This document shows, piece after piece, positions 1-51,843 of a DNA stretch of 51,843 bases. The stretch comes from a virus (Duplodnaviria; Heunggongvirae; Uroviricota; Caudoviricetes). The DNA lies in the IMG/VR virus record IMGVR_UViG_2851949629_000002. One strand, given 5' to 3'. The notes below the pieces were generated by a model. The model did no database searches. It saw only the letters and a list, made by a program, of their open reading frames with translations, and had not been told where the DNA came from. A program made the translations under genes and the position numbers. The number at the start of each line of letters is the position of its first letter. Within the stretch, counting starts at the first letter, position 1.

Positions 1-585
1 ATCATCCACCCAACTTAACTGAAACCAGGATGAAGTATATGCATATAAAGTTCACTTTGCCAAACTTCAGTATAAAAAACCACATAAAAAATAGGGTGTG
101 ATAAAAAAATACTGTAACAATAAAGCAAAGGATTATAAATTCCGTTACAGTTACAAATGATACTCAAGAAACAATTCCTTAGGAAAAACTTATTTACAGC
201 CAATAAGTAAGACACTTATATGATATTAAGTTTTCATAAAACATAACTAGGCTAAATAGCTGCGCCTAATACCGCTACACTTTTGCCAGCCCATGTTTGC
301 CTCCGGGTATTGACCCCTTCTCTACGCAACTTCAGTTCCCACCACCAACTTTGCGGCAGCTTTGTAGGATCAATGTCTAAAAGAATAATGGTGACCGATA
401 AGAAAACGACTGAATAACTGCAAATTTTCGCTCAAAACCTTCCTGTTAGATCCATAGCGAATCAAGTGCTGAATGTCACAGTATCGAACAGAAAACAGTG
501 ACGATCTAACCCTTCAAGAATATTCTACGATTGTTCTGTTTAGGAAAAGCAAGGCGGGAAGTCGGGAGATAAGTCATTGATAAAG

Positions 586-646
586 TGGCGGAGAGAGGGG
601 GATTTGAACCCCCGGTAGAGTTGCCCCTACTCCGGTTTTCGAGACC
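586..646 (-). other. Partial tRNA-Ser(CGA) 3' fragment (~61 nt, anticodon arm to CCA end); probable integration-site duplicate, not a functional tRNA
   Basis: Reverse complement reads GGTCTCGAAAACCGGAGTAGGGGCAACTCTACCGGGGGTTCAAATCCCCCTCTCTCCGCCA, matching the 3' part of serU-type tRNA-Ser as I recall it; acceptor 5' strand and D-arm are absent. Confidence 0.55.
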
Positions 647-1142
647 GATGATACAGAGTCGAAAAATCAAAGAGTTAAAAATTTTTCTTGGAATAAATGT
701 CTTAAAATCGTACACGAAAAATCAATGAATTACATAACATTAAAGAAGAATATTCCAAGCCTTCTTGAGGCTACCACCTGTTTTCAGGTGTCATTCAGAC
801 GTGATTTGCCCCAGATTGGGAAAGCACGCTTTTTTCTCAGCTATCGTCCTCTTATTTTGCCGTTACATTTCTTTTTGCACTCTAATGATTAATTTACAAT
901 AATAATATCGGTAATTATTGAGCAATAATAAATTGATTATTGCAAATGTAATTTAATTCCATCTTCGCGTTATATTCCAATCTTTAATCTCCGCATGGAA
1001 CAAGTTGCATGCGTGACTATATTAAGACAACTTATAACCACCAAAACATTTGCTTTGCAAGCAAAAACAGTGTCCATTGACTCTAAGAAAATTCCGATCT
1101 ATTGTTAGGGTCATCAAAGTTACTTAACAGTATTCCGAAATG

Positions 1143-1232
1143 AAAATACAAAGCAAGCTAATTGTTTTATTAAACATTATCATTGCATTTATATTATTTG
1201 AGCTTTTAGCTCAAAAATTTGGTTTGAGTACA
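1143..1232 (+). CDS. Hypothetical small hydrophobic peptide (29 aa, MKIQSKLIVLLNIIIAFILFELLAQKFGLSTLF)
   Basis: ATG-initiated ORF below the 60-aa cutoff of the ORF track, single predicted transmembrane helix, in AT-rich non-lambda DNA; no homology evidence. Confidence 0.15.
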
Positions 1233-1390
1233 TTATTTTAAAGCAAGATAAACAATATCGGGCACTCTAGTTTTTATAATTAACAATTAAACGCCCATAA
1301 AATGTTATTTACTTTTCTTCGCTATTGTCACATCTTAATATAGTGGCTTACGCCACTCTACTTTCATCATATTTTGTACGTTTATGTACT

Positions 1391-1422
1391 CGCCATGAAG
1401 CTCTTTCATGGCGATTTTTTAT
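1391..1422 (+). terminator. Rho-independent terminator-like hairpin (CGCCATGAA/TTCATGGCG) plus T-run
   Basis: 9-bp inverted repeat with 5-nt loop followed by TTTTTTATT. Confidence 0.4.
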
Positions 1423-1506
1423 TCTTAATCCAAGAACATACTCTCTACCTATAGCAAAATCACTTTTTGAGCAAAAGAATAACGTATTTAGGTAATCATT
1501 ACGAAT

Positions 1507-2088
1507 TTACCCTATAGGTGCTACTGGCCATTCAATATCCGGTGCAGTTGTTGTATTAACACGGTTCAGCAACACCCGATACTTCTTCCATGCTTCCAGC
1601 AACGAGATTTCTTCCTCCGTTGCGATTTCCAGATCTACAGCATCCTGAAGTGGCGCAATATGCTCACTGGCTACCTGCATCAGGCTGTTTTTTGTTTCTT
1701 CCGCCTCCCGGATCCGGAACAGTTTTTCTGCTTCCGTATCCTTCACCCAGGCTGTGCCGTTCCACTTCTGAAACTCCCCTTCCGGCGATAACCAGGTAAC
1801 ATTTTCCGGTAACGGACCGAGTTCAGAAATAAATAACGCGTCCCCTGACGCTACGTCATAAACCGTTTTACCCCGATGGTCTTCAACGAGATGCCACGAT
1901 GCCTCATCACTGTTGAAAACAGCCACAAAGCCAGCCGGAATATCTGGCGGTGCAATATCGGTACTGTTTGCTGGCAGACCTGTATGAGGCGGAATATATG
2001 CGTCACCTTCACCAATAAATTCATTAGTTCCGGCCAGCAGATTATAAATTTTTATGGTCCGTGGTTGTTCACTCATTCTGAATGCCAT
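1507..2088 (-). CDS. tfa: Tail fibre assembly protein Tfa (lambda-like)
   Basis: 193-aa ORF beginning [24 protein letters not shown], near-identical to lambda Tfa as recalled; overlaps stf stop. Confidence 0.9.
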
Positions 2089-5000
2089 TATGCAAGCCTC
2101 ACAATATAGTTAAATGCGATGTTTTTGACGGTGTTTTCCGCGTTACCCGCAGCGTTAACGGTGATGGTGTGTCCATGTGAGCCAATCGCAACGGAGTGCG
2201 TATGAGCACCAATACCGACAGTATGTGCATGTGCGCCTGCGCTTGCAGCAGTGCCGGACAGCGAGTGGGTATGAGCACCATCTGATGATGTCTTTCCTGC
2301 ATTACGAGTCTGGCCACTACCGCTTGTTGTGCTCATAATCCCCGCGCTTGGATTTGAAATCGCGGTATAACCATTAGGGAAAATGCTCGTGTTCGTGCCA
2401 CCAAATGCACCGGAACTCTTGTGTTGGTGCGCACCGGCACTATTTGCGGTCCCGCTAATACTATGGGTATGCGCCCCGGTGTTATTCGTGGATTTGGTTC
2501 CGTAATCAAACGACGATGTGGTTTTCGTCCCCAAATCCGTACTGGATGCGCTGGCGCTGTGGGTGTGCGATTTAATGCCGTCCTGTTCCTGAGACAATAC
2601 GGCGCGACCACTGGCAGGTTTGCCCTTAATCGTCCAGCCACGCATATCAGGGATCACGCCTGACGGATAAGCGGCTGCAAGTTTCGGGTATGCAGATTTG
2701 TCAAAAGTCTGCCCCTGCATCAGGGCATAACCAGGCGGAACGGTATCTGATGGCCACGGGATTGGTGCGCCGACTGGGTAGCTTTCTGGTGGAAGATTTT
2801 TCGAGGTATAAACTTCTGCCCAGTCTTCCTCAAAACCATAGCCATCTCTTGAGGAACGGTAGAACAGACCTCCATTTCTGTAATGTGCCTTCATCTGCAG
2901 GGTCCGGCAACTTCCGACTCCGGTATAGAAGTTAACCAGAATATAGCTGTCGCCAGAGCGGGTGACATTGTAAGCGCCTGATTCGGCATTCCATGGAACG
3001 CCCCCATCCGCATCGGCATATGTATCCGTTGCCCTTCTGGCAAAAGCAGCCACATGCGCGGCGGTTAAAGTAATATCTTTGGAACCATCAAACTCAACAC
3101 CAGAAACCAGTCTTGGCGTTTGCAGCTTTGTTGCTGTTAATGCATTACCATTCAGACTTGCGGACAGTTTGGTTCCAATAATCAGTTCGCCGGTTGCGTT
3201 ATCAATAGCAAACGGTCTTAATGTATTCCAGCCACCATAAACATCACCTTGATTGGTAAGCAGCAGGTAAGTTTTAGCGCCATCATTACGCCATAATGCA
3301 CCATACTCCCCACCTATCATTCGAATCTGATTACCACCACGCGCTACAATTTCGTCTGTGGCAAAAAGTTTTTTGCACGACAAGTTATCGTTAACGATTA
3401 ACGAATGAGACTCATAAAAACCACGCCCACTCTTAAAATCAAGGATAACGTCCGCCGCGATACATTCAGTCGCCGGATTTGTTGCCCCAAACTTATAGGT
3501 CGTATCATTAACAACGAGATCAGCACCAGGTGCGGATATTGACAGGCCATCTTCGATAAACGCAAAAACAGGGAAAGCAGCGCCATCAACATAGAACACA
3601 GAGCGCAAATCATCGCCCTTATTACTCATCATTATTGAGTGGATGGCTCGTTCATTGTTTTGATATTGCCAGAACATTCCATAAGCATAACGCCCCCTGT
3701 CAGTCCAGCCACCAGGCATAACAAATCCGTTAAACTCGCAGTTATTCATCGGATCGCCTGCGGTTCGCGTTGCCGTGGTGATAATGACCCTTGATGCCAG
3801 TTCGCTTACTGAGCCAGCAGAACGCATAACAACAACAGGGTAATATTTTCCAGATGTTGCACCTGCAGGAGCGTTAACCCGCACATAACGCATACCACGC
3901 TTATCAGCAAAGTCTGTTTTACTGACCGCGTTAATGTTGTTCAGGAAGCGTCCCTTATCGGGTATATCAGCGCCGTTCTGGTCTTTCTGCAGACGTTTCT
4001 CTGCATTGTCATAGGCTGATTTTACTGCCTTTGGCGTTGCCGCCAGCGTTTCAGACGTACTGTTGGTCGCACTGCTGAGCTGTACTACCCCCTTTTTCGT
4101 CGTGCTCGCATCCTCAAGCGCCACGGCGGATGCAATATCCTCTGCACGTTTTGCCGCTGTCTCAGCGCGCGTTGCTGCGGATTCTGCCGTACTTTTGCTC
4201 TGTGCTGCCGCTGCCGCACTGCCAGCAGCCTCTGTCGCCTTCGTGGATGCCGTCGTGGCGCTGCCCCTCGCTGCTGACGCCTGTCTGGTCGCCTCATCTT
4301 TTGAAGCAGACGCAGATGATGCCGATGACGCCGCCGAACTGGCGGACGATGCGGCAGCCGTTTTTGAGGATTCTGCGCTGGTTTCCGACGCTTTCGCGTT
4401 CGTTTCGGATGTCTTCGCTGCGGAAGCAGCCCTCGCTGCTGCAGTGGCCTGTTCAGTGGCTTCGCCAGCCTTCGTTGTGGCTGTTGAAGCGGATGATGCG
4501 GCGCTTTCTGCCGATTTTCCGGCGGCGGTGGCACTGGCTGAGGCCTGCCCGGCACTTGTTGACGCGGCACTGGCAGACGACGCAGCCGCTGTTTTTGAGC
4601 CTGCCGCAGCTGAGGCGCTCTGTCCCGCTGCCGTCTCAGAAGACCTGGCGTTCGTCTCGGACGTTTTTGCCGCCTTCGCGGAATTTGCTGCCGCCGTTGC
4701 CGAGGAAGCTGCGCTACTGGCGCTCGAGGATGCGTTCGTTTCTGATGATTTTGCCGCCTCTTTTGAAGCCGACGCATCCCGGGCTGAGATGGCAGCTTCT
4801 GACGCTTTCGTAGTCGCGGTGGATGCAGAAGTGGCTGCTGATTGTTGTGACGCTGCAGCATTCGTTTCAGACGTTTTCGCGGCACTGGCACTGGTAGCTG
4901 CCGCGCTTTTTGAGGACTCTGCAGCGGCAGCACTTTTTTCCGCTTCAGTGGCCTTTGTTGATGCCGTTCCTGCGCTGGAAGACGCTGACTGAGCCGACGA

Positions 5001-5495
5001 AGCGGCCTGTCCGGCTGACGTGCTGGCTGCGCGTGCTGAGCCTGCAGCATCAGTCGCATGGGTTGCCGCCTCACGGGCAGATGTGCCGGCATCGCCGGCT
5101 GACTTCTTCGCGGCTGCCGTGTTCTGTGCCACCGCGGACGCGTTACGCGCCACCTCTTCCAACATCAGTTCAAAACGGCGCAGAGCCTCCGGACGGGCAT
5201 CCTCCTCCGTCATGGCACCGAGAAAATCATTCAGCGTACCGGGTCGGGAATCTTCATACACGGTGATGGTCCCGGCATGTGACGGCGGGAACCCTTCCAC
5301 CAACAGAATAACGCTGTACTGACCGTACTCAACGTCCATGCTGTAACGCCCGGCTTCATCCGGATTTTCTGAGGCCAGCGTGTTCACCACCACCGTGGTG
5401 CTGTTACGTTTTGCTTTCAGCTGGATTGTGCAGTTCTGTACCGGTTTTCCTGTGCCGTCTTTCAGTACACCTGAAATCTTTACTGCCATATTCAC
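2088..5495 (-). CDS. stf: Side tail fibre protein Stf, mosaic (lambda-like N- and C-terminal parts, different central domain)
   Basis: 1135-aa ORF; N-terminal ~400 aa incl. Ala/Ser-rich repeats and C-terminal GAHxHS repeats match lambda Stf as recalled; central ~500 aa do not. Confidence 0.85.
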
Positions 5496-5553
5496 CCCAC
5501 AAAAAAGCCCGCCTGAACCGGCGGGCTGTCATAACACTGTGTTACCTGGCTAA

Positions 5554-6153
5554 TCAGAATTTATAACCGACACCCACGATGAAACCGTCAGTGCGCCAGT
5601 CACCACTGCCGGAGCCTTCATAAGCAATATCAATGGCCACGGATTCGGTCGGGTTAAACTGCACGCCAGCCCCCCACGCCAGAGACGTGTTGCTGTGGCG
5701 ACCGTCATCACTTCCGGTCAGCACGTCGTGCGTTTTCCCCTTGTTGTCAGTTACGCGGAGATAATCCCCGGAGAAAGTCGAAACACGGCTGTAAGCCATA
5801 CCCGCCATCGCATACGCGCTGAACCATTCATTCACGCGCACAGACGGCCCCGCCATCACGCTGAACCAGCGGTTACGCACTGAATCTTCATGCCAGCGGG
5901 TATCGCTGTAACGGGTAAGCTGGCGATTCTTGTCTCCTGCATAGCTGAATGACGTCACCAGCCCCAGTGTGTCCGTAAACTCATAACGGTATTTCACGTT
6001 AATCCCGTTAAGATCATCGCTGCCGGGAACGTTCGTCAAGGCATGAAGATACCCCGCGCTCAGCGTGGACTGATGTTCAGATGCCCATGCAGGCGCACCG
6101 GATACGGCCAGACAAATGGCTGCGGACAAAATGGCGGCATAAAGTTTACGCAT
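5554..6153 (-). CDS. lom: Outer membrane protein Lom
   Basis: 199-aa [27 protein letters not shown]... with signal peptide; matches lambda Lom as recalled. Confidence 0.9.
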
Positions 6154-6222
6154 AATTACCTCTCGCTTTTCTGCAATAAAAAAGGCACCATTTCTGGTGC
6201 CCTTATATGGGTTATAACAATT

Positions 6223-9200
6223 TCAACGAATACTGATGCCGGAAGCGGCTTTTTTGGTCACAATCACCGTACAGTCGGTGATATTACCTGCCCACTGATT
6301 GCCTTTATGGAAAACCTTAAACTCCAGAGTGACGCTTCCCCTGCCACTCGGCATATCAATAACCGCACTGTAGCTACCGGGAATAGCCCCTTTAGTTTCT
6401 CTGGATGCGATTAATACACCGTTTTTGCGAACTTCAAAACCATAACCCGTGTATCTTGTACCTCCCGGGTTATTACCACTTCCCGGATCGCTATACGCTA
6501 TTCCGTTAAAGATAATGGGCGGAATAATGATTTGACGGTCAAAGTTATGATCATCGCTTATGGTGACTGTAACCGTCCCGTTTGGTGTTTCCGTGTTACC
6601 CCACGTACCAGCCTGTTTCGGGAATGATTTGGATACAGCTTTAACGAAGTCACCTCTGACCTGAGTCGCCTCCAGCATGCCCTTAATCGTACAGTTTTCA
6701 TTTACCGTGACATTGTTGAGCGTCCCGGCGTTCGCATTCACACTGCCACTGATATCCGCATTTTTAGCGGTCAGCTTTCCGTCCGGAGTCAGGGAAAATG
6801 CCGGTGGATTTCCACCGCTGGTAATGGTGGGGGCCGTCAGGCGTTTCAGGAACACGTCGTTCATGAATATCTGATCGCCCTGACCAACAAACATCGGTTT
6901 TGTGTTGCCATTCGCAGGATTAACCATCGCAATCCTGTCCGCCGCCAGCAGCACCTGACTCTGCATGCCGTCAGGGGTGTTCTCAATACCGGCACCAATA
7001 CCCGCGATATAAAGGCGTCCGTCCTGCATCTGCTGCAGCTTCACAGCCCACATGCTGTTCAGGTTATTATTTGTATCAACCTGAACCTTCTGTATCTGCT
7101 GAATTGCCGCACTCTGGTCTTCCAGTTTCTTATTGACGGTCTGCGTGATTTCATTGCTGACATCCGTAATGGACGTCCTGATTTCAGCCAGGTCAGGCGC
7201 AAGCTGACCGTTATCAATCTGCGTCCACAGCTCCTGAGCCAGATGGGTTTTCCCTATCTCGCCTTTGAAAAAATCCAGATAACCGGATGCATCATCACTC
7301 GGCTGACCAACAGCCTCCACGAATGCCGATTTGCCAACGGTGTTCACACTGCGGATATAAAAGTAATAATCATGGCCCGGTTTGATATTGATACTGGCGG
7401 CTATCCAGTACAGCGCCGTGCCAAGATAGCGTGCTGTGGTTTCAACCTGCCTGATATCCGCAATCCGCTTTTCCGAGAACCAGAACTCAAACTGTACCGT
7501 CGGGTCATAAACAGCAAGATGCGGCGTGGCGGTTATCTGAAAATAGCCCGGCGTCAGCTCAATCCTCGACGGTGCTGCCGGTGCGGCAATCCGGAACGAT
7601 ACCGACGCCGGATCACCCTGCTGCCCCCGGGCATTTACCGCCCGGACTGTCAGCCTGTAGTTCCCCAGCGCCAGTTGCGTGAAGCGGTATGTGGTTTCCG
7701 TCGTCCGGGCCGTGCTGACCAGCCGCTCACTGCCGTCGTCCGCTGTTACGGTCAGACGGAGCAGGAAGCTCACGCCCTTCACCACCTTCGGTGTGTCCCA
7801 TCGCGCCAGCACCTGGTATTCCCCACTGTCTGCGGTGACTTCTGCGGTCAGGTGCTGCACCGCTGGCGGCGTGACACCATTCACCGTGCCGCTCTGGTCG
7901 CCGTCAAAGTGCGCCCCGTTATCCACGATGGCTTCTTTTTCCGGTACATGCTGCACGGCGGTGATGGCATACGTGCCGTCGGCGTTCTCACGGATACTCA
8001 CGCAGCGGAACAGGCGCTGGCGCAGCGTCGGCAGCTTCAGCCCCCACACGCTGTATTCAGCAACGCCGTCAGGAACACGGCTCACTTTCACCTTCACGCC
8101 GTCGGTGACGGACTGAACCTCCACGCTGACCGGATTGCCACTTCCGTCAACCAGGCTTATCAGCGTGGTACCGGAGGATGGCAGCGTGATTTCACGGTCG
8201 AGCGTCAGCGTCCGGGTCTGGCTGTTTACCGCCAGCACGCGCCCGCCGGTGCTGATACCGGCATAGTCATCATCACAGATTTCAATGACATCGCCCGGCA
8301 CATGGCGAAGCCCTTCGGCACCCACGCTGAAGTCCACGGTCTGCGTTTCCAGCAGTTCTGTTTTAATCAGCCACAGCCCGGCTCGGTGCGCCTGCCCCCG
8401 ACTGGTACAGCCAAACGCATCCATCTTCGTGACGTTACGACCGTAACGGGCAATGGCCTGCGAGTCCTCCACAAGCTCTGTTGCCGTCTCCCAGCCGTTA
8501 TCCGGGTCAATCCAGTTCACCTCAACGGCATTATGGCGGTCTTTCAGGGCGCTGAAGCTGTAGCGGAACGGCGCGCCATCATCCGGCATCACCACATTAC
8601 TGCGGTTATAGGTCCACACCTTATCCGACGGTCGGTCCTGCACGAACGTCAGCGTCTGCCCGTTCCATACCGGCATACAGCGCATCGCCGAGCAGAAATC
8701 ACTGAGCACATCCCACGCCTTACGCTGTGTGGTCAGGTACGCATTACAGGTGATGCGCGGCTCCGTGCCGCCAAAGCCGTCCGGCACTGACTGGTCGCAG
8801 TACTGGCCGATGACATACAGCGCCCATTTGTCCACATCCGCCGCACCAAGACGTTTCCCCATGCCGTAGCGTGGATGGGTCAGCATATCCCACAGACACC
8901 AGGCCATGTTATTGCTGTATGCTGGCTTAAACGTTCCGTCCCAGATACCGCTGTATTGCCGCGTCTGCGGGTTATAGTTCGACGGCACCTGCAGAATACG
9001 CCCGCGCAGATGATAATTACGGCTCACCTGCTGGCTGCCGAACTGCTCCGAGTCCACCTGCACGCCGACCAGTGCCGTGTTCGGGTAGCACTGTTTCACA
9101 TCGATGATTTCGGTGTATGACGACCAGAGCGTTTTGTTCTGCAGCTGGTCTGTGGTGCTGTCCGGCGTCATCCTGCGCATCCGGATATTAAACGGGCGCG

Positions 9201-9654
9201 GCGGCAGGTTATCCACCACCACCGAGGCCAGATACTGCGAGGTGGTTTTGCCCTTAATGGTGATGTCTTTTTCCGTCACCCAGCCACCGTTACGTTGTAT
9301 CTGAACCAGCAGGCGGACTTCCGATGGATTCCTGTCCCCCTTTGAGGTGGTTTCCACCAGTGCCTGCACGCCGAAAGTAAAACGCAGACGGTCAATGTTT
9401 GCCGACGTGATGGTCCGGGTGATCGGCGTGTCATATTTCACTTCTGTACCGAGCACCGTCTCGGAGCCGGAGGATTCAAATCCCTCCGGCGGTGTCTGCT
9501 CCTGCTCACCGGCCCGGAACACCACCGTGACGCCGGAGATATTGGTATTCCCCTCACTGTCCAGCACTGGCGTACTGTTCAGCAGCACGCTTTTTAATCC
9601 ATCCACCGGACCTTCAACCGGCCCTTCGCTGATGGCATCGATCACACTCAGCAA
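6223..9654 (-). CDS. J: Tail tip host-specificity protein J, in-frame body; native ATG (9717-9719) is out of frame because of a 1-nt deletion near codon 8; C-terminal receptor-binding region differs from lambda J
   Basis: Track ORF starts at a TTG; upstream ATG GGT AAA GGC AGC AGT AAG GG encodes MGKGSSKG then shifts frame and stops after 17 codons, while the +1 frame continues [26 protein letters not shown]. Confidence 0.8.
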
Positions 9655-9778
9655 CTGCGTGGACTTCAGGTTGTCCTTCGCTTCGCGCGGAGTATGCCCT
9701 TACTGCTGCCTTTACCCATTCCTCACGCTCCATAAACGACAAAACCGCCCGGAGGCGGTTTCACATAAACGTTTTTCA

Positions 9779-10450
9779 TCAGCGACCAATCACCACAACC
9801 TGACCACCATCCCCTTCGTCTGCCGTGCTGATCTCCTGAGAGACCACCCGCGACCCCACGCGCATTTCACCGTACAGAACCGGCAGAACATTGCCCTGGG
9901 CAACCATGTTATCCAGTGAGGAGAAATAGGTGTTCTGTTTGCCGTTATCCGTTGTCTGTGTACGGGGAGTTCTGGCTTTCGGTGCCAGCATCTGCGCCAC
10001 ACCACCGAGCACCATACTGGCACCGAGAGAAAACAGGATGCCGGTCATACCACCGGCCCCAATGGCTGCCCCCCATGCTGCAAGGGTGGCCCCGGCGGTA
10101 AAGAATGATCCGGCAATGGCGGCAGCCCCCAGGACAATCTGGAATACGCCACCTGACTTGGCCCCGACGACTCTGGGAACAATATGAATCACAGCGCCAT
10201 CAGGCAGAGTCTCATGTAACTGCGCCGTTAATCCGGACGTGCTGACATCCTGCCCGGCAATCCGTACCTGATACCAGCCGTCGCTCAGTTTCTGACGAAA
10301 CGCCGGGAGCTGTGTGGCCAGTGCCCGGATGGCTTCAGCCCCCGTTTTCACACGAAGGTCGATGCGGCGACCAAATCGTTGTAAATCCCCGTAAAGGCAG
10401 ATGCGCGCCATGCCCGGTGACGCCAGAGGGAGTGTGTGCGTCGCTGCCAT
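9779..10450 (-). CDS. I: Tail tip assembly protein I
   Basis: 223-aa ORF matching lambda gpI in size and position; overlaps K. Confidence 0.85.
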   Translation of the reverse strand: MAATHTLPLASPGMARICLYGDLQRFGRRIDLRVKTGAEAIRALATQLPAFRQKLSDGWYQVRIAGQDVSTSGLTAQLHETLPDGAVIHIVPRVVGAKSGGVFQIVLGAAAIAGSFFTAGATLAAWGAAIGAGGMTGILFSLGASMVLGGVAQMLAPKARTPRTQTTDNGKQNTYFSSLDNMVAQGNVLPVLYGEMRVGSRVVSQEISTADEGDGGQVVVIGR

Positions 10451-11091
10451 TTGTCGGTGTACCTCTCTCGTTTGCTCAGTTGTTCAGGAATATGGTGCAG
10501 CAGCTCGCCGTCGCCGCAGTAAATTGCGGCGTGATTCGGCACTGATGAACCAAAACAGCACAGCAGCACATCGCCCGGCTGTGCCGCTGACAACGGCACC
10601 TGATACAGCCCCGTCGCCTCCAGATTATCCAGATAGAGATTCTGGCCGTTACGCCACCAGTCATCCTCACGATGAAAATCTGGCATCTCAATTCCCGCCA
10701 GATGGTAAGCGTCCCGGAACAGCGTGTAACAGTCCGTCACCCCGTGCTCAAAGCGCCGCCCGGTGAGATGCGGCACACAGCGGAACTTATGAATCGCCCC
10801 GCGGCAGACCAGCCACCACGACAAATCACTCTGCACCTGCAGCCGCCGGTCGGCCTCACTCAGCCAGGGCAGACCACCGGGGTGGCTGTGGACCAGCGCC
10901 ACAATCTCACCCTGCATCTCTGCCTGCAGCCAGTCCTCCGGAGCCATCCGGAAATACTCCTCCGGCTCACCGGAGATATTCACGCAGGGAAAATATCTTT
11001 CCCCCTCCGGCGTGCTTACCACGAAGCCGCACGACTCCGCTGGCGCACATCGCCGGGCGTGCGCCAGAATCGCTGATTCTGTCTGTGTCAT
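10348..11091 (-). CDS. K: Tail tip assembly protein K (MPN/JAMM + NlpC/P60)
   Basis: ORF MTQTESAILAHARRCAPAESCGFVVSTPEGERYF..., lambda K as recalled; true start may be internal. Confidence 0.85.
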   Translation of the reverse strand: MTQTESAILAHARRCAPAESCGFVVSTPEGERYFPCVNISGEPEEYFRMAPEDWLQAEMQGEIVALVHSHPGGLPWLSEADRRLQVQSDLSWWLVCRGAIHKFRCVPHLTGRRFEHGVTDCYTLFRDAYHLAGIEMPDFHREDDWWRNGQNLYLDNLEATGLYQVPLSAAQPGDVLLCCFGSSVPNHAAIYCGDGELLHHIPEQLSKRERYTDKWQRRTHSLWRHRAWRASAFTGIYNDLVAASTFV

Positions 11092-11096
11092 GGGAT

Positions 11097-11771
11097 TTAC
11101 TGCGAAAGTTTGTTAATGGAAAGGAAGCCGCCAAAGTTGCCGACGTTATTGCGAAACTTACAGCCGCTCAGGCATTTGCTGCATTTATCCTTCGTGATAT
11201 CGGAGGTCGGCTGGTCATATTCATCCGCGACCGCCGGACCGTGATAACCGCACTCATCACCGCGATAGGTCCAGGTGCAGGTATTAGCCAGCATGATGCG
11301 CCCCGGAAAAACGGCACCATCCGTTTCCGTCGGTGTGGACAACACAAAGGAGGCACTGACCGCACTCAGTTCGCTGCACTGCTCTATGCGCCAGCGGCTG
11401 ATCACCTCCTGCTCCGGATCGGCGTCGCTGTTTCCGTTGACGAAGTTCACCGCATCCAGAAAACGGGCGCTGAACTCAACACGCAACATACTGACCCGCG
11501 ACGACCATTTTGCGCAGGTCACCTTTATCTGCCGCCACTCATAAGGCGGCGTCCACAGAAAGGATTTCCAGCCCCCGTGCTCTTCCAGAAACGACTCCAG
11601 CGCCGTGGCCTCCTCACGGGAGACAGACAGCGTCACGCTGTACGTTTTCAGGTCAGCGTTCAGCCCGGCAGGCGCACGCTGGGAATAGCCATCACCAAAG
11701 CGCACCTCCCTGACGGAAGGAGCCGATGTCACATCCATCCCGGGTTTCACTTTCCAGCGGAAGGTTTTCAT
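11097..11771 (-). CDS. Fused tail protein: N-terminal ~103 aa of gpM joined in frame to C-terminal ~120 aa of gpL (apparent 353-bp deletion)
   Basis: 224-aa ORF; starts MKTFRWKVKPGMDV (gpM) and ends ...CSKCLSGCKFRNNVGNFGGFLSINKLSQ (gpL); H-to-K spacing is 675 bp versus ~1028 bp expected for separate M and L. Confidence 0.7.
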   Translation of the reverse strand: MKTFRWKVKPGMDVTSAPSVREVRFGDGYSQRAPAGLNADLKTYSVTLSVSREEATALESFLEEHGGWKSFLWTPPYEWRQIKVTCAKWSSRVSMLRVEFSARFLDAVNFVNGNSDADPEQEVISRWRIEQCSELSAVSASFVLSTPTETDGAVFPGRIMLANTCTWTYRGDECGYHGPAVADEYDQPTSDITKDKCSKCLSGCKFRNNVGNFGGFLSINKLSQ

Positions 11772-14329
11772 CGTCCACCTCCGGAGAACAGACCACCATC
11801 GCGCATCTGTGCCTGGATTTCATCACGGGCACCCTTGCGGGCCATGTCATACACTGCCTTCAGAGCAGCCGGACCTATCTGCCCGTTCGTGCCGTCGTTG
11901 TTAATCACCACATGGTTATTCTGCTCAAACGTCCCGGACGCCTGCGACCGGCTGTCTGCCATGCTGCCCGGTGTACCGACATAACCGCCGGTGGCATAGC
12001 CGCGCATCAGCCGGTAAAGATTCCCCACGCCAATCCGGCTGGTTGCCTCCTTCGTGAAGACAAATTCACCACGATGAACAATCCCCGCTGGCTCATATTT
12101 GCCGCCGGTTCCCGTAAATCCTCCGGTCGCAAAATGGAATTTCGCCGCAGCTGCCTGAATGGCTGTACCGCCTGACGCTGATGCTCCACCACTGGCAGCA
12201 CCGCCAATGGCGCTGCCGATACTCCCGACAATCCCCACCATTGCCTGCTTAAGCAGAATTTCTGTCATCATGGACAGCACGGAACGGGTGAAGCTGCGCC
12301 AGTTCTGCTCACTGCCGGTCAGCATCGCCGCCATATTCTGCGCAATACCATCAAAGGTCTGCGCGGCTGCACTTTTAACCTGCGACATACTGTCCGTGGC
12401 GCTCTCTTCCCACTCACTCCAGCCGGACTTCAGGCCTGCCATCCAGCTCCCGCGAAGCTGGTCTTCAGCCGCCCAGGTCTTTTTCTGCTCTGACATGACG
12501 TTATTCAGCGCCAGAGGATTATCGCCATACTGTTCCTTCAGGCGCTGTTCTGTGGCTTCCCGCGCTGCCTGCCGGTCAGTCAGCCCCCGGCTTTTCGCAT
12601 CAATGGCGGCCCGTTTTGCCCGTTGCTGCTGTGCGAATTTATCCGCCTGCTGCGCCAGCGCGTTCAGGCGCTCCTGATACGTAACCTTGTCGCCAAGTGC
12701 AGCCAGCTGGCGTTTGTACTCCAGCGTCTCATCTTTATGCGCCAGCAGGGATTTCTCCTGTGCAGACAGCTGGCGACGTTGCGCCGCCTCCTCCAGTACC
12801 GCGAACTGACTCTCCGCCTTCCACAAATCCCGGCGCTGCTGGCTGATTTTCTCATTTGCTCCGGCATGCTTCTCCAGCGTCCGGAGTTCAGCCTGAAGCG
12901 TCAGCAGGGCAGCATGAGCACTGTCTTCCTGACGATCGCCCGCAGACACCTTCACGCCGGACTGTTTCGGCTTTTTCAGCGTCGCTTCATAGTCCTTTTT
13001 CGCCGCCGCCATCAGCGTGTTGTAATCTGCCTGCAGAATTTTCCCGTCCTTCAGTGCCTTGTTCAGTTCTTCCTGACGGGCGGTATATTTCTCCAGCGGC
13101 GTCTGCAGCCGTTCGTAAGCCTTCTGCGCCTCTTCGGTATATTTCAGCCGTGACGCTTCAGTATCGCTCTGCTGCTGCGCATTTGTGTCCTGTTGACTCT
13201 GCTGTTCAGCCTTCTTTCTCGCGGCTTCAAGCGCAAGACGGGCCTTTTCACGATCATCCCAGTAACGCGCCCGCGCTTCATCGTTAACAAAATAATCATC
13301 CTTGCGCAGACTCCAGATGTCGTCCGCTTTCTTAAACGCAGCCTCTGCCTTAATCAGCATCTCCTGCGCGGTATCAGGACGACCAATATCCAGCACCGCA
13401 TCCCACATGGATTTGAATGCCCGCGCTGTCCTGTCTGCCCAGGTCTCCAGCGTACCCATGTTCTCTTTCAGGCGGCGGGTCTGGTCATCAAACCCTTTCG
13501 TCGCGGCCTCGTTCGCCGCCTGCAATGCCCCGGCTTCATCGCCGGAACGCTGCAACTGAGCAACATACGCAATCTGCTCCGCCGTCACGTTATGGAACTG
13601 ACGTGCCATCGCTGTCAGTCCCGACGTCGGGTCTGTGGTCAGCTTCCCGAAGGCTTCAGCGACCTTGTCCACCTCCACGCCGGATGCAGAGGAGAAACGC
13701 GCCACACTCTGGCTGATCGCCTCAAACTGCTCACCACCACGCACACCGGCATTCACCAGCGCCGTCAGTGACTCGCTGGTCTGGTTAAACGTCAGCCCTG
13801 CCGCCTGCCCGGCTCTGGACAGGGCCAGAATACGATCTGCCGTCAGTCCCGACTGATTGCCGGAAAGGACCAGCGTTTTGTTGAAATCGGACAGGGTTGA
13901 GTTGCCCTGATACCAGGCATACGCCAGCGCACCAGTCGCCACCGCCAGCGAGGTGGCCCCCACCATCGGCAGGGTGATCGCACCGGCAAGCCCCCTGAAC
14001 ATGGGGATCATCCCGCCGAAGGAGTCCTTAACCTGACCACCCTGTTGCAGCAGGATCAGCCACGGACTTTGCCCGCCTGCAAGCTGCGTGGCCACGTCGG
14101 TGAACTGTGCAGGCAGCATACGCATGGCGGCTTTATACTGCCCGACGGAAATCCCCGCTTTCTGTGCAGCCAGCGCCTGTCGGCTCAGCGACTGTTCAAC
14201 GACTGCCGCTGTTTTTTTCGCATCACTTTCCGTACCGGAAAAATGACGCCTGACTCTGGCCATCTGCTCGTCAAATCTGGCCGCATCCAGACTTAAATCA
14301 ACGACCAGATCGCCTACCGGTTCAGCCAT
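11768..14329 (-). CDS. H: Tail tape measure protein H
   Basis: 853-aa ORF, same length and context as lambda gpH. Confidence 0.9.
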   Translation of the reverse strand: MAEPVGDLVVDLSLDAARFDEQMARVRRHFSGTESDAKKTAAVVEQSLSRQALAAQKAGISVGQYKAAMRMLPAQFTDVATQLAGGQSPWLILLQQGGQVKDSFGGMIPMFRGLAGAITLPMVGATSLAVATGALAYAWYQGNSTLSDFNKTLVLSGNQSGLTADRILALSRAGQAAGLTFNQTSESLTALVNAGVRGGEQFEAISQSVARFSSASGVEVDKVAEAFGKLTTDPTSGLTAMARQFHNVTAEQIAYVAQLQRSGDEAGALQAANEAATKGFDDQTRRLKENMGTLETWADRTARAFKSMWDAVLDIGRPDTAQEMLIKAEAAFKKADDIWSLRKDDYFVNDEARARYWDDREKARLALEAARKKAEQQSQQDTNAQQQSDTEASRLKYTEEAQKAYERLQTPLEKYTARQEELNKALKDGKILQADYNTLMAAAKKDYEATLKKPKQSGVKVSAGDRQEDSAHAALLTLQAELRTLEKHAGANEKISQQRRDLWKAESQFAVLEEAAQRRQLSAQEKSLLAHKDETLEYKRQLAALGDKVTYQERLNALAQQADKFAQQQRAKRAAIDAKSRGLTDRQAAREATEQRLKEQYGDNPLALNNVMSEQKKTWAAEDQLRGSWMAGLKSGWSEWEESATDSMSQVKSAAAQTFDGIAQNMAAMLTGSEQNWRSFTRSVLSMMTEILLKQAMVGIVGSIGSAIGGAASGGASASGGTAIQAAAAKFHFATGGFTGTGGKYEPAGIVHRGEFVFTKEATSRIGVGNLYRLMRGYATGGYVGTPGSMADSRSQASGTFEQNNHVVINNDGTNGQIGPAALKAVYDMARKGARDEIQAQMRDGGLFSGGGR

Positions 14330-14756
14330 ACCGGACTCCTCCTGCGATCCCTTCTGATACTGTCATCAGCATTACGTCATCCTCCGTCATGTCCGCCACA
14401 TCCGGGGAAGCGGGGATAACTTCATTCCCGTCCGGGCCAAAGCGGACACCTCCGGCAAGCCCTGCCGCTTTCTGCATCAGCACATCATCTTCAGGCTCTT
14501 CGTCAGCCTCGCGCCGGTTCAGCAGACTGAAATCCAGCGGATGCATATCCGGATCGCTGAAAAACAGGCTGAGTACGGTGTACGTCAGCCCGGAAAAGTG
14601 CATATCCAGCAGAACATCATGAAAATAATGGGTACTGTAAAAGCGGTGCCAGTCGGCATACTCCGTGGATGACATCCCGGCAAGCATGGCGCGCCAGTCG
14701 GGTCGCCCCATCTCACGCGCCAGTTTCAGGGCAAAACTCAGCTCACCGTCGAACAC
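14322..14756 (-). CDS. T: Tail assembly protein T (expressed as G-T fusion by programmed -1 frameshift)
   Basis: ORF overlapping G 3' end and H start, as in lambda. Confidence 0.8.
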   Translation of the reverse strand: MFDGELSFALKLAREMGRPDWRAMLAGMSSTEYADWHRFYSTHYFHDVLLDMHFSGLTYTVLSLFFSDPDMHPLDFSLLNRREADEEPEDDVLMQKAAGLAGGVRFGPDGNEVIPASPDVADMTEDDVMLMTVSEGIAGGVRYG

Positions 14757-15160
14757 TTTCCCGCAGAAACAGGCTCTGCTGGCCCGGCGTCATCTGCCTG
14801 TTCAGGTGCATCATTCACAACAAACTCAGACATACCGGACAGACGCATTACCACATTTTCAGCCTGAGCAATTGCCTCTGTGGGCCAGGTGGTAAGCACT
14901 TCCTGCTCAATTTGTTTAACGGCTTCATTCATGGACGGCATCTTTGTCTTCTGCGGATGGCTATGCCACAGGGACATCGCCACCAGAAAAGCACCGGTTC
15001 TGACGAGATCTTCCACGCTCACCTGTCGATTGAGACTGGATCCCGCCTGTTCTGCCTGTCGTTTCAGCAGGGCGAGATGCTCAATTCGCTGCAGGGCTGA
15101 CAGTTCAGAAAGCGTGACGCTCACACCGTTATATTCAAATGATTCGGTTTTCAGGAACAT
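14738..15160 (-). CDS. G: Tail assembly chaperone G
   Basis: 140-aa ORF, size and position of lambda gpG. Confidence 0.85.
   Translation of the reverse strand: MFLKTESFEYNGVSVTLSELSALQRIEHLALLKRQAEQAGSSLNRQVSVEDLVRTGAFLVAMSLWHSHPQKTKMPSMNEAVKQIEQEVLTTWPTEAIAQAENVVMRLSGMSEFVVNDAPEQADDAGPAEPVSAGKCSTVS
14756..14762 (-). other. G-T programmed -1 ribosomal frameshift slippery heptamer GGGAAAG
   Basis: GGGAAAG on the minus strand a few codons before the G stop, in the G/T overlap. Confidence 0.6.
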
Positions 15161-15175
15161 CGCTGACTCTCCGGA

Positions 15176-15916
15176 TTAACTGTCGGTGACGGTGATTTCT
15201 GCAACCACAGCAAGTTCACCATTACCGGATACAACCGGAATGTTGACCTTGCCTGCAGCAACACCTTTCACGGTGATGGTCATACCACTGACCGACACGG
15301 TGGCTTTTGTTTTATCCGCAGACACCGCACGGAAGCTCTTGTCGGTTGCGCCTTCCGGCTGGAATGCCACGGTCAGCGTGGTGCTCTTCCCTTTCACTAC
15401 GGAAGCGCTGGCTGGCGTCACGGTCATACCGGTTGCCGCTGTTACCGTGTTGCGATCTTCTGCCATCGACGGACGTCCCACATTGGTGACTTTCACCGTG
15501 CGGGTGATCACTTCCTTCGCCGTCACCGCCTTACCGATACTGCTGACCCAGCCACGGAACACATCGACCGTGCCGTTCGGGAAGCGGATTTTATAGGCAC
15601 GGGTATCGCCTTCATTAAACCACGCCAGCAGCGCCTGCTGCCCCTGCTCTCCGGGCATCCACGCCAGCGTGAAGCTGGTATCTCCGGCAGATTTCTGCCC
15701 CTGCCCGGTCGCGGTCCAGTCTGCATCTTCATCATCGAGATAGCTGTCGTCATAGGACTCAGCGGTCAGTTCGCCGGGCGTCAGGTCTTTAACTTTTGCC
15801 AGACGCGACCAGTCAACGTCTGAAAGCGGATTCGCATAAGGGTCACCGCTCCCCTTATAAACCCACAGGGTGGTCCCGGCACCTTTCACCGGCATTGTAG
15901 GATTTGGTACAGGCAT
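15176..15916 (-). CDS. V: Major tail protein V
   Basis: Track ORF has a 10-aa N-terminal extension; lambda gpV starts [22 protein letters not shown]. Confidence 0.9.
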
Positions 15917-15923
15917 AGCGTCC

Positions 15924-16319
15924 TCACATTTCATAGGTAATGACATAAGTCAGATCGGCTGAACTCCACAGGCCCGCATCATCGTCGCGCCGGTAGTCAT
16001 AGCCGCTGGCCACCATACTGGTGATCAAATCTGACAGTGCCGGGATATCGCTCATCACCGGATAAATCCGGGACTCCATCCACGCATCCAGCTCTGAATC
16101 CGGCACCTGAGCAGGCAGGAAAACTTCGATATGCAGCTCCGCCTGCCAGGTATCGCTGTCCAGCTCTTCGCCCGTGTATTCAGCGCCGGTGAGATAAACG
16201 GCAATTGCCGGAAAATCTTCCTCATCAAAAACAGCGGGGCGACCATCAAAAAGCGTCGCCCCGGTGTCATGCTTCTCCAGTGCATCCAGTACGGCTGCAC
16301 GGAGTTCAGTATGTTTCAT
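15924..16319 (-). CDS. U: Tail terminator protein U
   Basis: 131-aa ORF, lambda gpU size and position. Confidence 0.85.
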
Positions 16320-16894
16320 CGCTTTATTACCATCCTCAGTTGATGCTGCAGCGCATAGCCCAGCTCTTTCGGAAGACGTTCACGCCGTATCCGCTCAATA
16401 TTTTGTTTAAACGCCGTGGTCAGCGGCACCGCCATCGGGATTTTCACCACATCAATGGGGTAACGGTTTTTCCCGGCCACACGCTGCATGACATGCCACC
16501 GGCCATTTTTCAGTTGCTGAATAAACGCGCCGGGAATACGACGGTTACCCACCACAAGCACGCTGCCGCCACCTTTCAGGGATGAACGCTGCCCCTTTTT
16601 ACGACGCCTGCGGCGGGACAGGACAACCCGCGCATTACCCAGCTTGATTACGGGCAAATCCCCCCGGTTAACTTTGATTCTGGCCTGCGGATTTTTGATC
16701 GTGGCCCTTTTCAGCCTGGCCCTTTCCTTTACCAGTTTCCGGCGTACCTTTGTCTCACGGGCAACCTGTGACGCAGACTGCGATATCACGGATGAAGCAA
16801 CGCGGTTAATGGCCATTGCGGCGGCACCAGGCACCGCCGTTTTGCTGATACGGCTGAGGTTTTCAACGGCCTGCTCAAGACCTTTTATGGCCAT
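16316..16894 (-). CDS. Z: Tail completion protein Z
   Basis: 192-aa ORF, lambda gpZ size and position. Confidence 0.85.
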   Translation of the reverse strand: MAIKGLEQAVENLSRISKTAVPGAAAMAINRVASSVISQSASQVARETKVRRKLVKERARLKRATIKNPQARIKVNRGDLPVIKLGNARVVLSRRRRRKKGQRSSLKGGGSVLVVGNRRIPGAFIQQLKNGRWHVMQRVAGKNRYPIDVVKIPMAVPLTTAFKQNIERIRRERLPKELGYALQHQLRMVIKR

Positions 16895-16905
16895 ACATCC
16901 CCCTT

Positions 16906-17259
16906 TCAGCGGCGACGGTTAACGGCAGGCGGTACGCCCCGCCCAAGCCAGAGATGACAGCTTCCACCATCATCCGGCGAAACCCGGTCTATCCAGAAGT
17001 TTTCCTCACCGATGGTCAGCGTGTCTCCACGCCGCAGCTGCCGCACATCATCAGTCCGGACAAACAGGGACGGGCTGGAGCCTTCAACGCGCACGCCCTG
17101 TCCGGCATAGCTGATATTTTCAGGGTCATCAAAAACACCACGTATTACTGCGCCGGACTGCTCACCGGATGTCATGGTGGCTGACGTTCCCATGTACCCG
17201 CGTATCGTTTCATCGGCGCGGACAATGGCAGCATCGAACAGGTTATCGAAATCAGCCAC
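16906..17259 (-). CDS. FII: Head-tail joining protein FII
   Basis: 117-aa ORF, lambda gpFII size and position. Confidence 0.85.
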   Translation of the reverse strand: MADFDNLFDAAIVRADETIRGYMGTSATMTSGEQSGAVIRGVFDDPENISYAGQGVRVEGSSPSLFVRTDDVRQLRRGDTLTIGEENFWIDRVSPDDGGSCHLWLGRGVPPAVNRRR

Positions 17260-17270
17260 AGCGCCTCCCG

Positions 17271-17669
17271 TTATTGCATTCTGGCCAGGCCGCGCTCTGT
17301 CATTTCGGCTGCCACACCGGCAGAGACACGAAACGCCGTTCCCGGCAGCACAAATGCCACAGGTTCATCCCGCGTGGCGTGAAGTGCATCGGTATGCAGC
17401 GTCACCAGTGCCACAACCGTGACCAGAACAGCCGTATCAGTCACGGTATCCGTCTGTGCTGATACCACCTCATTTTCATGTCCGGTCAGCGCATTTTCCG
17501 GGCTGACAGACGTGTCCTGACCGGCTCCGTCATCCTTGTCATCAAGCTCCTCTTCCAGCTCTGCCACACGGAGCGCCAGTTCTTCTTTCGTCCCCGTCAG
17601 GCTGACATCACGGTTCAGTTGCTCACCCAGCGACCGGAGACGGGCAATCAGTTCATCTTTCGTCATGGA
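17271..17669 (-). CDS. FI: DNA packaging protein FI
   Basis: Contains MTKDELIARLRSLGEQ...; track ORF carries a short upstream extension. Confidence 0.85.
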   Translation of the reverse strand, partial: SMTKDELIARLRSLGEQLNRDVSLTGTKEELALRVAELEEELDDKDDGAGQDTSVSPENALTGHENEVVSAQTDTVTDTAVLVTVVALVTLHTDALHATRDEPVAFVLPGTAFRVSAGVAAEMTERGLARMQ

Positions 17670-17707
17670 CTCCACCACAGAGAGAAAATGGCCCCGAAGG
17701 GCCATGA

Positions 17708-18733
17708 TTACGCCAGTTGAACGGACACGAACTCATCAGGATCAGCCAGCAGCATCAGCGGTGCTGACTGAATCATGGTGAACTCACGCGCCGGATCGCC
17801 GCTGGTCACCCAGTTTTTCGGGTAGCGGGCAGAAGCGTTAATACCTTCGCGCTGTGCGTCCGCATCCTGAATGCAGCCATAGGTGCGCAGACCGCGAGCC
17901 TGAGTGTTCCCCAGCACCATCGTGTTGTCCGGCAGAAAGTTCTTTTTGACGCCGTTTTCCACGTACTGTCCGGAATACACGACGATGGCCACATCGCCAT
18001 ACATCCCCTTATAGGACACCGCTTTGCCCAGGTCTTTCACCGCTGTCTCCAGCTCGGAATGAGAGCCGCGACGGGTATCCAGCTTCTCCCTGACGGCTTT
18101 GAAGGAACGGAACAGCGCCCAGCCTTTCGGATCAAAAACGATAATATTCACCACACCGCTGGCGTTCAGCGCGTAGGCTTCGATATCGTCGGTCGGGTCA
18201 TACGTGGACTTGTCGCGCTTGCTCCACTCCGTGCTGCCGGACTGCGTGATGTTATTCGCTTCACTGCGACCCATATCCACCTCAACCGGATCGAAGGCTT
18301 CACCGGTCATGGTGTATTTGCCCTTAAGCACGGCAGAAACGGCCTGCATCTCTTCGACCTGAGCAATGGCCAGCTCTTCGTCTCGCATGTTCTGCATGAT
18401 GATGCGACGGCGGCGGTAAGCCGGGTCCGCCAGATTCTTCGGATCTTCATCCGGCAGGCGACGCAGGGTCATCTGCGGATTCACCTCATGCTTGGGCTTG
18501 ACATATCCCGGTGTAAATTCAGAGGTGGAGCCGCCACGGGAGCGGATAACCTCACCGGAAACAATCGGCGAAACGTACAGCGCCATGTTTACCAGTCCCG
18601 GAATTTGTGAGAGATAGACTTTCTCCGTGGTGAAGGGATAGCTCTCACGGAAAAAGAGACGCAGAAACAGCGGATCAAACTTAAATTTCTGCTCATTTGC
18701 CGCCAGCAGTTGGGCGGTTGTGTACATCGACAT
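17708..18733 (-). CDS. E: Major capsid protein E
   Basis: 341-aa ORF, lambda gpE size and context. Confidence 0.9.
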   Translation of the reverse strand: MSMYTTAQLLAANEQKFKFDPLFLRLFFRESYPFTTEKVYLSQIPGLVNMALYVSPIVSGEVIRSRGGSTSEFTPGYVKPKHEVNPQMTLRRLPDEDPKNLADPAYRRRRIIMQNMRDEELAIAQVEEMQAVSAVLKGKYTMTGEAFDPVEVDMGRSEANNITQSGSTEWSKRDKSTYDPTDDIEAYALNASGVVNIIVFDPKGWALFRSFKAVREKLDTRRGSHSELETAVKDLGKAVSYKGMYGDVAIVVYSGQYVENGVKKNFLPDNTMVLGNTQARGLRTYGCIQDADAQREGINASARYPKNWVTSGDPAREFTMIQSAPLMLLADPDEFVSVQLA

Positions 18734-18787
18734 AAAAAATCCCGTAAAAAAAGCCGCACATGCGGCCTTTAGTGATGAAGGGTCAGG

Positions 18788-19120
18788 TTAAACGATGCTG
18801 ATTGCCGTTCCGGCAAACGCGGTCCGTTTTTTCGTCTCGTCGCTGGCAGCCTCCGGCCAGAGCACATCCTCATAACGGAACGTGCCGGACTTGTAGAACG
18901 TCAGCGTGTTGCTGGTCTGGTCAGCAGCAACCGCAAGAATGCCAACGGCAGCACCGTCGGTGGTGCCATCCCACGCAACCAGCTTACGGGTGGAGGTGTC
19001 CAGCATCAGCGGGGTCATTGCAGGCGCTTTCGCACTCAATCCGCCGGGCGCGGTTGCGGTATGAGCCGGGTCACTGTTGCCCAGCGGCTGGTAATGGGTA
19101 AAGGTTTCTTTGCTCGTCAT
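18788..19120 (-). CDS. D: Capsid decoration protein D
   Basis: Contains [27 protein letters not shown]..., lambda gpD. Confidence 0.9.
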
Positions 19121-19129
19121 AAACATCCC

Positions 19130-20429
19130 TTACACTGGTGTGTTCAGCAAATCGTTAACGGCATCAGATGCCGGGTTACCTGCAGCCAGCGGTGCCGGTG
19201 CCCCCTGCATCAGACGATCCAGCGCAGTGTCACTGCGCGCCTGTGCACTCTGTGGTGCTGCGGCCAGAATGCGGCGGGCCGTTTCCACGGTCATACCGGG
19301 GGTTTCGGCCAGCACGCGGGCCTGTTCTTCGCGTCCGTGAGCCTCCTCACAGTTGAGGATCCCCATAATGCGGCTGTTTTCTGCCGCAACCGCAGCGGTG
19401 ATCTGCGCGTTCACGTCCGGCTGCGCCGCGCTGGCGTTTTCGCCCTCCGTCGCTGGCACCACGTCAGTAACGTCAGCCTGCGAAGCAGTGGCTGAAACAG
19501 TTGTTGATTGAGTCTCTTTGGTCATTCGCCCTCCTGAGAGACGGGATTTACGTGCATCCAGTGCATCACGCATAACGGTGATCGCATCGGTGCTGTTGAC
19601 AAGTTCATCAGCCAGTCCGGCATCAATGGCCTCCTGACCGCTGTACACTGCAGCCTCGGTATCCAGCACAGCCTGCACGGACAGGCCGATATATGCCGAC
19701 ACCTTCTGCGCAAACATCTGGCGGGTTGCATCCATCCGGGACTGCAGTGTCTCCCGGACGTCATCCGGAAGATGGCTGTAGGGGTTGCCATCCACCTTAT
19801 GGCTGCCGCTGTAAATCAGCGTGATTTCCACGCCCTGTTTCTCCAGCGCAGCACCGTAATTACTGTGAGCCATCATGACGCCGATGGAGCCTGTCCGGGC
19901 GGTCTGCGTGACCAGACGCCGGGAGGCGGCGCTGGCAAGCAGCTGCCCTGCACTGCAGTTCATGTCATTGGCCAGCGCCCATACCGGCTTTATGTCACGC
20001 ACACGGGCGATGATGTCAGCGCAGTCAAATGCTCCCGCCACCATCCCGCCCGGTGTGTCCATATCCAGCAGAATGCCGTCCACCATCGGATCGCTGGCAG
20101 CCTGTTGCAGACGGGCGATAATGCCGTTGTAACCGGTCATCCCCGAATACGGCTGCAGCGCCCGCGTCCGGCTGACCAGCGTGCCGGACACCGGCAGCAC
20201 GGCGATGCCGTTCATGACCTGATAACTGCGGGCCTGTCGTGGTCCGTCATCATCAACGGATAACGCCAGCGCCGCGGGTGCCTCTCCGGCAGTCAGGCTG
20301 TCGCCGGACACCGCATCCGTCAGGCGGCTGATCCCAAGCTGGCCTGCAAGCGCACAAAAGAAAACCCGCGCATAGGCGGGTTCAAGCATCAGCGGCTCAT
20401 TAAAGGCCATACTGGCAATATGCGGGAGA

Positions 20430-20449
<20 letters not shown>
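19130..20449 (-). CDS. C: Capsid assembly protease C with nested scaffold Nu3 (C-terminal in-frame part, ~19130-19735)
   Basis: Track ORF is extended at the N-terminus; lambda C starts near ...TAELRNLPHIASMAFNEPLMLEP; start codon probably GTG. Confidence 0.8.
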
Positions 20450-24130
<3,681 letters not shown>

Positions 24131-24156
<26 letters not shown>

Positions 24157-24676
24157 TCAGCAACCCCGGTATCAGTTCATCCAGCGCGGCTGCTTTGTTC
24201 ATGGCTTTGATGATATCCCGTTTCAGGAAATCAACATGTCGGTTTTCCAGTTCCGGAAAACGCCGCTGCACCGACAGGGGGATCCCGTCGAGAATACTGG
24301 CAATTTCACCTGCGATCCGCGACAACACGAAAGTACAGAATGCGGTTTCCACCACTTCAGCGGAGTCTCTGGCATTCTTCAGTTCCTGTGCGTCGGCCTG
24401 CGCACGCGTAAGTCGATGGCGTTCGTACTCAATAGTCCCTGGCTGGAGATCTGCCTCGCTGGCCTGCCGCAGTTCTTCAACCTCCCGGCGCAGCTTTTCG
24501 TTCTCAATTTCAGCATCCCTTTCGGCATACCATTTTATGACGGCGGCAGAGTCATAAAGCACCTCATTACCCTTGCCACCGCCTCGCAGAACGGGCATTC
24601 CCTGTTCCTGCCAGTTCTGAATGGTACGGATACTCGCACCGAAAATGTCAGCCAGCTGCTTTTTGTTGACTTCCAT
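24131..24676 (-). CDS. Nu1: Terminase small subunit Nu1
   Basis: MEVNKKQLADIFGASIRTIQNWQEQGMPVLRGGGKGNEVLYDSAAVIKWY..., lambda Nu1 as recalled. Confidence 0.9.
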
Positions 24677-24910
24677 TGTTCATTCCACGGACAAAAACAG
24701 AGAAAGGAAACGACAGAGGCCAAAAAGCTCGCTTTCAGCACCTGTCGCTTCCTTTCTTTTCAGAGGGTATTTTAAATAAAAACATTAAGTTATGACGAAG
24801 AAGAACGGAAACGCCTTAAACCGGAAAATTTTCATAAATAGCGAAAACCCGCGAGGTCGCCGCCCCGTAACCTGTCGGATCGCCGGAAAGGACCCGCAAA
24901 ATGATAATAA
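24677..24910. other. cos: cos site (cosN 12-nt cohesive end at ~24854-24865; cosB toward Nu1, cosQ on the other side)
   Basis: AGGTCGCCGCCC is the reverse complement of lambda cosN GGGCGGCGACCT; flanks match both lambda genome ends as recalled. Confidence 0.85.
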
Positions 24911-25064
24911 TTATCATCTACATGTCACAACGTGCATCTACGCCATCAAACCACGTCAAATAATCAATTATGACGCAGGTATCGTATTAATTGATCTGCA
25001 TCAACTTAACGTAAAAACAACTTCAGACAATACAAATCAGCGACACTGAATACGGGACAACCTC

Positions 25065-25298
25065 ATGTCAACGAAGAACAGAACCCGCAGAACAACAACC
25101 CGCAACATCCGCTTTCCTAACCCAATGATTGAACAAATTAACATCGCTCTTGATCAAAAAGGGTCTGGGAATTTCTCAGCCTGGGTCATTGAAGCCTGCC
25201 GCCGAAGACTGTGCTCAGAAAAAAGAGTTTCGCCTGAAGCAAACAAAGAAAAGAGTGACATTACTGAATTGCTCAGAAAGCAGGTCAGACCAGATTGA
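25065..25298 (+). CDS. Ribbon-helix-helix (Arc/Mnt-like) DNA-binding protein, hypothetical
   Basis: 77-aa ORF; basic N-terminus then RFPNPMIEQINIALDQKG...SAWVIEACRRRL resembling an RHH fold. Confidence 0.5.
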   Translation: MSTKNRTRRTTTRNIRFPNPMIEQINIALDQKGSGNFSAWVIEACRRRLCSEKRVSPEANKEKSDITELLRKQVRPD

Positions 25299-25340
25299 AG
25301 CAATTTAGATAATCGTGCAGACTAGGTACCCTCATATCAC

Positions 25341-25766
25341 ATGGAAGGTACTACAATGGCTCAGGTTGCCATTTTTAAACAAATATTCGATAAAGTGCGA
25401 AATAATTTAAACTATCACTGGTTTTATTCTGAACTAAAACGTCACAATGTCTCACATTACATTTACTATTTAGCCACAGAGAATATTCATCTTGTTCTTG
25501 AAAACGATAATACGGTTTTAATAAAAGGACAGGGTAAGGTTGTAAATGTAAGATTTTCAAAAAATAAATGCCTTATAGAAGCCACATTAAAAGGATTCAA
25601 ATCAGGAGAGTTATCATTTTACGAATACAGGAAAAATCTTGCTACAGCAGGAGTTTTCAGATGGATTACAAATATCCACGAAAACAAAAGGTATTACTAT
25701 ACCTTTGATAATTCATTACTCTTTACTGAGAACATTCAGAACACTACACAAATATTTCCGCACTAA
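25341..25766 (+). CDS. Hypothetical phage protein (possibly DUF1398/YbcV-like)
   Basis: 141-aa ORF directly downstream of the RHH gene; family assignment from memory is weak. Confidence 0.45.
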
Positions 25767-26444
25767 ATCATAACGTCCGGTTTCTTCCGTGCCAGAACCG
25801 GACTCGCTGGCATGATGAAATATGTGTACCCGGTAACCCCGGTGTGCATCGTTTTTGATTATTCCCGCACACTCGCGCAGAAGGAGTTCCCCGTCGGGCT
25901 ACGGTCTCTGTTAATACGGGAATACGGCGACGATACAGCGCATGATGTGTCAGGCTTGAATACCTTTATCCTTTAAAAGGGATATCAGTTAAGTTATCCC
26001 GTGTAGGGTATAAGCCATTATCAAAGCCACTCTGTAGGGAATGGCTTTTGTGATGGCATCACTTACTCTTTACGCTGCTATCCCACTCATCCCGGAATTT
26101 TGATGGGTTATTGAAACCTTCTGCTGACATAACAACTCCTTCAATGTTTGGCTGAAATTAGGATGTCTTTCCATCAGTCCGCCACCACAAAGAATCTTTT
26201 TTGCCATAAGGCAGGAGGTTCATCTTTCAGTGGCTGCCGGTGTTATTTCCCCACTTACTGGCTTGGGTTGTTTCGTGGTACTGCCGTTAACTGGTGGCGC
26301 ACAGATTTAGTTAAATCCGTTCTCGCCTGAACTATCTTTTACATACCCGGATTGTGGGGATGTAAATCACGGTTTCATTATCAAGCCCACCAGTAGATGG
26401 GCTTTGTAATGAAGAGTTGTTATGAAAATTGCTCTAAACAAGCA

Positions 26445-26969
26445 TTAATAGCCATCAGAAGTAATCGCTACAGATTTCAATCCCTCAATGTCATCCTTGG
26501 ACAGGGCGAACCATTCACCGTGCTTTCTCTTTGCGGCAAATTTGCGATGAAGCATGTTTTCAGTTTCTCTTCCACCAGGGATCAGGCACTCAAGCTTCAA
26601 GCAGTCTGGTCCAGAGTTGCCAAGCGATTTGATGCGTTGTGGAATGTTGGATGAATACCCAATTTTGGTTAGCCCAGTTTTCTTCGATGACAAAACGTAT
26701 ACCTGAGGAGGTTCTTTTCTCTGGTCTTCCATTACACGTCTCATTGTTGCCATAAGTCCGCCGTGCATCAGCATTTCAACAAAGAACGCTGACCGAACAC
26801 CTGACGACTTAAGCATGCCAGAAAATTCACTTGCCAATTCCATTAACTCTGCGATGTTTTCAGGAACTTTTTGGCAGTTATCTTCCTTGTATAAGGAAAT
26901 CATTCTTTGAAGCTTTTCTTCTAATTGGTTCATAGCGTCTTTACCTTTTAGAAAGTGAGCCTGTCTCAC
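26445..26969 (-). CDS. T5orf172 (GIY-YIG-like) domain protein, moron
   Basis: 174-aa ORF; C-terminal VYVLSSKKTGLTKIGYSSNIPQRIKSLG...ENMLHRKFAAKRKHGEWFAL fits the T5orf172/MUG113 motif pattern as I recall it; sits where lambda carries bor. Confidence 0.55.
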   Translation of the reverse strand: MRQAHFLKGKDAMNQLEEKLQRMISLYKEDNCQKVPENIAELMELASEFSGMLKSSGVRSAFFVEMLMHGGLMATMRRVMEDQRKEPPQVYVLSSKKTGLTKIGYSSNIPQRIKSLGNSGPDCLKLECLIPGGRETENMLHRKFAAKRKHGEWFALSKDDIEGLKSVAITSDGY

Positions 26970-27082
26970 AGAAAAGCCGCCCCGAGATGGTCGCCACCAT
27001 ATACGGCAGTTCTCAGGCTCAACTTTCTGAAAGGCTCGGGTGATGTAATATGCGCGTGAGATGCGCTGTGAAATTCAGATGT

Positions 27083-27108
27083 AAAAAAAGCCCCGCATCG
27101 CGAGGCTC
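27083..27108 (-). terminator. Rho-independent terminator after Rz (end of lysis cassette)
   Basis: Minus strand AGCCTCGCG-loop-CGGGGCT hairpin followed by TTTTTTT, ~30 nt past the Rz stop. Confidence 0.55.
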
Positions 27109-27138
27109 ATTAAATGGACTTTGTGATTTGCAAAAAAA

Positions 27139-27609
27139 TTATTTCAGGCATTGCGTCCTGATGTATTCCTGCAGGTAGTTAACCTGCGCGGTTATCTTGT
27201 CGATTCCACTTCGGAGACGGTAATAATTGAGTTCAGCATCTGCTGTAAGTCCTGGGCTTTCTCCATCGCCCATGCCGCTGGCTCCGGTCGTTGACTTTGC
27301 ACAGGTGGCGGCGACTTGCAGGCGCTTACGCCCAGCAGAAACATCAGCACGGAGACTTTCGATAGTCGCGTTAGCATCAGCAAGCTCCTTTGTGTATCTT
27401 GCGTCGAGTTCTGCTACATCACGTTGACGCTTCCGCATGTCAGCGATGGTGGCGTTCGCCTTCTCCAGTTCACTGGCCTTGTTATCGCGCTGCTCCTTGT
27501 AGGCGATTGCGTTATCACGGTAATGATTAACAGCCCATGACAGGCCGACGATGATGCAGATAACCAGAGCGGAGATAATCGCGGTTACTCTGTTCATTGC
27601 TGACCCCAC
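27139..27609 (-). CDS. Rz: Spanin inner-membrane subunit Rz (i-spanin)
   Basis: 156-aa ORF with N-terminal TM helix and coiled-coil, after endolysin. Confidence 0.85.
27192..27383 (-). CDS. Rz1: Spanin outer-membrane lipoprotein Rz1 (o-spanin), embedded in Rz in the +1 frame
   Basis: 63-aa ORF with lipobox LLGVSAC and Pro-rich mature region. Confidence 0.8.
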
Positions 27610-28091
27610 AAACAGATTTCACGCTCAATCTCACGACGAGTCATGAGACCTTTCCATTGCTTACCGCCAGCATATGTCCAGCGACGTAGCTGATCACATG
27701 CGCCTTTGATATCGCCCTGGTTTATTTTGCGAAGAAGCGTCGATGTTCTGAAATTGCCAGCACCCACGTTGTAAACGAATGAGTAAAGAGCGCCGCGCAT
27801 TGTTTCCGGTATATCGACTTTGATGTACGGGTTAATTTGTCTGGCGACCGTGGCAAGGTCTTTATTCAGGAGGGCTTTGCATTCTGCTTTGGTATACGTT
27901 TTACCGAGCATGATGTCTTTTCCTGTATGCCCGTGACATACAGTCCATACACCAACAATATCTTTGTATGGTATGTAGCTGACACCTTCCAGACCATCGT
28001 TACCACTTGGGCCAGTGATTAACACTGATGCTATAGCAATTGCTCCGCCACCAATAGCAGCAGCAACGGCTTTTCGTAATGATGGAGGCAT
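27594..28091 (-). CDS. R: SAR endolysin (phage 21 R21-type lysozyme)
   Basis: 165-aa ORF with Gly/Ala-rich N-terminal signal-anchor-release segment and lysozyme-like body; phage 21/DLP12-like, not lambda R. Confidence 0.85.
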
Positions 28092-28306
28092 TATTCACCT
28101 CTCGCAGCCTTGCGCTTATCTTCTTTAATCTTGAAATAAAGGTTTGTCAGGTACGTCAGCAGGCCAAATACCAGGCTACCCAGCACACCTATTGCTGCCC
28201 ACTGTGAGGGCGTGACTTTATCGAGCAGCTGTAAAAACCAGTAACCGGCACTACCTGCTGAGGTGCCATAGGCGACACCCGTTGTTAACTTATCCATGGA
28301 TTTCAT
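28091..28306 (-). CDS. S: Pinholin (S21-type holin)
   Basis: 71-aa [34 protein letters not shown]... matching the phage 21 pinholin as recalled. Confidence 0.85.
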
Positions 28307-28878
28307 AACCCCACCTCGCAGACAAAGCGGGTGTAAATTGAGGGAATACTACGAAACGTAACAGACTCGGAGTCAGTGAATAACTCAGGTATTGGGTTAT
28401 CAGCTAATATCGAGACTCAAAAAATGGAAAAACCCGCTCGACGGCGGGTTTAAGCTGTGTGACGAAGTAACCACTCTTAACAGCATAACCAATTTTTTAC
28501 GTACGTAAACCACTAAATGATATTTGCGAGAATGCTACCGAGTATTGAAAACACCACTACAAATACATAAGCAAATCTCAACAAATAACCAACAAATAAT
28601 TTCCAGTGTTATTTTTAGCCGGTTTAAATTGAACCTTCAAATTATAGAGCACTTATAAATAACAGCCGTTAATATAAATTGGCTAATAGATTTATTTTTA
28701 TTCAGCCAAGAGCCATGAATAGGATTCGATAGAAAAAAGTTCAGATAAAAATAGAGATCTACTTCACAAATCAAACGAGAAACCAAAACTTACATCTTGA
28801 AATAATCACATTGATTAGATGAATATTTATCGCGCAGTGACATCATTTTTTAATAATAGTTCAAAAAAAGGGCTCACG

Positions 28879-29976
28879 ATGAAAAAATTAACAGTGGCAA
28901 TTTCTGCTGTAGCTGCATCAGTACTGATGGCGATGTCTGCTCAGGCAGCTGAAATTTATAATAAAGACAGTAACAAGCTGGATCTGTACGGGAAAGTTAA
29001 TGCTAAGCACTATTTCTCCTCTAATGATGCAGATGATGGTGATACTACTTATGCCCGTCTTGGCTTCAAAGGTGAAACCCAAATCAACGATCAACTGACT
29101 GGTTTCGGTCAGTGGGAATATGAATTCAAAGGCAACCGCGCTGAATCTCAAGGTTCCTCCAAAGATAAAACCCGTCTTGCCTTCGCTGGCCTGAAATTCG
29201 GTGACTACGGCTCCATCGATTACGGCCGTAACTACGGTGTAGCATACGACATCGGTGCGTGGACTGACGTCCTGCCAGAATTCGGTGGTGACACTTGGAC
29301 TCAAACCGACGTGTTCATGACTCAACGTGCAACTGGTGTTGCAACCTATCGTAACAACGACTTCTTTGGTCTGGTTGATGGTCTGAATTTTGCTGCTCAG
29401 TACCAAGGCAAAAACGATCGTAGCGATTTCGATAACTACACTGAAGGTAACGGTGATGGCTTCGGTTTCTCTGCTACCTATGAATACGAAGGATTCGGTA
29501 TCGGTGCAACTTATGCGAAATCTGATCGTACCGACACTCAAGTTAATGCAGGGAAAGTTCTTCCTGAAGTATTTGCTTCCGGTAAAAATGCAGAAGTTTG
29601 GGCCGCAGGTCTGAAATATGACGCTAACAACATTTACCTGGCCACTACCTATTCTGAAACCCAGAATATGACTGTATTTGCTGATCACTTCGTTGCTAAT
29701 AAAGCCCAAAACTTCGAAGCTGTTGCACAATATCAGTTCGATTTCGGTCTGCGTCCGTCCGTTGCTTACCTGCAATCTAAAGGTAAGGATCTTGGAGTAT
29801 GGGGCGATCAGGACTTAGTCAAATATGTTGATGTAGGTGCAACCTATTACTTCAACAAAAATATGTCTACTTTCGTTGATTACAAAATCAACCTGCTTGA
29901 CAAAAATGACTTCACTAAAGCACTCGGTGTAAGCACTGATGACATCGTTGCTGTAGGTCTGGTTTACCAGTTCTAA
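28879..29976 (+). CDS. OmpC-family porin (Lc/NmpC-like), lysogenic-conversion gene
   Basis: Track ORF starts at 28819; likely start is [23 protein letters not shown] signal peptide; 16-strand porin motifs, ends YQF. Confidence 0.85.
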
Positions 29977-29992
29977 TCTGATTACGAAAAAG

Positions 29993-30026
29993 ATATGTTG
30001 CGGGAGGCGTTGCCTCCCCAACATAT
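29993..30026. terminator. Long GC hairpin between convergent porin and late transcription units; candidate tR'-type terminator for minus-strand reads
   Basis: ATATGTTGCGGGAGGC-GTT-GCCTCCCCAACATAT extended stem; T-run follows on the minus strand. Confidence 0.35.
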
Positions 30027-30112
30027 AAGTGGCTCCCTCAAGCCACTTCCTTTAGAAGCACAACCTTGCTTCTAACTATATAAACCTTCTGTTATATATT
30101 ACCCTTTATTTT

Positions 30113-30140
30113 TGGGGGCGTCTCAACGCCCCATTTTTAA
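30113..30140 (+). terminator. Rho-independent terminator, probably for the porin gene
   Basis: GGGGCG-TCTCAA-CGCCCC hairpin followed by ATTTTTAATAATTTTT. Confidence 0.45.
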
Positions 30141-30165
30141 TAATTTTTAGTAAACAATTGGCATA

Positions 30166-30564
30166 TTAATTAGAGTTATTAACAACGATATCCATCTCTA
30201 ACCGGATATCTAATGCCATTAACATCCCTTCAATTATACCCTCAGCCTTCTGTAACCTTTTCCCGATATAACCATCAGAGCAGCAATGCTTACCTGCCAG
30301 TGACATGAATGTCATACCGACTACATAATAATCTACTAATAAATCGTGCAAATCGCTGTTGTTCTTTTTCAGACGGGCCATGCACCCGCAAATGATCATC
30401 GCGTCATCGTCACAACATTGCGGGCGAGATTTTACTTTTGAAGTAATTAATCCCTTAAAACCGGCGGCAATGGACGACCAGGTCACATCTTCATGATTAT
30501 TAGCCGCCCACGCTCCCCAACGCTCAAGAACCATCTGAATATCACGCATCAACTTACTCCACAA
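30166..30564 (-). CDS. Q: Late antiterminator Q (phage 21/DLP12 QuuD-type)
   Basis: Contains [34 protein letters not shown]..., DLP12 QuuD as recalled; true start may be the internal Met (~30549). Confidence 0.8.
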
Positions 30565-30634
30565 AAATCAGACCAGAACGCCAATTACAAGCAAAAATCA
30601 ACAAAACAGTATTAGTTGATTGTTATCTCTGACT

Positions 30635-30757
30635 TCATACTCCTGCTCCTGTCAGGGTTTTGGCGTAATTCTTCAGTATTCGGTAATCGGTCAAAACAGA
30701 ACCGGGGAAACGATATAAGCGCAGACGCCCCCAGCGGTGGCGAAGAAGTTCTGCCAT
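30635..30757 (-). CDS. Small protein, YlcG-like (40 aa)
   Basis: ATG ORF MAELLRHRWGRLRLYRFPGSVLTDYRILKNYAKTLTGAGV between rusA and Q, below ORF-track cutoff. Confidence 0.5.
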   Translation of the reverse strand: MAELLRHRWGRLRLYRFPGSVLTDYRILKNYAKTLTGAGV

Positions 30758-30771
30758 ATTAAACTCAAACA

Positions 30772-31134
30772 TCATTCATTCCCCATTTCGGTGATGGTCA
30801 GTTCCAGCCTCCCACCTTTGGTAACAGGCATCTTCACAACGCGGTAATCAACGACCTGAGCATCATCCAGCCAGAAACCTGCTTTGGTGAGTGCGTCAAA
30901 AGAGGCTTTTTGCAGATTATCCAGGTCACGGCGACGGCGATCCGGCATGTGGCACTCAATGCGGATTTTCACAGGCATAGCCAGGCCGATATCCAGCATT
31001 GCGTTTTTAATGATTCGGGCGACGTTATCGCAGTATGCCTGCCCCTCTGCGCTAACGTGCGTGCGCCCGCGATTATGGCGGTAATAGCGATTATTGCTCG
31101 GAGGCCAGGGTAATGTGATGCTGTAGGTATTCAC
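30772..31134 (-). CDS. rusA: Holliday junction resolvase RusA
   Basis: 120-aa [37 protein letters not shown]..., DLP12 RusA as recalled; GTG start. Confidence 0.9.
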
Positions 31135-31262
31135 GCCTTAATAACCCCCTCTTTCAGCCAGATAACCTGTGTTCTCGCCATACCTTCCAGCGCGCATTCT
31201 TTTGCATATGCAGCATCGACTTGCTTGGCATGCCCTTTACCGGCAATCTTCTGTATGCGCTA
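31131..31262 (-). pseudogene. YbcO-like (DUF1364) C-terminal remnant without a start
   Basis: Frame encodes ...[25 protein letters not shown], preceded by an in-frame TAG; N-terminal half absent. Confidence 0.45.
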
Positions 31263-31340
31263 AACCTAGATAGAATCCACTCTGTGCACATTGAAGCCCG
31301 CTCTATGCTTCCTTTCAGGTATTGAAGGGATTGAGATGGG

Positions 31341-31688
31341 CTAAGCATTATTGGCCTCCTGCATCAGGAGAAAGACAATCATGGCGGCGCGGAGAGGTCT
31401 GGCATCAAATATTGGGCTTACGCCTTTTGCATCCACACACCATTCAGTTAACTGGTCTAAGATAGAAATCCTGTATTTCTCAATAATCGGCCATGAAGCG
31501 CTCGGATCATTGCAGTAGTCAGGCAAATGATTTAATAGCTCAAAAGTTGTATCAGCATTTCCGTAATACCATTTGTTGGTGTTATTCCCTGATGTTTCCG
31601 GTTTACTTGCCCAAAGGCCTTTAAAAATTATGTCTCCTACCATTCTGTTAATTTCAAAATCACTTAACTGTGAATAATCCATTGTCAT
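31341..31688 (-). CDS. Hypothetical nin-region protein
   Basis: [29 protein letters not shown]..., start overlaps ninE stop (ATGA). Confidence 0.5.
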
Positions 31689-31861
31689 TTCCTCGCACGA
31701 TATCTTAGCCACCGGATATCCCACAGGTGAGCTGTGTAATTGAAGGTTTTTACGTCAGATTCTTTTGGGATTGGCTTGCGTTTATTTCTGGAGCGTTTCG
31801 TTGGAAGGTATTTGCAGTTTTCGCAGATGATGTCGGTGAAACTTCGTCGCTGTCGCCTCAT
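31685..31861 (-). CDS. ninE: NinE
   Basis: [58 protein letters not shown], lambda NinE as recalled (internal Met of track ORF). Confidence 0.8.
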
Positions 31862-32385
31862 GCCGCCCTCCTGACGCCCTGCCCGATCGCCATCAATGCC
31901 GCTTTGGATACGGTAGTAAACATCCGTCGAGGACTGATGAACGGTCGCCAAATCAGCAGCATGGAGCCTTTGCTGTTTCCCTTCTTCTCCAGCCCTGTCG
32001 ATGGTTCGATAAAATTAATCCGTCCATCAGTGATAATGCGAACTTCGTCGACACTCTCCAGAGCCTTGCTGAACCATCCGACTGACATATCCTCTGGCAC
32101 AAGCATAACTACCGTCTGTCGCTGTTGTATGCACTGCTCAGCGGCTTTTTCCACCCACGGCCTGATATTGCTGTACGGTGGGTTATTCCAGATTGCACCG
32201 TGGCTTACCCACTCAGAATTGAGCGCGTCGTCGGCCTCAGTTAGCCAGTGAGCACACAGAGCATTTTTGTCGCTCGCTGCCGAATCCAGCCAGAATCCAA
32301 ACTCAATATCCAGTGCATCAAAAAGCCAAAGCGGCGTTTGCCAGCAGTCCTTGTCGTGTGCTGGCGTATTTGATTTGATAGTCAT
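31858..32385 (-). CDS. Phage DNA N6-adenine methyltransferase (Dam-like, NPPY motif)
   Basis: Contains [10 protein letters not shown] catalytic motif; start taken at [26 protein letters not shown] overlapping the ninB stop. Confidence 0.7.
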
Positions 32386-32822
32386 GCAGCCCGATCTCCC
32401 CATCTCGCTTTCCACTCCAGAGCCAGTCTCGCTTCGTCTGACCACTTAACGCCACGCTCTGTACCGAATGCCTGTATAAGCTCTAATAGCTCCGCAAATT
32501 CGCCTACACGCATCCTGCTGGTTGACTGGCCTATTACCACAAAGCCATTCCCGGCAAGGTTAGGAACAACATCCTGCTGCTTTAATGCTGCGGTAAACAC
32601 ACACTTCCAGCTTTCTGCATCCAGCCAGCGACCATGCCATTCAACCTGACGAGAGACGTCACCTAAGCAGGCCCATAGCTTCCTGTTTTGGTCTAAGCTG
32701 CGGTTGCGTTCCTGAATGGTTACTACGATTGGTTTGGTTGGGTCTGGAAGGATTTGCTGTACTGCGTGAATAGCGTTTTGCTGATGTGCCGGAGATCGAA
32801 TTTCAAAGGTTAGTTTTTTCAT
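32382..32822 (-). CDS. ninB: Recombination protein NinB
   Basis: MKKLTFEIRSPAHQQNAIHAVQQILPDPTKPIVVTIQERNRSLDQNRKLWACL..., lambda NinB as recalled. Confidence 0.9.
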   Translation of the reverse strand: MKKLTFEIRSPAHQQNAIHAVQQILPDPTKPIVVTIQERNRSLDQNRKLWACLGDVSRQVEWHGRWLDAESWKCVFTAALKQQDVVPNLAGNGFVVIGQSTSRMRVGEFAELLELIQAFGTERGVKWSDEARLALEWKARWGDRAA

Positions 32823-32895
32823 GACTTCCCTCTCCCCCAAATAAAAAGGCCTGCGATTACCAGCAGGCCTGTTATTAGCTCAGTGATGTAGATGG

Positions 32896-33186
32896 TCATC
32901 TTTTAACTCCATATACCGCCAATACCCGTTTCATCGCGGCACTCTGGCGACACTCCTTAAAAATCAGGTTCGTGCTCATCTTTCCTTCCCGTTCTTCCTT
33001 GGTAGCAAACCGGTAATACACCGTTCGCCAGACCTTACCTTCGATAACCAGAAGACCTGCCCGTGCCATTTTAGCCGCGGCCTGATTTATGCTGGTTACT
33101 GTTGCGCCTGTTAGCGCGGCAACGTCCGGCGCACAGAAGCTATTATGCGTCCCCAGGTAATGAATAATTGCCTCTTTGCCCGTCAT
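32896..33186 (-). CDS. ren: Ren
   Basis: 96-aa MTGKEAIIHYLGTHNSFCAPDVAALTGATVTSINQAAAKMARAG..., lambda Ren. Confidence 0.9.
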   Translation of the reverse strand: MTGKEAIIHYLGTHNSFCAPDVAALTGATVTSINQAAAKMARAGLLVIEGKVWRTVYYRFATKEEREGKMSTNLIFKECRQSAAMKRVLAVYGVKR

Positions 33187-33884
33187 ACACTTGCTCCTTT
33201 CAGTCCGAACTTAGCTTTGATTTCTGCGATCTTCGCCAGAGCCTGTGCACGATTTAGAGGTCTACCGCCCATGACAGGAAGTTGTTTTACTGGTTCAGGG
33301 ATCGCCTCACCACGGTTAATTCTCGCAGTCATATGGACAAGCTCATCTGCGGCCTTACGGCGTAATTCCGCATCAGTAAGCGCATTGGCCCGCATGTTCT
33401 GATACAGGTTGGTAACCAGCCAGTAGTGCGCGTTTGATTTCCACGGATAAGACTCCGCATCCGGATACAGGCCTCGCTTCCGGCAATACTCGTAAACCAT
33501 ATCAACCAGCTCGCTGACGTTTGGCAGTCCGGCGATAACGGATGCTTCTTCCCGGCACCATGCAACAAACTGCCCGGGTGATGGCAGAAATGGTCGATTC
33601 TGCCGACGGGCTACGCGCATTCCTGCGTTAACCTGTTCCATTGTGGTGATCCCGTTTTCCCGGAAAGCCAGCACCCACTGGCGGCGGATTTCGTTCAGTT
33701 CGTTCTGGTCCCGGTTAGCCAGGCTCGCCGGGAAAGTTGCCAGTAACTGGCTGAACACACCATTGATGATCTGCGCTACCTGTTGTACCTGCGGCTTTTC
33801 GTCGTACTGTTCCGGCATGTTGTTGGCGATCCGACGCATCTGCTCACGGTCAAAGTTAACCATCTGTGCGGCGATGTTTTTCAT
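33183..33884 (-). CDS. P: Replication protein P (DnaB helicase loader)
   Basis: 233-aa MKNIAAQMVNFDREQMRRIANNMPEQYDEKPQVQQVAQIINGVF..., lambda P. Confidence 0.9.
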   Translation of the reverse strand: MKNIAAQMVNFDREQMRRIANNMPEQYDEKPQVQQVAQIINGVFSQLLATFPASLANRDQNELNEIRRQWVLAFRENGITTMEQVNAGMRVARRQNRPFLPSPGQFVAWCREEASVIAGLPNVSELVDMVYEYCRKRGLYPDAESYPWKSNAHYWLVTNLYQNMRANALTDAELRRKAADELVHMTARINRGEAIPEPVKQLPVMGGRPLNRAQALAKIAEIKAKFGLKGASV

Positions 33885-34336
33885 AAATCCACCCCGTAAA
33901 TCCAGTCAGTGTTTGTCAGGTCGAGTTTTGGTTTGCTGGCTGTCACGCCTGCCTGTTGCTTGTTACGGTTGATTTCGAGCTGGGTCCACTTGTCGCGGAG
34001 TTTGGCCGGACTCAGCACGTTACCGGACCAGAAGTTGTCCTGGCAGGCCCAGCGGAAAAGCACACACATATCGCGGTGGTTACGTCCGTCACGTTCACGC
34101 ATCAGGCGGATATCGTTAGCCCACCCAGCAAAATTCGGTTTTCTGGCTGATGGTGCGATAGTCTTCACCATGTCAAACATCCACTCTGCGGCGGTCAGGT
34201 CTTCTGCTGTCCCCCACTTGCTGCCGCTCTGAATTGCAGCATCCGGTTTCACCACAGAAAGGTCGTTTTCTGGCTGGTCAGAGGATTCGCCAGAATTCTC
34301 TGACGAATAATCTTTTCTTTTTTCTTTTGTAATAGT
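33881..34336 (-). pseudogene. O: Replication initiator O, C-terminal fragment, cut by IS insertion
   Basis: Encodes ...MVKPDAAIQSGSKWGTAEDLTAAEWMFDMVKTIAPSARKPNF... up to the IS boundary; adjacent ori AT-rich element. Confidence 0.85.
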
Positions 34337-34366
34337 GTAAGCGTCAACGGAGCACCGTATTGACGC

Positions 34367-35720
34367 TTATTTATTAGTGAGTACTACGTTCCATGGCAGG
34401 AGTTCGTCAACTCGGTTGGAAGGCCATTCCGGCAGTACGCTCAGGATATGGCGCAGATACGCTTCCGGATCGATACCATTCAACCGGCAGGTGCCGATCA
34501 GCCCGTACAACAGTGCACCACGCTCGCCGCCGTGATCGCTACCGAAGAACACGTAATTTTTCTTTCCGAGACAGACTGCACGAAGCGCTCTTTCCGCTGT
34601 GTTATTGTCCGCCTCCGCCAGACCGTCATCACAGAAGTTGCACAACGCAACCCAGTGCTTCCTGATATACCGGAACGCATCTCTCAGACGGCATTTTTTC
34701 GATAACGTGTGTTCTTTCTCCTGCATCAGCTTATACAGGGAAGTCAGTAGCGGTTTACTCTGCATTTGCCTGACCGCCAGGCGTTCAGACACCGGCAACC
34801 CGCGTATTTCGTGCTCAATGGCGTACAGTTCACTGATTCGCTTCAGGGCTTCTTCTGCCGTCGCACTTTTGCTGCTGATGTATACATCGTGGATTTTTCG
34901 CCGGGCATGGGCCCAGCACGCAACTTCTGTCAGTGCACCACCTTCACGTTCTGCACTGAACAACCTGTCGTAACCTGTGAACGCATCTGCCTGCAGGATA
35001 CCCCGGAAGGGACGAAGGTGTTGCTCCGGATGTTTACCCTGATGGTCCGGTGAGTAGGCGAACCAGACCGCCGGAGGTTCTGGCGAACCGGCATTTCGGT
35101 CATCCCGGACATACGTCCAGATATATCCTGTTTTCGCCTTCTTCCTGCCCGGTGCCAGTACTTTTACTGGTGTGTCATCAGTGTGAACCTTGCGGGTGTT
35201 CATCACATAACTGTACAGGGCATCATTCAGCGGAGTCATTAACTGGCAGCACGCATCAACCCAGTTGGAGAGTAAGGCACGGCTCAGTTCGACACCCTGG
35301 CGGGCAAAGATTTCACTCTGACGATACAGTGGCAGGTGTTCGCAGTATTTTCCCGTTAACACGCGGGCAAGTAACCCCGGGCCCGCGATACCACGCTCTA
35401 TCGGACGGGATGGTGCCGGTGCTTCAACGATGCAGTCACATTTTGTACAGGCTTTTTTTACCCGTTCTGTGCGGATCACTTTCAGGGCGCTGCTCACCAG
35501 CTCCAGTTGTTCTGCGCTGACTTCCCCCAGATAATCCAGCTCACCGCCACACTCCGGGCAACAGCTTTCTTCTGGCTCCAGGCGGTATATTTCACGGGGG
35601 AGATGTGCCGGTAACGGACGACAATGGCGCGACTGTCGCAACTGGCGGGGAACCAGCGGGTCATCCTCACGCCCACTGTAACGATCGCTTTCCTGCTCGC
35701 GTTGTTTCAGCAGGACTTCA
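34367..35720 (-). pseudogene. Outer IS66 transposase TnpC, C-terminal ~440 codons, separated from its N-terminus by the inner IS
   Basis: ORF continues ...LLKQREQESDRYSG upstream to the inner-IS junction; ~90% similar to the intact inner TnpC. Confidence 0.8.
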
Positions 35721-35813
35721 GCCTGTTCGTAAGCGTAAACTGACCGCCGTATGTAGCCATCAGACGAGAATTGGTAACTTAGACGCCCATCTGATATAGA
35801 CGGACATCTAAGT

Positions 35814-36239
35814 ATGGAATTACAGGACTGGCGAAAAGAACCTCGTAAAAACTATTCGAATGAATTCAAACTTCGTATGGTGGAACTGGCATCACAACCT
35901 GGAGCTTGTGTTGCACAGATTGCACGTGAAAATGGCGTCAATGATAATGTTATTTTCAAATGGCTCAGGCTCTGGCAGAACGAAGGGCGTGTTTCGCGGC
36001 GTCTTCCGGTAACGACCTCTTCTGACACTGGCGTTGAATTATTACCTGTAGAAATAACGCCGGATGAGCAGAAAGAACCTGTGGCGGCCATTGCGCCGTC
36101 TTTATCCACTTCCACTCAGACCAGAGTCAGTGCCAGTTCCTGCAAGGTGGAATTCCGTCACGGTAACATGACGCTGGAAAATCCATCGCCAGAGCTGCTC
36201 ACAGTGTTGATCCGTGAACTGACCGGGAGGGGAAGATGA
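35814..36239 (+). CDS. IS66 accessory protein OrfA (TnpA)
   Basis: 141-aa ORF, first gene of the IS66 three-gene arrangement. Confidence 0.8.
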   Translation: MELQDWRKEPRKNYSNEFKLRMVELASQPGACVAQIARENGVNDNVIFKWLRLWQNEGRVSRRLPVTTSSDTGVELLPVEITPDEQKEPVAAIAPSLSTSTQTRVSASSCKVEFRHGNMTLENPSPELLTVLIRELTGRGR

Positions 36240-36586
36240 TCTCACTCCCATCAGGTACCCGTATCTGGCTCGTTGCCGGCGTTACCGATATGCGTAAATC
36301 CTTCAACGGACTGGGAGAACAGGTACAACATGTGCTGAATGATAATCCCTTCTCCGGTCACCTGTTTATCTTCCGTGGCCGACGGGGTGACACCGTCAAA
36401 ATTCTTTGGGCTGATGCTGATGGTCTGTGCCTGTTCACCAAACGCCTGGAGGAAGGCCAGTTTATCTGGCCTGCGGTACGTGACGGCAAGGTATCCATTA
36501 CCCGCTCGCAACTGGCAATGCTCCTCGATAAGCTGGACTGGCGTCAGCCAAAAACATCCAGCCGTAACTCACTGACAATGTTGTAA
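36236..36586 (+). CDS. IS66 accessory protein OrfB (TnpB)
   Basis: 116-aa ORF MISLPSGTRIWLVAGVTDMRKSFNGLGEQ... overlapping orfA stop. Confidence 0.85.
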   Translation: MISLPSGTRIWLVAGVTDMRKSFNGLGEQVQHVLNDNPFSGHLFIFRGRRGDTVKILWADADGLCLFTKRLEEGQFIWPAVRDGKVSITRSQLAMLLDKLDWRQPKTSSRNSLTML

Positions 36587-36616
36587 AAAACTCCTGACCG
36601 CATTATAAAAACGGTC

Positions 36617-38230
36617 ATGAGTCAGAAATACCTCATTCGCATCGCAGAGCTGGAAAGGTTGCTCTCTGAGCAGGCTGAAGCCCTCCGTCAGAAAGACCAG
36701 CAACTGAGTCTGGTTGAAGAGACGGAAGCCTTCCTGCGCTCTGCACTGACACGTGCCGAAGAAAAGATCGAAGAAGATGAACGGGAAATAGAACATCTGC
36801 GGGCTCAGATAGAAAAACTGCGCCGGATGCTGTTCGGTACCCGTTCTGAAAAACTGCGTCGTGAAGTTGAACTGGCTGAGGCTCTGCTGAAACAACGTGA
36901 ACAGGACAGCGATCGTTACAGTGGGCGGGAAGACGATCCTCAGGTTCCCCGCCAGTTGCGACAGTCGCGCCATCGTCGTCCGTTACCGGCACACCTTCCC
37001 CGTGAAATACACCGCCTGGAGCCAGAAGAAAGCTGTTGCCCGGAGTGTGGCGGTGAGCTGGATTATCTGGGGGAAGTCAGCGCTGAACAGCTGGAACTGG
37101 TGAGCAGTGCCCTGAAAGTGATCCGCACAGAACGGGTAAAAAAAGCCTGTACAAAATGTGACTGTATTGTTGAAGCACCGGCGCCGTCCCGCCCGATAGA
37201 GCGTGGTATCGCGGGCCCCGGATTACTTGCCCGCGTGTTAACGGGAAAATACTGCGAACATCTGCCACTGTATCGTCAGAGTGAAATCTTTGCCCGCCAG
37301 GGTGTCGAACTGAGCCGGGCCTTACTCTCCAACTGGGTTGACGCGTGCTGCCAGTTAATGACACCGGTGAATGATGCCCTGTACCGTTATGTAATGAACA
37401 CCCGCAAGGTTCACACTGATGACACACCGGTAAAGGTACTGGCACCGGGTCAGAAAAAGGCGAAAACAGGGCGTATCTGGACGTATGTCCGGGATGATCG
37501 CAATGTGGGTTCGTCATCTCCTCCAGCGGTCTGGTTCGCGTACTCGCCGAACCGGCAGGGGAAACACCCGGAGCAACACCTCCGCCCCTTCCGGGGTATC
37601 CTGCAGGCGGATGCGTTCACAGGTTACGACAGGTTGTTCAGTGCAGAACGTGAAGGTGGTGCACTGACAGAAGTTGCGTGCTGGGCCCATGCCCGGCGAA
37701 AAATCCACGATGTATACATCAGCAGCAAAAGTGCGACGGCAGAAGAAGCCCTGAAGCGAATCAGTGAACTGTACGCCATCGAGGATGAAATACGGGGATT
37801 ACCGGAGTCAGAGCGTCTTGCCGTCAGGCAGCAGCGAAGCAAAGTGTTACTGACGTCGCTGCATGAATGGATGGTGGAGAAGAATGGTACGCTGTCGAAA
37901 AAATCCAGACTGGGCGAAGCGTTCAGCTATGTACTGAATCAGTGGGATGCCCTCTGTTATTACAGTGATGACGGTCTGGCGGAGGCGGATAATAATGCTG
38001 CGGAAAGAGCGCTTCGTGCAGTCTGTCTCGGAAAGAAAAACTTTATGTTCTTCGGCAGCGATCACGGCGGCGAGCGAGGAGCACTGTTGTACGGGCTGAT
38101 CAGCACCTGCCGACTGAACGGTATCGATCCGGAAGCGTATCTGCGCCATATCCTGAGCGTACTGCCGGAATGGCCTTCCAACCGAGTTGACGAACTCCTG
38201 CCATGGAACGTAGTACTCACCAATAAATAA
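36617..38230 (+). CDS. IS66 transposase TnpC
   Basis: 537-aa ORF with N-terminal coiled-coil, CxxC zinc motifs and DDE-type core. Confidence 0.85.
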   Translation: MSQKYLIRIAELERLLSEQAEALRQKDQQLSLVEETEAFLRSALTRAEEKIEEDEREIEHLRAQIEKLRRMLFGTRSEKLRREVELAEALLKQREQDSDRYSGREDDPQVPRQLRQSRHRRPLPAHLPREIHRLEPEESCCPECGGELDYLGEVSAEQLELVSSALKVIRTERVKKACTKCDCIVEAPAPSRPIERGIAGPGLLARVLTGKYCEHLPLYRQSEIFARQGVELSRALLSNWVDACCQLMTPVNDALYRYVMNTRKVHTDDTPVKVLAPGQKKAKTGRIWTYVRDDRNVGSSSPPAVWFAYSPNRQGKHPEQHLRPFRGILQADAFTGYDRLFSAEREGGALTEVACWAHARRKIHDVYISSKSATAEEALKRISELYAIEDEIRGLPESERLAVRQQRSKVLLTSLHEWMVEKNGTLSKKSRLGEAFSYVLNQWDALCYYSDDGLAEADNNAAERALRAVCLGKKNFMFFGSDHGGERGALLYGLISTCRLNGIDPEAYLRHILSVLPEWPSNRVDELLPWNVVLTNK

Positions 38231-38256
38231 GCGTCAATACGGCACTCCGTTAACGC

Positions 38257-38520
38257 TTACGCCTGTTCAACCTCACTACGCAGTTTTTCAGAACGGGTTC
38301 CGAACAGCATCCGGCGCAGTTTTTCTATCTGAGCCCGCAGATGCTCTATTTCTCGCTCATCTTCTTCGATCTTTTCTTCGGCACGTGCCAGTGCAGAGCG
38401 CAGGAAGGCCTCCGTCTCTTCAACCAGACTCAGTTGCTGGTCTTTCTGACGGAGGGCTTCAGCCTGCTCAGAGAGCAGCCTTTCCAGCTCAGCGATGCGA
38501 ATGAGGTATTTCTGACCCAT
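38257..38520 (-). pseudogene. Outer IS66 TnpC N-terminal fragment (87 codons)
   Basis: MGQKYLIRIAELERLLSEQAEALRQKDQQL... ends at the inner IS junction. Confidence 0.8.
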
Positions 38521-38550
38521 GGCCGTTTTTATAATCCGGCCCGGCGTTTT

Positions 38551-38901
38551 TTACAACATTGTCAGTGCGTTAAGGCGGGATGTTTTTGGCTGACGCCAGT
38601 CCAGCTTATCGAGGAGCATTGCCAGTTGCGAGCGGGTAATGGATATCTTACCGTCATGCACCGCAGGCCAGATAAACTGACCTTCCTCAAGGCGTTTGGT
38701 GAACAGGCACAGACCATCAGCATCAGCCCACAGGATTTTAATCGTGTCTCCCCGTCGGCCACGGAAGATAAACAGGTGACCGGAGAAGGGGTTATCATCC
38801 AGCACATGCTGTATCTGCTCCCCCAGACCGTTGAAGGATTTACGCATATCAGTAACGCCGGCAACGAGCCAGATACGGGTACCTGATGGGAGTGAAATCA
38901 T
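38551..38901 (-). CDS. Outer IS66 OrfB (TnpB)
   Basis: 116-aa ORF ~90% similar to the inner orfB. Confidence 0.8.
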   Translation of the reverse strand: MISLPSGTRIWLVAGVTDMRKSFNGLGEQIQHVLDDNPFSGHLFIFRGRRGDTIKILWADADGLCLFTKRLEEGQFIWPAVHDGKISITRSQLAMLLDKLDWRQPKTSRLNALTML

Positions 38902-39335
38902 CGTCCCCTCCCGGTCAGCTCACGGATCAACACCGTGAGCAGCTCTGGTGAAGGATTTTCCAGCATCATTTTACCGTAATGGAATTCCACATGGCAGGAA
39001 GCTGCACAAGCAACTGATAATGCCTCCGGAGCAGGAGCATCTGTAGCACAGCGCGGGGTGTCGATAAGTTCCACTGGAACCAGAGTCGGAGAGGCCGGAA
39101 AAGATTGTGATACTGTAGGGCCTACAATAGTTGGAGGCATTCTACGAGAAATACGTCCTTCTCTTTGCCAGAGGCGTAGCCATTTAAAAATCAGGTTGTT
39201 ATCAACGCCATGTTCCCGGGCCAGTTGTGCAACATTGGCATTTGGTTTCGAAGCCAGTTCAACCATATGAAGTTTAAATTCATTAGAAAATATCCGGCGG
39301 GTTCCGGAGCGCCAGTCTGTAGGTTTATCCATCAA
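38898..39335 (-). CDS. Outer IS66 OrfA (TnpA)
   Basis: 145-aa ORF, diverged homologue of the inner orfA. Confidence 0.75.
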   Translation of the reverse strand: MMDKPTDWRSGTRRIFSNEFKLHMVELASKPNANVAQLAREHGVDNNLIFKWLRLWQREGRISRRMPPTIVGPTVSQSFPASPTLVPVELIDTPRCATDAPAPEALSVACAASCHVEFHYGKMMLENPSPELLTVLIRELTGRGR

Positions 39336-39415
39336 TAGAACTCCGTCTAATTTAGAAGGAGCTCTAATTTAGTCTGCAAGGAGCAAGTGTTACAGACGGC
39401 ATTGGCTTTACGCTT

Positions 39416-39869
39416 ACGTAATAGTGTCTTTTGTGTCCCCCTGTTTTGAGGGATAGCAATCCCCCAATTTGAGGGATGTTTTATCCCTCGTTTTAGGGGA
39501 TTGTCCCTCGTTTTGAGGGATACACCATTCTGAGATGTTTTTATTTGGTCCAAACATGCCGCCTTGCTGCTTGATAATATTCATTCTGACGAGTTCTAAC
39601 TTGGCTTCATTGCACCGTTTGACAGGTAACTTTGTAATCTCGCTAAGTTGAGAATCGGTGATTCTGTCCATTGGTTTATTCCACCCATAGGTTTTACGCA
39701 GAATGGCAAGCAGCACTTTAAACTGTCGCTTGGTCAGATCTGCGCCCGAATAAGCCTCAAGCAGCATATTTGATAGTCTGGCGTAACCATCATCGAGATC
39801 TGCCACATTACGCTCCTGTCCGGCAAAGTTACCTCTGCCGAAGTTGAGTATTTTTGCTGTATTTGTCAT
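39416..39869 (-). pseudogene. O: Replication initiator O, N-terminal fragment
   Basis: MTNTAKILNFGRGNFAGQERNVADLDDGYARLSNMLLEAYSGADLTKRQF..., lambda O N-terminus; reading frame runs into the IS. Confidence 0.85.
39436..39521. repeat. ori-lambda iterons (four ~18-bp O-binding repeats)
   Basis: Four copies of TCCCTC-N6-GAGGGA-like inverted units inside the O N-terminal coding region. Confidence 0.8.
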
Positions 39870-39901
39870 AATGACTCCTGTTGATAGATCCAGTAATGAC
39901 C

Positions 39902-40195
39902 TCAGAACTCCATCTGGATTTGTTCAGAACGCTCGGTTGCCGCCGGGCGTTTTTTATTGGTGAGAATCGCAGCAACTTGTCGCGCCAATCGAGCCATGTC
40001 GTCGTCAACGACCCCCCATTCAAGAACAGCAAGCAGCATTGAGAACTTGGGAATCCAGTCTCTCTTCCACCTGCTGATCTGCGACTTATCAACTCCCACA
40101 GCTTCCGCTGTCTTCTCAGTTCCAAGCATTGCGATTTTGTTAAGCAACGCACTCTCGATTCGTAGTGCCTCGTTGCGTTTGTTTGCACGAACCAT
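39902..40195 (-). CDS. cII: Transcriptional activator cII
   Basis: MVRANKRNEALRIESALLNKIAMLGTEKTAEAVGVDKSQISRWKRDWIPKF..., lambda cII (track ORF has an upstream extension). Confidence 0.9.
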   Translation of the reverse strand: MVRANKRNEALRIESALLNKIAMLGTEKTAEAVGVDKSQISRWKRDWIPKFSMLLAVLEWGVVDDDMARLARQVAAILTNKKRPAATERSEQIQMEF

Positions 40196-40274
40196 ATGTA
40201 AGTATTTCCTTAGATAACAATTGATTGAATGTATGCAAATAAATGCATACACCATAGGTGTGGTTTAATTGGAT

Positions 40275-40289
40275 GCCCTTTTTCAGGGC
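40275..40289 (-). promoter_or_regulatory. nutR boxB hairpin
   Basis: GCCCTGAAAAAGGGC on the minus strand between cro and cII. Confidence 0.7.
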
Positions 40290-40313
40290 GGGGATGGGTA
40301 AGAGCGGGGTTAT

Positions 40314-40523
<210 letters not shown>

Positions 40524-40540
40524 TTAGTACATGCAACTAT

Positions 40541-40604
40541 TATCACCGCCAGAGGTAAAATAGTCAACACGCACGGTGTTAGATATTTATCCCTTGCGGT
40601 GATA
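40541..40604. promoter_or_regulatory. Right operator OR1-OR2-OR3 with overlapping pR and pRM
   Basis: TATCACCGCCAGAGGTA (40541-40557), CAACACGCACGGTGTTA (40565-40581), TATCCCTTGCGGTGATA (40588-40604). Confidence 0.9.
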
Positions 40605-40611
40605 GATTTAA

Positions 40612-41328
<717 letters not shown>

Positions 41329-41345
41329 TAGGAAGTAAGTTTTAT

Positions 41346-41375
41346 GTTGACGGCACAGTCAACTTGGCATAGATT
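41346..41375 (+). promoter_or_regulatory. Candidate sigma70 promoter with -35 inside a perfect palindrome GTTGAC-N6-GTCAAC
   Basis: TTGACG, 17-nt spacer, TAGATT; palindrome at 41346-41363. Confidence 0.3.
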
Positions 41376-41385
41376 AATTAAACCA

Positions 41386-41446
41386 AGCCCAGCCCCGTTC
41401 GCAGACAATTGTTAATATCTGCATAACGGCTCTGGGCTATTTTTTT
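41386..41446 (+). terminator. Long interrupted hairpin plus T7 run (terminator/attenuator-like leader) ending 9 nt before the NYN-gene ATG
   Basis: AGCCCAGCCCCGTT ... AACGGCTCTGGGCT followed by TTTTTTT. Confidence 0.45.
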
Positions 41447-41455
41447 GGGACTCTT

Positions 41456-42313
41456 ATGAAGAAAGCAGCAATTTTAATTGATGCGGGTTTTTTCATGCAG
41501 CGTGTTCATGCTACGCATCGTAAACACTTCGCCGAGCATGAACTGACTGCGCAATGCATAATGAAAGTAATATGGTCAATGGTTCTTTCCCATCTTAATG
41601 GAAAACGTCAATCACAAGAACGTAGGGAACCGCTTGAGCTTTATAGAATTTACTTCTATGACTGTCCACCACTCGACATTCAAACACGCCTTCCACTTCC
41701 TGAGCCTGGCAATAAGACGCCTGGTCGCAAGAATTTCAAACTCGAAAAATCATATATTCTGAGAACGGAGCTGCATGAAGAGTTAAGAAAAACTCGAAAA
41801 ACAGCCTTAAGATTAGGGAATCTTGTTGATAATAAGCGATGGCAACTAACTACATTCTCCCTTGATGCTCTGATGAAAGGAACGAAAAAATGGGATGAAC
41901 TGACAAATGATGATTTTTACTATGACATCAAACAAAAACAAGTTGATATCAAGCTAGGGATGGATATCACGACTTTAGCTTATGAAAAACTTGTTGATGT
42001 AATTGTCCTTGTTGCTGGGGACTCAGACTTTGTGCCTGCCGCCAAACACGCCAGAATTAAAGGTATTGATTTTATTCTTGATCCACTAAGACAGAATGTT
42101 ACCCCATCACTGTCAGAGCACATTGATGGAGTTCAGTCATACAGCTTGATATCAGGACTTGCCGATGCTTTACATGTTGAGCCAGACCCGGCACCTGACT
42201 GGTGGGAAGATCGAAAAAAAGGCAAGCCTAGAGGAAAAAACAATAGCGGTAAACGCAGGTATGGAAACACTCAAGCTGAGTCTGCAAAGAAACATCAAAG
42301 AAATAAACGATAA
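41456..42313 (+). CDS. NYN/LabA-like (PIN-fold) predicted ribonuclease with basic C-terminal tail, in the slot lambda uses for rexA-rexB
   Basis: 285-aa ORF; motifs AILIDAGFF, VDIKLGMDI, VLVAGDSDFVPAAKHARIKGIDFILDP; Lys/Arg-rich last ~35 aa; not RexA or RexB. Confidence 0.6.
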   Translation: MKKAAILIDAGFFMQRVHATHRKHFAEHELTAQCIMKVIWSMVLSHLNGKRQSQERREPLELYRIYFYDCPPLDIQTRLPLPEPGNKTPGRKNFKLEKSYILRTELHEELRKTRKTALRLGNLVDNKRWQLTTFSLDALMKGTKKWDELTNDDFYYDIKQKQVDIKLGMDITTLAYEKLVDVIVLVAGDSDFVPAAKHARIKGIDFILDPLRQNVTPSLSEHIDGVQSYSLISGLADALHVEPDPAPDWWEDRKKGKPRGKNNSGKRRYGNTQAESAKKHQRNKR

Positions 42314-42322
42314 TCCCATCAA

Positions 42323-42348
42323 CCCGGCCACCGAGCCGGGTTTTCTTT
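42323..42348 (+). terminator. Rho-independent terminator after the NYN gene
   Basis: CCCGGC-CACCGA-GCCGGG hairpin followed by TTTTCTTT. Confidence 0.6.
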
Positions 42349-42503
42349 GCCTCACGATCGCCCCACCTAAAAACACATAACCAATTGTATTTATTTTAAA
42401 ATTAATAGGTGCAACTCACTAAACAACGCAATTCTGATCTCTCGATCACCTCCCAAGCCACACAACCCTGCAAAAAATAAATCTATATAAAAAACATACA
42501 GAT

Positions 42504-42566
42504 AACCATCTGCGGTGATAAATTATCTCTGGCGGTGTTGACACAAATACCACTAGCGGTGATACT
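42504..42566 (+). promoter_or_regulatory. Left operator OL3-OL2-OL1 and promoter pL
   Basis: AACCATCTGCGGTGATA, TATCTCTGGCGGTGTTG, then TTGACA...TACCACTAGCGGTGATACT. Confidence 0.85.
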
Positions 42567-42605
42567 AAACACACCAGCAGGACGCACTAACCCACATGAA
42601 GGTGA

Positions 42606-42636
42606 TGCTCTTAAAAATTAAGCCCTGAAGAAGGGC
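42606..42636 (+). promoter_or_regulatory. nutL (boxA-like then boxB GCCCTGAAGAAGGGC)
   Basis: TGCTCTTAA then GCCCTGAAGAAGGGC hairpin upstream of N. Confidence 0.8.
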
Positions 42637-42794
42637 AGCATTCAAAGCAGAAGGCTTTGGGGTGTGTGATACGAAACGAAACATTGGCCGGAAGTGCGAA
42701 TCCGGATTAGCTGCAAATGAGCCAATCGTGGGGTGTTTTCGTTCAGGACTACGACTCCCACACACCACCAAAGCTAACTGACAAGAGAATCCAG

Positions 42795-43659
<865 letters not shown>

Positions 43660-43782
43660 TTAAAAGACAGGCATACTAATAAACACTGCACTGTGTATTT
43701 ATTCCAACGAGTGAATACACGGAGCAATGTCGCTCGTAACTAAACAGGAGCCGAGTTGTTCTGATTATTGGAAATCTTCTTT

Positions 43783-43808
43783 GCCCTCCAGTGTGAGGGC
43801 GATTTTTT
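43783..43808 (+). terminator. Terminator-like hairpin upstream of ea10
   Basis: GCCCTC-loop-GAGGGC followed by GATTTTTTA. Confidence 0.4.
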
Positions 43809-43828
43809 ATCTATGAGGATATGAATAG

Positions 43829-44197
43829 GTGTCAAACATCAAAAAATACATCATTGATTACGACTGGAAAGCATCAATAGAAATTGAAATCGACCATGAC
43901 GTAATGACAGAGGAAAAACTTCACCAGATTAATAATTTCTGGTCAGACTCTGAATACCGACTCAATAAACACGGCTCTGTATTAAATGCTGTATTAATCA
44001 TGCTGGCGCAACATGCTCTGCTTATAGCAATTTCAAGCGACTTAAATGCATATGGTGTTGTGTGTGAGTTCGACTGGAATGATGGAAATGGTCAGGAAGG
44101 ATGGCCTCCAATGGATGGTAGCGAAGGAATAAGAATTACCGATATCGATACATCAGGAATATTTGATTCAGATGATATGGCTATCAAGGCCGCCTGA
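43829..44197 (+). CDS. ea10: Ea10-like early protein
   Basis: 122-aa GTG-initiated ORF; length and position as for lambda ea10; sequence identity only from memory. Confidence 0.6.
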   Translation: MSNIKKYIIDYDWKASIEIEIDHDVMTEEKLHQINNFWSDSEYRLNKHGSVLNAVLIMLAQHALLIAISSDLNAYGVVCEFDWNDGNGQEGWPPMDGSEGIRITDIDTSGIFDSDDMAIKAA

Positions 44198-44269
44198 GTG
44201 CGGCTTTACCGCATACCAATAACGCTTCACTCGAGGCGTTTTTCGTTATGTATAAATAAGGAGCACACC

Positions 44270-44410
44270 ATGCAATATGCCATTGCAGGGTGGCCTGTTG
44301 CTGGCTGCCCTTCCGAATCTTTACTTGAACGAATCACCCGTAAATTACGTGACGGATGGAAACGCCTTATCGACATACTTAATCAGCCAGGAGTACCCAA
44401 AAATGGATAA
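44270..44410 (+). CDS. cIII: cIII (FtsH inhibitor)
   Basis: [46 protein letters not shown] with AAGGAG RBS. Confidence 0.85.
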   Translation: MQYAIAGWPVAGCPSESLLERITRKLRDGWKRLIDILNQPGVPKNG

Positions 44411-44546
44411 AAAACTTATGGCTATCCAGACAAAATTCACTATTGCCACTTTTATTGGCGATGAAAAGATGTTTCGTGAGGCCGTCGACGCTTATAAAAA
44501 ATGGATATTAATACTGAAACTGAGATCAAGCAAAAGCATTCACTAA
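44403..44546 (+). CDS. kil: Kil (FtsZ inhibitor)
   Basis: [47 protein letters not shown]. Confidence 0.8.
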
Positions 44547-44917
44547 CCCCCTTTCCTGTTTTCCTAATCAGCCCGGCATTTCGCGGGCGATATTTTCACA
44601 GCTATTTCAGGAGTTCGGCCATGAACGCTTATTACATTCAGGATCGTCTTGAGGCTCAGAGCTGGGCGCGTCACTACCAGCAGATAGCCCGTGAAGAGAA
44701 AGAGGCAGAACTGGCAGACGACATGGAAAAAGGCCTGCCCCAGCACCTGTTTGAATCGCTATGCATCGATCATTTGCAACGCCACGGGGCCAGCAAAAAA
44801 GCCATTACCCGTGCGTTTGATGACGATGTTGAGTTTCAGGAGCGCATGGCAGAACACATCCGGTACATGGTTGAAACCATTGCTCACCATCAGGTTGATA
44901 TTGATTCAGAGGTATAA
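44501..44917 (+). CDS. gam: Gam (RecBCD inhibitor)
   Basis: 138-aa [53 protein letters not shown]... Confidence 0.9.
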
Positions 44918-44922
44918 AACGG

Positions 44923-45708
44923 ATGAGTACAGCACTCGCAACGCTGGCAGGGAAGCTGGCTGAACGTGTCGGCATGGATTCTGTCGACCCACAGGAACTG
45001 ATCACCACTCTTCGCCAGACGGCATTTAAAGGCGATGCCAGCGATGCGCAGTTCATCGCATTGTTGATCGTCGCCAACCAGTACGGCCTTAATCCGTGGA
45101 CGAAAGAAATTTACGCCTTCCCTGACAAGCAGAACGGCATCGTTCCGGTGGTGGGCGTTGATGGCTGGTCCCGTATCATCAATGAAAACCAGCAGTTTGA
45201 TGGCATGGACTTTGAGCAGGACAATGAATCATGTACATGCCGGATTTACCGCAAGGACCGTAATCATCCGATCTGCGTTACCGAGTGGATGGATGAATGC
45301 CGCCGCGAACCATTCAAAACCCGCGAAGGCAGAGAAATCACCGGACCGTGGCAGTCGCATCCCAAACGGATGTTACGGCATAAAGCCATGATTCAGTGTG
45401 CCCGTCTGGCCTTCGGATTTGCTGGTATCTATGACAAGGATGAAGCCGAGCGCATTGTCGAAAATACCGCATACACTGCAGAACGTCAGCCGGAACGCGA
45501 CATCACTCCGGTTAACGATGAAACCATGCAGGAGATTAACACTATGCTGATTGCCCTGGACAAAACATGGGATGACGACTTATTGCCGCTCTGTTCCCAG
45601 ATATTTCGCCGCGACATTCGCGCATCGTCAGAACTGACACAGGCCGAAGCAATGAAAGCTCTTGGATTCCTGAAACAGAAAGCCTCTGAACAGAAGGTGG
45701 CTGCATGA
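44923..45708 (+). CDS. bet: Bet (Red-beta single-strand annealing protein)
   Basis: 261-aa [66 protein letters not shown]... Confidence 0.95.
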
Positions 45709-46385
45709 CACCGGACATTATCCTGCAGCGTACCGGGATCGACGTGAGAGCTGTCGAACAGGGGGATGATGCATGGCACAAATTACGGCTCGGCGTCATC
45801 ACCGCTTCAGAAGTTCACAACGTGATAGCAAAGCCCCGCTCAGGAAAGAAGTGGCCTGACATGAAAATGTCCTACTTCCACACCCTGCTGGCTGAGGTTT
45901 GCACCGGTGTGGCTCCGGAAGTTAACGCTAAGGCGCTGGCCTGGGGAAAACAGTACGAGAACGACGCCAGAACCCTCTTTGAGTTCACTTCCGGCGTTAA
46001 TGTTACTGAATCCCCGATCATCTATCGCGACGAAAGTATGCGCACCGCCTGCTCTCCCGATGGTTTATGCAGTGACGGCAACGGCCTTGAACTGAAATGC
46101 CCGTTTACCTCCCGGGATTTCATGAAGTTCCGGCTCGGTGGTTTCGAGGCCATAAAATCGGCTTACATGGCCCAGGTGCAGTACAGCATGTGGGTGACGC
46201 GAAAAGATGCCTGGTACTTTGCCAACTATGACCCACGAATGAAGCGTGAAGGCCTGCATTATGTCGTGGTTGAGCGGGATGAAAATTACATGGCGAGTTT
46301 TGACGAGATGGTGCCGGAGTTCATCGAAAAAATGGACGAGGCACTGGCTGAAATTGGTTTTGTATTTGGGGAGCAATGGCGATGA
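45705..46385 (+). CDS. exo: Exo (lambda 5'-3' exonuclease)
   Basis: 226-aa [50 protein letters not shown]... Confidence 0.95.
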
Positions 46386-46564
46386 CGCATCCTCACGATA
46401 ATATCCGGGTAGGCGCGATCACTTTCGTCTACTCCATTACAAAGCGAGGCTGGGTATTTCCCGGCCTTTCTGTTATCAGAAATCCCCTGAAAGCACAGCG
46501 GCTGGCTGAGGAGATAAATAATAAACGGGGAGCTGTATGCACAAAGCATCTCCCGTTGAGTTAA
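46376..46564 (+). CDS. Small early protein (lambda orf60a-like)
   Basis: 62-aa [57 protein letters not shown]... Confidence 0.6.
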
Positions 46565-46728
46565 GAACGAGTATCGAGATTGCACATAGCCTCGCTCAAA
46601 TTGGAGTCAGGTTTGTGCCAATACCAGTAGAAACAGACGAAGAATTTCATACTTTAGCCGCATCCCTTTCACAAAAGCTGGAAATGATGGTGGCGAAAGC
46701 AGAAGCAGATGAGAGAGACCAGGTATGA
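46537..46728 (+). CDS. Small early protein (lambda orf63-like)
   Basis: 63-aa ORF downstream of exo. Confidence 0.55.
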   Translation: MHKASPVELRTSIEIAHSLAQIGVRFVPIPVETDEEFHTLAASLSQKLEMMVAKAEADERDQV

Positions 46729-46804
46729 CAACCACTGAATGCATTTTTCTGGCAGCGGGCTTCATATTCTGTGTGCTTATGCTTGCCGACATGGGGCTTG
46801 TTCA

Positions 46805-47020
46805 ATGACACCTCAGCAAGAAAACGCCCTTCGCAGCATTGCCCGTCAGGCTAATTCTGAAATCAAAAAAGCCAGACAGCAGTTTCCGGATAAAAACGTC
46901 GATGACATTTGCCGTAGCGTACTAAAGAAGCACCGCGAAACGGTAACGCTGATGGGATTCACACCGACTCATTTAAGCCTGGCGATCGGCATGTTGAACG
47001 GCGTCTTTAAGGAACGGTGA
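46805..47020 (+). CDS. Small early protein (lambda orf61-like)
   Basis: Internal Met of track ORF: MTPQQENALRSIARQANSEIKKARQQFPDKNVDDICRSVLKKHRE... Confidence 0.5.
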   Translation: MTPQQENALRSIARQANSEIKKARQQFPDKNVDDICRSVLKKHRETVTLMGFTPTHLSLAIGMLNGVFKER

Positions 47021-47118
47021 ACATGAAAAGCAAAATCATCAGGGAGCTACAGGCTCCTTTTTTATTATTCGCATTCACCCTCAAGCGTATTAACCAACAA
47101 TTCAGGGATTAATGAAAG

Positions 47119-47340
47119 ATGGCAGACATCATTGATTCAGCATCAGAAATTGAAGAATTACAGCGCAACACAGCAATAAAAATGCGCCGCCTGAACCACC
47201 AGGCTATATCTGCCACTCATTGTTGTGAGTGTGGCGATCCGATAGATGAACGAAGACGCTTGGCCGTTCAGGGTTGTCGGACTTGTGCAAGTTGCCAGGA
47301 GGATCTGGAACTTATCAGTAAACAGAGAGGTTCGAAGTGA
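47119..47340 (+). CDS. DksA/TraR-family C4 zinc-finger protein (lambda orf73-like)
   Basis: 73-aa ORF with CCECGDPIDERRRLAVQGCRTCASCQ four-Cys motif. Confidence 0.75.
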   Translation: MADIIDSASEIEELQRNTAIKMRRLNHQAISATHCCECGDPIDERRRLAVQGCRTCASCQEDLELISKQRGSK

Positions 47341-47885
47341 GCGAAATTAACTCTCAGGCACTGCGTGAGGCGGCAGTAGCAATTGAAACAGTAGCAACAC
47401 CTCAAAAATTGCTGGCATTTCGTATGAAAGTCACACCTCAGGTTGTGCTGGCTCTACTGGATGAACGAGATGCATTAAATGAACGCCTAGCCGAACTGGA
47501 GGCTGATTTAGCAGGGCTGGCCGAAGACCACCAGAAAGCGACTGAGTCAATTAAGCAGGCTGATGCAGCTGTTAAGTTGGCACACGAGAAGTTTTCGGCG
47601 CTGGCGGCGGAGAATGAGCTGGCTCGTAAAGCAGTTCAGGAATTCTGCGATGTTGTTGGCGACAGCACCGAGGTTATCTGCGAGGAGATTGGGAGAGATG
47701 GTGTTCTGGTTATTTTGGAGGCCATGAAGGCAACAGGAAATATGCCAGCCACCGATGCTTTCCTGGCTGAAGTACGGGCGCAGGGGGTGGAGATGATGCG
47801 CGAACATCCATCAATCAAACTTTGCTCTTTGACGCACATATGTGATGAGTTAGCCGCCCAGCTTCGCAAAGGAGGCAACCAGTGA
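47337..47885 (+). CDS. ea22: Ea22-like early protein
   Basis: 182-aa coiled-coil-rich ORF at the position of lambda ea22. Confidence 0.65.
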   Translation: MSEINSQALREAAVAIETVATPQKLLAFRMKVTPQVVLALLDERDALNERLAELEADLAGLAEDHQKATESIKQADAAVKLAHEKFSALAAENELARKAVQEFCDVVGDSTEVICEEIGRDGVLVILEAMKATGNMPATDAFLAEVRAQGVEMMREHPSIKLCSLTHICDELAAQLRKGGNQ

Positions 47886-48015
47886 CTGGACATGCAGCAA
47901 TCCTCGACATGTGCTGTGGCAGTCGCATGTTCTGGTTAGATAAGAATGACGAACGGGCGAGATAAGCGATCGGTTAAGTGCTATAGTAATGCGCTTTTGT
48001 ATTTATGGAGTGAAT

Positions 48016-48714
48016 ATGAAAAATATCCTACTGGCATCATTGTTAGTGGCATCGCCGGGTGCATTTGCAGCCAGCTTTGACTGCCAAAAGGCTTCGACAG
48101 CAATCGAACATAAAATCTGCGATAACGAACGTCTGTCAAAATTAGACGAACAGCTTAGCTCTGCCTATTCTAGTGCCCTCAAAGGAAACCCAGAGAACGC
48201 AGACACCCTAAAAATGGTTCAACGTCAGTGGGTAAATATGCGTGGAAAACTCACTGATAATAAGGCTCTGGAGCTGGCTTATCTTATCCAAATTAATGGC
48301 CTCAAAGGTTTGGGGAGTTCAGTCAGCGTAACAGCGGCCAATGACATACCCACGTCGGCGCAGAAACATTCTAAAGAGCAGGAAGATACAAGTAAGGCAG
48401 AAGCTAAGTCGGTCAAGAACGGCAATAAGCTAACCTTAGAGTCATTCCGAGCTAAATATGTAGAAGTAGATGGTGAGTATTACAGCACGACATCCATTCC
48501 TAGAGGCAGTTCGTTCTTGTTCACTTGCGCTAGTCGTATTGCTGATGACCAAGTGAATATTTGGAAGAAACAGGCAGCCAAAGAGGGCAAAATCGACCTA
48601 TTCTTTGAGGTTGAGAATCACTTACACACGGCTATGTTGAACGCCAATTTTCAGAAGTTGAATTCAGACCCTGCCAAAAGAGGTATTTGTAATCTGATTA
48701 ACGCAGTGCCGTAA
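48016..48714 (+). CDS. Secreted protein with DUF1311 (LprI-like) N-terminal domain, moron
   Basis: Signal peptide MKNILLASLLVASPGAFA, then FDCQKASTAIEHKICDNERLSKLDEQLSSAYSSALK...QRQWVNMR; GGAG RBS; own terminator. Confidence 0.6.
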   Translation: MKNILLASLLVASPGAFAASFDCQKASTAIEHKICDNERLSKLDEQLSSAYSSALKGNPENADTLKMVQRQWVNMRGKLTDNKALELAYLIQINGLKGLGSSVSVTAANDIPTSAQKHSKEQEDTSKAEAKSVKNGNKLTLESFRAKYVEVDGEYYSTTSIPRGSSFLFTCASRIADDQVNIWKKQAAKEGKIDLFFEVENHLHTAMLNANFQKLNSDPAKRGICNLINAVP

Positions 48715-48724
48715 GTAAATTTAG

Positions 48725-48754
48725 GGCCACAGTTGTGGCCTTAAATATTTTTTT
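48725..48754 (+). terminator. Rho-independent terminator after the DUF1311 gene
   Basis: GGCCACAGTTGTGGCC hairpin followed by TTAAATATTTTTTT. Confidence 0.6.
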
Positions 48755-48914
48755 CAGCCTTTTCTTATTTGTAATAAGCAGTACTTGGTAGTGCTTATAA
48801 AACAGAATAAAAAATATATGACTTTGGCGATTACCCAGTAAAGATATTCGAAATAAATGTAAATATCGACAATGAATAACTATCCTCGCACTCGCGGGGA
48901 TTTCTTTTATCTGA

Positions 48915-48939
48915 ACTCGCTACGGCGAGTTTTTTTTTA
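48915..48939 (+). terminator. Terminator-like hairpin
   Basis: ACTCGC-TACG-GCGAGT followed by T9. Confidence 0.5.
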
Positions 48940-48951
48940 TGGAGATGATAA

Positions 48952-49119
48952 ATGCACTTCCGAGTCACAGGTGAATGGAATGGAGAACCATTCAACAGAG
49001 TTATCGAAGCCGAGAACATCAGCGACTGCTATGACCACTGGATGCTGTGGGCGCAGATAGCACATGCAGACGTAACCAATATTCGAATTGAAGAACTGAA
49101 AGAACACCAAGCCGCCTGA
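48952..49119 (+). CDS. Small hypothetical protein (55 aa) upstream of xis
   Basis: ATG ORF MHFRVTGEWNGEPFNRVIEAENISDCYDHWMLWAQIAHADVTNIRIEELKEHQAA with GGAG RBS; terminator hairpin (49110-49133) overlaps its stop. Confidence 0.5.
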   Translation: MHFRVTGEWNGEPFNRVIEAENISDCYDHWMLWAQIAHADVTNIRIEELKEHQAA

Positions 49120-49158
49120 TGGCGGTTTTTTCTTGCGTGTAATTGCGGAGACTTTGCG

Positions 49159-49377
49159 ATGTACTTGACACTTCAGGAGTGGAACGCACGCCAGCGACGC
49201 CCAAGAAGCCTTGAAACAGTTCGTCGATGGGTACGCGAGTGCAGGATATTCCCTCCTCCGGTTAAGGATGGAAGAGAGTATCTGTTCCACGAATCAGCGG
49301 TAAAGGTTGACTTAAATCGACCAGTAACAGGTAGCCTTTTGAAGAGGATCAGAAATGGGAAGAAGGCGAAGTCATGA
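49159..49377 (+). CDS. xis: Excisionase Xis
   Basis: 72-aa MYLTLQEWNARQRRPRSLETVRRWVRECRIFPPPVKDGREYLFHESAVKVDLNRPVTGSLLKRIRNGKKAKS, lambda Xis. Confidence 0.95.
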   Translation: MYLTLQEWNARQRRPRSLETVRRWVRECRIFPPPVKDGREYLFHESAVKVDLNRPVTGSLLKRIRNGKKAKS

Positions 49378-50425
49378 GCGCCGGGATTTACCCCCTAACC
49401 TTTATATAAGAAACAATGGATATTACTGCTACAGGGACCCAAGGACGGGTAAAGAGTTTGGATTAGGCCGAGACAGGCGAATCGCAATCACTGAAGCTAT
49501 ACAGGCCAACATTGAGTTATTTTCAGGACACAAACACAAGCCTCTGACAGCGAGAATCAACAGTGATAATTCCGTTACGTTACATTCATGGCTTGATCGC
49601 TACGAAAAAATCCTGGCCAGCAGAGGAATCAAGCAGAAGACACTCATAAATTACATGAGCAAAATTAAAGCAATAAGGAGGGGTCTGCCTGATGCTCCAC
49701 TTGAAGACATCACCACAAAAGAAATTGCGGCAATGCTCAATGGATACATAGACGAGGGCAAGGCGGCATCAGCCAAGTTAATCAGATCAACACTGAGCGA
49801 TGCATTCCGAGAGGCTATAGCTGAAGGCCATATAACAACAAACCCGGCCGCAGCCACTCGCGCTGCAAAATCAGAGGTAAGGAGATCAAGACTTACGGCT
49901 GACGAATACCTGAAAATTTATCAAGCAGCAGAATCATCACCATGTTGGCTTAGACTTGCAATGGAACTGGCTGTTGTTACCGGGCAGCGAGTTGGTGATT
50001 TATGCGAAATGAAGTGGTCTGATATCGTAGATGGATATCTTTATGTCGAGCAAAGCAAAACAGGCGTAAAAATTGCCATCCCAACAACATTGCATGTTGA
50101 TGCTCTCGGGATATCAATGAAGGAAACACTTGATAAATGCAAAAAGATTCTTGGCGGAGAAACCATAATTGCATCTACTCGTCGTGAACCGCTTTCATCC
50201 GGCACAGTATCAAGGTATTTTATGCGCGCACGAAAAGCATCAGGTCTTTCCTTCGAAGGGGATCCGCCTACCTTTCACGAGTTGCGCAGTTTGTCTGCAA
50301 GACTCTATGAGAAGCAGATAAGCGATAAGTTTGCTCAACATCTTCTCGGGCATAAGTCGGACACCATGGCATCACAGTATCGTGATGACAGAGGCAGGGA
50401 GTGGGACAAAATTGAAATCAAATAA
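49355..50425 (+). CDS. int: Integrase Int (tyrosine recombinase)
   Basis: 356-aa MGRRRSHERRDLPPNLYIRNNGYYCYRDPRTGKEFGLGRDRRIAITEAIQANIELF..., lambda Int. Confidence 0.95.
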   Translation: MGRRRSHERRDLPPNLYIRNNGYYCYRDPRTGKEFGLGRDRRIAITEAIQANIELFSGHKHKPLTARINSDNSVTLHSWLDRYEKILASRGIKQKTLINYMSKIKAIRRGLPDAPLEDITTKEIAAMLNGYIDEGKAASAKLIRSTLSDAFREAIAEGHITTNPAAATRAAKSEVRRSRLTADEYLKIYQAAESSPCWLRLAMELAVVTGQRVGDLCEMKWSDIVDGYLYVEQSKTGVKIAIPTTLHVDALGISMKETLDKCKKILGGETIIASTRREPLSSGTVSRYFMRARKASGLSFEGDPPTFHELRSLSARLYEKQISDKFAQHLLGHKSDTMASQYRDDRGREWDKIEIK

Positions 50426-50535
50426 TGATTTTATTTTGACTGATAGTGACCTGTTCGTTGCAACAAATTGATAAGCAATGCTTTTTTATAATGCCAACTT
50501 AGTATAAAAAAGCAGGCTTCAACGGATTCATTTTT
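50426..50535. other. attL: Prophage attL (P' arm, 15-bp core at 50499-50513, bacterial B arm)
   Basis: Reverse complement contains GCCTGCTTTTTTATACTAAGTTGGCATTATAAAAAAGCATTGCTTATCAATTTGTTGCAACGAACAGGTCACTATCAGTCAAAATAAAATCATTATT, i.e. lambda core GCTTTTTTATACTAA with P' arm. Confidence 0.85.
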
Positions 50536-50559
50536 CTATTTCATAGCCCGGAGCAACCT

Positions 50560-51843
50560 GTGAACACATTTTCAGTTTCCCGTCTGGCGCTGGCATTGGC
50601 TTTTGGCGTGACGCTGACCGCCTGTAGCTCAACCCCGCCCGATCAACGTCCTTCTGATCAAACCGCGCCTGGTACCTCTTCTCGCCCGATTCTGTCGGCA
50701 AAAGAAGCGCAGAATTTCGATGCTCAACACTATTTTGCATCCCTGACACCAGGTGCTGCAGCGTGGAATCCTTCCCCGATTACCCTGCCTGCGCAACCTG
50801 ACTTTGTTGTCGGCCCGGCGGGCACTCAAGGTGTAACGCATACCACGATTCAGGCGGCGGTAGATGCGGCAATTATCAAGCGTACCAACAAGCGCCAGTA
50901 TATTGCCGTGATGCCTGGTGAGTATCAGGGAACGGTATATGTCCCTGCCGCTCCGGGTGGAATTACTCTGTACGGTACAGGTGAAAAACCGATTGATGTG
51001 AAGATTGGGCTTTCCCTTGATGGTGGCATGAGCCCTGCCGACTGGCGTCACGACGTCAACCCGCGCGGCAAATATATGCCAGGTAAACCAGCGTGGTATA
51101 TGTACGATAGCTGCCAGAGCAAACGCAGCGACAGTATCGGTGTTCTCTGCTCTGCGGTCTTCTGGTCACAAAACAATGGCCTGCAACTGCAAAATCTGAC
51201 CATCGAAAACACGCTGGGCGATAGCGTAGATGCAGGTAACCATCCGGCGGTGGCACTGCGTACTGATGGTGACCAGGTACAGATTAACAACGTTAACATT
51301 CTCGGTCGTCAGAACACCTTCTTTGTCACCAACAGCGGTGTGCAGAACCGTCTGGAAACGAATCGTCAGCCGCGTACGCTGGTGACCAACAGCTACATTG
51401 AAGGGGATGTGGATATCGTTTCTGGTCGCGGCGCAGTGGTGTTCGATAACACCGAATTCCGCGTGGTGAACTCACGTACTCAGCAAGAAGCGTATGTGTT
51501 TGCACCGGCTACGCTGTCCAACATTTACTACGGTTTCCTCGCCGTAAACAGCCGTTTCAATGCTTTCGGTGATGGTGTGGCGCAACTGGGCCGCTCGCTG
51601 GATGTTGATGCCAATACCAACGGTCAGGTGGTGATCCGTGATAGCGCCATCAACGAAGGTTTTAACACGGCTAAACCGTGGGCCGATGCGGTGATCTCTA
51701 ATCGTCCGTTTGCGGGTAATACCGGCAGCGTAGATGATAACGACGAAATACAGCGCAATCTGAATGACACTAACTACAACCGCATGTGGGAATACAATAA
51801 CCGCGGCGTGGGTAGTAAAGTGGTTGCAGAGGCGAAGAAGTAA
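50560..51843 (+). CDS. ybhC: Host lipoprotein YbhC (pectinesterase-fold acyl-CoA thioesterase), chromosomal flank of att-lambda
   Basis: 427-aa ORF with lipoprotein signal MNTFSVSRLALALAFGVTLTAC, matches E. coli YbhC as recalled. Confidence 0.9.
   Translation: MNTFSVSRLALALAFGVTLTACSSTPPDQRPSDQTAPGTSSRPILSAKEAQNFDAQHYFASLTPGAAAWNPSPITLPAQPDFVVGPAGTQGVTHTTIQAAVDAAIIKRTNKRQYIAVMPGEYQGTVYVPAAPGGITLYGTGEKPIDVKIGLSLDGGMSPADWRHDVNPRGKYMPGKPAWYMYDSCQSKRSDSIGVLCSAVFWSQNNGLQLQNLTIENTLGDSVDAGNHPAVALRTDGDQVQINNVNILGRQNTFFVTNSGVQNRLETNRQPRTLVTNSYIEGDVDIVSGRGAVVFDNTEFRVVNSRTQQEAYVFAPATLSNIYYGFLAVNSRFNAFGDGVAQLGRSLDVDANTNGQVVIRDSAINEGFNTAKPWADAVISNRPFAGNTGSVDDNDEIQRNLNDTNYNRMWEYNNRGVGSKVVAEAKK

Follow-up and report, generated by a model that had tools for sequence, protein, structure and literature searches.

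The window analysed here is a stretch of 51,843 nucleotides (IMG/VR record IMGVR_UViG_2851949629_000002). It very probably begins about 1.74 kb inside an ordinary lambda-family prophage. The left junction of this prophage would lie outside the window and would not be abnormal (probability about 0.88). The prophage itself is in all likelihood essentially Escherichia phage ev099, and positions 1-1506 would be its distal b region. With a similarly high likelihood, it sits normally at the lambda site, in the interval between ybhC and ybhB. Inside the b region, a short piece of the tRNA gene serU and its chromosomal flank mark what appears to be the attachment site of a different lambdoid phage, preserved as a fossil.

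Ends of the lambda-type prophage

The right end had been described as a lambda-type attL, and it is one. The order lambda Int, P' arm, core and ybhC is seen there. The int gene (49355..50425, plus strand) belongs to an attL block at 49355..50513, which also holds the P' arm and the exact 15-bp core (50499-50513, minus strand). The core abuts ybhC, which occupies 50560..51843. The exact core, GCTTTTTTATACTAA, has a single copy in the window, at this place. Compared with ev099, window 49355-50513 is 99.9% identical, up to the last base of the core. Lambda Int is the only integrase in the window; a cognate integrase or excisionase of the serU type was not found in it. The G+C content of the whole window is 51%.

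Phage ev099 (Radostvirus ev099, NC_049953.1 / LR597635.1) and the window prophage are collinear, with 96.6-99.98% identity over the aligned segments. Window 1-24822 corresponds to ev099 25209-34, and window 39418-50513 corresponds to ev099 38076-26949. On the int side the alignment runs precisely up to the core (window 50513), and on the other side it stops at window position 1. Close to this second limit, window 1-2100 is 99.8% identical to ev099 23111-25209. The only ev099 DNA without a counterpart in the window is 25210-26948 (1,739 bp). It contains the AraC-family gene, transposase remnants and the P arm. The order in ev099 is J, lom, stf, tfa, the equivalent of window 1506 to 1, the AraC-family gene, transposase remnants, the exact attP core, int, xis and exo. 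Two other phage genome records carry the block 1-1506 as well. Phage mEp332 is 98% identical over window 1-2100, and PhiR70_1 is 98% identical over window 1-1649.

Bacterial chromosomes continue in the same manner. By megablast, 96 of 5,426 complete E. coli genomes contain the whole segment 1-1506 with about 99% identity. We compared three complete chromosomes, APEC O78, 181.1 and Eco_24-2013, and read the core sequence in APEC O78. The order in this strain is bioA, ybhB, a lambda-type attR, IS remnants, the AraC-family gene, window 1-1506, tfa, the tail fibre and lom. Its attR has the core ACTTTTTTATACTAA (one mismatch), the B' arm CGTTTCGCTCAAG and, in the P arm, lambda arm-type sequence. 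The same gene order is present in 181.1 and Eco_24-2013, the two best among the complete E. coli genomes closest to the window (about 97% identity over 25 kb).

Contigs with an identical Tfa protein give a closer view. This protein is on at least 23 contigs, and the layout was examined in the eight listed. They present tfa, 1.5 kb of DNA, the AraC-family gene, IS remnants, ybhB, bioA, bioBFCD and uvrB. The lambda core is exact in seven of these contigs and carries one mismatch in the eighth, L027. It lies 1,754 bp to the left of the equivalent of window position 1 in the seven contigs and 1,756 bp in L027. When APEC O78 is added to the eight, the distance ranges over 1,740-1,756 bp, and the B' arm comes next. 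In all the cases examined (3/3 complete chromosomes and 8/8 contigs), ybhB and bioA stand just past the AraC-family gene and the IS remnants. One of these contigs, L025, matches the window over 8.5 kb with 99.95% identity. The exact sequence of the window's tail-fibre protein is not on record.

From the relatives and ev099, we infer a normal attR for the window prophage. The part beyond the window would be its last 1.74 kb, formed by the AraC-family gene, IS3-type remnants, the P arm and the attR core. The unusual look of the left end is best read as an effect of the window edge, with the window cut at gene boundaries. The first-pass annotation had taken the left junction as not of the lambda type. 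It was misread because the window stops short of the junction; both the relatives and ev099 continue from position 1 to a lambda core. The deletion, or tandem or hybrid prophage, that it had proposed is not supported either, as the b-region DNA runs on to attP in ev099 and to attR in the relatives. It was correct that the exact lambda core is missing from 1-1506, where the best match is a 13/15 look-alike at 67-81. As to a core and ybhB immediately to the left of the window, the relatives do carry both on that side; the core is 1.7 kb away and not adjacent.

Content of the distal b region

An AraC-family regulator gene lies to the left of the window, with its start codon immediately beside position 1. 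This gene adjoins the equivalent of position 1 in ev099, mEp332, 181.1, Eco_24-2013, O157:H7 and the eight contigs. It encodes a product of 247 amino acids (contig L001, 11257..12000, minus strand, where window position 1 is L001 12001). The protein has full-length matches to Pfam HTH_AraC and phrog_1450. Its upstream and promoter region occupies 1..250 of the window (minus strand) and is part of the b-region cargo of the phage. A promoter-like TTGGCA-18-TATACT is found there, from 63 to 34 on the minus strand. A second lambda attachment site at 67-81 was considered and rejected. The core-like site extends to 22/25 with two gaps, and its score is slightly above those of 300 shuffles. It lies in the promoter region of the AraC-family gene and is never a homology breakpoint, so we take it as a chance or degenerate match.

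The terminal 56 bp of an IS630-family element follow at 251..306. The tip of the inverted repeat is at 251 and faces left. Annotated IS630-family copies in many genomes have ends that match this segment at 93-98% identity, and the terminal inverted repeat, CTAAATAGCTGCGC, is seen on comparison with a full copy. The element is cut internally at 306/307 and is fused there to the host serU flank. Since the homology of the serU flank ends at 307 and the IS630 element is truncated, 306/307 reads as an illegitimate (non-homologous) joint. The AraC side (1-307) was rejected as a native neighbour of serU; a chimeric query joining it to intact serU matched 0 of 5,426 genomes.

At the other end of the segment, a tail-fibre gene (2088..5495, 1,135 amino acids) precedes the tail fibre assembly gene tfa (1507..2088, minus strand). 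The product of tfa matches Pfam Caudo_TAP (6.5e-43) and phrog_105 (2.9e-99), and the gene is 96% identical to lambda tfa. A match to Rfam IS009 was also observed within tfa. The stretch that follows it had been described as about 840 bp of AT-rich sequence. The AT-richness is right (31.1% G+C), and the length is corrected to 859 bp (648-1506). Two parts can be separated. The P-arm side of a serU-type attachment site occupies 648..842; it is phage DNA beside the crossover point, collinear with the attR of strain CE0032f. The rest, 843..1506, is AT-rich b-region DNA past tfa with 27-30% G+C and is apparently non-coding. Much of it (929-1506) corresponds to a widespread block downstream of tfa, with about 95% identity in many genomes, e.g. 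at ydfJ in strain 38. The small open reading frames of 1-1506 have zero matches to Pfam or PHROG families.

An intrinsic terminator followed by a T run lies in the AT-rich stretch (1390-1414, plus strand). The region 1301-1428 folds with z = -5.5, owing to the hairpin of this terminator. A MicC-like small RNA was tried for the same region and rejected. The Rfam match has 25.5 bits (E 0.58), and pairing of its 5' end with the ompC leader is no better than in shuffled sequences (111/300).

The serU junction and its origin

A 3' fragment of serU, the tRNA-Ser(CGA) gene, is present at 586..647 (minus strand). It extends from the anticodon stem to CCA and is identical to the 3' end of K-12 serU at 62 of 62 positions. 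The terminal A of CCA falls at position 586, and the fragment's other end is in the 5' strand of the anticodon stem; 62 of the 90 nt of the tRNA are present. A serU-type piece of 61 nt had been reported at 586-646. Its identity stands, and its extent is now 62 nt. ARAGORN finds 0 complete tRNAs in the whole window. Likewise, the Rfam tRNA model gives no match at E<=1, and only partial T-arm-like matches to other models appear. Both negatives are expected because the fragment is too short for a whole tRNA. The tRNA-like stretch does fail detection by the covariance model, as the first-pass annotation had considered; nevertheless, its identity as serU holds with the 62/62 match.

Next to the fragment are 279 bp of captured native DNA from downstream of serU, on the yodB/zinT side (307..585, minus strand, from the K-12 alignment). 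In total, 341 bp of host-derived DNA adjoin the 647/648 junction. Window 308-647 aligns to K-12 2043190-2043529 with 97% identity, and the downstream flank of serU is found in about 5,422 of the 5,426 genomes. The identity of the serU fragment, together with its own flank at 97%, is far beyond chance.

The same junction exists in live prophages. Window 308-1649 is collinear with the attR junction of the serU prophage of CE0032f, with 97.2% identity. The order in CE0032f is mtfA, intact serU, int, the prophage body, J, lom, stf, tfa, 860 bp, the 62-nt serU repeat, the 279-bp flank and zinT. At its attL, serU is rebuilt with two compensatory changes in the variable arm, which represent the phage allele. 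The attR repeat has the host allele, as does the fragment in the window. The junction is at the true serU locus in 131 of 5,426 genomes, and it is internalised together with window 1-307 in 96 genomes. In O26 RM8426, this P arm (648-842), with an identical starting nucleotide, forms the end of a prophage next to uspF. The uspF site has only about 12 nt of core (TTTCGAGACCG) in common. The same start of the P arm at this site places the crossover in the anticodon-loop region. By these alignments, 647/648 is shown as a junction of the site-specific integration type, in the anticodon-loop region of serU. Williams is said to have described, in 2002, an anticodon-loop sublocation class of tRNA-gene integration.

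The allele indicates which half of the site was kept. The fragment carries the host allele, unlike the phage-borne allele at the attL of CE0032f. This is the signature of a Campbell-type attR (P-O-B'). Judged by its sequence, the fragment is the core and B' half of a fossil attR, not a phage attP. The window has no cognate integrase and no intact tRNA, so the site reads as a fossil and not as an active end or a present-day chromosomal junction. The earlier view of the tRNA piece as the attachment remnant of a different element thus holds as history, as 308-1649 is 97% identical to a real serU attR. Nothing suggests a present-day function of the fragment in the prophage. We propose none because it comes without a tRNA, a cognate integrase or coding capacity. 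The serU fragment is unannotated in the ev099 record. We found no description of it in the literature on ev099, Radostvirus and mEp332, and no paper describing phage ev099 was found.

The module formed by the AraC-family gene, the IS630 remnant, the flank and a serU remnant is present in more than 400 genomes. These include O157:H7, where it is located at the distal end of a thrW prophage. In the thrW-type modules, the P arm belongs to a second family, which is internally diverged, and the identity to the tRNA covers 66-71 nt. Roughly 644 genomes carry the AraC module. A thrW repeat was sought beside the O157:H7 module, as its thrW attR, and was not found. At true serU loci, the O157-type P arm appeared in none of a 40-row spread sample, from which rare cases could escape. 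The AraC/serU-remnant module adjoins intS/argW in one strain.

We propose that the b-region fossil is the attR of a different, serU-integrating lambdoid phage, represented by the P arm (648-842) and serU (586-647). The 279 bp of native DNA from downstream of serU (307-585) would have come along with it. The block from tfa to this attR, with the host flank, would then have entered the lineage of the lambda-int phage. It may have done so by a capture of the specialised-transduction type, through aberrant excision. A simpler route would be homologous exchange between lambdoid phages, by means of tfa/stf and the 341-bp serU-derived patch. The exchange seems the more economical of the two. The capture route is uncertain, although several features of the specialised-transducing type were found, namely host DNA and a hybrid att in phage records and a non-homologous distal joint. 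A donor locus with the AraC/IS630 side (1-307) beside intact serU is found in 0 of 5,426 E. coli genomes. Because the AraC side is never beside intact serU, a single simple aberrant excision from a present-day type of serU locus does not explain the whole module. We regard the arrangement as ordinary lambdoid mosaicism with an unusually legible footprint, and it reveals no new mechanism.

Other explanations were weighed against this proposal. The junction could have originated in situ, which we consider unlikely. A serU phage would have integrated into a decoy attB within a prophage, i.e. a captured serU remnant of at least 71 nt with its flank and AraC cargo. Later, recombination between the tandem lambdoid prophages would have deleted the intervening DNA, leaving tfa, the P arm, the fragment and the module. 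Modules with longer serU remnants (to the window-equivalent positions 651 and 656) are indeed joined to other sequences in more than 400 genomes, and the AraC side is beside intact serU in no genome. The remnant also keeps the whole anticodon stem-loop, the place of the crossover, and the P arm used the alternative O26 site with about 12 nt of core identity. Nevertheless, the tandem intermediate was not found. The exchange through the 341-bp patch and tfa/stf gives the same product without a secondary integration, and the 97% identity to real attR junctions runs through the flank. A broader idea, and an improbable one, is that the serU remnant and the 279-bp flank act as a portable pseudo-attB and homology patch, repeatedly re-coupling the AraC cargo to unrelated phages. 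The patch would be used by serU-specific integrases or by homologous recombination, with at least two P-arm families. Its partners would be a lambda-type phage (attB-lambda), a contractile-tail pinE phage (thrW) and an intS remnant (argW).

It is very unlikely that selection in the phage keeps the fragment as a second, working attachment site or as a functional RNA derived from a tRNA. Its conservation of 98-99% in 96 genomes and three phage records could point that way, but it does not exceed the conservation of the DNA around it, which is recent and near-identical. Measured against a working attR, both the core and the P arm are intact; on the other hand, the cognate integrase and excisionase are absent, lambda Int stands alone in the window, and no tRNA or Rfam family was detected. 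The reading of the first-pass annotation is extremely unlikely. It held that the lambda attR was lost and that the tail-fibre end was fused to a serU-locus remnant, with the serU locus itself as the left flank. A 3' fragment of serU, accompanied by its genuine chromosomal flank, does lie 860 bp from tfa, and the exact core is absent from 1-1506. However, the serU flank ends after 279 bp at the IS630 remnant. Beyond this remnant, b-region DNA reaches attP in ev099, or attR, ybhB and bioA in all the chromosomes and contigs examined. Finally, reads from the serU locus might have been joined to the prophage during assembly, given the repeats nearby (tfa and IS ends). The probability of such an artefact is practically negligible, as 96 genomes finished independently of one another, eight contigs and three phage records show the identical arrangement.

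Comparison with known systems

For annotation, the result removes a false alarm, and the prophage would have normal lambda-type ends. It also offers a clean, datable footprint, in which the tail-fibre/b-region arm of a lambda-int phage would have come from a serU-integrating relative. This arm would have arrived with a hybrid att and 279 bp of host DNA. It shows how host DNA and AraC cargo may enter lambdoid phages and move between them.

The closest relative, ev099, has the lambda-type int, the attP core, the AraC cargo and the IS remnants that are also in the lineage of the window prophage. The two differ in three respects. The window prophage has a nested IS66-family insertion of 5.08 kb in the replication gene O. 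A 1-kb segment, 26038-27083, is replaced in it. Finally, its long tail-fibre gene is annotated differently.

In STEC, serU is a reported integration site of lambdoid and Stx prophages (PMC8065619, PMC7067040). Prophages integrated there, e.g. that of CE0032f, have in common with the window tfa, the 860-bp AT-rich stretch, the P arm, the 62-nt repeat and the 279-bp flank. In contrast, their attR is live and lies at the real serU; the opposite end carries a serU-type integrase, and zinT follows the flank. The junction in the window is found within a phage that relies on lambda Int and attB-lambda.

The DLP12 end in K-12 (tfaX, appY) is also similar, with a tfa gene, AT-rich non-coding DNA and an AraC-family regulator at the distal end. 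The AraC-family regulator is 29% identical to AppY of DLP12 over the full length. However, DNA homology between DLP12 and the window is confined to tfa. DLP12 is without the serU fragment and integrates at argU.

In the Campbell model, specialised transducing phages such as lambda bio and lambda gal arise by aberrant excision. The arrangement in the window resembles them in having att-adjacent host DNA and a hybrid att (P-O-B') beside the tail end of the map, and one of its boundaries (306/307) is likewise an illegitimate joint. Phage phiAP1.1 is a modern example of a capture of the specialised-transducing type (PMC13492144). The window differs from lambda bio and lambda gal in that only 341 bp of host DNA are kept, and the integrase and att are now different. 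Moreover, the host DNA is joined here to an IS630 remnant and not to int-side phage DNA, in a case known from sequence alone.

The core-like site and the tfa region

The left end of the window presents a degenerate sequence that resembles the lambda core, the 15-bp attachment core. It consists of GGTTTTTTATACTGAAGTTTGGCA, at 67-81 on the minus strand, with 13 of 15 positions identical to the core. The resemblance extends to 58-83. Compared with the core and the start of the P' arm, 22 of 25 positions are matched in this longer stretch, with two 1-nt gaps. The alignment score of the site was 31, against 17.9 ± 2.3 for shuffled sequences (maximum 29). An AraC promoter-like site lies directly downstream of 67-81, and a homology breakpoint was never seen at this core-like site.

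Farther right, a strong intrinsic terminator (1390-1414 plus a T run, plus strand) faces the 3' end of tfa in convergent orientation. It lies within 1301-1428, a stretch with a fold z-score of -5.5. The Rfam match of this stretch to MicC (plus strand) was sub-threshold, with 25.5 bits and an E value of 0.58. Its complementarity to the ompC leader was not above that of shuffles. The stretch may represent a small transcript that has escaped recognition, or may just be the terminator of b-region transcription. Rfam also gives a full-length IS009 match (229 bits) at 1547-1745 on the minus strand, wholly within the tfa coding sequence. Here, this "sRNA" family coincides with protein-coding DNA.

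The AraC/serU-remnant module and the P arm in other chromosomes

The module of the window recurs at thrW-type loci, as in L005/L010/L011 (E. coli O157:H7 MB9-1), L012 (Ceylon31) and L013 (LR-33). In these loci, the module consists of an IS3 remnant, the AraC gene, an IS630 remnant, the 279-bp serU flank and the serU remnant. Its carrier is a contractile-tail prophage that is integrated at thrW and has pinE and GIY-YIG genes, and the module occupies the distal end of this prophage. In this setting, the module adjoins a different, diverged P-arm family, and the tRNA identity reaches 66-71 nt. Beside the module of these prophages, no repeat of thrW was detected.

E. coli 700462 (L004) shows another arrangement. 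The AraC gene, window 1-2100, tfa, stf, lom and J adjoin intS and the tRNA-Arg gene argW, and a transposase fragment is the sole separator between the phage block and intS/argW. Because the b region abuts an integrase in the chromosome, this locus suggests an IS-mediated rearrangement.

The P arm of the window (648-842) also forms a prophage end beside uspF in E. coli O26 RM8426 (L008, 4984-5198). This prophage is lambdoid and carries NleG-like (DUF1076) effector genes. The site at its uspF-side end has only ~12 nt (TTTCGAGACCG) in common with serU. This type of arm has here an alternative, or secondary, site of attachment.

Comparison with phage ev099 and with K-12 serU

Two segments of the window are not shared with the collinear lambdoid phage ev099. 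The first (26038-27083), with the cos-proximal region on one side and the lysis genes on the other, contains an ORF with a T5orf172/MUG113 domain (26445..26969, minus strand). The second, absent from ev099, is a 5.08-kb insertion of nested IS66-family elements (34339-39417). Its genes are tnpA, tnpB and tnpC, with the Pfam domains DDE_Tnp_IS66, TnpB_IS66 and HTH_Tnp_1. It interrupts the phage replication gene O, of which a 151-aa N-terminal ORF remains (39414..39869, minus strand). Both flanks carry ev099 38067-38076, probably as a target duplication. The prophage is probably replication-defective.

In strain CE0032f, prophage integration has rebuilt serU at attL (L014, 34132-34221). Because this gene differs from K-12 serU at two positions, the lysogen is predicted to express a variant tRNA with a phage-supplied 3' half. 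Compared with K-12, both substitutions (A to G, T to C) are compensatory and lie in the long variable arm.

Follow-up and report, generated by a model that had tools for sequence, protein, structure and literature searches.

Phage lambda uses −1 frameshifting in G-T, where two overlapping frames share a tail gene in the same operon as J and where a conserved slippery sequence has been kept among phages. Laboratory lambda also carries a frameshift in the tail-fibre gene stf that is reportedly treated in another study; stf is dispensable for plaque formation, and J is essential. Cryptic lambdoid prophages of Escherichia coli are inactivated by IS insertion, deletion and point frameshift, while their cargo genes stay. 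The stf frameshift, which sets the PaPa strain apart from Ur-lambda, blocks expression of the gene and has been propagated with the lineage (PMC10721106). The J protein itself (NP_040600; PDB 8iyk, 8xcg) is encoded between I and lom, and its N-terminal region and the C-terminal Fe-S domain of gpL together make the HDII-insertion domain (PMC10721106).

A J gene with a broken reading frame is found in the window, which is the whole 51,843-nucleotide stretch of viral DNA that was analysed (IMG/VR record IMGVR_UViG_2851949629_000002); all positions given below refer to it. The gene is very probably a true frameshift pseudogene in a defective, decaying prophage. As in lambda G-T, two overlapping frames meet in a tail gene, but the change of frame in the window J has neither a conserved slippery sequence nor a history of being kept among phages. 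The lesion recalls that of laboratory stf, with the reverse gene hit: in the window stf (2091-5489, about 1132 aa) is intact, a state shared with Ur-lambda but lost in laboratory lambda, and it is J that is broken. The lesions of the window prophage (IS, deletion and frameshift) are the same as those of cryptic prophages of the DLP12, Rac and Qin type, from which it differs in being far less decayed, with three lesions found and the other lambda homologues full length.

Relationship of the prophage to lambda

The integrase gene (int, 49355-50425) adjoins, at the right end of the window, a gene of the pectinesterase family (ybhC type). The closely related prophage of E. coli 181.1 sits beside ybhB-bioA, the lambda attachment region. 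The genes of the window compare with those of lambda as follows:

cI: 98.3% amino-acid identity
cro and cII: 100% amino-acid identity
O: 99-100% amino-acid identity
int: 98.6% amino-acid identity
N: 94% identity
head genes A-E: 97-100% amino-acid identity
Z, U, V, T and H: 97-100% amino-acid identity
FI and G: 86-89% amino-acid identity

The prophage is a close relative of lambda with, judged by its sequence, true lambda immunity and early genes (39905-50425). Neither rexA nor rexB of lambda was matched in the window, and an ORF of 285 aa lies at 41456-42313 within the immunity and early region. In a tblastn map of about 45 proteins, taken from lambda and the E. coli 181.1 prophage, each fell into a single frame of the window except J, M-L and O; apart from these, all genes with a lambda homologue that were identified there are full length. 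The gene order K-I-J-lom is present in the same map.

A one-base deletion at the 5′ end of J

On sequence, domains and synteny, the window gene is assigned to the lambda gpJ family, without the uninterrupted frame from the conserved MGKG start that its relatives have. It shares 82% amino-acid identity with lambda J over residues 8-1131, and a scan of 6223-9699 places all six Pfam domains of gpJ above their cut-offs (FNIII-A_GpJ, Phage-tail_3, Ig_J, Ig_J_second, Phage_Tail_Tip and Ig_GpJ_C). The start of the body has its match in residues 8-107 of lambda gpJ chains of solved structure, for example 8iyk_J, and the gene lies between I and lom as in lambda. The 5′ untranslated region, the Shine-Dalgarno sequence and the first seven codons are also the same as in lambda J; the difference is that lambda has one G more in codons 7-8, and that in the window the start and the body stand in different frames. 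The features of the site are the following:

9717..9719, minus strand: ATG start codon of J, with the Shine-Dalgarno sequence GGAG at 9731-9728 (sequence; SD/anti-SD duplex −6.8 kcal/mol)
9702-9700, minus strand: in-frame TAA directly upstream of the J body (sequence)
9697..9699, minus strand: run of three G (G3), where one base has been lost (aligned against lambda, ev099 and E. coli S30)
9666..9719, minus strand: residual ORF of 17 codons, ending at TGA 9668-9666 (translation)
6223..9699, minus strand: J body, codons 8-1165 plus the stop codon, out of the start frame (tblastn, Pfam and PDB match)
9652..9654, minus strand: TTG, equal to codon 22, the first in-frame NTG of the body, without a Shine-Dalgarno sequence (duplex energy)
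9645 and 9606, minus strand: further in-frame candidates, GTG at codon 25 and GTG at codon 38

The ATG at 9719-9717 was placed as the start of J by reading the sequence and by alignment with relatives. It is followed by GGT AAA GGC AGC AGT AAG GGC ATA CTC, and translation from it meets the premature stop after 17 codons, TGA at 9668-9666. The frame displaced by one base runs into an ORF of 1143 aa with a TTG start (6223..9654, minus strand). Over 190 bases around the start, alignment of the window with lambda (NC_001416), phage ev099 and the E. coli S30 prophage contains a single gap, at which the window reads AAGGGCAT and all three relatives alike read AAGGGGCAT. At codons 7-8 the window has AAG-GGC-ATA and the relatives have AAG-GGG-CAT (Lys-Gly-His), a run of four G (G4) having become one of three. 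AAG-GGG-CAT is also what about 100 further phages and E. coli prophages in the thousands carry. Beyond this point the gene is in order: the intact 1165-aa J of the E. coli 181.1 prophage aligns to the window over residues 8-1165 in one frame and at 97.6% identity, and within these residues tblastn with the same protein revealed no second stop or change of frame.

The original prediction had held that the frame opened by this ATG breaks at codon 8 and soon stops, that its continuation in the shifted frame is the 1143-aa body, and that one G was lost from a G run. The translation and the sole gap in the alignment bear out each of these points, coordinates included, and the comparison with the 5′ end of lambda J, proposed there as a way to refute the finding, leaves it standing in that lambda has four G.

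Lesions in M-L and O

Two further genes of the prophage are broken, at these positions:

11097..11771, minus strand: in-frame M-L fusion ORF of 224 aa (tblastn, blastn junction, Pfam)
34337..39416: insertion of about 5.1 kb splitting the replication gene O (tblastn, and Pfam on six ORFs)

The M-L fusion results from a deletion of 353 bp, with its junction at 11467-11469 in a CGC microhomology (blastn), that costs M approximately its last 8 codons and L approximately its first 109. The product retains the Pfam domain Phage_min_tail and the C-terminal part of Phage_tail_L, and none of 5426 complete E. coli genomes contains the 51-mer that spans the junction. Residues 1-166 of gpL are hub domain I of the last tail ring (PMC10721106), and the M-L fusion should thus abolish assembly of the tail tip. 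Most of this hub domain is taken out by the deletion.

In O, residues 1-151 map to 39869-39417 and residues 149-299 to 34336-33884 (tblastn), and the two halves share three residues, in keeping with a target-site duplication that would measure about 8 bp. The inserted DNA comprises two IS66-family elements, one of which has landed inside the other (DDE_Tnp_IS66, TnpB_IS66 and HTH_Tnp_1 domains). The outer element lies on the minus strand, with tnpA at 38898-39335 and a truncated tnpC at 34367-35641, and the inner element lies on the plus strand at 35814-38230.

Inheritance and rarity of the G3 allele

The M-L fusion protein was used as a marker of the prophage lineage, the exact 224-aa protein being present on only three public contigs. 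None of the three is as long as the window, and the window was therefore not cut from any of them. The Logan assembly of ERR1937262 and the assembly GCA_017760925.1, which both have this marker, carry the identical sequence agtaagggcatactcc with three G. The ERR1937262 contig aligns with the window over 20132 bases with 24 mismatches and zero gaps, and the GCA_017760925.1 contig over 12559 bases with 2 mismatches and zero gaps; both contigs stop short of the O region, and the comparison covers the J side. SNPs at window positions 17674 and 10234 are common to the two contigs and distinct from the window. The J proteins of the window and of the ERR1937262 contig differ by one residue.

The mismatches to the ERR1937262 contig are unevenly spread, with 22 of the 24 packed into 565 bp of J (8626-9190 in the window, 12582-13146 in the contig) where they cause just one amino-acid change; the GCA_017760925.1 contig stops just before this patch. 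It looks like gene conversion from a paralogous prophage J, or else like an assembly chimera.

Outside this lineage the allele is rare. With 501 bases around the site as the query, 110 phage records were hit, as were 4343 of 5426 complete E. coli genomes at 8750 places in total; among the matches listed (40 phage and 40 E. coli) all span 502-503 bases, one or two over the query. An exact-pattern scan of IMG/VR found four G in at least 120 contigs and three G in one, with no match to a version with five G. A 42-mer built so that the G3 allele alone can seed a megablast match was found in one of the 5426 complete E. coli genomes, and the G3 pattern was not found in GTDB species representatives or JGI metagenomes. 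The closest complete RefSeq E. coli genome is 99.4% identical over the 501 bases and 98.0% over J, and none reaches 100%. Exact-protein look-up of the truncated J returned no match to either the V-first or the M-first version. A phase-variable homopolymer switch (contingency locus) was considered and rejected, the tract being just three or four G in length, with G3 nearly absent and G5 absent.

Two other records also have three G. In E. coli ESBL 15 (NZ_CP041678), ten consecutive genes of the tail region, from G to the side tail-fibre gene and J included, are annotated as 'frameshifted', and J, I and K also fall into several frames; in IMGVR_UViG_2874920711_000002, each of J, I, K and lom is spread over more than one frame. 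The G3 of these two indel-ridden assemblies is an evident artefact, from which it follows that the run can be miscalled. In both records the reading frame is interrupted in most, if not all, of the tail genes that were examined, and they are unreliable for the inference of indels.

A homopolymer error of sequencing or assembly in the window, where the true DNA would have four G and an intact J, draws what weight it has from these artefacts, but they do not bear on the window itself. There, no further frame break was met among the approximately 45 lambda-homologous genes, and an assembly in which only J, M-L and O are broken is not an indel-prone one. In addition, two further assemblies of the lineage give three G and show no indel over 20 kb, and a run of four bases is short for systematic error on an accurate platform. 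The error suggested by the original prediction as an alternative is by these comparisons largely excluded for the window, and we consider it highly improbable. Since the other assemblies repeat the G3 and agree with the window on the length of all remaining homopolymers across 20 kb, the allele appears instead to be a real and inherited mutation that is very unlikely to be an error, although the comparison assemblies may come from the same or a sister isolate.

Expression of J

In the body frame, TAA at 9702-9700 stands directly before GGG CAT, and a start upstream of the body is thus impossible. The true start and the candidates within the body have these predicted SD/anti-SD duplex energies:

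ATG 9719 (true start), J codon 1: −6.8 kcal/mol
TTG 9654, J codon 22: −0.5 kcal/mol
GTG 9645, J codon 25: −2.2 kcal/mol
GTG 9606, J codon 38: −5.7 kcal/mol

An N-terminally truncated but working J might be made if ribosomes reinitiated at TTG 9654 or GTG 9645 after translating the 17-codon ORF. The layout has some features in favour of such a route, as the stop at TGA 9668-9666 is close upstream, the TTG and GTG follow 12 to 21 bases downstream, 1140 downstream codons are intact, and an automatic gene caller took a GTG start on the ERR1937262 contig and predicted a product of 1140 aa. However, neither codon has a Shine-Dalgarno sequence (−0.5 and −2.2 kcal/mol, against −6.8 at the true start), and the product would lack 21-24 N-terminal residues that are conserved across distant phages; conservation of J residues 4-81 is recognisable in 1497 phage records, among them Klebsiella, Ralstonia, Pseudomonas and Vibrio phages. 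The missing residues belong to the part of gpJ that joins with gpL in a composite domain (PMC10721106). Moreover, gpL is truncated in the window, and the tail tip could therefore not assemble. Reinitiation is conceivable and should be weak, and a working protein from it is very unlikely. The N-truncated product from TTG that the original prediction had put forward is thus possible as a trace at most, given its duplex energy of −0.5 kcal/mol and the loss of conserved residues.

Recoding is the other route by which J might still be read. If peptidyl-tRNA-Gly slipped by −1 from GGC to the overlapping GGG while the ribosome stood at AUA, a rare codon in E. coli, full-length J would be restored; from the sequence alone, the slip would yield the exact wild-type K-G-H, with the −1 frame then reading CAU ACU. 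The hallmarks of a programmed event are nonetheless missing. There is no slippery heptamer of the form X XXY YYZ at the frame junction (AGU AAG GGC AUA), and no stable stimulatory structure when the 101 nt of 9630-9730 are folded (z = 0.39; 129 of 200 shuffled versions are as stable). Rfam found no known RNA element at the J site, its matches in the window being just IS009 and the cIII thermoregulator. The two-frame layout is also not conserved, as the relatives are in frame and IMG/VR holds at least 120 contigs with four G against one with three. Programmed frameshifting in J was rejected on the absence of heptamer, structure and conservation alike, and restoration of J by recoding is even less probable than a working reinitiated protein. 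Any leak by slippage is probably about 1% or less, and trace amounts of J could arise by this means or by reinitiation. It is similarly far-fetched that the G3 allele provides a leaky, tunable J through −1 slippage, or a reinitiated N-truncated J kept for the benefit of the host, for all that 1158 codons are still open.

J as a probable pseudogene in a decaying prophage

The interpretation of J as a true frameshift pseudogene draws on an indel that sets the gene apart from its intact orthologues and leads to a premature stop, on the repetition of the allele in other assemblies, and on the presence of other inactivating lesions. The original prediction had listed a pseudogene among its options, and the inheritance of the allele, the M-L deletion and the IS-split O lend that option support.

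The course of events may be envisaged as follows. A run of four G across codons 7-8 would have lost one G in an ancestor of the prophage lineage, most likely by replication slippage. Ribosomes starting at the normal ATG would then end after 17 codons and, because no start with a ribosome-binding site serves the remaining 1158 codons, little or no J protein would be made; J protein is accordingly predicted to be absent and J function to be lost. With both the L/M tail-tip pair and O broken, the prophage would be unable to make infectious particles and J would be free of selection. Neither replication nor tail assembly is to be expected of the prophage, in which the J frameshift is one of three independent lesions. 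The decay is recent, since the J body has no second lesion and the other structural genes are intact.

The case is one of ordinary prophage decay, in which only the particular allele is new. For annotation, the proper label for J is a frameshifted pseudogene and not a 'tail protein' of 1140-1143 aa that begins at an internal GTG or TTG. The prophage should likewise be scored as defective though it is nearly complete in appearance; given the full length of its other lambda homologues, prophage-completeness tools would probably call it intact. It offers a snapshot of early decay in a close natural relative of lambda, in which a point frameshift, a 353-bp microhomology deletion and a nested IS66 insertion stand together.

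Other features of the window

The stretch between the Q and lysis regions contains a porin gene of 385 aa (28819-29976, plus strand; Pfam Porin_1, E = 5.6e-157). Porin cargo of this kind is exemplified by nmpC of DLP12 and lc of phage PA-2. Between the lysis genes and cos/nu1 there is an ORF of 174 aa (26445-26969, minus strand) with T5orf172/MUG113 domains. Downstream of tfa, positions 1-1507 of the window contain no ORF of at least 90 aa, and the counterpart of this stretch in E. coli 181.1 (12001-13505 of its contig) is also without an annotated feature. No tRNA genes were found in the window. The Rfam match to IS009, an sRNA-like family, falls at 1547-1745 inside the 3′ end of tfa, and that to the cIII thermoregulator at 44257-44315.

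Follow-up and report, generated by a model that had tools for sequence, protein, structure and literature searches.

The DNA that we analysed, a stretch of 51,843 nucleotides referred to as the window in this text, carries a lambda-like prophage. In its tail gene region, with gene H directly upstream and gene K directly downstream, we found a single ATG-initiated ORF of 224 aa on the minus strand (11097..11771), in which residues 1-102 of the tail tip protein gpM are joined in frame to residues 111-232 of the tail tip protein gpL. The features needed for the following discussion are given here with the evidence for each in brackets.

11097..11771, minus strand: fused M'-'L ORF (ORF and translation, alignments to 8iyk_M and 8iyk_L, PF05939 and PF05100)
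11467..11469, minus strand: deletion junction with CGC microhomology (alignment with relatives, sequence, breakpoint computation)
11467..11771, minus strand: M-derived part, codons 1-101 and the first two bases of codon 102 (alignments)
11097..11466, minus strand: L-derived part, the third base of codon 110 and L codons 111-232 (8iyk_L alignment)
11768..14329, minus strand: tape-measure gene H, 853 aa, intact (99.9% identity to H of phage ev099 over the full length)
10348..11091, minus strand: gene K (C40/JAB peptidase), intact (100% identity to ev099 K)
9666..9719, minus strand: start region of gene J with a 1-nt deletion in the G-run 9697-9699 (alignment with relatives; shared by two further contigs, L004 and L005)
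34337..39417, no strand assigned: two nested IS66-family elements, 5,081 bp, in gene O (tblastn, Pfam domains, iterons)

The position of the fused ORF is that of M and L in lambda: the stop codon of H overlaps its start, and K begins 5 nt past its stop. In a phmmer search against PDB sequences, residues 1-109 of the ORF aligned to residues 1-109 of 8iyk_M (lambda 'Tail tip protein M') and residues 95-224 to residues 103-232 of 8iyk_L (lambda 'Tail tip protein L'). Both parts could also be assigned to their Pfam families. The gpM family, PF05939, scored 128.7 bits against a gathering cut-off of 39 and covered profile positions 1-106 of 108 at ORF residues 2-106; the gpL family, PF05100, scored 193.1 bits against a cut-off of 25 and was matched only at profile positions 75-206 of 206. 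An earlier note on this DNA had described a single 224-aa ORF in which the gpM N-terminus runs into the C-terminal part of gpL, and the translation together with these matches bears this out.

Compared with lambda gpM (PF05939, 8IYK chain M), residues 1-102 of the fusion are 94% identical and lie in the same place after H, with the same overlap of stop and start. However, 122 gpL residues have taken the place of the last seven residues of gpM (EFEQVVN) and of its stop codon, with the L-derived RFLDAVN standing where the gpM C-terminus should be. The M domain carries a 115-residue C-terminal extension and is not a free ring subunit of about 109 aa. The remainder of the ORF, residues 103-224, equals residues 111-232 of lambda gpL (PF05100, 8IYK chain L, the [4Fe-4S] hub); only two residues differ across the aligned stretch of 130 residues, and the stop codon and the spacing to K are the same. 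What distinguishes it from gpL is the absence of residues 1-110 and of its own start codon, and the prophage is left without a separate L gene.

To define the lesion, the reverse complement of window positions 11000-11900 was aligned with phage ev099, the prophage of E. coli O78 strain 3 and lambda. The four-way alignment contained one gap of exactly 353 bp (alignment columns 433-785), the size that the earlier note had given as approximate, and the breakpoints lie at positions 13388 and 13741 of ev099, 353 nt apart. Over the 1,101 bp of window 10900-12000, identity is 100% to ev099 and O78 strain 3 and 95% to lambda. A megablast query with this segment gave matches in 198 phage and 4,364 E. 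coli records, and all 60 of the 60 matches listed aligned in two pieces spanning 1,451-1,454 bp, as against 1,101 bp in the window. The best matches were phage ev099 (NC_049953) and the E. coli O78 strain 3 prophage (CP084096), both of which encode separate M (109 aa) and L (232 aa) proteins. H, K and I align with their ev099 counterparts over the whole length, ungapped and with 99.5-100% identity, so that only the M-L interval is short. The statement in the earlier note that the neighbouring genes keep lambda spacing thus holds for these three genes but not for J, two genes downstream, which has lost one nucleotide.

The junction reads GAGTTCAG-CGC-CCGTTTT, with the CGC at window positions 11469..11467. 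Since the same CGC is found at both breakpoints in the intact relatives, in M codons 101-102 and in L codons 109-110, the two ends share a 3-bp microhomology; the earlier note had suggested looking for one at this point. Repeats linking M and L do not exceed 8 bp. In the intact arrangement the M stop and the L start overlap as TGATG, which sets L off by one frame relative to M. The fusion is in frame because a deletion of 353 bp (2 mod 3) compensates this offset. Restoration of the frame is a 1-in-3 outcome and no sign of selection.

It is conceivable, though improbable, that the join was guided by an ancient paralogy, with the C-terminal strand of gpM corresponding to a strand of the gpL HDI domain (both folds being beta-sandwiches of the tail-tube type) and the two parts meeting structurally in register. 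At the join, the M sequence 'RVEFSAEFEQVVN' resembles the L sequence 'RKVYARFLDAVN', HMMER extends the gpM alignment through the L-derived residues 103-109, and the same register holds an 8-nt repeat, GGTGAACT, at a distance of 15 nt downstream from the CGC. When the DNA itself was scored, the observed register gave 36 matches out of 83, the best of 780 offsets, and ranked second to third with shorter flanks; with 15-nt flanks, however, it came only 67th of 930. BLASTP detected no similarity between M and L, and a profile-profile comparison with hhalign (19 M against 24 L homologues) returned a probability of 0.16%, its best and non-significant pairing being M 83-105 with L 130-151 rather than with L 103-117. 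Furthermore, the crossover took place at the 3-bp CGC and not at the 8-bp repeat. Given the BLASTP and hhalign results, we rejected the idea that the join arose because the M C-terminus and L 103-117 are paralogous and in register, and retain it as a low-confidence alternative to a simple deletion at the CGC.

The exact 224-aa protein could also be found on the Logan contig ERR1937262_13 (L004) and on DADSOV010000063.1 of assembly GCA_017760925.1 (L005). It is on record as HBA6468918.1 and HBA6649894.1, annotated as 'phage minor tail protein L', and occurs on three contigs. Relative to the window, L005 has 2 SNPs in 12.6 kb and L004 has 24 in 20 kb (the same 2 as in L005 plus 22 clustered in J), and the junction is identical in both. 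The deletion is therefore real, being common to three assemblies from at least two distinct isolates. The 22 clustered SNPs of the 24 that separate the window from L004 fall within 565 bp of J (window 8626-9190, L004 12582-13146), which suggests a recombination patch from another lambdoid prophage and not clock-like divergence.

For a wider survey we used a junction 51-mer designed so that intact sequences cannot seed a match. It matched none of 5,426 complete E. coli genomes and none of 50,697 phage records, and the exact junction 26-mer was absent from species-representative genomes, IMG/VR viral contigs and JGI metagenome contigs. The deletion allele is thus rare and lineage-specific.

What the deletion removes can be read from the lambda virion. 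In the cryo-EM structure, the distal tail protein gpM is a beta-sandwich of 109 residues that forms a six-subunit ring, and the hub protein gpL is a trimer (PMC10721106). At its N-terminus gpL has a tube-like beta-sandwich, HDI (residues 1-166), and at its C-terminus a domain that binds iron (residues 154-232) with Cys173, 182, 205 and 212, and the last tail ring is built from three gpL HDI and three gpJ HDII domains (PMC10721106). The 30 M and 15 L chains in five PDB entries likewise amount to six gpM and three gpL per entry. The deletion takes two thirds of the HDI beta-sandwich (gpL 1-110) and cuts inside the fold rather than removing a whole domain, and the L-part of the fusion comprises the last third of the HDI domain and the Fe-S domain. 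All four cluster cysteines (lambda C173, C182, C205 and C212) are conserved in the fusion, at positions 165, 174, 197 and 204, where binding of the cluster is predicted.

Lambda L is an essential tail gene that acts early in tail-tip assembly. The best-supported reading is that tail assembly is lost and that the prophage alone cannot build the tail-tip initiator, because no intact gpL is encoded and the gpL HDI domain is needed for the terminal ring. The function of gpM might be retained in the fusion, as the M-like domain is nearly whole, and the intact Fe-S domain is a further counterpoint to complete inactivity. The earlier note had already remarked that the fusion lacks the N-terminal region of L, which we can now specify as gpL 1-110, and its conclusion that tail tip assembly is probably defective gains support as an inference from the missing HDI residues and the lack of a separate L. 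It had overlooked that the ORF lies on the minus strand, that the breakpoint falls inside the HDI fold and that the prophage carries at least three inactivating lesions.

These further lesions emerge from a comparison with ev099, to which the prophage is 97-100% identical across the whole window. The status of ev099 as an isolated phage comes solely from its GenBank/INPHARED record; a literature text search on ev099 returned unrelated matches only. Using tblastn, we compared 70 ev099 proteins with the window and found all of them full-length except M/L, J, O, AraC, the KilA-N region and one hypothetical gene. AraC falls beyond the window start: the window begins inside the prophage, at ev099 coordinate 25209, and the other attachment junction therefore lies outside it. 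The other 40-odd phage genes are intact, with 87-100% identity to ev099, bar one small indel in the hypothetical gene and a swap in the KilA-N region. Since the remaining compared genes are intact, the decay must be recent.

Window 26037-27084 departs over about 1 kb from the corresponding ev099 segment (46051-45300): the ev099 KilA-N gene has no counterpart there, and the neighbouring Rz-like spanin aligns with gaps and at only 87% identity. The difference resembles an exchange of mosaic modules more than a clear lesion. At window 43378-43388, a small indel relative to ev099 (~34084-34105), flanked by an 11-nt overlap of two BLAST segments, causes the alignment of ev099 gp46, a hypothetical protein of 88 aa, to end at residue 75.

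The integrase gene int (49355-50422) is intact and 99.7% identical to ev099 int. The flank at 50400-51843 consists of the 3' end of int followed by ybhC; it is present in 5,416 of 5,426 E. coli genomes and 100% identical among the matches listed. The site next to ybhC is the classical lambda attachment site (attB). The element is thus integrated, with host chromosome at lambda attB beside int, as is expected of a cryptic prophage.

In J, the tail-fibre/host-specificity gene, the G-run at 9697-9699 reads GGG instead of GGGG. The missing base lies at the boundary of codons 7 and 8 and leads to a stop after 17 codons, which leaves the rest of the gene (6223..9654, 1,143 codons) without its native start. 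This is not a homopolymer error of one assembly, because L004 and L005 carry the same GGG, and the frameshift is probably real. To order the lesions, we looked among complete genomes for the J frameshift together with intact M and L; the sole full-length and 100% identical match was E. coli ESBL 15, and a second match (94%/97.9%) lies on a 68-kb plasmid record. We rejected ESBL 15 as evidence for the order of the lesions, because nearly every one of its tail genes is flagged 'frameshifted', which looks like sequencing noise. In this genome (L007, NZ_CP041678.1 3272784-3284834), the annotation 'frameshifted' is given to every tail gene from G to the N-terminal gene of the tail fibre; these frameshifts are most likely homopolymer errors in the assembly, and records of this type can yield false matches in searches for frameshift alleles.

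The replication gene O is split near codon 150, into residues 1-151 and 149-299, by the IS66 block, on either side of which (34329-34336 and 39418-39425) stands the 8 bp of duplicated target, GTAATAGT. The block encodes tnpA, tnpB and tnpC with the domains PF01527, PF05717 and PF03050; a complete tnpA/B/C set at 35814-38230 on the plus strand lies inside a second IS66-family copy on the minus strand. The insertion is located 18 bp after the fourth ori iteron. Judged against the lambda ori as we know it, it presumably parts the O-binding iterons from the AT-rich unwinding region, so the replication origin is probably disrupted in cis. When the O::IS66 junction was searched in complete genomes, the matches covered the IS end only.

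Genes essential for lytic growth thus carry inactivating lesions, namely the M-L deletion, the J frameshift and the insertion in O/ori. The prophage is cryptic, or defective, through ordinary mutational decay, and the M-L deletion is not the sole cause of its defect. Frameshifts, deletions and IS insertions are common in E. coli lambdoid prophages, and defective ones are sometimes still mobilised with help from others (PMC2669165). With a median of 2 and up to 13 M-L loci per E. coli genome, it is conceivable that co-resident lambdoid prophages supply gpL or gpJ in trans or repair the gene by recombination.

Could the fusion instead be a working protein that was selected, either as a single-chain subunit of distal tail and hub or as a dominant-negative 'poison' subunit directed against related lambdoid phages? 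We consider this very unlikely. Points in its favour are the preserved frame, a nearly complete M fold, an intact Fe-S domain that keeps its four cysteines, and the persistence of the allele in at least two diverged isolates; natural L homologues, moreover, accept a large inserted domain around profile position 91, not far from the breakpoint. A preserved frame, however, has a prior of 1 in 3. The breakpoint cuts the HDI beta-sandwich in mid-fold, the copy numbers of the two partners differ (six gpM as against three gpL), and the allele was seen on only three contigs and in none of the 5,426 complete genomes. The prophage also carries two other knock-out lesions, in J and in O/ori, and lambda tail genes are late genes that are silent in the lysogen, as is well established for this phage.

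No conserved M-L fusion was present in the best 150 of 2,366 hits (E <= 0.001) when 1.84 billion cluster representatives were searched. Those two-stretch hits that we examined (330-440 aa) proved to be L proteins with an inserted domain and not M-L fusions. We accordingly rejected a conserved natural M-L fusion: this search and the Pfam scans gave only domain-inserted L homologues and a fragment of an H-M fusion (P0191), and for a recurrent architecture of distal tail protein and hub (Dit-hub, M-L) there were only two sporadic records from close relatives, P0006 and P0008. An equivalent fusion in plaque-forming relatives, which the earlier note had named as evidence against its reading, is thus neither found as a conserved architecture among these hits nor present as this junction among the 50,697 phage records.

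P0006 (295 aa) and P0008 (345 aa) resemble the fused ORF in that PF05939 and PF05100 are found in one polypeptide, in singleton or doubleton records. P0006 joins M 1-64 to L 2-232 and reflects a different deletion, and P0008 is a full-length M read through into a full-length L. Both keep the whole L domain, which the ORF described here does not. They sit among many sporadic, mostly singleton L proteins that are chimeric or rearranged, which argues that rearrangement of the M-L region, or its misassembly, is common noise.

The domain-inserted gpL homologues form a separate observation. Proteins of 360-440 aa (P0220, P0225, P0232, P0222 and P0231) carry a large insertion at about position 91 of the PF05100 profile, which in P0220 is of the Laminin_G_3/ConA-like lectin type, a hint that the L subunit carries a carbohydrate-binding module in the hub proteins of some siphophages.

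The variant in which the fusion is retained as a poison subunit, with the ring-forming domain of M tethered to the Fe-S domain that contacts gpJ, appears extremely unlikely. The late operon would have to be trans-activated by a superinfecting or co-resident lambdoid phage, whereupon the fusion would co-assemble and block tail tips. Its evidence consists of the preserved frame and the intact sub-domains. If it were true, the fusion would amount to an interference mechanism borne by a prophage.

That the 353-bp gap is an artefact of assembly or sequencing, with M and L still separate in the real genome, is hardly credible: several near-identical lambdoid tail modules in one E. coli genome can confuse assemblers, and many singleton chimeric L proteins in the database resemble misassemblies, but the same junction was obtained in three assemblies from different pipelines and at least two isolates (2 and 24 SNPs apart), the 3-bp microhomology is clean, the flanks are 100% identical to intact relatives, and no M-L repeat above 8 bp exists that could make an assembler collapse the two genes.

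The ORF is thus very probably the scar of one spontaneous 353-bp deletion in a decaying lambda-like prophage at the lambda attachment site of E. coli. The CGC of M codons 101-102 would have been joined to the CGC of L codons 109-110, either by microhomology-mediated illegitimate recombination or by replication slippage, two routes suggested by the form of the junction, and the reading frames would have come into register by a 1-in-3 chance. The ORF encodes a gpM domain that is almost complete, to which the last third of gpL's HDI domain and the Fe-S domain are attached. Without an intact gpL HDI domain, the prophage should fail to build the terminal tail ring, and tail-less, non-infectious heads would result. 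The fused gene would then be a pseudogene-like remnant and not a working part.

Events of this class are thoroughly known, the allele has already been deposited in public databases, and the fusion is not a new kind of protein. The mixture of a deletion, a frameshift and an IS insertion in morphogenesis and replication genes is also seen in other defective E. coli lambdoid prophages, such as those of the Sakai Sp pool (PMC2669165). Unlike these, the prophage described here is very young, the rest of it being 97-100% identical to ev099.

Beyond annotation, the finding has little significance. Gene callers read the fused ORF as intact; its annotation should instead mark it as a pseudogene, an M'-'L fusion produced by a deletion, and the prophage, with its three lesions, should be recorded as defective. 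For the biology of lambdoid prophages, it provides a tidy and datable example of early decay, in which a deletion at a microhomology, a frameshift in a homopolymer and the insertion of IS66 into the replication origin are found together, and the 353-bp junction could mark the lineage of the few E. coli isolates that carry it.

Follow-up and report, generated by a model that had tools for sequence, protein, structure and literature searches.

Locus and gene call

The window, the whole stretch of 51,843 nucleotides analyzed here, is a lambda-like E. coli prophage with its late operon on the minus strand. Pfam matches verify the co-oriented order Q, S, R, Rz, the nuclease gene, Nu1, and terminase (Table 1). 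An intact nmpC/OmpC-like porin gene (28819-29976, plus strand; Porin_1, E = 6e-157) separates Q from the holin gene and is antisense to the late operon; its K-12 DLP12 homolog, nmpC, is disrupted by IS5. Elsewhere in the window, Rfam gathering-level matches are obtained for IS009 (1547-1745, minus strand, 229 bits), within the tail-fiber assembly region, and for the lambda cIII thermoregulator (44257-44315, plus strand, 88.5 bits).

Table 1. Coordinates of the nuclease gene, its leader, and the neighboring features in the window
Feature	Coordinates	Strand	Description
Q antiterminator	30169-30564	late-operon strand	Pfam
Lysis cassette (P21-type holin, lysozyme, Rz)	between porin and nuclease gene		Pfam
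Intrinsic terminator after Rz/Rz1	27081..27108	-	stem GAGCCTCGC/GCGGGGCTT, loop of 3, then T-run
Conserved structured leader	26928..27078	-	~135 nt; terminator-to-ATG interval
Leader 5' hairpin	27066-27052	-
Leader long multi-helix hairpin	27034-26944	-	basal helix CCUUU.AG pairs with CU.AAAGG (Shine-Dalgarno region)
Shine-Dalgarno AAAAGG	26944..26949	-	from sequence; paired in leader helix 1, pairing conserved with covariation
Nuclease CDS	26445..26933	-	162 aa + stop; RefSeq/HK106 start ATG 26933
N-terminal domain	26721..26933	-	residues 1-71; three long helices, net acidic, family-specific
C-terminal T5orf172/MUG113 GIY-YIG-fold domain	26469..26705	-	residues 77-155; Y79, K90, G92, R100, E125, H129, E140, W141, F142
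Hairpin AAGCCCA-N8-TGGGCTT	26383..26404	.	40 nt 3' of stop; downstream cassette junction
Conserved downstream flank	25870..26412	.	common to HK106, HK620, Louie, P22, and others; with the leader brackets exchangeable cargo
DUF1398 (ybcV-like) + DUF3950 (ylcI-like)	between nuclease gene and Nu1	opposite strand	Pfam
Nu1 + large terminase	beyond ybcV-like/ylcI-like genes	late strand	Pfam

The initial annotation described the gene as an ORF of 174 residues. That frame is present (26445..26969, minus strand), but its GTG start at 26969 is almost certainly wrong and the true length is 162 residues. The GTG falls within the conserved leader hairpin. ATG 26933 is the start used by RefSeq and by the HK106 record, AAAAGG (26949-26944) is positioned 10 nt upstream, and unrelated cargo genes of other phages meet a common upstream sequence exactly at this ATG position; together, these observations identify it as the real start. 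The product is identical to WP_016245257, an Enterobacteriaceae "GIY-YIG nuclease family protein" (BE2-5 annotation), and differs from HK106 gp64 (YP_007151734) at a single residue (M61R). The nuclease gene has a GC content of 0.43-0.45, compared to 0.53 for Rz.

The nuclease domain

The initial annotation assigned a T5orf172/MUG113 (GIY-YIG-type) domain from the sequence, and Pfam bears this out, with both families scoring above their curated cutoffs. MUG113 (PF13455) gives E = 7.4e-15 and 55.7 bits against a cutoff of 22.3, and T5orf172 (PF10544) gives E = 3.3e-10 and 40.8 bits against a cutoff of 20; the matches span residues ~78-151 in the 162-residue numbering. The generic Pfam GIY-YIG model stays below threshold (E = 0.18). 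In PHROGs, the whole protein falls into phrog_4284, annotated as "unknown function", and an NCBIfam search found no family for the 162-residue protein.

The AlphaFold2 model (pLDDT 87) features three long helices (residues 3-71) and, C-terminal to them, an alpha/beta domain (residues 77-155). The latter has the beta-beta-alpha-beta-alpha core of the GIY-YIG fold, and SLX1-type enzymes are its best structural neighbors. Fold searches with the whole model retrieve only generic helical bundles. A PDB sequence search with the single protein yields no match, and one with a profile of 46 domain sequences yields one marginal match, the UPF0213 GIY-YIG protein 1zg2 (E = 0.14).

Across 46 diverse homologs of the domain (30-66% identity), Tyr79, Lys90, Gly92, Arg100, Glu125, Trp141, and Phe142 are invariant, and Ile91, His129, Arg136, Gly139, and Glu140 are at least 90% conserved. 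The hhalign comparison with the I-TevI catalytic domain superimposes Tyr79 on Tyr6, Lys90 on Tyr17, and Arg100 on Arg27. In the I-TevI query used, the catalytic residues carry the numbers given for them in the literature. An invariant Lys, Lys90, stands in place of the second Tyr. By pattern (ETEN versus ERENF), Glu125 would be the counterpart of I-TevI Glu75.

The catalytic-type residues are kept in the abundant natural variants. A single minor Salmonella variant (P0002, a cluster representative that is 98% identical) carries E140G, together with D110Y. Truncated or frameshifted alleles also occur (P0169, P0172, P0176, and L043). The E140G substitution and the broken alleles suggest that the gene may be inactivated occasionally.

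The domain family is large. An exhaustive HMMER search returns 11,204 representative proteins at E <= 1e-3, and nearly all of the best 150 of these matches are restricted to the nuclease domain. Relatives with several domains were checked for a SNIPE-like DUF4041, and none was found. We note that in one 168-residue protein from the representative search (P0061), the N-terminal domain of a small terminase (Terminase_2, E = 6e-15) is joined to MUG113/T5orf172. Judging from this domain pairing, P0061 may be a nuclease directed to the packaging site.

The N-terminal domain

The three-helix N-terminal domain is net acidic by residue count and contains no Cys-rich Zn-finger. A Pfam run on four such domains gives no match, and hhalign finds no similarity between the domain and the Rha/ORF11CD3 cargo described below. 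In the representative search, it is always joined to this nuclease domain, in proteins of ~160 residues and a few longer ones. A homing endonuclease is expected to pair its nuclease with a sequence-specific DNA-binding module; here, the N-terminal domain has no Pfam match and the retrieved folds are generic helical bundles. Sequence-specific targeting is therefore unsupported, as the domain is acidic and without a recognizable DNA-binding fold or Zn-finger modules.

Transcription

The strong terminator initially reported after Rz is indeed present. Its stem (27108-27088) has 9 bp with 6 GC pairs and encloses a loop of 3, and a T-run follows. The same spot in 66 related loci is occupied by hairpins of differing sequence, each with a T-run. 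The gene was also proposed to form its own transcription unit, and this view is not supported: a consensus scan calls no sigma-70 promoter between terminator and ATG, and the gene is co-oriented with the late operon. The HK106 record annotates promoters by consensus similarity at other positions and none at this gene. The sole promoter candidate, TTCACA-16-TATTAC, is weak, occurs in the window-type leader only, and is missing from the other leader variants. On the minus strand, the hairpin at 26383-26404 lacks a T-run; it is terminator-like solely when read on the plus strand (TTTGTAATG tail), so the gene does not have the downstream terminator in its own orientation that is typical of a moron. 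Two other moron features are seen, namely the deviating base composition and a slot content that varies among relatives.

The nuclease gene runs in the same direction as Q-S-R-Rz and Nu1, whereas bor, ybcV, and ylcI are on the opposite strand. In lambda, a single Q-modified pR' late transcript must cross the genes between Rz and Nu1. Because the nuclease gene is on the late strand in this interval, the Q-antiterminated transcript would run through it in sense.

A conserved structured leader

The interval between terminator and ATG folds with a minimum free energy of -64.6 kcal/mol (z = -3.5). The sequence is nearly invariant in 66 distinct loci despite their differing upstream terminators and lysis genes. 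These first loci were fetched by an exact 28-mer and, being nearly invariant, are uninformative for covariation; divergent copies of the leader were gathered through protein-based locus searches. In an independent MAFFT alignment of 25 sequences (A8), 98.4% of cells are paired. Compensatory changes are observed in 14 of 25 pairs, whereas shuffles give 2.5+-1.3 (0/500) and slid controls 1-4.

A covariance model built from this alignment (R1) scores 155.7 bits against the window and matches 28 loci outside it. All but one of these matches (27/28) are located just 5' of the start of a Rha gene (46-95% identical) or a T5orf172 gene (33-49% identical); the remaining one is truncated at its 5' end by the contig end. 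When the alignment is made with the covariance model, 21 of 25 pairs covary and 96.9% of cells are paired versus 78% in shuffles, though such an alignment leans towards the model. An Rfam search finds no family matching the leader. The leader precedes Phage_pRha, KilA-N, HNH_3, and T5orf172 cargo in many lambdoid and P22-like phages. Three unpaired motifs are nearly invariant: GGGCGG, UUCUGUG, and a UGGCG loop.

The leader has the properties of one that sequesters the ribosome-binding site, with a conserved structure, compensatory changes, and the Shine-Dalgarno sequence held in a helix. In addition, the inner helices followed by UUUUCU appear to resemble a second, weak terminator. Two other interpretations of the leader were discarded. 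The CTGT-N3-ACAG element has the wrong spacing for a LexA box, and the 19-codon ORF that could represent a leader peptide is confined to the window variant. With a terminator upstream, the gene on the late strand, and its Shine-Dalgarno sequence paired in the leader hairpin, the cargo is predicted to be silent in lysogens, as in the absence of antitermination generally, and to be gated at translation even when transcribed.

The post-lysis slot and its cargo

The gene had been placed in the "bor position", and the comparison with K-12 agrees. In the DLP12 prophage, borD sits between rzpD/rzoD and ybcV, and the window gene sits between Rz and the ybcV homolog; homology of the window with K-12 picks up again on the ybcV side. 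The boundaries of the cassette are sharp. The upstream junction is the ATG itself, and the downstream junction is found ~35 nt past the stop codon, at about 26412, just upstream of the hairpin at 26383-26404. Homology to HK620 and Louie restarts here, at CATTACAAAGCCC (about window 26412). About 195 phage records, among them those of P22, HK620, and phage L, share the segment 26162-26296 of the downstream flank at 92-98% identity. In P22, this segment is located just past the 3' end of rha and before the pid locus.

Inspection of the neighborhood in other prophages, as the initial annotation had proposed, reveals that slot and junctions recur while the cargo content varies. The majority of loci enclose Phage_pRha, with or without ORF11CD3, between the same junctions. 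Others enclose KilA-N, again with or without ORF11CD3 (HK620 hkbK and others). A second T5orf172 lineage in the slot is represented by epsilon34 gp68, which is 33% identical. One IMG/VR locus (L076, UViG_2847562356_000005) carries a 160-residue HNH_3 endonuclease behind the same leader, and thus two unrelated nuclease families occupy the slot. The post-Rz slot of phage Louie is leaderless and contains a Tad2-like (Thoeris anti-defense 2) gene (L003:642-1109, minus strand; PF11195, E = 9e-27), annotated in its record as "anti-CRISPR protein".

More distant homologs occupy comparable positions. One that is 49% identical (P0014) follows an unrelated lysis cassette, is co-oriented with it, and precedes terminase; epsilon34 gp68 is in an equivalent co-oriented post-lysis position. 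The coding sequence is 99-100% identical across loci with 11 upstream and 11 downstream flank clusters. This identity across varied flanks, together with a GC content below that of Rz, indicates that the gene is a recently spreading cassette. Presence/absence polymorphism and a near-identical gene in diverged genomes are as expected of a homing gene, and recombination in the flanks explains them equally well. Indeed, homologous recombination in the conserved flanks fully explains the spread of the cassette, and homing is not required. Of the suggestion that the gene is a "defense or DNA-targeting cargo", the exchangeable cargo stands, given the low GC and the 11 + 11 flank clusters; the defense part is without direct support.

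Distribution and previous annotation

The identical protein is found on at least 1000 contigs under the name [quoted passage not shown]. Of 5426 complete E. coli genomes, 81 contain the gene, and its identity is at least 99% throughout. The GTDB species representatives contain one locus only, on a contig that is probably mis-binned. In E. coli BE2-5 (L001, NZ_CP032986 3316397-3329297), the gene is preserved, intact and 100% identical, in a decayed DLP12-like remnant at argU. This remnant has an IS3 insertion, and its Rz, Rz1, small-terminase, and tail genes have decayed to pseudogenes.

For HK106 gp64, epsilon34 gp68, and g341c gp64, the annotation does not go beyond "GIY-YIG nuclease family protein" or PHROG 4284. 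A literature search found no paper on HK106 gp64, this protein family, or the leader. As a gene, the nuclease is already annotated and ordinary: it is one more small T5orf172 nuclease, widespread among prophages of Enterobacteriaceae. There is more novelty in the leader.

Comparison with known systems

The closest counterparts are found in other lambdoid phages. HK106 gp64 is the same protein, one residue apart, in the same slot behind Rz and a terminator. Salmonella phage epsilon34 gp68, at 33% identity, has the same two-domain layout, slot, and leader. The Rha genes of phi80 and P22 and the KilA-N gene hkbK of HK620 share slot, leader, and start-codon junction with the window gene and are of similar size, but their products have other folds (Phage_pRha or KilA-N, each with or without ORF11CD3) and lack a nuclease domain. 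Henthorn and Friedman are reported to have found in 1995 that rha harms phages growing in IHF mutants. Lambda bor and DLP12 borD occupy the same position, between Rz/Rz1 and the cos-proximal genes, but encode an unrelated lipoprotein on the opposite strand. The bor gene has its own promoter and is expressed in lysogens.

Among characterized T5orf172 proteins, Odn (Gp88) of phage ICP1 combines a specificity domain at its N-terminus with a T5orf172 nuclease at its C-terminus; the nuclease has conserved Arg and Glu residues, and the E180A substitution inactivates Odn (PMC8263062). During lytic infection, Odn acts as an anti-satellite nuclease that cleaves a competing mobile element (PMC8263062). 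The specificity domain is a DNA-binding RepA_N domain that was copied from the element Odn attacks, whereas the N-terminus of the window protein is an acidic helical bundle; going by the published description of Odn, the likeness of the two proteins does not extend beyond the T5orf172 domain family to which both belong.

Homing endonucleases with a T5orf172 domain occur in ICP1, T5-like, and other phages as free-standing genes at the boundaries of genetic exchange, often near terminase (Barth et al. 2023, PMC10448857). In 87% of them, CapR, DUF723, or DUF4397 Zn-finger DNA-binding repeats are present (PMC10448857). The window gene has the nuclease domain family in common with these genes, but its product lacks the Zn-finger repeats. 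It also swaps with alternative cargo between conserved flanks and, unlike homing genes, interrupts no target site. CapR itself is a domesticated T5orf172 regulator encoded by PLE (PMC8096241).

SNIPE is a GIY-YIG host defense (PMC13190303) that needs a transmembrane anchor and DUF4041. The window protein has neither, with no DUF4041 match and no hydrophobic segment in the model. SNIPE and PD-T4-3 are both single-protein GIY-YIG defenses expressed by the host or lysogen, and PADLOC matches neither of them here.

Function of the gene product

The following features are directly supported: domain identity, fold, conserved catalytic residues, slot and cassette structure, strand, and leader structure. 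From these we infer the timing of expression, the nuclease activity, and the target. Our favored interpretation, which we put forward tentatively and at somewhat less than even chance, is that the gene is a tightly gated cargo encoding an Odn-like or homing-like DNA endonuclease for conflict or homing during the lytic cycle. The strand, the leader, and the conserved catalytic residues argue for it. The product would be a two-domain DNA endonuclease, composed of a family-specific three-helix N-terminus and a T5orf172/MUG113 catalytic C-terminus with intact active-site residues, and the gene would be one of several interchangeable cargoes in a lysis-to-packaging accessory slot of lambdoid and P22-like phages. 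Transcription would occur solely via the Q-antiterminated late transcript, the leader would then gate translation, and the protein would cut non-self DNA during lytic growth. It would probably attack co-infecting phages, prophages or satellites resident in the cell, or a target of the homing type, and its closest analogs are Odn of ICP1 and the T5orf172 homing endonucleases. The protein would not act as a lysogenic-conversion or defense factor. The N-terminal domain is the main weakness of this interpretation, as it gives no sign of sequence-specific DNA binding. The intact and identical gene in the decayed DLP12-like remnant would fit a host-beneficial role and counts against it, as does, weakly, the promoter candidate in the leader.

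The same remnant and the low GC agree with a nuclease for defense or superinfection exclusion, expressed by the prophage at a low level from the weak leader promoter and cutting incoming phage DNA. The slot hosts lysogenic-conversion and conflict genes elsewhere (borD, Tad2-like), and a weak, partial PADLOC match is obtained to an unvalidated candidate, PDC-S57 (E = 7e-6); however, no validated defense HMM in PADLOC-DB 2.0 is matched, and both DUF4041 and a membrane anchor are missing. The gene shares the strand of the late operon, which bor, ybcV, and ylcI do not, and no promoter is called; the upstream terminator, the terminator-like leader hairpin, and the sequestered Shine-Dalgarno sequence point to silence without antitermination. 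With just 81 of the 5426 complete E. coli genomes carrying the gene, we consider such a defense role unlikely. T5orf172 is also reported, by Iyer et al. in 2002, to take part in a Bro-N/KilA-N domain-shuffling network. A leader, start-codon junction, and size (160-180 residues) like those of Rha/KilA-N cargo could accordingly be read as signs of an equivalent DNA-binding or antirepressor-like regulator whose T5orf172 domain binds DNA without cutting, as in CapR. That T5orf172 is part of this network (PMC8096241) and that a natural variant carries E140G are in line with this, but similarity to the Rha/ORF11CD3 cargo is undetectable by hhalign and CapR acts via a Zn-finger domain that is missing here. 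The catalytic-type residues, invariant in distant homologs and kept in abundant variants, likewise speak against a non-cutting regulator, which appears quite improbable.

Finally, the protein could be a structure-specific or packaging-associated nuclease that resolves branches or assists terminase, as HK97 gp74 HNH or SLX1-type enzymes do. The gene is found with lambda-type (Nu1/A) and HK97-type packaging systems alike, and is optional, since the slot of close relatives contains Rha, KilA-N, or nothing comparable. These observations make a packaging role very improbable, even with SLX1-type enzymes as the best structural neighbors, a gene position immediately 5' of the packaging genes (and beside a gp74-like HNH in HK106), and the fusion of a small-terminase N-terminal domain to MUG113 in P0061.

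A more ambitious interpretation makes two claims at once. The leader would represent a new class of phage riboregulator, its invariant unpaired motifs read by a protein, RNase III, or a ligand, that gates the translation of any DNA-binding or DNA-cutting cargo present in a universal post-lysis slot; and the T5orf172 protein would be a new single-protein conflict nuclease, its N-terminal domain sensing or targeting a satellite, a competing phage, or a host defense component. Taken jointly, this is a proposition we would not expect to hold.

The wider interest is in the slot. It is a sharply bounded post-lysis exchange site that takes Rha, KilA-N, HNH, T5orf172, bor, or Tad2-like genes, and most of its cargo sits behind a single RNA leader, supported by covariation, in which the ribosome-binding site is concealed. 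Should this leader truly gate translation, it would explain how phages can carry potentially toxic, DNA-acting cargo. It would also give a point of entry to the Rha and KilA-N genes, which have long defied explanation, as well as a compact regulatory part. If the nuclease targets satellites or rival phages, the ICP1 Odn paradigm would extend to coliphages and Salmonella phages.

Other features of the downstream flank

The downstream flank includes a perfect inverted repeat, TTTACAT-N15-ATGTAAA (26338-26366), with the look of an operator. The segment 26162-26296 contains AGGAGG on the plus strand. A plus-strand hydrophobic ORF of 26 codons (26230-26310) found with it was considered and set aside; its coding status is doubtful, and its C-terminus frameshifts among loci. 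The hairpins at 26383-26404 and 26016-26056 are similar, each with CATTATCAA before it and a T-rich tail after it on the plus strand. They are candidate terminators of plus-strand transcription converging on the nuclease gene.

Follow-up and report, generated by a model that had tools for sequence, protein, structure and literature searches.

The Q–porin–lysis module carried by the prophage described here is already known and is not new: the module, its porin, the regulator in the porin 3′UTR and the lysis genes have been under study since the 1970s–2000s. In DLP12, a cryptic prophage of E. coli K-12, the order is quuD – nmpC::IS5 – essD – rrrD – rzpD/rzoD. Phage PA-2 has the lc locus (GenBank J02580), which encodes the lysogenic-conversion porin Lc, or 'protein 2'. 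The late region of phage 21 reads Q21 – pR′ – tR′ – tRNAs – S21 R21 Rz Rz1 – bor; it contains two tRNA genes and no porin. Late control in 933W follows the order Q933W – pR′ – qut – tR′ – tRNAs – stx2 and is the source of the StxS short RNA. There the end of Q and the promoter overlap, and stx2, the cargo, belongs to the late operon, downstream of the promoter.

We compared these systems with the corresponding block of a prophage of 51,843 nt (IMG/VR record IMGVR_UViG_2851949629_000002; the whole stretch is called the window below). The features of the block are collected in Table 1.

Identity of the block

Lambda aligns to ∼31.9 kb of the prophage at 92–99% identity (heads, tails, cos, immunity, O/P, red and int/att), in agreement with the lambda background proposed in an earlier note on this DNA. 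No lambda alignment was found across 27598–31687. The gene content, coordinates and orientation given in that note, including an OmpC-family porin gene on the opposite strand between Q and the holin, are confirmed by the open reading frames and by Pfam (PF00267 for the porin).

Table 1. Coordinates of the late-control, porin and lysis features in the window
Feature	Position	Strand	Basis or detail
Q antiterminator, quuD allele (DLP12/933W family)	30166–30549	−	PF06530, E 4e-53
Intrinsic terminator of the porin, 3′ end of the 3′UTR	30115–30148	+	terminator-like site in scan
Porin 3′UTR with four hairpins, = ipeX region of DLP12/PA-2	29977–30148	+	sequence identity and fold
Intact OmpC-family porin gene (lc/nmpC), 365 aa	28879–29976	+	PF00267 full length, E 6e-157
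AT-rich putative porin regulatory region and 5′ leader	28511–28878	+	33% GC
σE-type promoter of the lysis operon, candidate	28830–28862	−	motif read from sequence: GAACTA 28862–28857, 16 nt, TCACT 28840–28836, +1 A28830
Predicted Q-dependent late promoter pR′	28482–28509	−	−35 TTTACG, 16-nt spacer, −10 TATGCT, start near 28475
tR′, predicted intrinsic terminator	28419–28451	−	8-bp GC-rich stem and U-tract; terminator scan, fold, alignment with 933W
Class II pinholin/antiholin	28091–28306	−	PF04971 'P21 holin S', E 2e-35
SAR endolysin (GH24 lysozyme), R21	27594–28091	−	PF00959
Rz i-spanin	27139–27597	−	PF03245
Rz1 o-spanin lipoprotein, embedded in Rz in another frame	27192–27377	−	PF06085, E 2e-20; lipobox VSAC

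Two alignments suggested as checks in the earlier note were carried out. Against DLP12 (quuD-nmpC-essD-rrrD), order and orientation are the same, and identity is 100% for Q (127/127 residues of K-12 QuuD), the holin (71/71 of EssD), porin codons 1–346 (346/346 of the K-12 NmpC fragment upstream of IS5) and the ipeX spacer, with 99% for the endolysin (163/165 of RrrD). Whereas nmpC of DLP12 holds IS5, the porin gene here lacks it and is intact. Against PA-2 lc, the porin is identical at 361 of 365 residues (99%), leaving four amino-acid differences. The PA-2 upstream region is 94% identical, with a 16-nt length difference, and both CRP sites, the pR′-like element and the same flanking lysis genes are present, within a comparison limited to the 2.8 kb of the PA-2 record. 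The spacer between Q and the porin (29940–30200) is identical to K-12 and 434B at all 261 positions and to PA-2 over the common part (100%), and the porin control region matches K-12 at 614/616 positions (99.7%). Direct observations are these identities, the arrangement of the block and the promoter-element homology discussed below.

The earlier note described the late genes as being of the phage 21/DLP12 type. This holds for the DLP12-type, non-lambda Q and lysis DNA and, as regards phage 21, for the holin (86% identical to S21) and the endolysin, which equals phage 21 R (PDB 3HDE) at 165/165 residues. A dual start of the holin can be read from its MKSM motif (Met1 and Met4, S71/S68), and the pinholin plus SAR-endolysin lysis strategy is common to phage 21 and this prophage. 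The label fits neither Q nor Rz/Rz1. Q is of the same family as 933W Q (PF06530, 78% identity), while the Q21 structures 6P18 and 6JNX match it only at E 7e-7, over 80 residues; judged by these alignments, it is of the DLP12/933W type, with Q21 only a distant relative. In the ORF list the Q frame extends to a TTG at 30564. Rz shares 59% identity with both DLP12 RzpD and phage 21 Rz, and Rz1 is 39% identical to RzoD, so that the spanins are not of the rzpD/rzoD type of DLP12. Positions 27139–27400, which comprise distal Rz and Rz1, are 99–100% identical to Chlobot, mEp234, HK75 and HK022, and lambda similarity within Rz ends at 27328. From its alignments Rz is a mosaic, with an N-terminal third like that of lambda, 21 and DLP12 and a joint near 27328–27400; its C-terminal two thirds and all of Rz1 are of the HK022/P22 type. 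Rz is followed by a GIY-YIG nuclease gene here and by borD in DLP12.

The module was found in 2117 of 5426 complete E. coli genomes (∼39%) and in 34 phage records (≥80% coverage). Relatives of Q in IMG/VR number at least 598, of which the best 80 are identical; a survey of those 80 therefore covers identical alleles only and upholds the geometry without new gap lengths. Taken together, the block is very probably a classical qsr′-type late-control and lysis block, of the same allele as DLP12 (quuD-nmpC-essD-rrrD) and PA-2 (lc) and uninterrupted, in a prophage with lambda immunity and lambda morphogenesis genes, with the porin in the gap between Q and pR′.

Position of the late promoter

Between the porin and the holin, at 28509–28419, lies an element resembling a pR′, qut and terminator, with 77–78% identity over 83 nt to the element annotated in 933W. 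It is the sole non-coding element common to the Q-to-S intervals of this prophage, Lambda_ev087 and PhiR40_1, and it is also kept in SfIV and PA-2. Among phages with a QuuD-like Q it is conserved despite different cargo and even different holins. Within the best 80 of the at least 598 IMG/VR loci, the pR′ motif occurs as a single copy per locus, co-oriented with Q and ∼1.65 kb after it, in 75. The predicted tR′ lies ∼25–55 nt downstream of the predicted pR′ start.

Late transcription might instead begin directly downstream of Q, where pR′ lies in lambda, phage 21 (in which pR′ with its QBE adjoins Q21) and 933W, and then cross the ∼1.9-kb porin cassette antisense before reaching the holin. Consistent with such a start, the late strand has no strong terminator after Q, and a short 9-nt motif, ATATAACAG, is found right after Q in both K-12 and Lambda_ev087. 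However, the 190 nt after Q consist of the porin's own terminator and the ipeX 3′UTR, no promoter-like site was found in them by scan or by eye, and they have no segment in common with PhiR40_1 or SfIV. The 933W-like promoter and terminator element is situated after the porin, and the published DLP12 lysis promoter fragment begins only 73 nt inside the porin ORF. With the motif shared with Lambda_ev087 and nothing shared with PhiR40_1 or SfIV, we rejected a main late promoter at this site and regard it as highly improbable.

Because the only shared element homologous to the 933W pR′, qut and terminator is at 28509–28419, and the DLP12 lysis promoter region maps there too, late transcription probably begins downstream of the porin and proceeds in the direction away from that gene. 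These data argue against the statement in the earlier note that late transcripts must read through the porin antisense. The pR′ hexamers are weak (each 4/6, with a 16-nt spacer), and a simple σ70 scan flagged no late-strand promoter in the region, these hexamers included; the assignment accordingly leans on homology. Its basis is homology together with conservation, the element having no mapped start site, and the 933W record labels its own pR′, qut and terminator features 'putative'. For the Sakai Stx phages, a second terminator 258 nt farther downstream is regarded as the main tR′ (PMC7547250), and hence the first hairpin may be neither the sole terminator nor the principal one; compared with 933W, only the first hairpin precedes the holin here.

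Antisense transcription of the porin could arise in another way. The terminator scan found no convincing late-strand terminator after Q, so N-antiterminated pR transcripts that make Q would run antisense into the porin. Such read-through may occur during lytic growth.

The DLP12 lysis operon is stated in the literature to be under Q control (PMC7918800). A σE-type promoter may also serve this operon. The primers Pdlp12Fw/Rv of that paper map to 28951 and ∼28181, a span of 771 bp. The DLP12 promoter fragment is given there as '−121 to +650', counted from the start site that it credits to Rueggeberg 2015 (PMC7918800). As the primer span fits this range, the mapping puts the published RpoE-dependent +1 at 28830.

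The porin cassette

The porin covers Porin_1 (PF00267) in full, at positions 1–337 of 337. A Sec signal peptide is encoded at 28879–28947, the C-terminus reads ...VYQF, with an aromatic last residue, and OmpC/OmpK36 structures match the whole mature chain (E 1e-137). From this likeness the protein would form a trimeric, 16-stranded β-barrel diffusion pore.

A CRP site annotated in the PA-2 record (J02580) maps by exact match to 28751–28771, in the porin regulatory region, and a second one overlaps the first 20 transcribed bases of the predicted pR′. We speculate that the latter could couple carbon status to late or lysis transcription. The ipeX 3′UTR is strongly structured (−63.4 kcal/mol, z = −9.5). 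Rfam searches, at the gathering threshold over the whole window and in E-value mode over 28250–30250, matched neither the ipeX region nor the short pR′ RNA to a family; Trp_leader and SNORD123 appeared only as sub-threshold chance matches.

Two further reading frames in the cassette were considered and set aside as genes. A 285-aa antisense ORF (28918–29775) is an artefact of codon bias: its frame is exactly complementary to the porin codons, and only 3 of 366 sense codons (TTA twice, TCA once) can give antisense stops. The other, a 69-aa 'ORF1' (29815–30024), is annotated in PA-2 and has an equivalent hypothetical CDS in 434B.

Expression and role of the porin

In K-12 NCM3722, intact NmpC makes up ∼2% of the proteome and becomes more abundant when carbon is limiting, while the level of OmpC is >10-fold below that of MG1655 (PMC8144880). 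For DLP12 and PA-2, IpeX is described as produced with the porin transcript and as repressing ompC and ompF. The tail tip gene J (6223–9654) encodes a C-terminus 82% identical to that of 434 J and 51% identical to that of lambda J; on this comparison the J tip is 434-type. OmpC is the target of 434 J (PMC12502783). Since the porin and its 3′UTR would lower OmpC and OmpF, and OmpC is used by 434, whose type of J tip this prophage has, a lysogen might adsorb the same or similar phages less well. Lysogenic conversion or exclusion by the porin is thus plausible, and it is already documented for PA-2, IpeX and, by proteomics, NmpC. The proposal in the earlier note that the porin alters the outer membrane of the lysogen is supported, yet it restates known biology (PA-2 Lc, NmpC, IpeX).

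The porin might chiefly serve host fitness, as a general diffusion pore when growth is limited by carbon, with phage exclusion incidental and the cassette persisting for the benefit of the bacterium. The role of NmpC as a major carbon-limitation porin of K-12 NCM3722 (PMC8144880) speaks for this, as do the prevalence of the module in ∼39% of complete E. coli genomes and its retention in defective prophages such as DLP12 and in the present one with its broken O gene. This gene is split by IS66 elements, so any benefit of the cassette to the phage itself may be moot. Against a purely bacterial benefit, the co-occurrence of an OmpC-type J tip with the porin, the OmpC-repressing 3′UTR and the PA-2 precedent all fit receptor-level exclusion, and the two roles are not mutually exclusive. 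We regard a mainly bacterial role as a distinct possibility, although not a probable one. AT-rich DNA is typical of H-NS-silenced genes, and the region upstream of the porin is only 33% GC. The gene could then be quiescent in this strain under ordinary conditions, leaving the cassette without a phenotype; nmpC of E. coli BE is called a 'quiescent' porin gene, at least in a title cited in PMC3333887. Silence is nevertheless unlikely here: the porin ORF, leader and control region are all intact, and the DNA hardly differs from the K-12 allele, which without IS5 is expressed abundantly. For this strain we infer that the promoters are active, that the porin is expressed and that it excludes phages, and we favor a porin that is expressed and may contribute to exclusion.

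Discussion

On the late strand, the block runs from Q through a 1.65-kb inverted porin cassette and the candidate σE-type promoter to the predicted pR′-qut-tR′ unit cognate to Q, followed by the pinholin, the SAR endolysin and Rz/Rz1. In the same direction the cassette consists of its terminator, the structured ipeX 3′UTR, the lc/nmpC ORF and the CRP-associated, AT-rich control region. In the lysogen, the porin would be transcribed from its own putative promoter, as suggested by identical DNA studied elsewhere. The porin and its 3′UTR RNA would lower OmpC and OmpF, with less OmpC the same phage and similar ones would adsorb less well, and the cassette would also supply a carbon-limitation porin. 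PR′ of Stx phages is constitutive (PMC7547250). By analogy, pR′ would fire in the lysogen and halt at tR′, giving a short RNA of ∼50 nt. Upon induction, Q made from pR transcripts would load onto polymerase at pR′, and the Q-loaded polymerase would pass tR′ into S-R-Rz/Rz1, across cos and into the head and tail genes. With the porin in the gap between Q and pR′, the late operon would not include it, and antisense transcription across it would come only from early pR transcripts that read past Q.

The distance between Q and the promoter sets this prophage apart from phage 21 and 933W. In phage 21 the two adjoin, whereas here the promoter-like element is 1.65 kb from Q; the window contains no tRNA. 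In 933W the promoter, initial transcribed region and terminator are homologous to those found here, but the present locus has 1.65 kb of inverted cargo between Q and pR′, which would place the cargo outside the late operon. Gaps in this family range from 0 nt (933W) to nearly 3 kb, and their contents differ: the porin and ipeX in this prophage, the lipocalin Blc and a same-strand DUF1722 gene in Lambda_ev087, and genes of unknown function in PhiR40_1 and SfIV. One tentative and rather doubtful reading is that the Q-to-pR′ gap in the QuuD/933W Q family is a recurrent insertion slot for cargo genes, which mostly, though not always, lie on the opposite strand.

As a discovery the block carries little weight. 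Roughly four of every ten sequenced E. coli have it. Its value is for annotation: the prophage combines lambda immunity and an OmpC-type tail tip with a porin cassette, Lc/NmpC, that is intact. The place to annotate the late promoter is probably the porin–holin interval, not a site beside Q. With the promoter there, a gene expressed in the lysogen could be located 'inside' the late region and yet escape transcriptional conflict, and comparable Q-to-lysis intervals of other lambdoid prophages can be read by the same rule. If the gap is indeed a cargo slot, its genes would be active in the lysogen and shielded from late transcription, in contrast to stx, which is placed after pR′.

Position of the late promoter

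An intact OmpC-family porin gene lies opposite to and between Q and the holin, as the earlier note had stated. Its further claim, that late transcripts must read through the porin antisense, is most likely wrong, because a 933W-like pR'/terminator element sits between porin and holin. We compared the Q-to-holin intervals of the window, PhiR40_1 and Lambda_ev087, whose QuuD-like Q genes share 82–88% nucleotide identity. The cargo is entirely different among the three, and the only non-coding element in common is a block of ~83 nt in the window and PhiR40_1, of which Lambda_ev087 has the first ~41 nt, the promoter part. In a sensitive search, this block was 77–78% identical to the 933W segment annotated as pR', qut and terminator, which in 933W lies at the end of the Q gene. 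The hexamers of the predicted pR' are weak. In Shigella phage SfIV, whose Q is 52% identical, 60 nt of the element, from the -10 to the terminator, are present at 95% just 5' of a different, lambda-S-type holin, again past opposite-strand genes. Judged by sequence, the promoter–terminator element goes with the Q family and not with the holin.

In IMG/VR, the window Q has at least 598 relatives. Among the loci of the best 80, all with an identical Q, 75 contain exactly one copy of the core pR' motif, oriented like Q and mostly ~1.65 kb from the Q stop (~3 kb in one); the other five are mostly too short downstream. Independent agreement on position comes from PMC7918800, where the DLP12 lysis-operon regulatory region was cloned 'from -121 to +650', counted from the start site of Rueggeberg et al. 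2015. Mapped onto the window, those primers fall at 28951 and ~28181, spanning 771 bp, and back-calculation from them puts the RpoE-dependent start at A28830. A candidate sigmaE-type promoter precedes this base, back-to-back with the porin 5' leader. Neither a promoter scan nor the interval comparison revealed a conserved or consensus promoter in the 190 nt after Q, which belong to the porin as its terminator and 3'UTR. Because the shared element and the A28830 start lie after the porin and no promoter directly follows Q, the porin cassette (28511-30165) most likely separates Q from pR' and is not part of the late operon. Antisense crossing would be left only to early pR transcripts continuing past Q.

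Both CRP sites annotated in the PA-2 record are conserved; one of them, CTGTGTGACGAAGTAACCACT, overlaps the initial ~20 bases of the RNA expected from the predicted pR', within the block that 933W shares, and may serve CRP, Q loading or both. For the Stx phages of Sakai, a second terminator 258 nt further downstream is regarded as the functional tR' (PMC7547250).

Two long ORFs run antisense to the porin. That of 285 aa (28918-29775, -) was rejected as a gene: its frame is exactly complementary to the porin's, in which just 3 of the 366 codons can produce a stop on the other strand, making it an artefact of codon bias. The 69-aa ORF (29815-30024, -) is 'ORF1' in the PA-2 annotation; its equivalent in 434B is a hypothetical CDS.

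Features of the prophage and its late module
Feature	Coordinates	Strand	Identity to K-12 DLP12	Basis or remark
Tail and head genes	~1500 to 24700	-		gene content
cos	24865/24866
DUF1398 (ybcV-like) gene	25341-25766	+		between GIY-YIG nuclease gene and cos
GIY-YIG/T5orf172 nuclease gene	26445-26969	-		follows Rz
Rz	27139-27597	-		ORF and Pfam scans
Rz1	27192-27377	-		ORF and Pfam scans; embedded in Rz
GH24 endolysin	27594-28091	-	163/165	ORF and Pfam scans
Class II holin	28091-28306	-	71/71	ORF and Pfam scans
Hairpin and U-tract	28451-28419	-		8-bp GC-rich stem, ~25 nt past promoter motif
CRP site	28455-28475			PA-2 annotation
Predicted pR'	28509-28482	-		TTTACG, 16-nt spacer, TATGCT
~83-nt shared block	28510-28428	- (late)		between porin and holin
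CRP site	28751-28771			PA-2 annotation
Candidate sigmaE-type promoter	28830-28862	-		GAACTA-16-TCACT; A28830 (+1) six bases after motif
Porin–holin intergenic region			614/616
OmpC-family porin	28879-29976	+	346/346	ORF and Pfam scans; every codon before K-12's IS5
End of Q to end of porin			261/261	261 nt
Q	30166-30549	-	127/127	ORF and Pfam scans
IS66-family insertion	34339-39417	both		5.08 kb; tnpA/tnpB/tnpC sets
att core	50499-50513			int end; adjoins pectinesterase-domain (ybhC-like) gene

Origin of the late module

In reverse orientation, the window comprises almost an entire lambda-like prophage; beyond cos come lysis genes, Q, nin region, O/P, lambda immunity, red genes and int. Alignment with lambda covers ~31.9 kb of it at 92–99% identity, and the whole-window comparison gave none in 27598-31687. 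With this stretch unaligned amid such DNA, it is correct to speak of a foreign late module in a lambda background. The lambda att core occurs once, the other prophage junction lying outside the window, and positions 1-1525 have no lambda match. Gathering-level Rfam matches were IS009 (1547-1745, -, 229 bits), within the tail-fibre-assembly gene region, and the lambda cIII thermoregulator element (44257-44315, +).

Q, the holin and the porin up to IS5 are all identical to DLP12, as the proposed alignment confirmed, and the porin matches Lc of PA-2 at 361/365 residues, with the same gene arrangement in the original 1986 record (J02580). Of 5426 complete E. coli genomes, 2117 have the block at ≥80% coverage, as do 34 phage records, among them that of 434B, where DLP12 DNA has replaced the late region (PMC9119081). 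In almost all respects, the module had been described before.

The proposed phage-21 type held for the endolysin, identical (165/165) to the crystallised phage 21 enzyme (3HDE), and for the holin, 86% identical to S21, and failed for Q and Rz/Rz1. Against Q21 structures, Q scores no better than E 7e-7, and it is 78% identical to Q of Stx phage 933W; on these comparisons it is not phage-21-like. In phage 21 (OL657228), unlike the window, pR' and QBE directly follow Q21, and the order thereafter is terminator, two tRNA genes, S21, R21, Rz/Rz1 and bor, without a porin; the window has no tRNA genes. The place after Rz, held by bor in lambda, 21 and DLP12, is taken by the GIY-YIG nuclease gene. Rz is only 59% identical to its DLP12 and phage 21 counterparts, and Rz1 only 39% to DLP12 RzoD. 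The N-terminal third of Rz is lambda/21/DLP12-like, and its distal two thirds with all of Rz1 are 99–100% identical to HK022, HK75 and mEp234 (the HK022/P22-type allele), which puts a mosaic joint inside Rz near 27328-27400. An exchange there evidently keeps Rz1 with the interacting Rz C-terminus, swapped as a pair.

Role of the porin cassette

The role of the cassette is deduced from studies on DNA of the same sequence. Its 172-nt 3'UTR (29977-30148) is very strongly structured (z = -9.5) and identical to the K-12 ipeX region, whose RNA represses ompC and ompF (PMC12197685, PMC5069750). In K-12 NCM3722, whose nmpC lacks IS5, NmpC makes up ~2% of the proteome, more under carbon limitation, and OmpC is >ten-fold below MG1655 (PMC8144880). 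The C-terminal 300 aa of the window J (6223-7125) are 82% identical to phage 434 J (near-identical distally) and 51% to lambda J; 434 J targets OmpC (PMC12502783). Because this receptor-binding end is 434-type, it suggests OmpC, not LamB, as the prophage receptor. Receptor-level exclusion through replacement of OmpC by Lc is the classical account for PA-2. If J targets OmpC and OmpC is lowered or replaced by Lc/NmpC, exclusion would fit here; a host benefit under carbon limitation would fit equally.

The prophage is probably replication-defective, since nested IS66-family elements split the lambda O gene/ori region; lambda alignment restarts beyond them with a ~10-bp overlap (lambda 39128-39137). 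The porin may now serve the host alone.

Other phages whose Q is QuuD-like also carry genes between Q and the pR'-like element: in Lambda_ev087 (4550-6347), an opposite-strand lipocalin gene, Blc, and a same-strand DUF1722 gene; in PhiR40_1 (4466-4912) and SfIV (1531-3450), uncharacterised opposite-strand genes. The one mildly new angle on this module is that phages of the QuuD/933W Q family seem to use the Q-to-pR' gap repeatedly as a site for cargo that is expressed in the lysogen and mostly on the opposite strand.

Follow-up and report, generated by a model that had tools for sequence, protein, structure and literature searches.

Nested IS66-family insertions in gene O and ori-lambda of a lambda-like prophage

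The window, the whole 51,843-nt stretch of DNA that was analysed (IMG/VR record IMGVR_UViG_2851949629_000002), carries two IS66-family elements, one inserted within the other, at the O gene and replication origin of a prophage (Table 1). It is very likely that a lambda-like prophage was hit in O/ori by an ISEc43-like element and that ISEc23 then inserted into the tnpC gene of that element; two sequential insertions at the O locus are the simplest reading of the arrangement. The whole window is colinear with lambda, and the prophage appears to occupy the canonical attB beside ybhC, with ybhC and the attL core at 50513-51843. The genes cI, cro, cII, P, N, int and xis are intact. A second lesion was found in the tail genes, in the form of an M-L fusion deletion; thus, loss of replication would not be the sole defect of this prophage. 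Its accessory genes include a porin and a NYN-domain gene in the rex position.

Table 1. Coordinates of the interrupted O/ori-lambda region and of the two nested elements
Feature	Position in window	Strand	Basis or remark
3' fragment of lambda-type O, codons 149-299 including duplicated target	33881..34336	-	colinear with lambda 39130-39585
Main part of ori-lambda AT-rich unwinding tract	34306..34328		lambda 39138-39160, 87% A+T
Outer-IS target-site duplication copy 1, GTAATAGT	34329..34336		lambda 39130-39137
Outer element, right-hand (IRR) part: tnpC codons ~85-537 (zf-IS66, DDE domains), right terminal repeat	34337..35728	-	
Inner-IS target-site duplication copy 1, GCCTGTTC	35721..35728		outer-IS nt 1150-1157, as GAACAGGC
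Intact ISEc23, 2532 bp, imperfect terminal repeats beginning GTAAGCG	35729..38260	+	identity, domains, ORFs
ISEc23 tnpA	35814-36239	+	
ISEc23 tnpB	36236-36586	+	
ISEc23 tnpC	36617-38230	+	
Outer tnpC 5' stub, 87 codons	38257-38520	-	spans inner duplication copy 2 (38261-38268)
Inner-IS target-site duplication copy 2, GCCTGTTC	38261..38268		sequence match
Outer element, left-hand (IRL) part: left terminal repeat, tnpA, tnpB, tnpC 5' stub	38269..39417	-	
Outer tnpB	38551-38901	-	
Outer tnpA	38898-39332	-	
Truncated O gene, residues 1-151 exactly	39414..39869	-	ORF and junction sequence
Outer-IS target-site duplication copy 2, GTAATAGT	39418..39425		sequence match, lambda comparison
O-binding iterons ITN4 to ITN1 of ori-lambda	39437..39521		39437-39454, 39460-39477, 39484-39501 and 39504-39521; each identical to lambda annotation

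Identity and structure of the two elements

Both elements have the three consecutive genes tnpA-tnpB-tnpC of the IS66 family. Domain searches with Pfam detected HTH_Tnp_1, TnpB_IS66 (E = 1e-36) and DDE_Tnp_IS66 (E = 1e-95 to 1e-98), with zf-IS66, LZ_Tnp_IS66 and DDE_Tnp_IS66_C also present in TnpC of both elements, and the NCBIfam model transpos_IS66 scored 452 bits against a cut-off of 180. For the outer element, tnpC was scanned as the version repaired in silico, and tnpB was assigned not by domain scan but because it is 116 aa long and closely resembles the inner tnpB. Imperfect terminal inverted repeats beginning 5'-GTAAGCG are a feature of the family in ISfinder. All four IS ends in the window start GTAAGCGT, and the terminal repeats agree at ~17-22 of the first 30-40 positions. 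An exact 8-bp direct repeat borders each element on both sides, GTAATAGT for the outer and GCCTGTTC for the inner; an exact 8-mer would arise by chance at a fixed position with a probability of 1.5e-5 per duplication pair. The two flanks of the outer element are the only places in the 51.8-kb window at which GTAATAGT occurs.

The outer element is ISEc43-like and lies on the minus strand, with termini reading GTAAGCG... at 34337 and ...CGCTTAC at 39417. Its tnpC is interrupted at codon ~85 by the inner ISEc23, and the remaining 5' stub ends at a TAA stop within the inner IS terminus. Removal in silico of the inner IS and one duplication copy yielded an element of 2541 bp with open tnpA (144 aa), tnpB (116 aa) and tnpC (537 aa). 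This repaired element matched intact copies annotated ISEc43 by NCBI PGAP at 98.8% over 2541 bp in one ungapped alignment, near-identity at the isoform level, and was ~1.2% divergent from every copy in the complete-genome set. The name ISEc43 is taken from the PGAP naming of these closest copies ('ISEc43 family'). The three-gene organisation is common to ISEc43 and the outer copy, which differs in its interrupted tnpC. As it stands, the outer IS no longer has a transposase of its own and would be mobile only with TnpC from a sister copy.

The inner element encodes proteins of 141 aa (tnpA), 116 aa (tnpB) and 537 aa (tnpC) and is intact. A copy in E. coli TW10690, whose transposase is called 'IS66-like element ISEc23 family' by PGAP, matches it at 100% identity across all 2532 bp. 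This identity to a PGAP-named copy assigns it to ISEc23 at the isoform level, from which it shows no difference except its location within another IS. At the right terminal repeat it departs slightly from the version that is commoner among IMG/VR copies. Activity of these elements in transposition is suggested by their intact ORFs and ends and by the presence of identical copies elsewhere.

These results bear out most of what a sequence-only reading had proposed for the elements. Membership of both in the IS66 family agrees with the domains, GTAAGCG termini and 8-bp duplications; the position of the second IS within tnpC of the first agrees with the junctions, duplications and repaired tnpC; the apparent intactness of the inner element is matched by the TW10690 copy; and the duplications, inexactness of which would have counted against the reading, were both exact. 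Its figure of ~90% relatedness was an approximation, since the two elements are 85% identical overall, with 91-97% in tnpB and most of tnpC and 46-65% in the first 450 nt. Its span of 34329-39415 stops 2 bp short of the IS end and so leaves out the second copy of the duplication.

Effects on gene O and the replication origin

Deletion in silico of 34337-39425, comprising both elements and one duplication copy, restored an uninterrupted O ORF of 900 nt that is colinear with lambda O without gaps. The repaired gene (299 aa) differs from lambda O at 10/900 nt, with one amino-acid change, K123Q. Each of the four iterons matches the lambda annotation exactly, and the AT tract is identical to that of lambda after excision, which returns the components of a lambda-type replication module: a colinear O, four 18-bp iterons and an adjacent in-gene AT tract. 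The repaired P-O-cII-cro block of 2346 bp had one-piece matches at 99.9% in many E. coli genomes, in which O is annotated intact. The earlier claim that O had been cut into two fragments was therefore upheld, and alignment of the flanks to lambda O/ori, proposed as a check, found the halves contiguous and free of gaps.

The same repairs bear on whether the join is an assembly artefact, with repeated IS copies giving a chimeric join and O really intact. IS elements are classic break and mis-join points, and a comparable ITN4::IS allele in IMG/VR is split across two contigs. However, a mis-join would produce neither exact 8-bp duplications at both elements nor the perfect frames that excision restores in O and tnpC, and an artefact is extremely unlikely.

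The 3' fragment of O was 100% identical to lambda O residues 149-299 by tblastn and has no start codon of its own, except a fortuitous GTG at 34255. In the truncated O gene, the IS terminus GTAA completes both codon 151 (ACG, Thr) and the TAA stop that follows it. The Phage_rep_O DNA-binding domain is complete in this fragment (Pfam PF04492, residues 22-115, E = 1.5e-36). Truncated O retains the DNA-binding domain and has lost the linker and the P-binding C-terminal half, a division that rests on Pfam and the literature (PMC6022878); a PDB sequence search for structures related to lambda O returned no match.

The origin ori-lambda corresponds to lambda 39034-39160, with its tract defined as in PMC3349717, and consists of four iterons and an adjacent 38-40-bp AT tract that is opened by O binding (PMC3349717, PMC5043065). 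The insertion point of the outer IS is lambda 39130-39137, 11 bp beyond iteron 4, which ends at lambda 39118. Since the 38-bp high-AT tract is lambda ~39123-39160, the element lies within its first third, just inside the left edge. The first reading, which placed the IS exactly between the iterons and the AT-rich segment, is therefore slightly off. About 15 bp of the tract, the duplicated 8 bp included, remain on the iteron side; the most AT-rich part remains on the O C-terminal side, and the iterons are now 5089 bp from most of the tract.

Lambda genetics provides the basis for reading this prophage as replication-defective. Amber fragments of lambda O that reach 160 or 205 aa are null, the shorter being that of Oam317, and ori95 and ori96, deletions of 12-15 bp inside the AT tract, are ori-minus (PMC6022878, PMC7466680, PMC5043065, PMC4926192). 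Unwinding needs an AT tract adjoining the iterons (PMC6022878, PMC7466680, PMC5043065), and the minimal unwinding unit is two iterons with the adjacent AT tract (PMC7466680). By these precedents, truncation of O at residue 151 and the split origin would render the prophage defective, and theta replication could not start after induction. The defect would act both in trans, with no functional O, and in cis, through the split origin, such that O supplied by a helper would not be expected to rescue it. From pR, expression must now pass through 5 kb of IS DNA to reach P, the nin genes and Q, and is probably reduced. Promoter and terminator scans over 33800-39950 gave counts not above shuffled controls. 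A role of the O(1-151) fragment as an anti-phage decoy was considered and is unlikely because the fragment lies behind the cI-repressed pR and would not be made in the lysogen.

Laboratory lambda mutants (O amber, the ori95/ori96/ori98 deletions and ilr insertions such as P::IS2) carry lesions in these same genes and within this 130-bp origin, and replication-defective survivors with IS or other insertions in O or P have been recovered (PMC6022878, PMC4926192). These mutants and the window allele have the same expected phenotype, no theta replication from ori-lambda. The laboratory mutants were selected as survivors of replicative killing and each has a cis or a trans lesion, whereas the window allele is natural and has both.

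Order and distribution of the insertions

In the proposed sequence of events, the ISEc43-like element would have inserted first, by ordinary DDE transposition with an 8-bp staggered cut in the tract. ISEc23 would then have inserted in the opposite orientation into tnpC of the first element, generating the second 8-bp duplication. That these elements favour targets with an AT-rich core probably accounts for the site chosen.

Searches of 5426 complete E. coli genomes and of GTDB species-representative genomes detected neither the O::IS nor the ISEc43/ISEc23 junction, and the O::IS junction was not found in JGI metagenome contigs. Strain 600029 (H16) has an equally long nested element, which was considered as a second example of the composite but carries ISEc43 within ISEc23, the opposite arrangement, and at another site. 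These searches weigh on arrival in a single step, in which a preformed 5.08-kb ISEc43::ISEc23 composite transposed into O on its ISEc43 ends with TnpC supplied in trans. Such a route accords with the intact outer ends, tnpA and tnpB, with the multicopy state of ISEc43-type elements in many E. coli genomes, and with the recurrence elsewhere of IS66-in-IS66 nesting, by which nested composites do exist. Absence of the IS/IS junction from the complete and species-representative genomes argues against it, as does the expectation that a double-length composite without a cis transposase would move poorly, and we consider it improbable. Two sequential insertions are preferred as the simplest reading.

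Possible origin targeting and selection, and significance

An independent IS66-family insertion, ITN4::ISEc23, was found in IMG genome 2778261269 (loci L057 and L114), 22 bp from the outer-IS site and with the 8-bp duplication CCTGTTTT. This allele, which is known from its two junctions, the contigs ending within the IS, has in common with the window an IS66-family insertion in a lambda-type origin with an 8-bp duplication; it lies inside iteron 4, whereas the insertion in the window lies in the AT tract. The ITN4::IS junction was absent from complete E. coli genomes. IMG/VR gave 111 unique IS-end/flank combinations, in which A+T was 64-78% at positions 2-7 of the duplication and 53% in the flanks. 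The inner target GCCTGTTC has A/T at only 3/6 core positions, and the AT preference is therefore a tendency, not a rule. It is possible, though we suggest it tentatively, that the ITN4/AT-tract edge of ori-lambda is a recurrent target of ISEc23/ISEc43-type elements through a preference for an AT-rich six-base core, perhaps in bent or easily melted DNA.

Repeated insertions at other single sites lend this idea some slight support. The L-K spacer contained an IS66-type insertion twice at the identical 8 bp, and two insertions lay 1 bp apart in the ISEc23 tnpB-tnpC spacer. The latter spacer was considered as a general hot spot for IS66-into-IS66 insertion, but two genomes are too few for this.

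The O/ori allele might have been selected, since a prophage with a dead origin and O would neither kill its host by replication nor be lost lytically on induction and would still provide cI immunity and the accessory genes; this view also holds that ori-lambda disruptions are enriched among natural prophages. Consistent with it, when non-excisable lambda prophages are induced in the laboratory, the survivors have O, P or ori altered by insertion or deletion (PMC6022878, PMC4926192), and at least 5 of 120 lambda-type ori loci in IMG/VR have a lesion within or beside ITN4 or the AT tract: two share a 7-nt deletion, one lacks 1 nt, one has an IS and one a rearrangement. The intact state of cI and the other genes listed above fits as well. 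However, the allele is private, being absent from the 5426 complete genomes with no sign of spread, and the second lesion in tail genes M-L fits neutral decay equally well. Selection is accordingly judged doubtful.

The IS629-disrupted prophages of O157:H7 Sakai are likewise IS-inactivated lambdoid prophages of pathogenic E. coli, in which a resident IS in an essential phage gene left a defective, largely complete prophage. They differ from the window in the IS family involved and in that the window has two related elements, nested.

Both elements and this type of event are already known, and insertion of this kind is an ordinary, well-understood route to loss of prophage replication. The significance is mainly one of annotation: the record should describe the prophage as defective, treat both O fragments as a single pseudogene and label the outer IS a disrupted copy. 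The allele is a tidy natural counterpart of the classical O-minus and ori-minus laboratory mutants of lambda and shows resident IS66-family elements eroding lambdoid prophages. The sole wider lead is a possible bias of ISEc23/ISEc43 toward targets with an AT-rich core, together with the second independent hit in the same origin; if true, IS66-family elements would be a systematic, site-biased route to replication loss in lambda-type prophages.

Prophage layout and the two IS66-family elements

The window was found to hold a lambda-like prophage in reverse orientation. Lambda NC_001416 aligned to it by BLAST in colinear blocks of 94-99% identity over most of the genome, and nearly all lambda proteins were recovered at full length by tblastn. 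The attL core is followed by ybhC, which places the prophage at lambda's canonical attachment site. Its late region does not resemble that of lambda; an OmpC-type porin gene lies between the Q antiterminator and lysis genes, and a T5orf172/MUG113-domain ORF lies beyond Rz. Downstream of cI, the position of rexA-rexB is occupied by a single unrelated ORF in which a NYN nuclease-like domain was weakly detected (Pfam E = 7e-9; PADLOC HEC-09/NYN only E = 2e-4 to 1e-3), and this ORF may represent alternative exclusion or defence cargo.

Features of the prophage and of the nested insertion (window coordinates)
Feature	Position	Strand	Detail
Tail and head genes, cos, lysis/Q region, then P, O, cII, cro		minus	
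cI, N, recombination genes, xis, int		plus	
Fused tail genes M and L	11100-11771	minus	224-aa ORF
T5orf172/MUG113-domain ORF	26445-26969	minus	
OmpC-type porin gene	28819-29976	plus	385 aa
Q antiterminator	30166-30564		
Outer target duplication	34329-34336 and 39418-39425		GTAATAGT, abuts both ends
Outer element	34337-39417	minus	GTAAGCG... to ...CGCTTAC
Inner target duplication	35721-35728 and 38261-38268		GCCTGTTC
Inner element	35729-38260	plus	2532 bp
Stop of outer tnpC stub	38257-38262		GAA CAG GCG TAA
Stop of upstream O frame	39414-39419		ACT ATT ACG TAA
Four ori-lambda iterons	39437-39454, 39460-39477, 39484-39501, 39504-39521		each exactly as annotated in lambda
ORF in the rex position	41456-42313	plus	285 aa
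attL core	about 50500-50513		
ybhC	after attL core		NCBIfam PRK10531, 731 bits

The termini of the outer element were determined by direct reading and by script, and GTAATAGT occurs in the window only as the two copies flanking this element. The inner element is inserted in the opposite orientation at nt 1150-1157 of the outer one, at about codon 85 of tnpC. Removal of the inner element and one duplication copy left an outer element of 2541 bp in which tnpA (144 aa), tnpB (116 aa) and tnpC (537 aa) are all open, and this repaired element matched intact copies annotated by PGAP as ISEc43 family in one piece at 98.8% identity. The inner element showed 100% identity, end to end, with a copy annotated as ISEc23 in strain TW10690. 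Pfam and NCBIfam searches identified the IS66-family domain set in all three inner proteins and IS66-family domains in the outer TnpA and repaired TnpC, the two outer proteins scanned. These data bear out the family assignment of both elements and the intactness of the inner one proposed in the sequence-only reading. That reading was also right that the elements are related and that the outer duplication exists, but its figure of about 90% identity becomes 85% overall (91-97% in tnpB and the greater part of tnpC, 46-65% in the left end and tnpA), and its outer end at 39415 misses the last 2 bp of the IS and lies 10 bp before the end of the second duplication copy.

Disruption of gene O and of ori-lambda

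Excision of 34337-39425 restored a 900-nt ORF that aligned without gaps to lambda O, differing from it at 10 nucleotides and one amino acid (K123Q). The flanking halves are contiguous O/ori sequence, as had been proposed, and the target-site duplications of both elements are exact. With both duplications exact and the reading frame restored in two genes, an assembly chimera is very unlikely. The repaired P-O-cII-cro block (2346 bp) gave a single ungapped match at 99.9% in many E. coli chromosomes, in which O is annotated as intact, and 317 genomes covered at least 80% of it; thus, the empty site is common in nature.

The duplicated target corresponds to lambda 39130-39137, and iteron 4 ends at lambda 39118. 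Ori-lambda has been defined as 39034-39160, comprising four 18-bp iterons and a joined 38-bp high-AT sequence (Hayes et al., PMC3349717), which places the AT tract at about 39123-39160; the AT deletion of the same authors removed lambda 39128-39172 (PMC3349717). The insertion thus lies within the AT tract, close to its left edge. The earlier claim that it falls exactly between the iterons and the AT segment holds for their separation but not for the exact boundary. Downstream of the iterons, 19 bp of native sequence are retained, including the duplicated 8 bp; the richest part of the AT tract (lambda 39138-39160, 87% A+T) is now 5089 bp distant, on the side of the C-terminal O fragment. Beyond these adjustments of coordinates, percent identity and boundary, the original observation was confirmed and its interpretation supported.

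The upstream O frame crosses the duplication into the IS terminus, where codon 151 remains a Thr codon and GTAA of the IS end provides the stop. The product is exactly O residues 1-151, which retains the whole Pfam Phage_rep_O domain (residues 22-115) and lacks the C-terminal half, reported to mediate P binding (PMC6022878). The outer tnpC stub is stopped likewise. In both cases the last codon is finished by the G of the terminus GTAAGCG and the next triplet is TAA, so that translation ends with no foreign residues added; such an immediate stop is expected in one frame in three, and twice by chance in about 1 in 9.

Expected effects and history of the allele

When O binds the iterons on supercoiled DNA, a neighbouring A+T-rich region of 40 bp is opened (PMC5043065), and the minimal unwinding unit is two iterons plus the adjacent AT tract (PMC7466680). 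The Oam317 allele retains 160 N-terminal residues and is null, and ori95 and ori96, deletions of 12 and 15 bp inside the AT tract, are origin-defective (PMC6022878). When lambda fragments are induced, one standard class of replication-defective survivors carries spontaneous O or P insertions, IS2 in P among them (PMC6022878, PMC4926192). On the basis of this work, the O::IS allele should show a trans as well as a cis defect. To reach P, the nin genes and Q, pR transcription would have to pass through 5 kb of IS DNA; a simple scan detected no excess of terminator-like or promoter-like sites.

The simplest history would be insertion of the ISEc43-like element into O, followed by insertion of ISEc23 into the outer tnpC. 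Alternatively, an already formed nested composite may have moved into O in a single step, using TnpC provided in trans; against this, the nested ISEc43/ISEc23 junction was absent from 5426 complete E. coli genomes and from GTDB representatives. The O::IS junction was absent from complete E. coli genomes, GTDB species representatives and JGI metagenome contigs.

The same prophage lacks 350 bp corresponding to lambda 13405-13754. The deletion is clean, has a 3-bp CGC microhomology at its junction and joins tail genes M and L in frame without roughly the first 100 residues of L. It is likely a second inactivating lesion. The O::IS allele may reflect either selection, as an escape from replicative killing, or neutral decay; the M-L deletion fits general decay.

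Origin variants and target preference of the elements

Scanning of IMG/VR for the ISEc23 left end identified a contig (L057) in which an ISEc23-type end (at 3-32) abuts ...CTTTTGTGTCCCCCTGTTTT, from inside iteron 4 of a lambda-type origin. In a partner contig from the same IMG genome, 2778261269 (L114), the other IS end abuts CCTGTTTTGAGGGAT (junction at about 8006). Both contigs end in the IS. This is an independent IS66-family insertion with duplication CCTGTTTT, 22 bp from the window's site, and it was likewise absent from complete E. coli genomes.

At least 120 lambda-type origins from IMG/VR were compared over 272 nt. Among the matches listed, 109 of 120 were uninterrupted, three contigs ended before the full 272 nt and two diverged only 150-210 nt away. 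The remainder included the iteron-4 IS allele just described, one origin that continues into unrelated DNA, two that share a 7-nt deletion, one with a 1-nt deletion and one with an extra iteron (variant loci L147, L163, L068, L157 and L087). The unrelated DNA begins within ITN4; the 7-nt deletion (CTTTTTT) lies in the AT tract, which is thereby shortened, and also throws O out of frame; the 1-nt deletion is in a T run; and a duplicated ITN3-4 unit yields five iterons.

Target preference was assessed in 111 unique, partly redundant IS-end/flank combinations pooled from three IMG/VR scans (L008-L061, L182-L231). Inner positions 2-7 of the 8-bp duplication were 64-78% A+T, compared with about 42% for the two outer positions and 53% for the neighbouring flank. 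This bias provides a simple reason for an IS66-family element landing in the AT tract of the origin. The outer target (G-TAATAG-T) fits it, while the inner target (G-CCTGTT-C) fits less well.

Repeated hits were also observed. The same 8 bp of the L-K spacer (window-equivalent 10972-10979) carries ISEc23 in opposite orientations in two genomes (L034/L218 and L049), with further insertions within about 120 bp (L055, L226, L016); this spacer could be a hot spot or merely a tolerated site. The tnpB-tnpC spacer of ISEc23 has received two insertions 1 bp apart, both inverted, one of ISEc43 (duplication TATAAAAA) and one of ISEc23 (ATAAAAAC); this junction was found in only 2 of 5426 genomes. The repeated hits point in the same direction as the AT-core bias, in samples that are small and partly redundant, and survivorship bias is possible because spacers tolerate insertions. 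Nesting of IS66-family elements thus recurs, in strains 600029 (L002, 3884-6425), EC65 (L005, 1486-4017) and 720632 (L007) and in L048; besides the two spacer insertions, these loci comprise an ISEc43-like element in an ISEc23 tnpC, itself within an IS110 element, and ISEc23 in the tnpB of another ISEc23. The specific O::IS allele appears private to its strain, and all of its components are known elements with known behaviour.

Follow-up and report, generated by a model that had tools for sequence, protein, structure and literature searches.

A leader RNA and a predicted NYN nuclease gene in place of rexAB in a lambda-type immunity region

Organisation of the rexAB position

The window analysed here, a stretch of 51,843 nucleotides from a Caudoviricetes virus (record IMGVR_UViG_2851949629_000002), carries a lambda-type immunity region in which the rexAB genes have been exchanged for other DNA (Table 1). 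Comparison with the lambda genome (blastn, NC_001416) showed that positions 40255-41332 are 97.6% identical to lambda 38300-37223, and that positions 42321-43118, which include the pL/OL stretch, are 92.6% identical to lambda 35826-35037, in agreement with the lambda-type surroundings that the original prediction had described for the rex slot. Between these two blocks, the segment 41333-42320 stands in for lambda 37222-35827, that is, the cI-rexA spacer together with rexA and rexB. The left breakpoint lies 4 nt beyond the cI stop codon, and lambda homology returns exactly at window position 42321, which corresponds to lambda 35826, at the rexB stop codon. The exchange, downstream of the repressor gene, is thus exact, running from just past the end of cI to t_imm, and the cI-to-OL interval is indeed filled by one 285-aa ORF on the cI strand. 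A terminator-like hairpin is also present 3' of the stop codon of this ORF (42321-42342; AACCCGGC...GCCGGGTT, then a T-rich tail); judged by its sequence it is lambda's own t_imm, and lies outside the inserted cassette. The proposal that it serves the module as a second insulator was consequently dropped, as the hairpin is backbone at the breakpoint.

Table 1. Features of the immunity region discussed in the text (window positions).
Feature	Position	Strand	Remarks
cI repressor gene, lambda-type	40615..41328	+	237-aa ORF; RefSeq, LexA family protein, WP_001274756.1; context
Inserted cassette (promoter, leader RNA and NYN gene)	41333..42320	+	breakpoints by blastn against NC_001416
Perfect palindrome GTTGAC-N6-GTCAAC	41346..41363	.	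overlaps the -35 hexamer; unique in the window
Sigma70-type promoter TTGACG-17-TAGATT	41347..41375	+	9/12 matches; predicted
Conserved leader RNA	41380..41448	+	hairpin 41386-41438, then A and U7 (41439-41446; U7/T7 at 41440-41446)
NYN (LabA-like, COG1432-type) PIN-fold nuclease gene	41456..42313	+	predicted; intact, 285 aa
Lambda t_imm terminator	42321..42349	+	backbone remnant; right breakpoint of the cassette at its 5' edge
pL promoter within the OL operators	42538..42566	+	TTGACA-17-GATACT, 10/12 matches; context

The cassette recurs, with an identical left junction, in phage 2B8 and in Stx2a phages, where it follows other repressor genes (three repressor types overall), and a paralogue of 59% identity occupies another prophage slot, the one between Q and the lysis genes. 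In Gammaproteobacteria the NYN gene was located at the glmS hotspot, in plasmid-like regions and, within lambdoid prophages, in moron slots. The 275 E. coli genomes that have the leader are also those that have the gene; in about 200 of these carriers the gene is truncated, implying that its function is dispensable there. In the one example examined, the copy of O157:H7 EC4115, the gene is cut by an IS1203 insertion.

The promoter-like sequence and the perfect palindrome overlapping its -35 hexamer were both confirmed. The predicted transcription start falls at about 41382-41383, 3-4 nt ahead of the leader hairpin. A promoter with at least 9/12 matches occupies a conserved place in 25 of the 30 enterobacterial/pseudomonad-type loci and in 23 of the 41 canonical-type loci, against 7-8% of shuffled sequences, and among homologous loci the -10 hexamer ends 8-14 nt ahead of the outer stem of the hairpin. 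The position of the promoter is thus conserved, and the promoter is presumably used. The palindrome alone is just modestly improbable, since 13 of 100 window shuffles held at least one match at no more than one mismatch. At the -35 hexamer, an inverted repeat of the form TTGAC...GTCAA was present in 12/30 enterobacterial/pseudomonad-type loci (7% in shuffled controls), and its frequency in canonical-type loci, 5/41, was at background level. The palindrome is possibly an operator; as a universal operator it was rejected, the enrichment being confined to the enterobacterial/pseudomonad lineage.

The NYN protein

The ORF had been read as a NYN/PIN-like nuclease on the basis of its motifs, all of which are present (AILIDAGFF, VDIKLGMDI, VLVAGDSDFVPAAKHARIKGIDFILDP and the Lys/Arg-rich tail). 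This assignment was borne out by a match to Pfam PF01936, which at 36.8 bits exceeds the gathering score of 24.2 and covers residues 158-205 only, and by a confident structure model whose fold is PIN-like, alpha/beta/alpha, of the NYN type. A second profile, TIGR00288, matched weakly over residues 100-207, with a score far under its own cutoff. Residues D9, D69, D164, D170, D189 and D191 are invariant among 40 sequences, down to 41% identity; the candidate catalytic aspartates of the family are thus invariant, and the window copy retains all of the conserved acidic residues. The tail is variable among relatives, and acidic or neutral in Pseudomonas. Members of the subfamily are 245-290 aa long, with insertions between the core elements and lacking an OST-HTH or other accessory domain, and its gamma-proteobacterial branch is distinguished by a P-x-W-W motif besides the variable tail. 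Databases already contain the gene, with annotations in the phages ev099 and 2B8 and a place in PHROG 5783. The searchable literature yielded no described rex-slot system of this type, as the original prediction had supposed.

Characterised NYN relatives such as MARF1 are RNases, and the product of the cassette is most probably a metal-dependent NYN-fold endonuclease acting on RNA. The structural neighbours of the model include FEN-like proteins, which makes DNA a possible substrate. The protein could accordingly be pictured as a structure-specific, FEN-like nuclease directed against replicating or recombining phage DNA, with a leader that only limits expression. We regard this as improbable, given that the top structural matches and all of the sequence-profile matches are NYN/LabA proteins, that relatives of the MARF1 type are RNases, and that a Pfam search of the 285-aa protein found no H3TH or helical-arch DNA-binding module.

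An anti-phage or toxin-like role of the cassette is weakly suggested by its genomic position alone. No significant full-length match of the protein to a known or candidate system was obtained with PADLOC-DB v2.0.0; the models HEC-09 (E = 2e-4 over 46 residues) and generic NYN (E = 1.4e-3) matched the catalytic motif only.

The leader RNA

No feature of the locus is more informative than the conserved leader. A long hairpin followed by a T7 run that ends 9 nt before the ATG had been noted, and both are present. The hairpin comprises a 7-bp outer stem, an internal loop, a 5-bp middle stem, a 5-bp inner stem and a 12-nt apical loop; it folds with -25.9 kcal/mol (z = -3.6), a stability that none of 200 shuffled sequences reached. 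With covariance model R1 the leader of the window scored 84.5 bits (E = 2e-20). Among 13 gamma-proteobacterial leaders, compensatory double changes occur at 12 of the 17 pairs. The hairpin measures about 52 nt, and its conserved internal loop reads 5' CAGUAMG / 3' CCGAN in the canonical form; the leader of the window is a derived variant, in which the AGUA/CGA letters of that form are no longer present.

Covariation was also evaluated across phyla, in a MAFFT alignment of 28 leaders that was not fitted to any structure. In this alignment 83% of the cells paired, compared with 42-54% when the partners were slid, and the covariation score was 0.50 against at most 0.22; none of 500 shuffles equalled the score of 0.50. 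RNAalifold, applied to the same alignment, returned the outer stem only; the inner helix was set by hand and judged by pair counts. On the R2-derived alignment, 13 of the 14 pairs covaried. The letters of the internal loop are conserved in 18-25 of the 28 leaders, and four alignment columns of the U-run hold T in at least 26. A search of Rfam 15 (4227 covariance models) gave no match to the leader of the window at E <= 10, nor to 11 loci of the canonical form at E <= 1, and the literature that was searched contained no description of this RNA either.

The RNA accompanies the nuclease gene. Covariance-model matches lie directly 5' of a NYN gene at 70 of 80 species-level loci from many phyla, and in 65 of 79 genomes the start codon is preceded by a hairpin with a T-run. 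The pair spans Proteobacteria to Bacteroidota and Acidobacteriota. The control DNA consisted of 829 kb of metagenome loci matched by the loop signature GGCAGTAMG-N15-45-GCCGAWCC, and in it the covariance model matched once, at the sole locus encoding a NYN nuclease. The loop-signature scan of metagenome contigs was itself of low power, nearly all of its matches being due to chance (an outer stem was present in 2/80); the single match with a full hairpin and T-run lies ahead of a NYN gene. Around the NYN loci we found neither a conserved neighbour gene or partner protein nor a defence-island context, and at the RNA-less loci examined no small protein gene takes the place of the RNA. Together, the results of this comparative analysis indicate that the leader is a conserved, covarying structured RNA tied to the NYN nuclease family across phyla.

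In shape, the leader is an intrinsic terminator or attenuator: a GC-rich stem that runs directly into a U-run, placed between promoter and coding sequence. The sequence-based reading of a promoter followed by a terminator-like hairpin was thus upheld, and that of a mere insulator was not. A plain intrinsic terminator carried along with the gene, with no specific function, would account for the canonical GC-rich stem and U7; but in such hairpins the internal-loop sequence, an architecture of three parts and the distance to the promoter do not stay constant from phylum to phylum with covarying helices, nor are they specific to one gene family, and this explanation is very improbable. The conserved unpaired nucleotides, set in a covarying scaffold before the U-run, recall some ligand-sensing terminators, and the leader might likewise act as a riboswitch-like or factor-sensing attenuator whose signal is a small molecule or else a factor of the host or of a phage, such as an antiterminator. 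The element is, however, small, it accompanies a single protein family and it matched no Rfam riboswitch class. Moreover, the hairpin starts 2-6 nt past the predicted transcription start, which leaves no upstream sequence for an alternative antiterminator. We therefore consider sensing of this kind quite unlikely.

Models of the cassette and related systems

Our preferred reading is that 41333-42320 constitutes a self-contained mobile cassette, in which a sigma70 promoter, the conserved leader RNA and a NYN endonuclease form an RNA-controlled nuclease unit recombined into the place of rexAB; to this reading, together with the mechanism set out below, we assign a probability of about 0.5. The internal loop and the architecture have stayed with one protein family across phyla, and the helices covary, which makes it most likely that the leader is recognised by the nuclease encoded behind it. 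According to this model, transcription would start 2-6 nt ahead of the hairpin, as the conserved place of the promoter suggests. From the anatomy of the leader, the hairpin and U-run would be expected to stop most transcripts at about 60 nt, leaving read-through as the only source of nuclease, and also to halt most of the pRM/pRE transcripts leaving cI. Binding of the nuclease to its leader would then exert negative control of synthesis, sequester the enzyme, or both. In a lysogen, a tightly limited and potentially toxic RNase might be carried as a moron with an exclusion or abortive-infection function, or as a stabilising toxin-like element, a role at which the position of the cassette only weakly hints.

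A more specific version of RNA control holds that the leader is a trans-acting antitoxin or inhibitor RNA, which binds the NYN RNase through the AGUA/CGA loop and defines a hitherto unrecognised, phylum-spanning RNA-protein family of toxin-antitoxin (TA) or abortive-infection systems, one member of which would have come to occupy the rex slot of lambda. We consider this version speculative and rather unlikely. In it, the loop may imitate the real target of the enzyme, in the manner of a loop-E or sarcin-ricin motif.

The corresponding alternative is a type III-like TA or abortive-infection (Abi) system, in which the terminated leader RNA would bind and inhibit the RNase in trans; once an infecting phage shuts off transcription, or the cassette is lost, depletion of the RNA would free the nuclease. 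The conserved order of promoter, RNA, terminator and nuclease gene is that of ToxIN, the NYN loci have no protein partner, and in Gammaproteobacteria the gene occupies prophage, plasmid and hotspot sites. In further support of this idea, in Amylibacter the promoter-plus-RNA unit is repeated two- to three-fold ahead of one gene, each 145-nt repeat being the whole promoter-plus-hairpin unit, which fits selection on RNA dosage. On the other hand, tandem repeats are absent from window positions 41200-41520 and the leaders of most loci have no short tandem repeats, the fold is NYN rather than ToxN/AbiQ, and the searchable literature does not link NYN domains to type III systems. Nor have NYN candidates given phage protection in published screens: HEC-09, a distantly related NYN candidate embedded in Hma, failed to protect against any of the phages used (Payne et al., preprint 10.1101/2024.01.29.577857), and the E. 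coli protein "NYND" (WP_001399740.1, 215 aa), likened to ours by its NYN label only, was cloned in the DefensePredictor screen and did not validate. A type III-like system is therefore a tentative possibility.

Equally tentative, in our opinion, is a cellular role, by which the protein would serve in the processing or turnover of RNA under an autoregulatory leader of the ordinary kind, and the prophage copy would be a hitch-hiking moron with no exclusion role. Canonical members sit among unrelated, ordinary chromosomal genes (recA, sugar-modification genes, radical SAM enzymes) with no mobile elements, and two members without the RNA are flanked by housekeeping genes, for example icd or purK/purC. 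The LabA-like NYN group has been catalogued as of unknown function, with ties to tRNA/rRNA processing suggested (PMC5499597). The dispensability of the gene in E. coli lineages with a truncated copy, O157:H7 included, is also consistent with this view. Against it, the distribution of the family is sporadic (at least 587 matches in about 100,000 species genomes), the gene is found at the moron, plasmid-like and hotspot sites named above, and the cassette moves between repressor contexts; such behaviour is typical of accessory, selfish or conflict genes, not of core RNases.

The immunity region of lambda is among the best-studied DNA, and the exact swap described here identifies the rex slot as an exchange point for accessory functions. 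A widespread NYN subfamily with a dedicated, covarying 5' RNA also provides an experimental handle on the very large LabA-like group of bacterial NYN nucleases, for the RNA is likely to be bound by the enzyme, to regulate it or to mimic its substrate. Should the RNA prove to inhibit the nuclease, RNA-based TA and abortive-infection systems would gain both a toxin fold and an RNA architecture that are new to them, and a short RNA-protein recognition pair extending from Proteobacteria to Bacteroidota and Acidobacteriota would become available. An element that is just an autoregulatory leader would still represent a new class of cis-regulatory RNA absent from Rfam.

The rexAB genes are the textbook exclusion system of lambda and are not needed for lysogeny. 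RexA-RexB occupy the identical slot (downstream of cI, on the upstream side of t_imm/OL, on the cI strand) and are likewise accessory. In contrast to the single NYN nuclease of the cassette, they consist of a DNA-binding sensor and a membrane protein, with no kinship in sequence or fold, and they are simply co-transcribed with cI, whereas the cassette has its own predicted promoter and a terminator-like leader.

Type III TA and Abi systems (ToxIN, AbiQ, CptIN) are composed of a promoter, a structured RNA, an intrinsic terminator and an endonuclease gene, and are carried by mobile elements. They share with the cassette an RNA 5' of the nuclease gene, a terminator between the two and the lack of a protein antitoxin. 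Their antitoxin RNA is an array of short tandem repeats, while that of the cassette is a single hairpin, and their toxins adopt the ToxN/AbiQ/CptN fold instead of a NYN/PIN-like one.

Among candidate defence genes, HEC-09 has in common with the cassette protein a NYN domain and conserved catalytic aspartates; it differs in its N-terminal HTH-like domain and its location inside Hachiman loci, and the likeness is limited to the catalytic motif. DS-3 (DefensePredictor, WP_022645725.1) was considered as a counterpart of the cassette protein and discarded, being unrelated in sequence (BLASTP E = 0.38). It too is an E. coli system of one gene, which encodes a nuclease of the PIN superfamily and has no antitoxin gene beside it, and its catalytic residues are found at both ends of the protein (a split PIN), as in the cassette nuclease; but it resembles VapC, not the NYN proteins, and descriptions of it include no leader RNA.

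The closest likeness in catalytic fold and Asp constellation is to the LabA-like NYN proteins (PF01936, COG1432; PDB 2qip) and to the NYN domain of MARF1 (PDB 5yaa), from which the present subfamily differs in its larger size (245-290 aa) with insertions and in its dedicated leader RNA, unreported for the group. Proteins that recognise their own transcript and thereby limit their synthesis are exemplified by the rne 5' UTR, the rnc leader, the leaders of ribosomal-protein operons and Regnase-1 acting on its own mRNA. By analogy, the same logic may apply to the leader of the cassette, with the difference that here the element would be the terminator hairpin itself, located at the extreme 5' end of the transcript of a sporadic, accessory nuclease.

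Replacement of rexAB in the immunity region

The window holds a lambda-type prophage with an inverted immunity region, in which the original prediction had placed a single ORF instead of rexAB, insulated by terminators on both sides. Alignment against lambda (NC_001416) bore out the first claim: on the left, window 40255-41332 matches lambda 38300-37223 with 97.6% identity and homology stops 4 nt beyond the cI stop codon, while on the right window 42321-43118 matches lambda 35826-35037 (92.6% identity) and homology restarts at the rexB stop codon. As both breakpoints are sharp, the 988 bp between them substitute exactly for 1,396 bp of lambda, comprising the cI-rexA spacer, rexA and rexB. The hairpin after the stop codon of the ORF is present, but it belongs to lambda t_imm and lies outside the incoming DNA.

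Coordinates of the features in the window
Feature	Position	Strand	Remarks
IS66-family DNA	35814-39869		whole region, with the shortened O gene included
Second IS66-type element	35814-38230	plus	complete; ORFs of 141, 116 and 537 aa
First IS66 element, transposase fragment	38257-38520	minus	87 aa
First IS66 element, TnpB_IS66	38551-38901	minus
First IS66 element, orf1	38898-39335	minus
O	39414-39869		Pfam Phage_rep_O
cro	40314-40514	minus	pR on the same strand
cI	40615-41328	plus
Cassette in place of rexAB	41333-42320
Palindrome	41346-41363		perfect, GTTGAC-N6-GTCAAC; encloses the -35 hexamer
Promoter-like sequence	41347-41375		TTGACG-17-TAGATT
Leader hairpin	41386-41438		then A + T7; 9 nt between T-run and ATG
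NYN gene	41456-42313		285 aa
t_imm hairpin	42321-42342
pL	42538-42566	plus
nutL, N		plus
ORF beyond N	43111-43581	minus	156 aa
DUF2528 gene	43829-44197

Elsewhere in the prophage, the replication gene O is shortened to 151 aa, compared with 299 aa in lambda, because of IS66-family DNA in which a second element appears to interrupt the first, and the prophage is probably replication-defective. The 156-aa ORF between N and the DUF2528 gene, on the strand opposite to N, has no Pfam match (RefSeq hypothetical protein WP_129546988.1) and may be a further accessory (moron) gene of the pL operon region.

The leader RNA and its promoter

The promoter, the palindrome and the hairpin with its T-run were all found as foreseen, and the window hairpin has a folding energy of -25.9 kcal/mol (z = -3.6). 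What had not been anticipated is that this leader is a conserved RNA, structured as judged from its substitutions. In the DNA upstream of homologues in viral contigs, hairpin and T-run are retained even where the proteins share only about 40% identity, and compensatory changes can be seen. For 13 gamma-proteobacterial leaders RNAalifold predicted 17 pairs, 12 of which show double compensatory changes. The covariance model built from these 13 leaders (R1) gave a single match at each locus, in every case immediately upstream of the NYN gene, and also matched P. aeruginosa loci outside its training set (57 bits).

In the canonical leader a GC-rich outer stem of 8 bp is separated by a conserved, asymmetric internal loop from a variable inner helix of 6-8 bp, and the U-run follows. 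Each letter of the loop (5' side C-A-G-U-A-(A/C), 3' side C-G-A-N-C) is kept in 18-25 of 28 sequences, and this AGUA/GAA-like loop may resemble loop-E or sarcin-ricin motifs. The window leader is a derived version with altered AGUA and CGA letters, connected with the canonical form by Pseudomonas and Edwardsiella intermediates; seven Bacteroidota-type leaders, recognised by eye, have an extra apical hairpin. When the 28 canonical-form leaders were aligned with MAFFT, fitted to no structure, a structure specified by hand paired 83% of cells versus 42-54% with partners slid, and its covariation score of 0.50 (against at most 0.22) was reached in none of 500 shuffles. On the alignment derived from a second covariance model (R2), which leans towards the model, 13 of 14 pairs covary. 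These comparisons establish a dedicated, covarying 5' RNA of terminator shape with a conserved internal loop.

The position of the putative promoter is likewise conserved. Sigma70-like promoters (at least 9 of 12 matches) were present at 25/30 R1-type and 23/41 R2-type loci, versus 7-8% of shuffled controls, with the -10 hexamer ending 8-12 nt and 11-14 nt, respectively, upstream of the outer stem. This spacing implies that transcripts are expected to start 2-6 nt before the hairpin, leaving no room for an alternative antiterminator. A TTGAC-N4-9-GTCAA inverted repeat over the -35, with varying spacers, occurs at 12 of the 30 R1-type loci (enterobacterial and pseudomonad; about 7% expected) and only at background level in loci of other phyla. 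This repeat may act as an operator for some factor; the cassette contains no regulator gene.

When one genome per species was scanned, at least 587 species proved to encode a relative, and the best 80 belong to Gamma-, Alpha- and Betaproteobacteria, Acidobacteriota, Bacteroidota, Verrucomicrobiota, Thermaceae, Spirochaetes and others. Among these best 80, 65 of 79 species genomes have a stable hairpin and T-run whose end lies 5-50 nt upstream of the start codon, and R2 matched directly upstream of the gene at 59 of 80 species loci, to which R1 adds 11. Two members lack the RNA; both are flanked by housekeeping genes, and no small ORF takes its place. In 829 kb of control metagenomic DNA, all of which carries the bare loop signature by chance, the single R2 match fell at the sole NYN homologue locus, 16 nt upstream of the homologue, and among 5,426 complete E. 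coli genomes leader and gene co-occur in exactly the same 275. Rfam 15 gave no match to the window leader at E <= 10 or to 11 canonical loci at E <= 1, and in the searchable literature no paper connected an RNA motif, type III toxin-antitoxin systems or a validated anti-phage function with NYN genes. The leader seems to represent an RNA class not described before, in close and specific association with a nuclease subfamily that is widespread and uncharacterised.

The NYN gene and its genomic settings

The 285-aa ORF carries the motifs from which an NYN fold had been proposed, and the assignment is sound: PF01936 matched with 36.8 bits (cutoff 24.2), over residues 158-205 only, and the AlphaFold model is confident (pLDDT 87). 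The NCBIfam match to TIGR00288 is weak, and PHROGs assigns the protein to family 5783 (E = 1.5e-119), of unknown function. In an alignment of 40 sequences, down to 41% identity, D9, D69, D164, D170, D189 and D191 are invariant, a P-x-W-W motif is nearly invariant within the branch of the window protein, and the basic tail varies. The gene for this predicted NYN-fold nuclease is intact and under purifying selection. By itself the protein is an ordinary new member, since it is already annotated as "NYN domain-containing protein" in phages ev099 and 2B8 and in many E. coli genomes. The LabA-like NYN group overall is listed as of unknown function in the PIN-superfamily classification (PMC5499597).

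At two other loci (L001 4128-4985, L299 1628-2485) the intact 285-codon ORF is 100% identical in DNA to that of the window. There RefSeq/PGAP gives an N-terminal "pseudogene, missing C-terminus" and a separate short "NYN domain-containing protein" (146 or 117 aa), unlike the phage records, where the ORF is a single gene; the split probably reflects a common truncated allele taken as evidence. At least 80% of the gene is present in only 74 of the 275 E. coli carriers, and in about 200 it is truncated, mostly after about 350 nt. In O157:H7 EC4115 (L300 3124-4746), an IS1203/IS629 insertion cuts it at about this point and the leader is kept; the surrounding prophage is lambda-like and decayed, and its cI protein is the same as in the window.

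With an identical left junction, the cassette was found behind three different repressors: lambda cI (window and ev099), a hybrid cI that is 70% identical (2B8) and, in Stx2a phages (L298 1371-2500, Stx2_EH0505), an unrelated S24/HTH repressor (235 aa) with a DUF3024 ORF (113 aa). In Stx2_EH0505 a remnant of the lambda cI 3' end, about 20 nt long (GAAGAGACGTTTGGGTGA), stands immediately 5' of the cassette, a recombination scar that reveals the origin of the cassette. A paralogue (P0016, 287 aa, 59% identical) with its own R1-type leader lies on the opposite strand in E. albertii/E. coli lambdoid prophages (L093 4001-4864), between the Q antiterminator and DNA methylase plus lysis genes, which is the slot of stx in Stx phages. 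In P. aeruginosa the gene adjoins HigBA on plasmid-like DNA, and in Proteus it adjoins glmS. The comparison establishes cassette-like mobility, as read from these junctions, and exact occupation of the rex slot; no conserved second gene accompanies the NYN gene across the loci compared, and a protein partner is lacking.

In one Proteus contig (L087 5477-8795) the NYN gene, which adjoins the glmS-side hotspot, precedes a BrxA-domain ORF, integrase fragments and dfrA-like and acetyltransferase genes; the arrangement resembles an integron or a Tn7-like resistance insertion. In Pseudomonas paraglycinae, a P1-type C4 antisense RNA (RF01695, 85.9 bits) with its a1/b1 target (RF03163) lies about 1.3 kb downstream of the gene (L138 2566-2762), which suggests a P1-like prophage or plasmid.

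The anti-phage role originally proposed from the position of the gene is plausible but unsupported. PADLOC returned only motif-level matches, to HEC-09 (a distantly related NYN defence candidate) and a generic NYN model; screens of other NYN candidates were negative; and frequent truncation in E. coli also argues against it, as do the neighbourhoods of the wider family, which are not defence-related. Ten canonical loci from other phyla have unrelated chromosomal flanking genes with no mobile-element or defence-island hallmark.

Proposed control of the nuclease by its leader

It is the leader, rather than the protein, that gives the finding its value, and the link between the two opens the function of each to direct testing. 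We propose that most transcripts would terminate at the U-run and that the nuclease would recognise its own leader, which would hold a potentially harmful RNase at a low level or in an inactive state. Acting in cis, the leader would mediate autoregulation or attenuation of the nuclease, a logic known for RNase E, RNase III and Regnase-1; acting in trans, it would be an RNA inhibitor of the nuclease, as in type III toxin-antitoxin systems. By sequence alone the two forms are inseparable. In one Amylibacter MAG (L160 2052-2476) three tandem copies of the whole promoter-hairpin-T-tail unit, repeating every 145 nt, precede a single NYN gene, and in a second (L168 2221-2476) there are two copies before a single gene, the inner helix differing from copy to copy; these multiplied units lean slightly towards RNA dosage mattering. 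In contrast to type III systems, the RNA described here lacks short tandem repeats and the nuclease has a different fold from their toxins, and for these reasons the module should not be filed among them.
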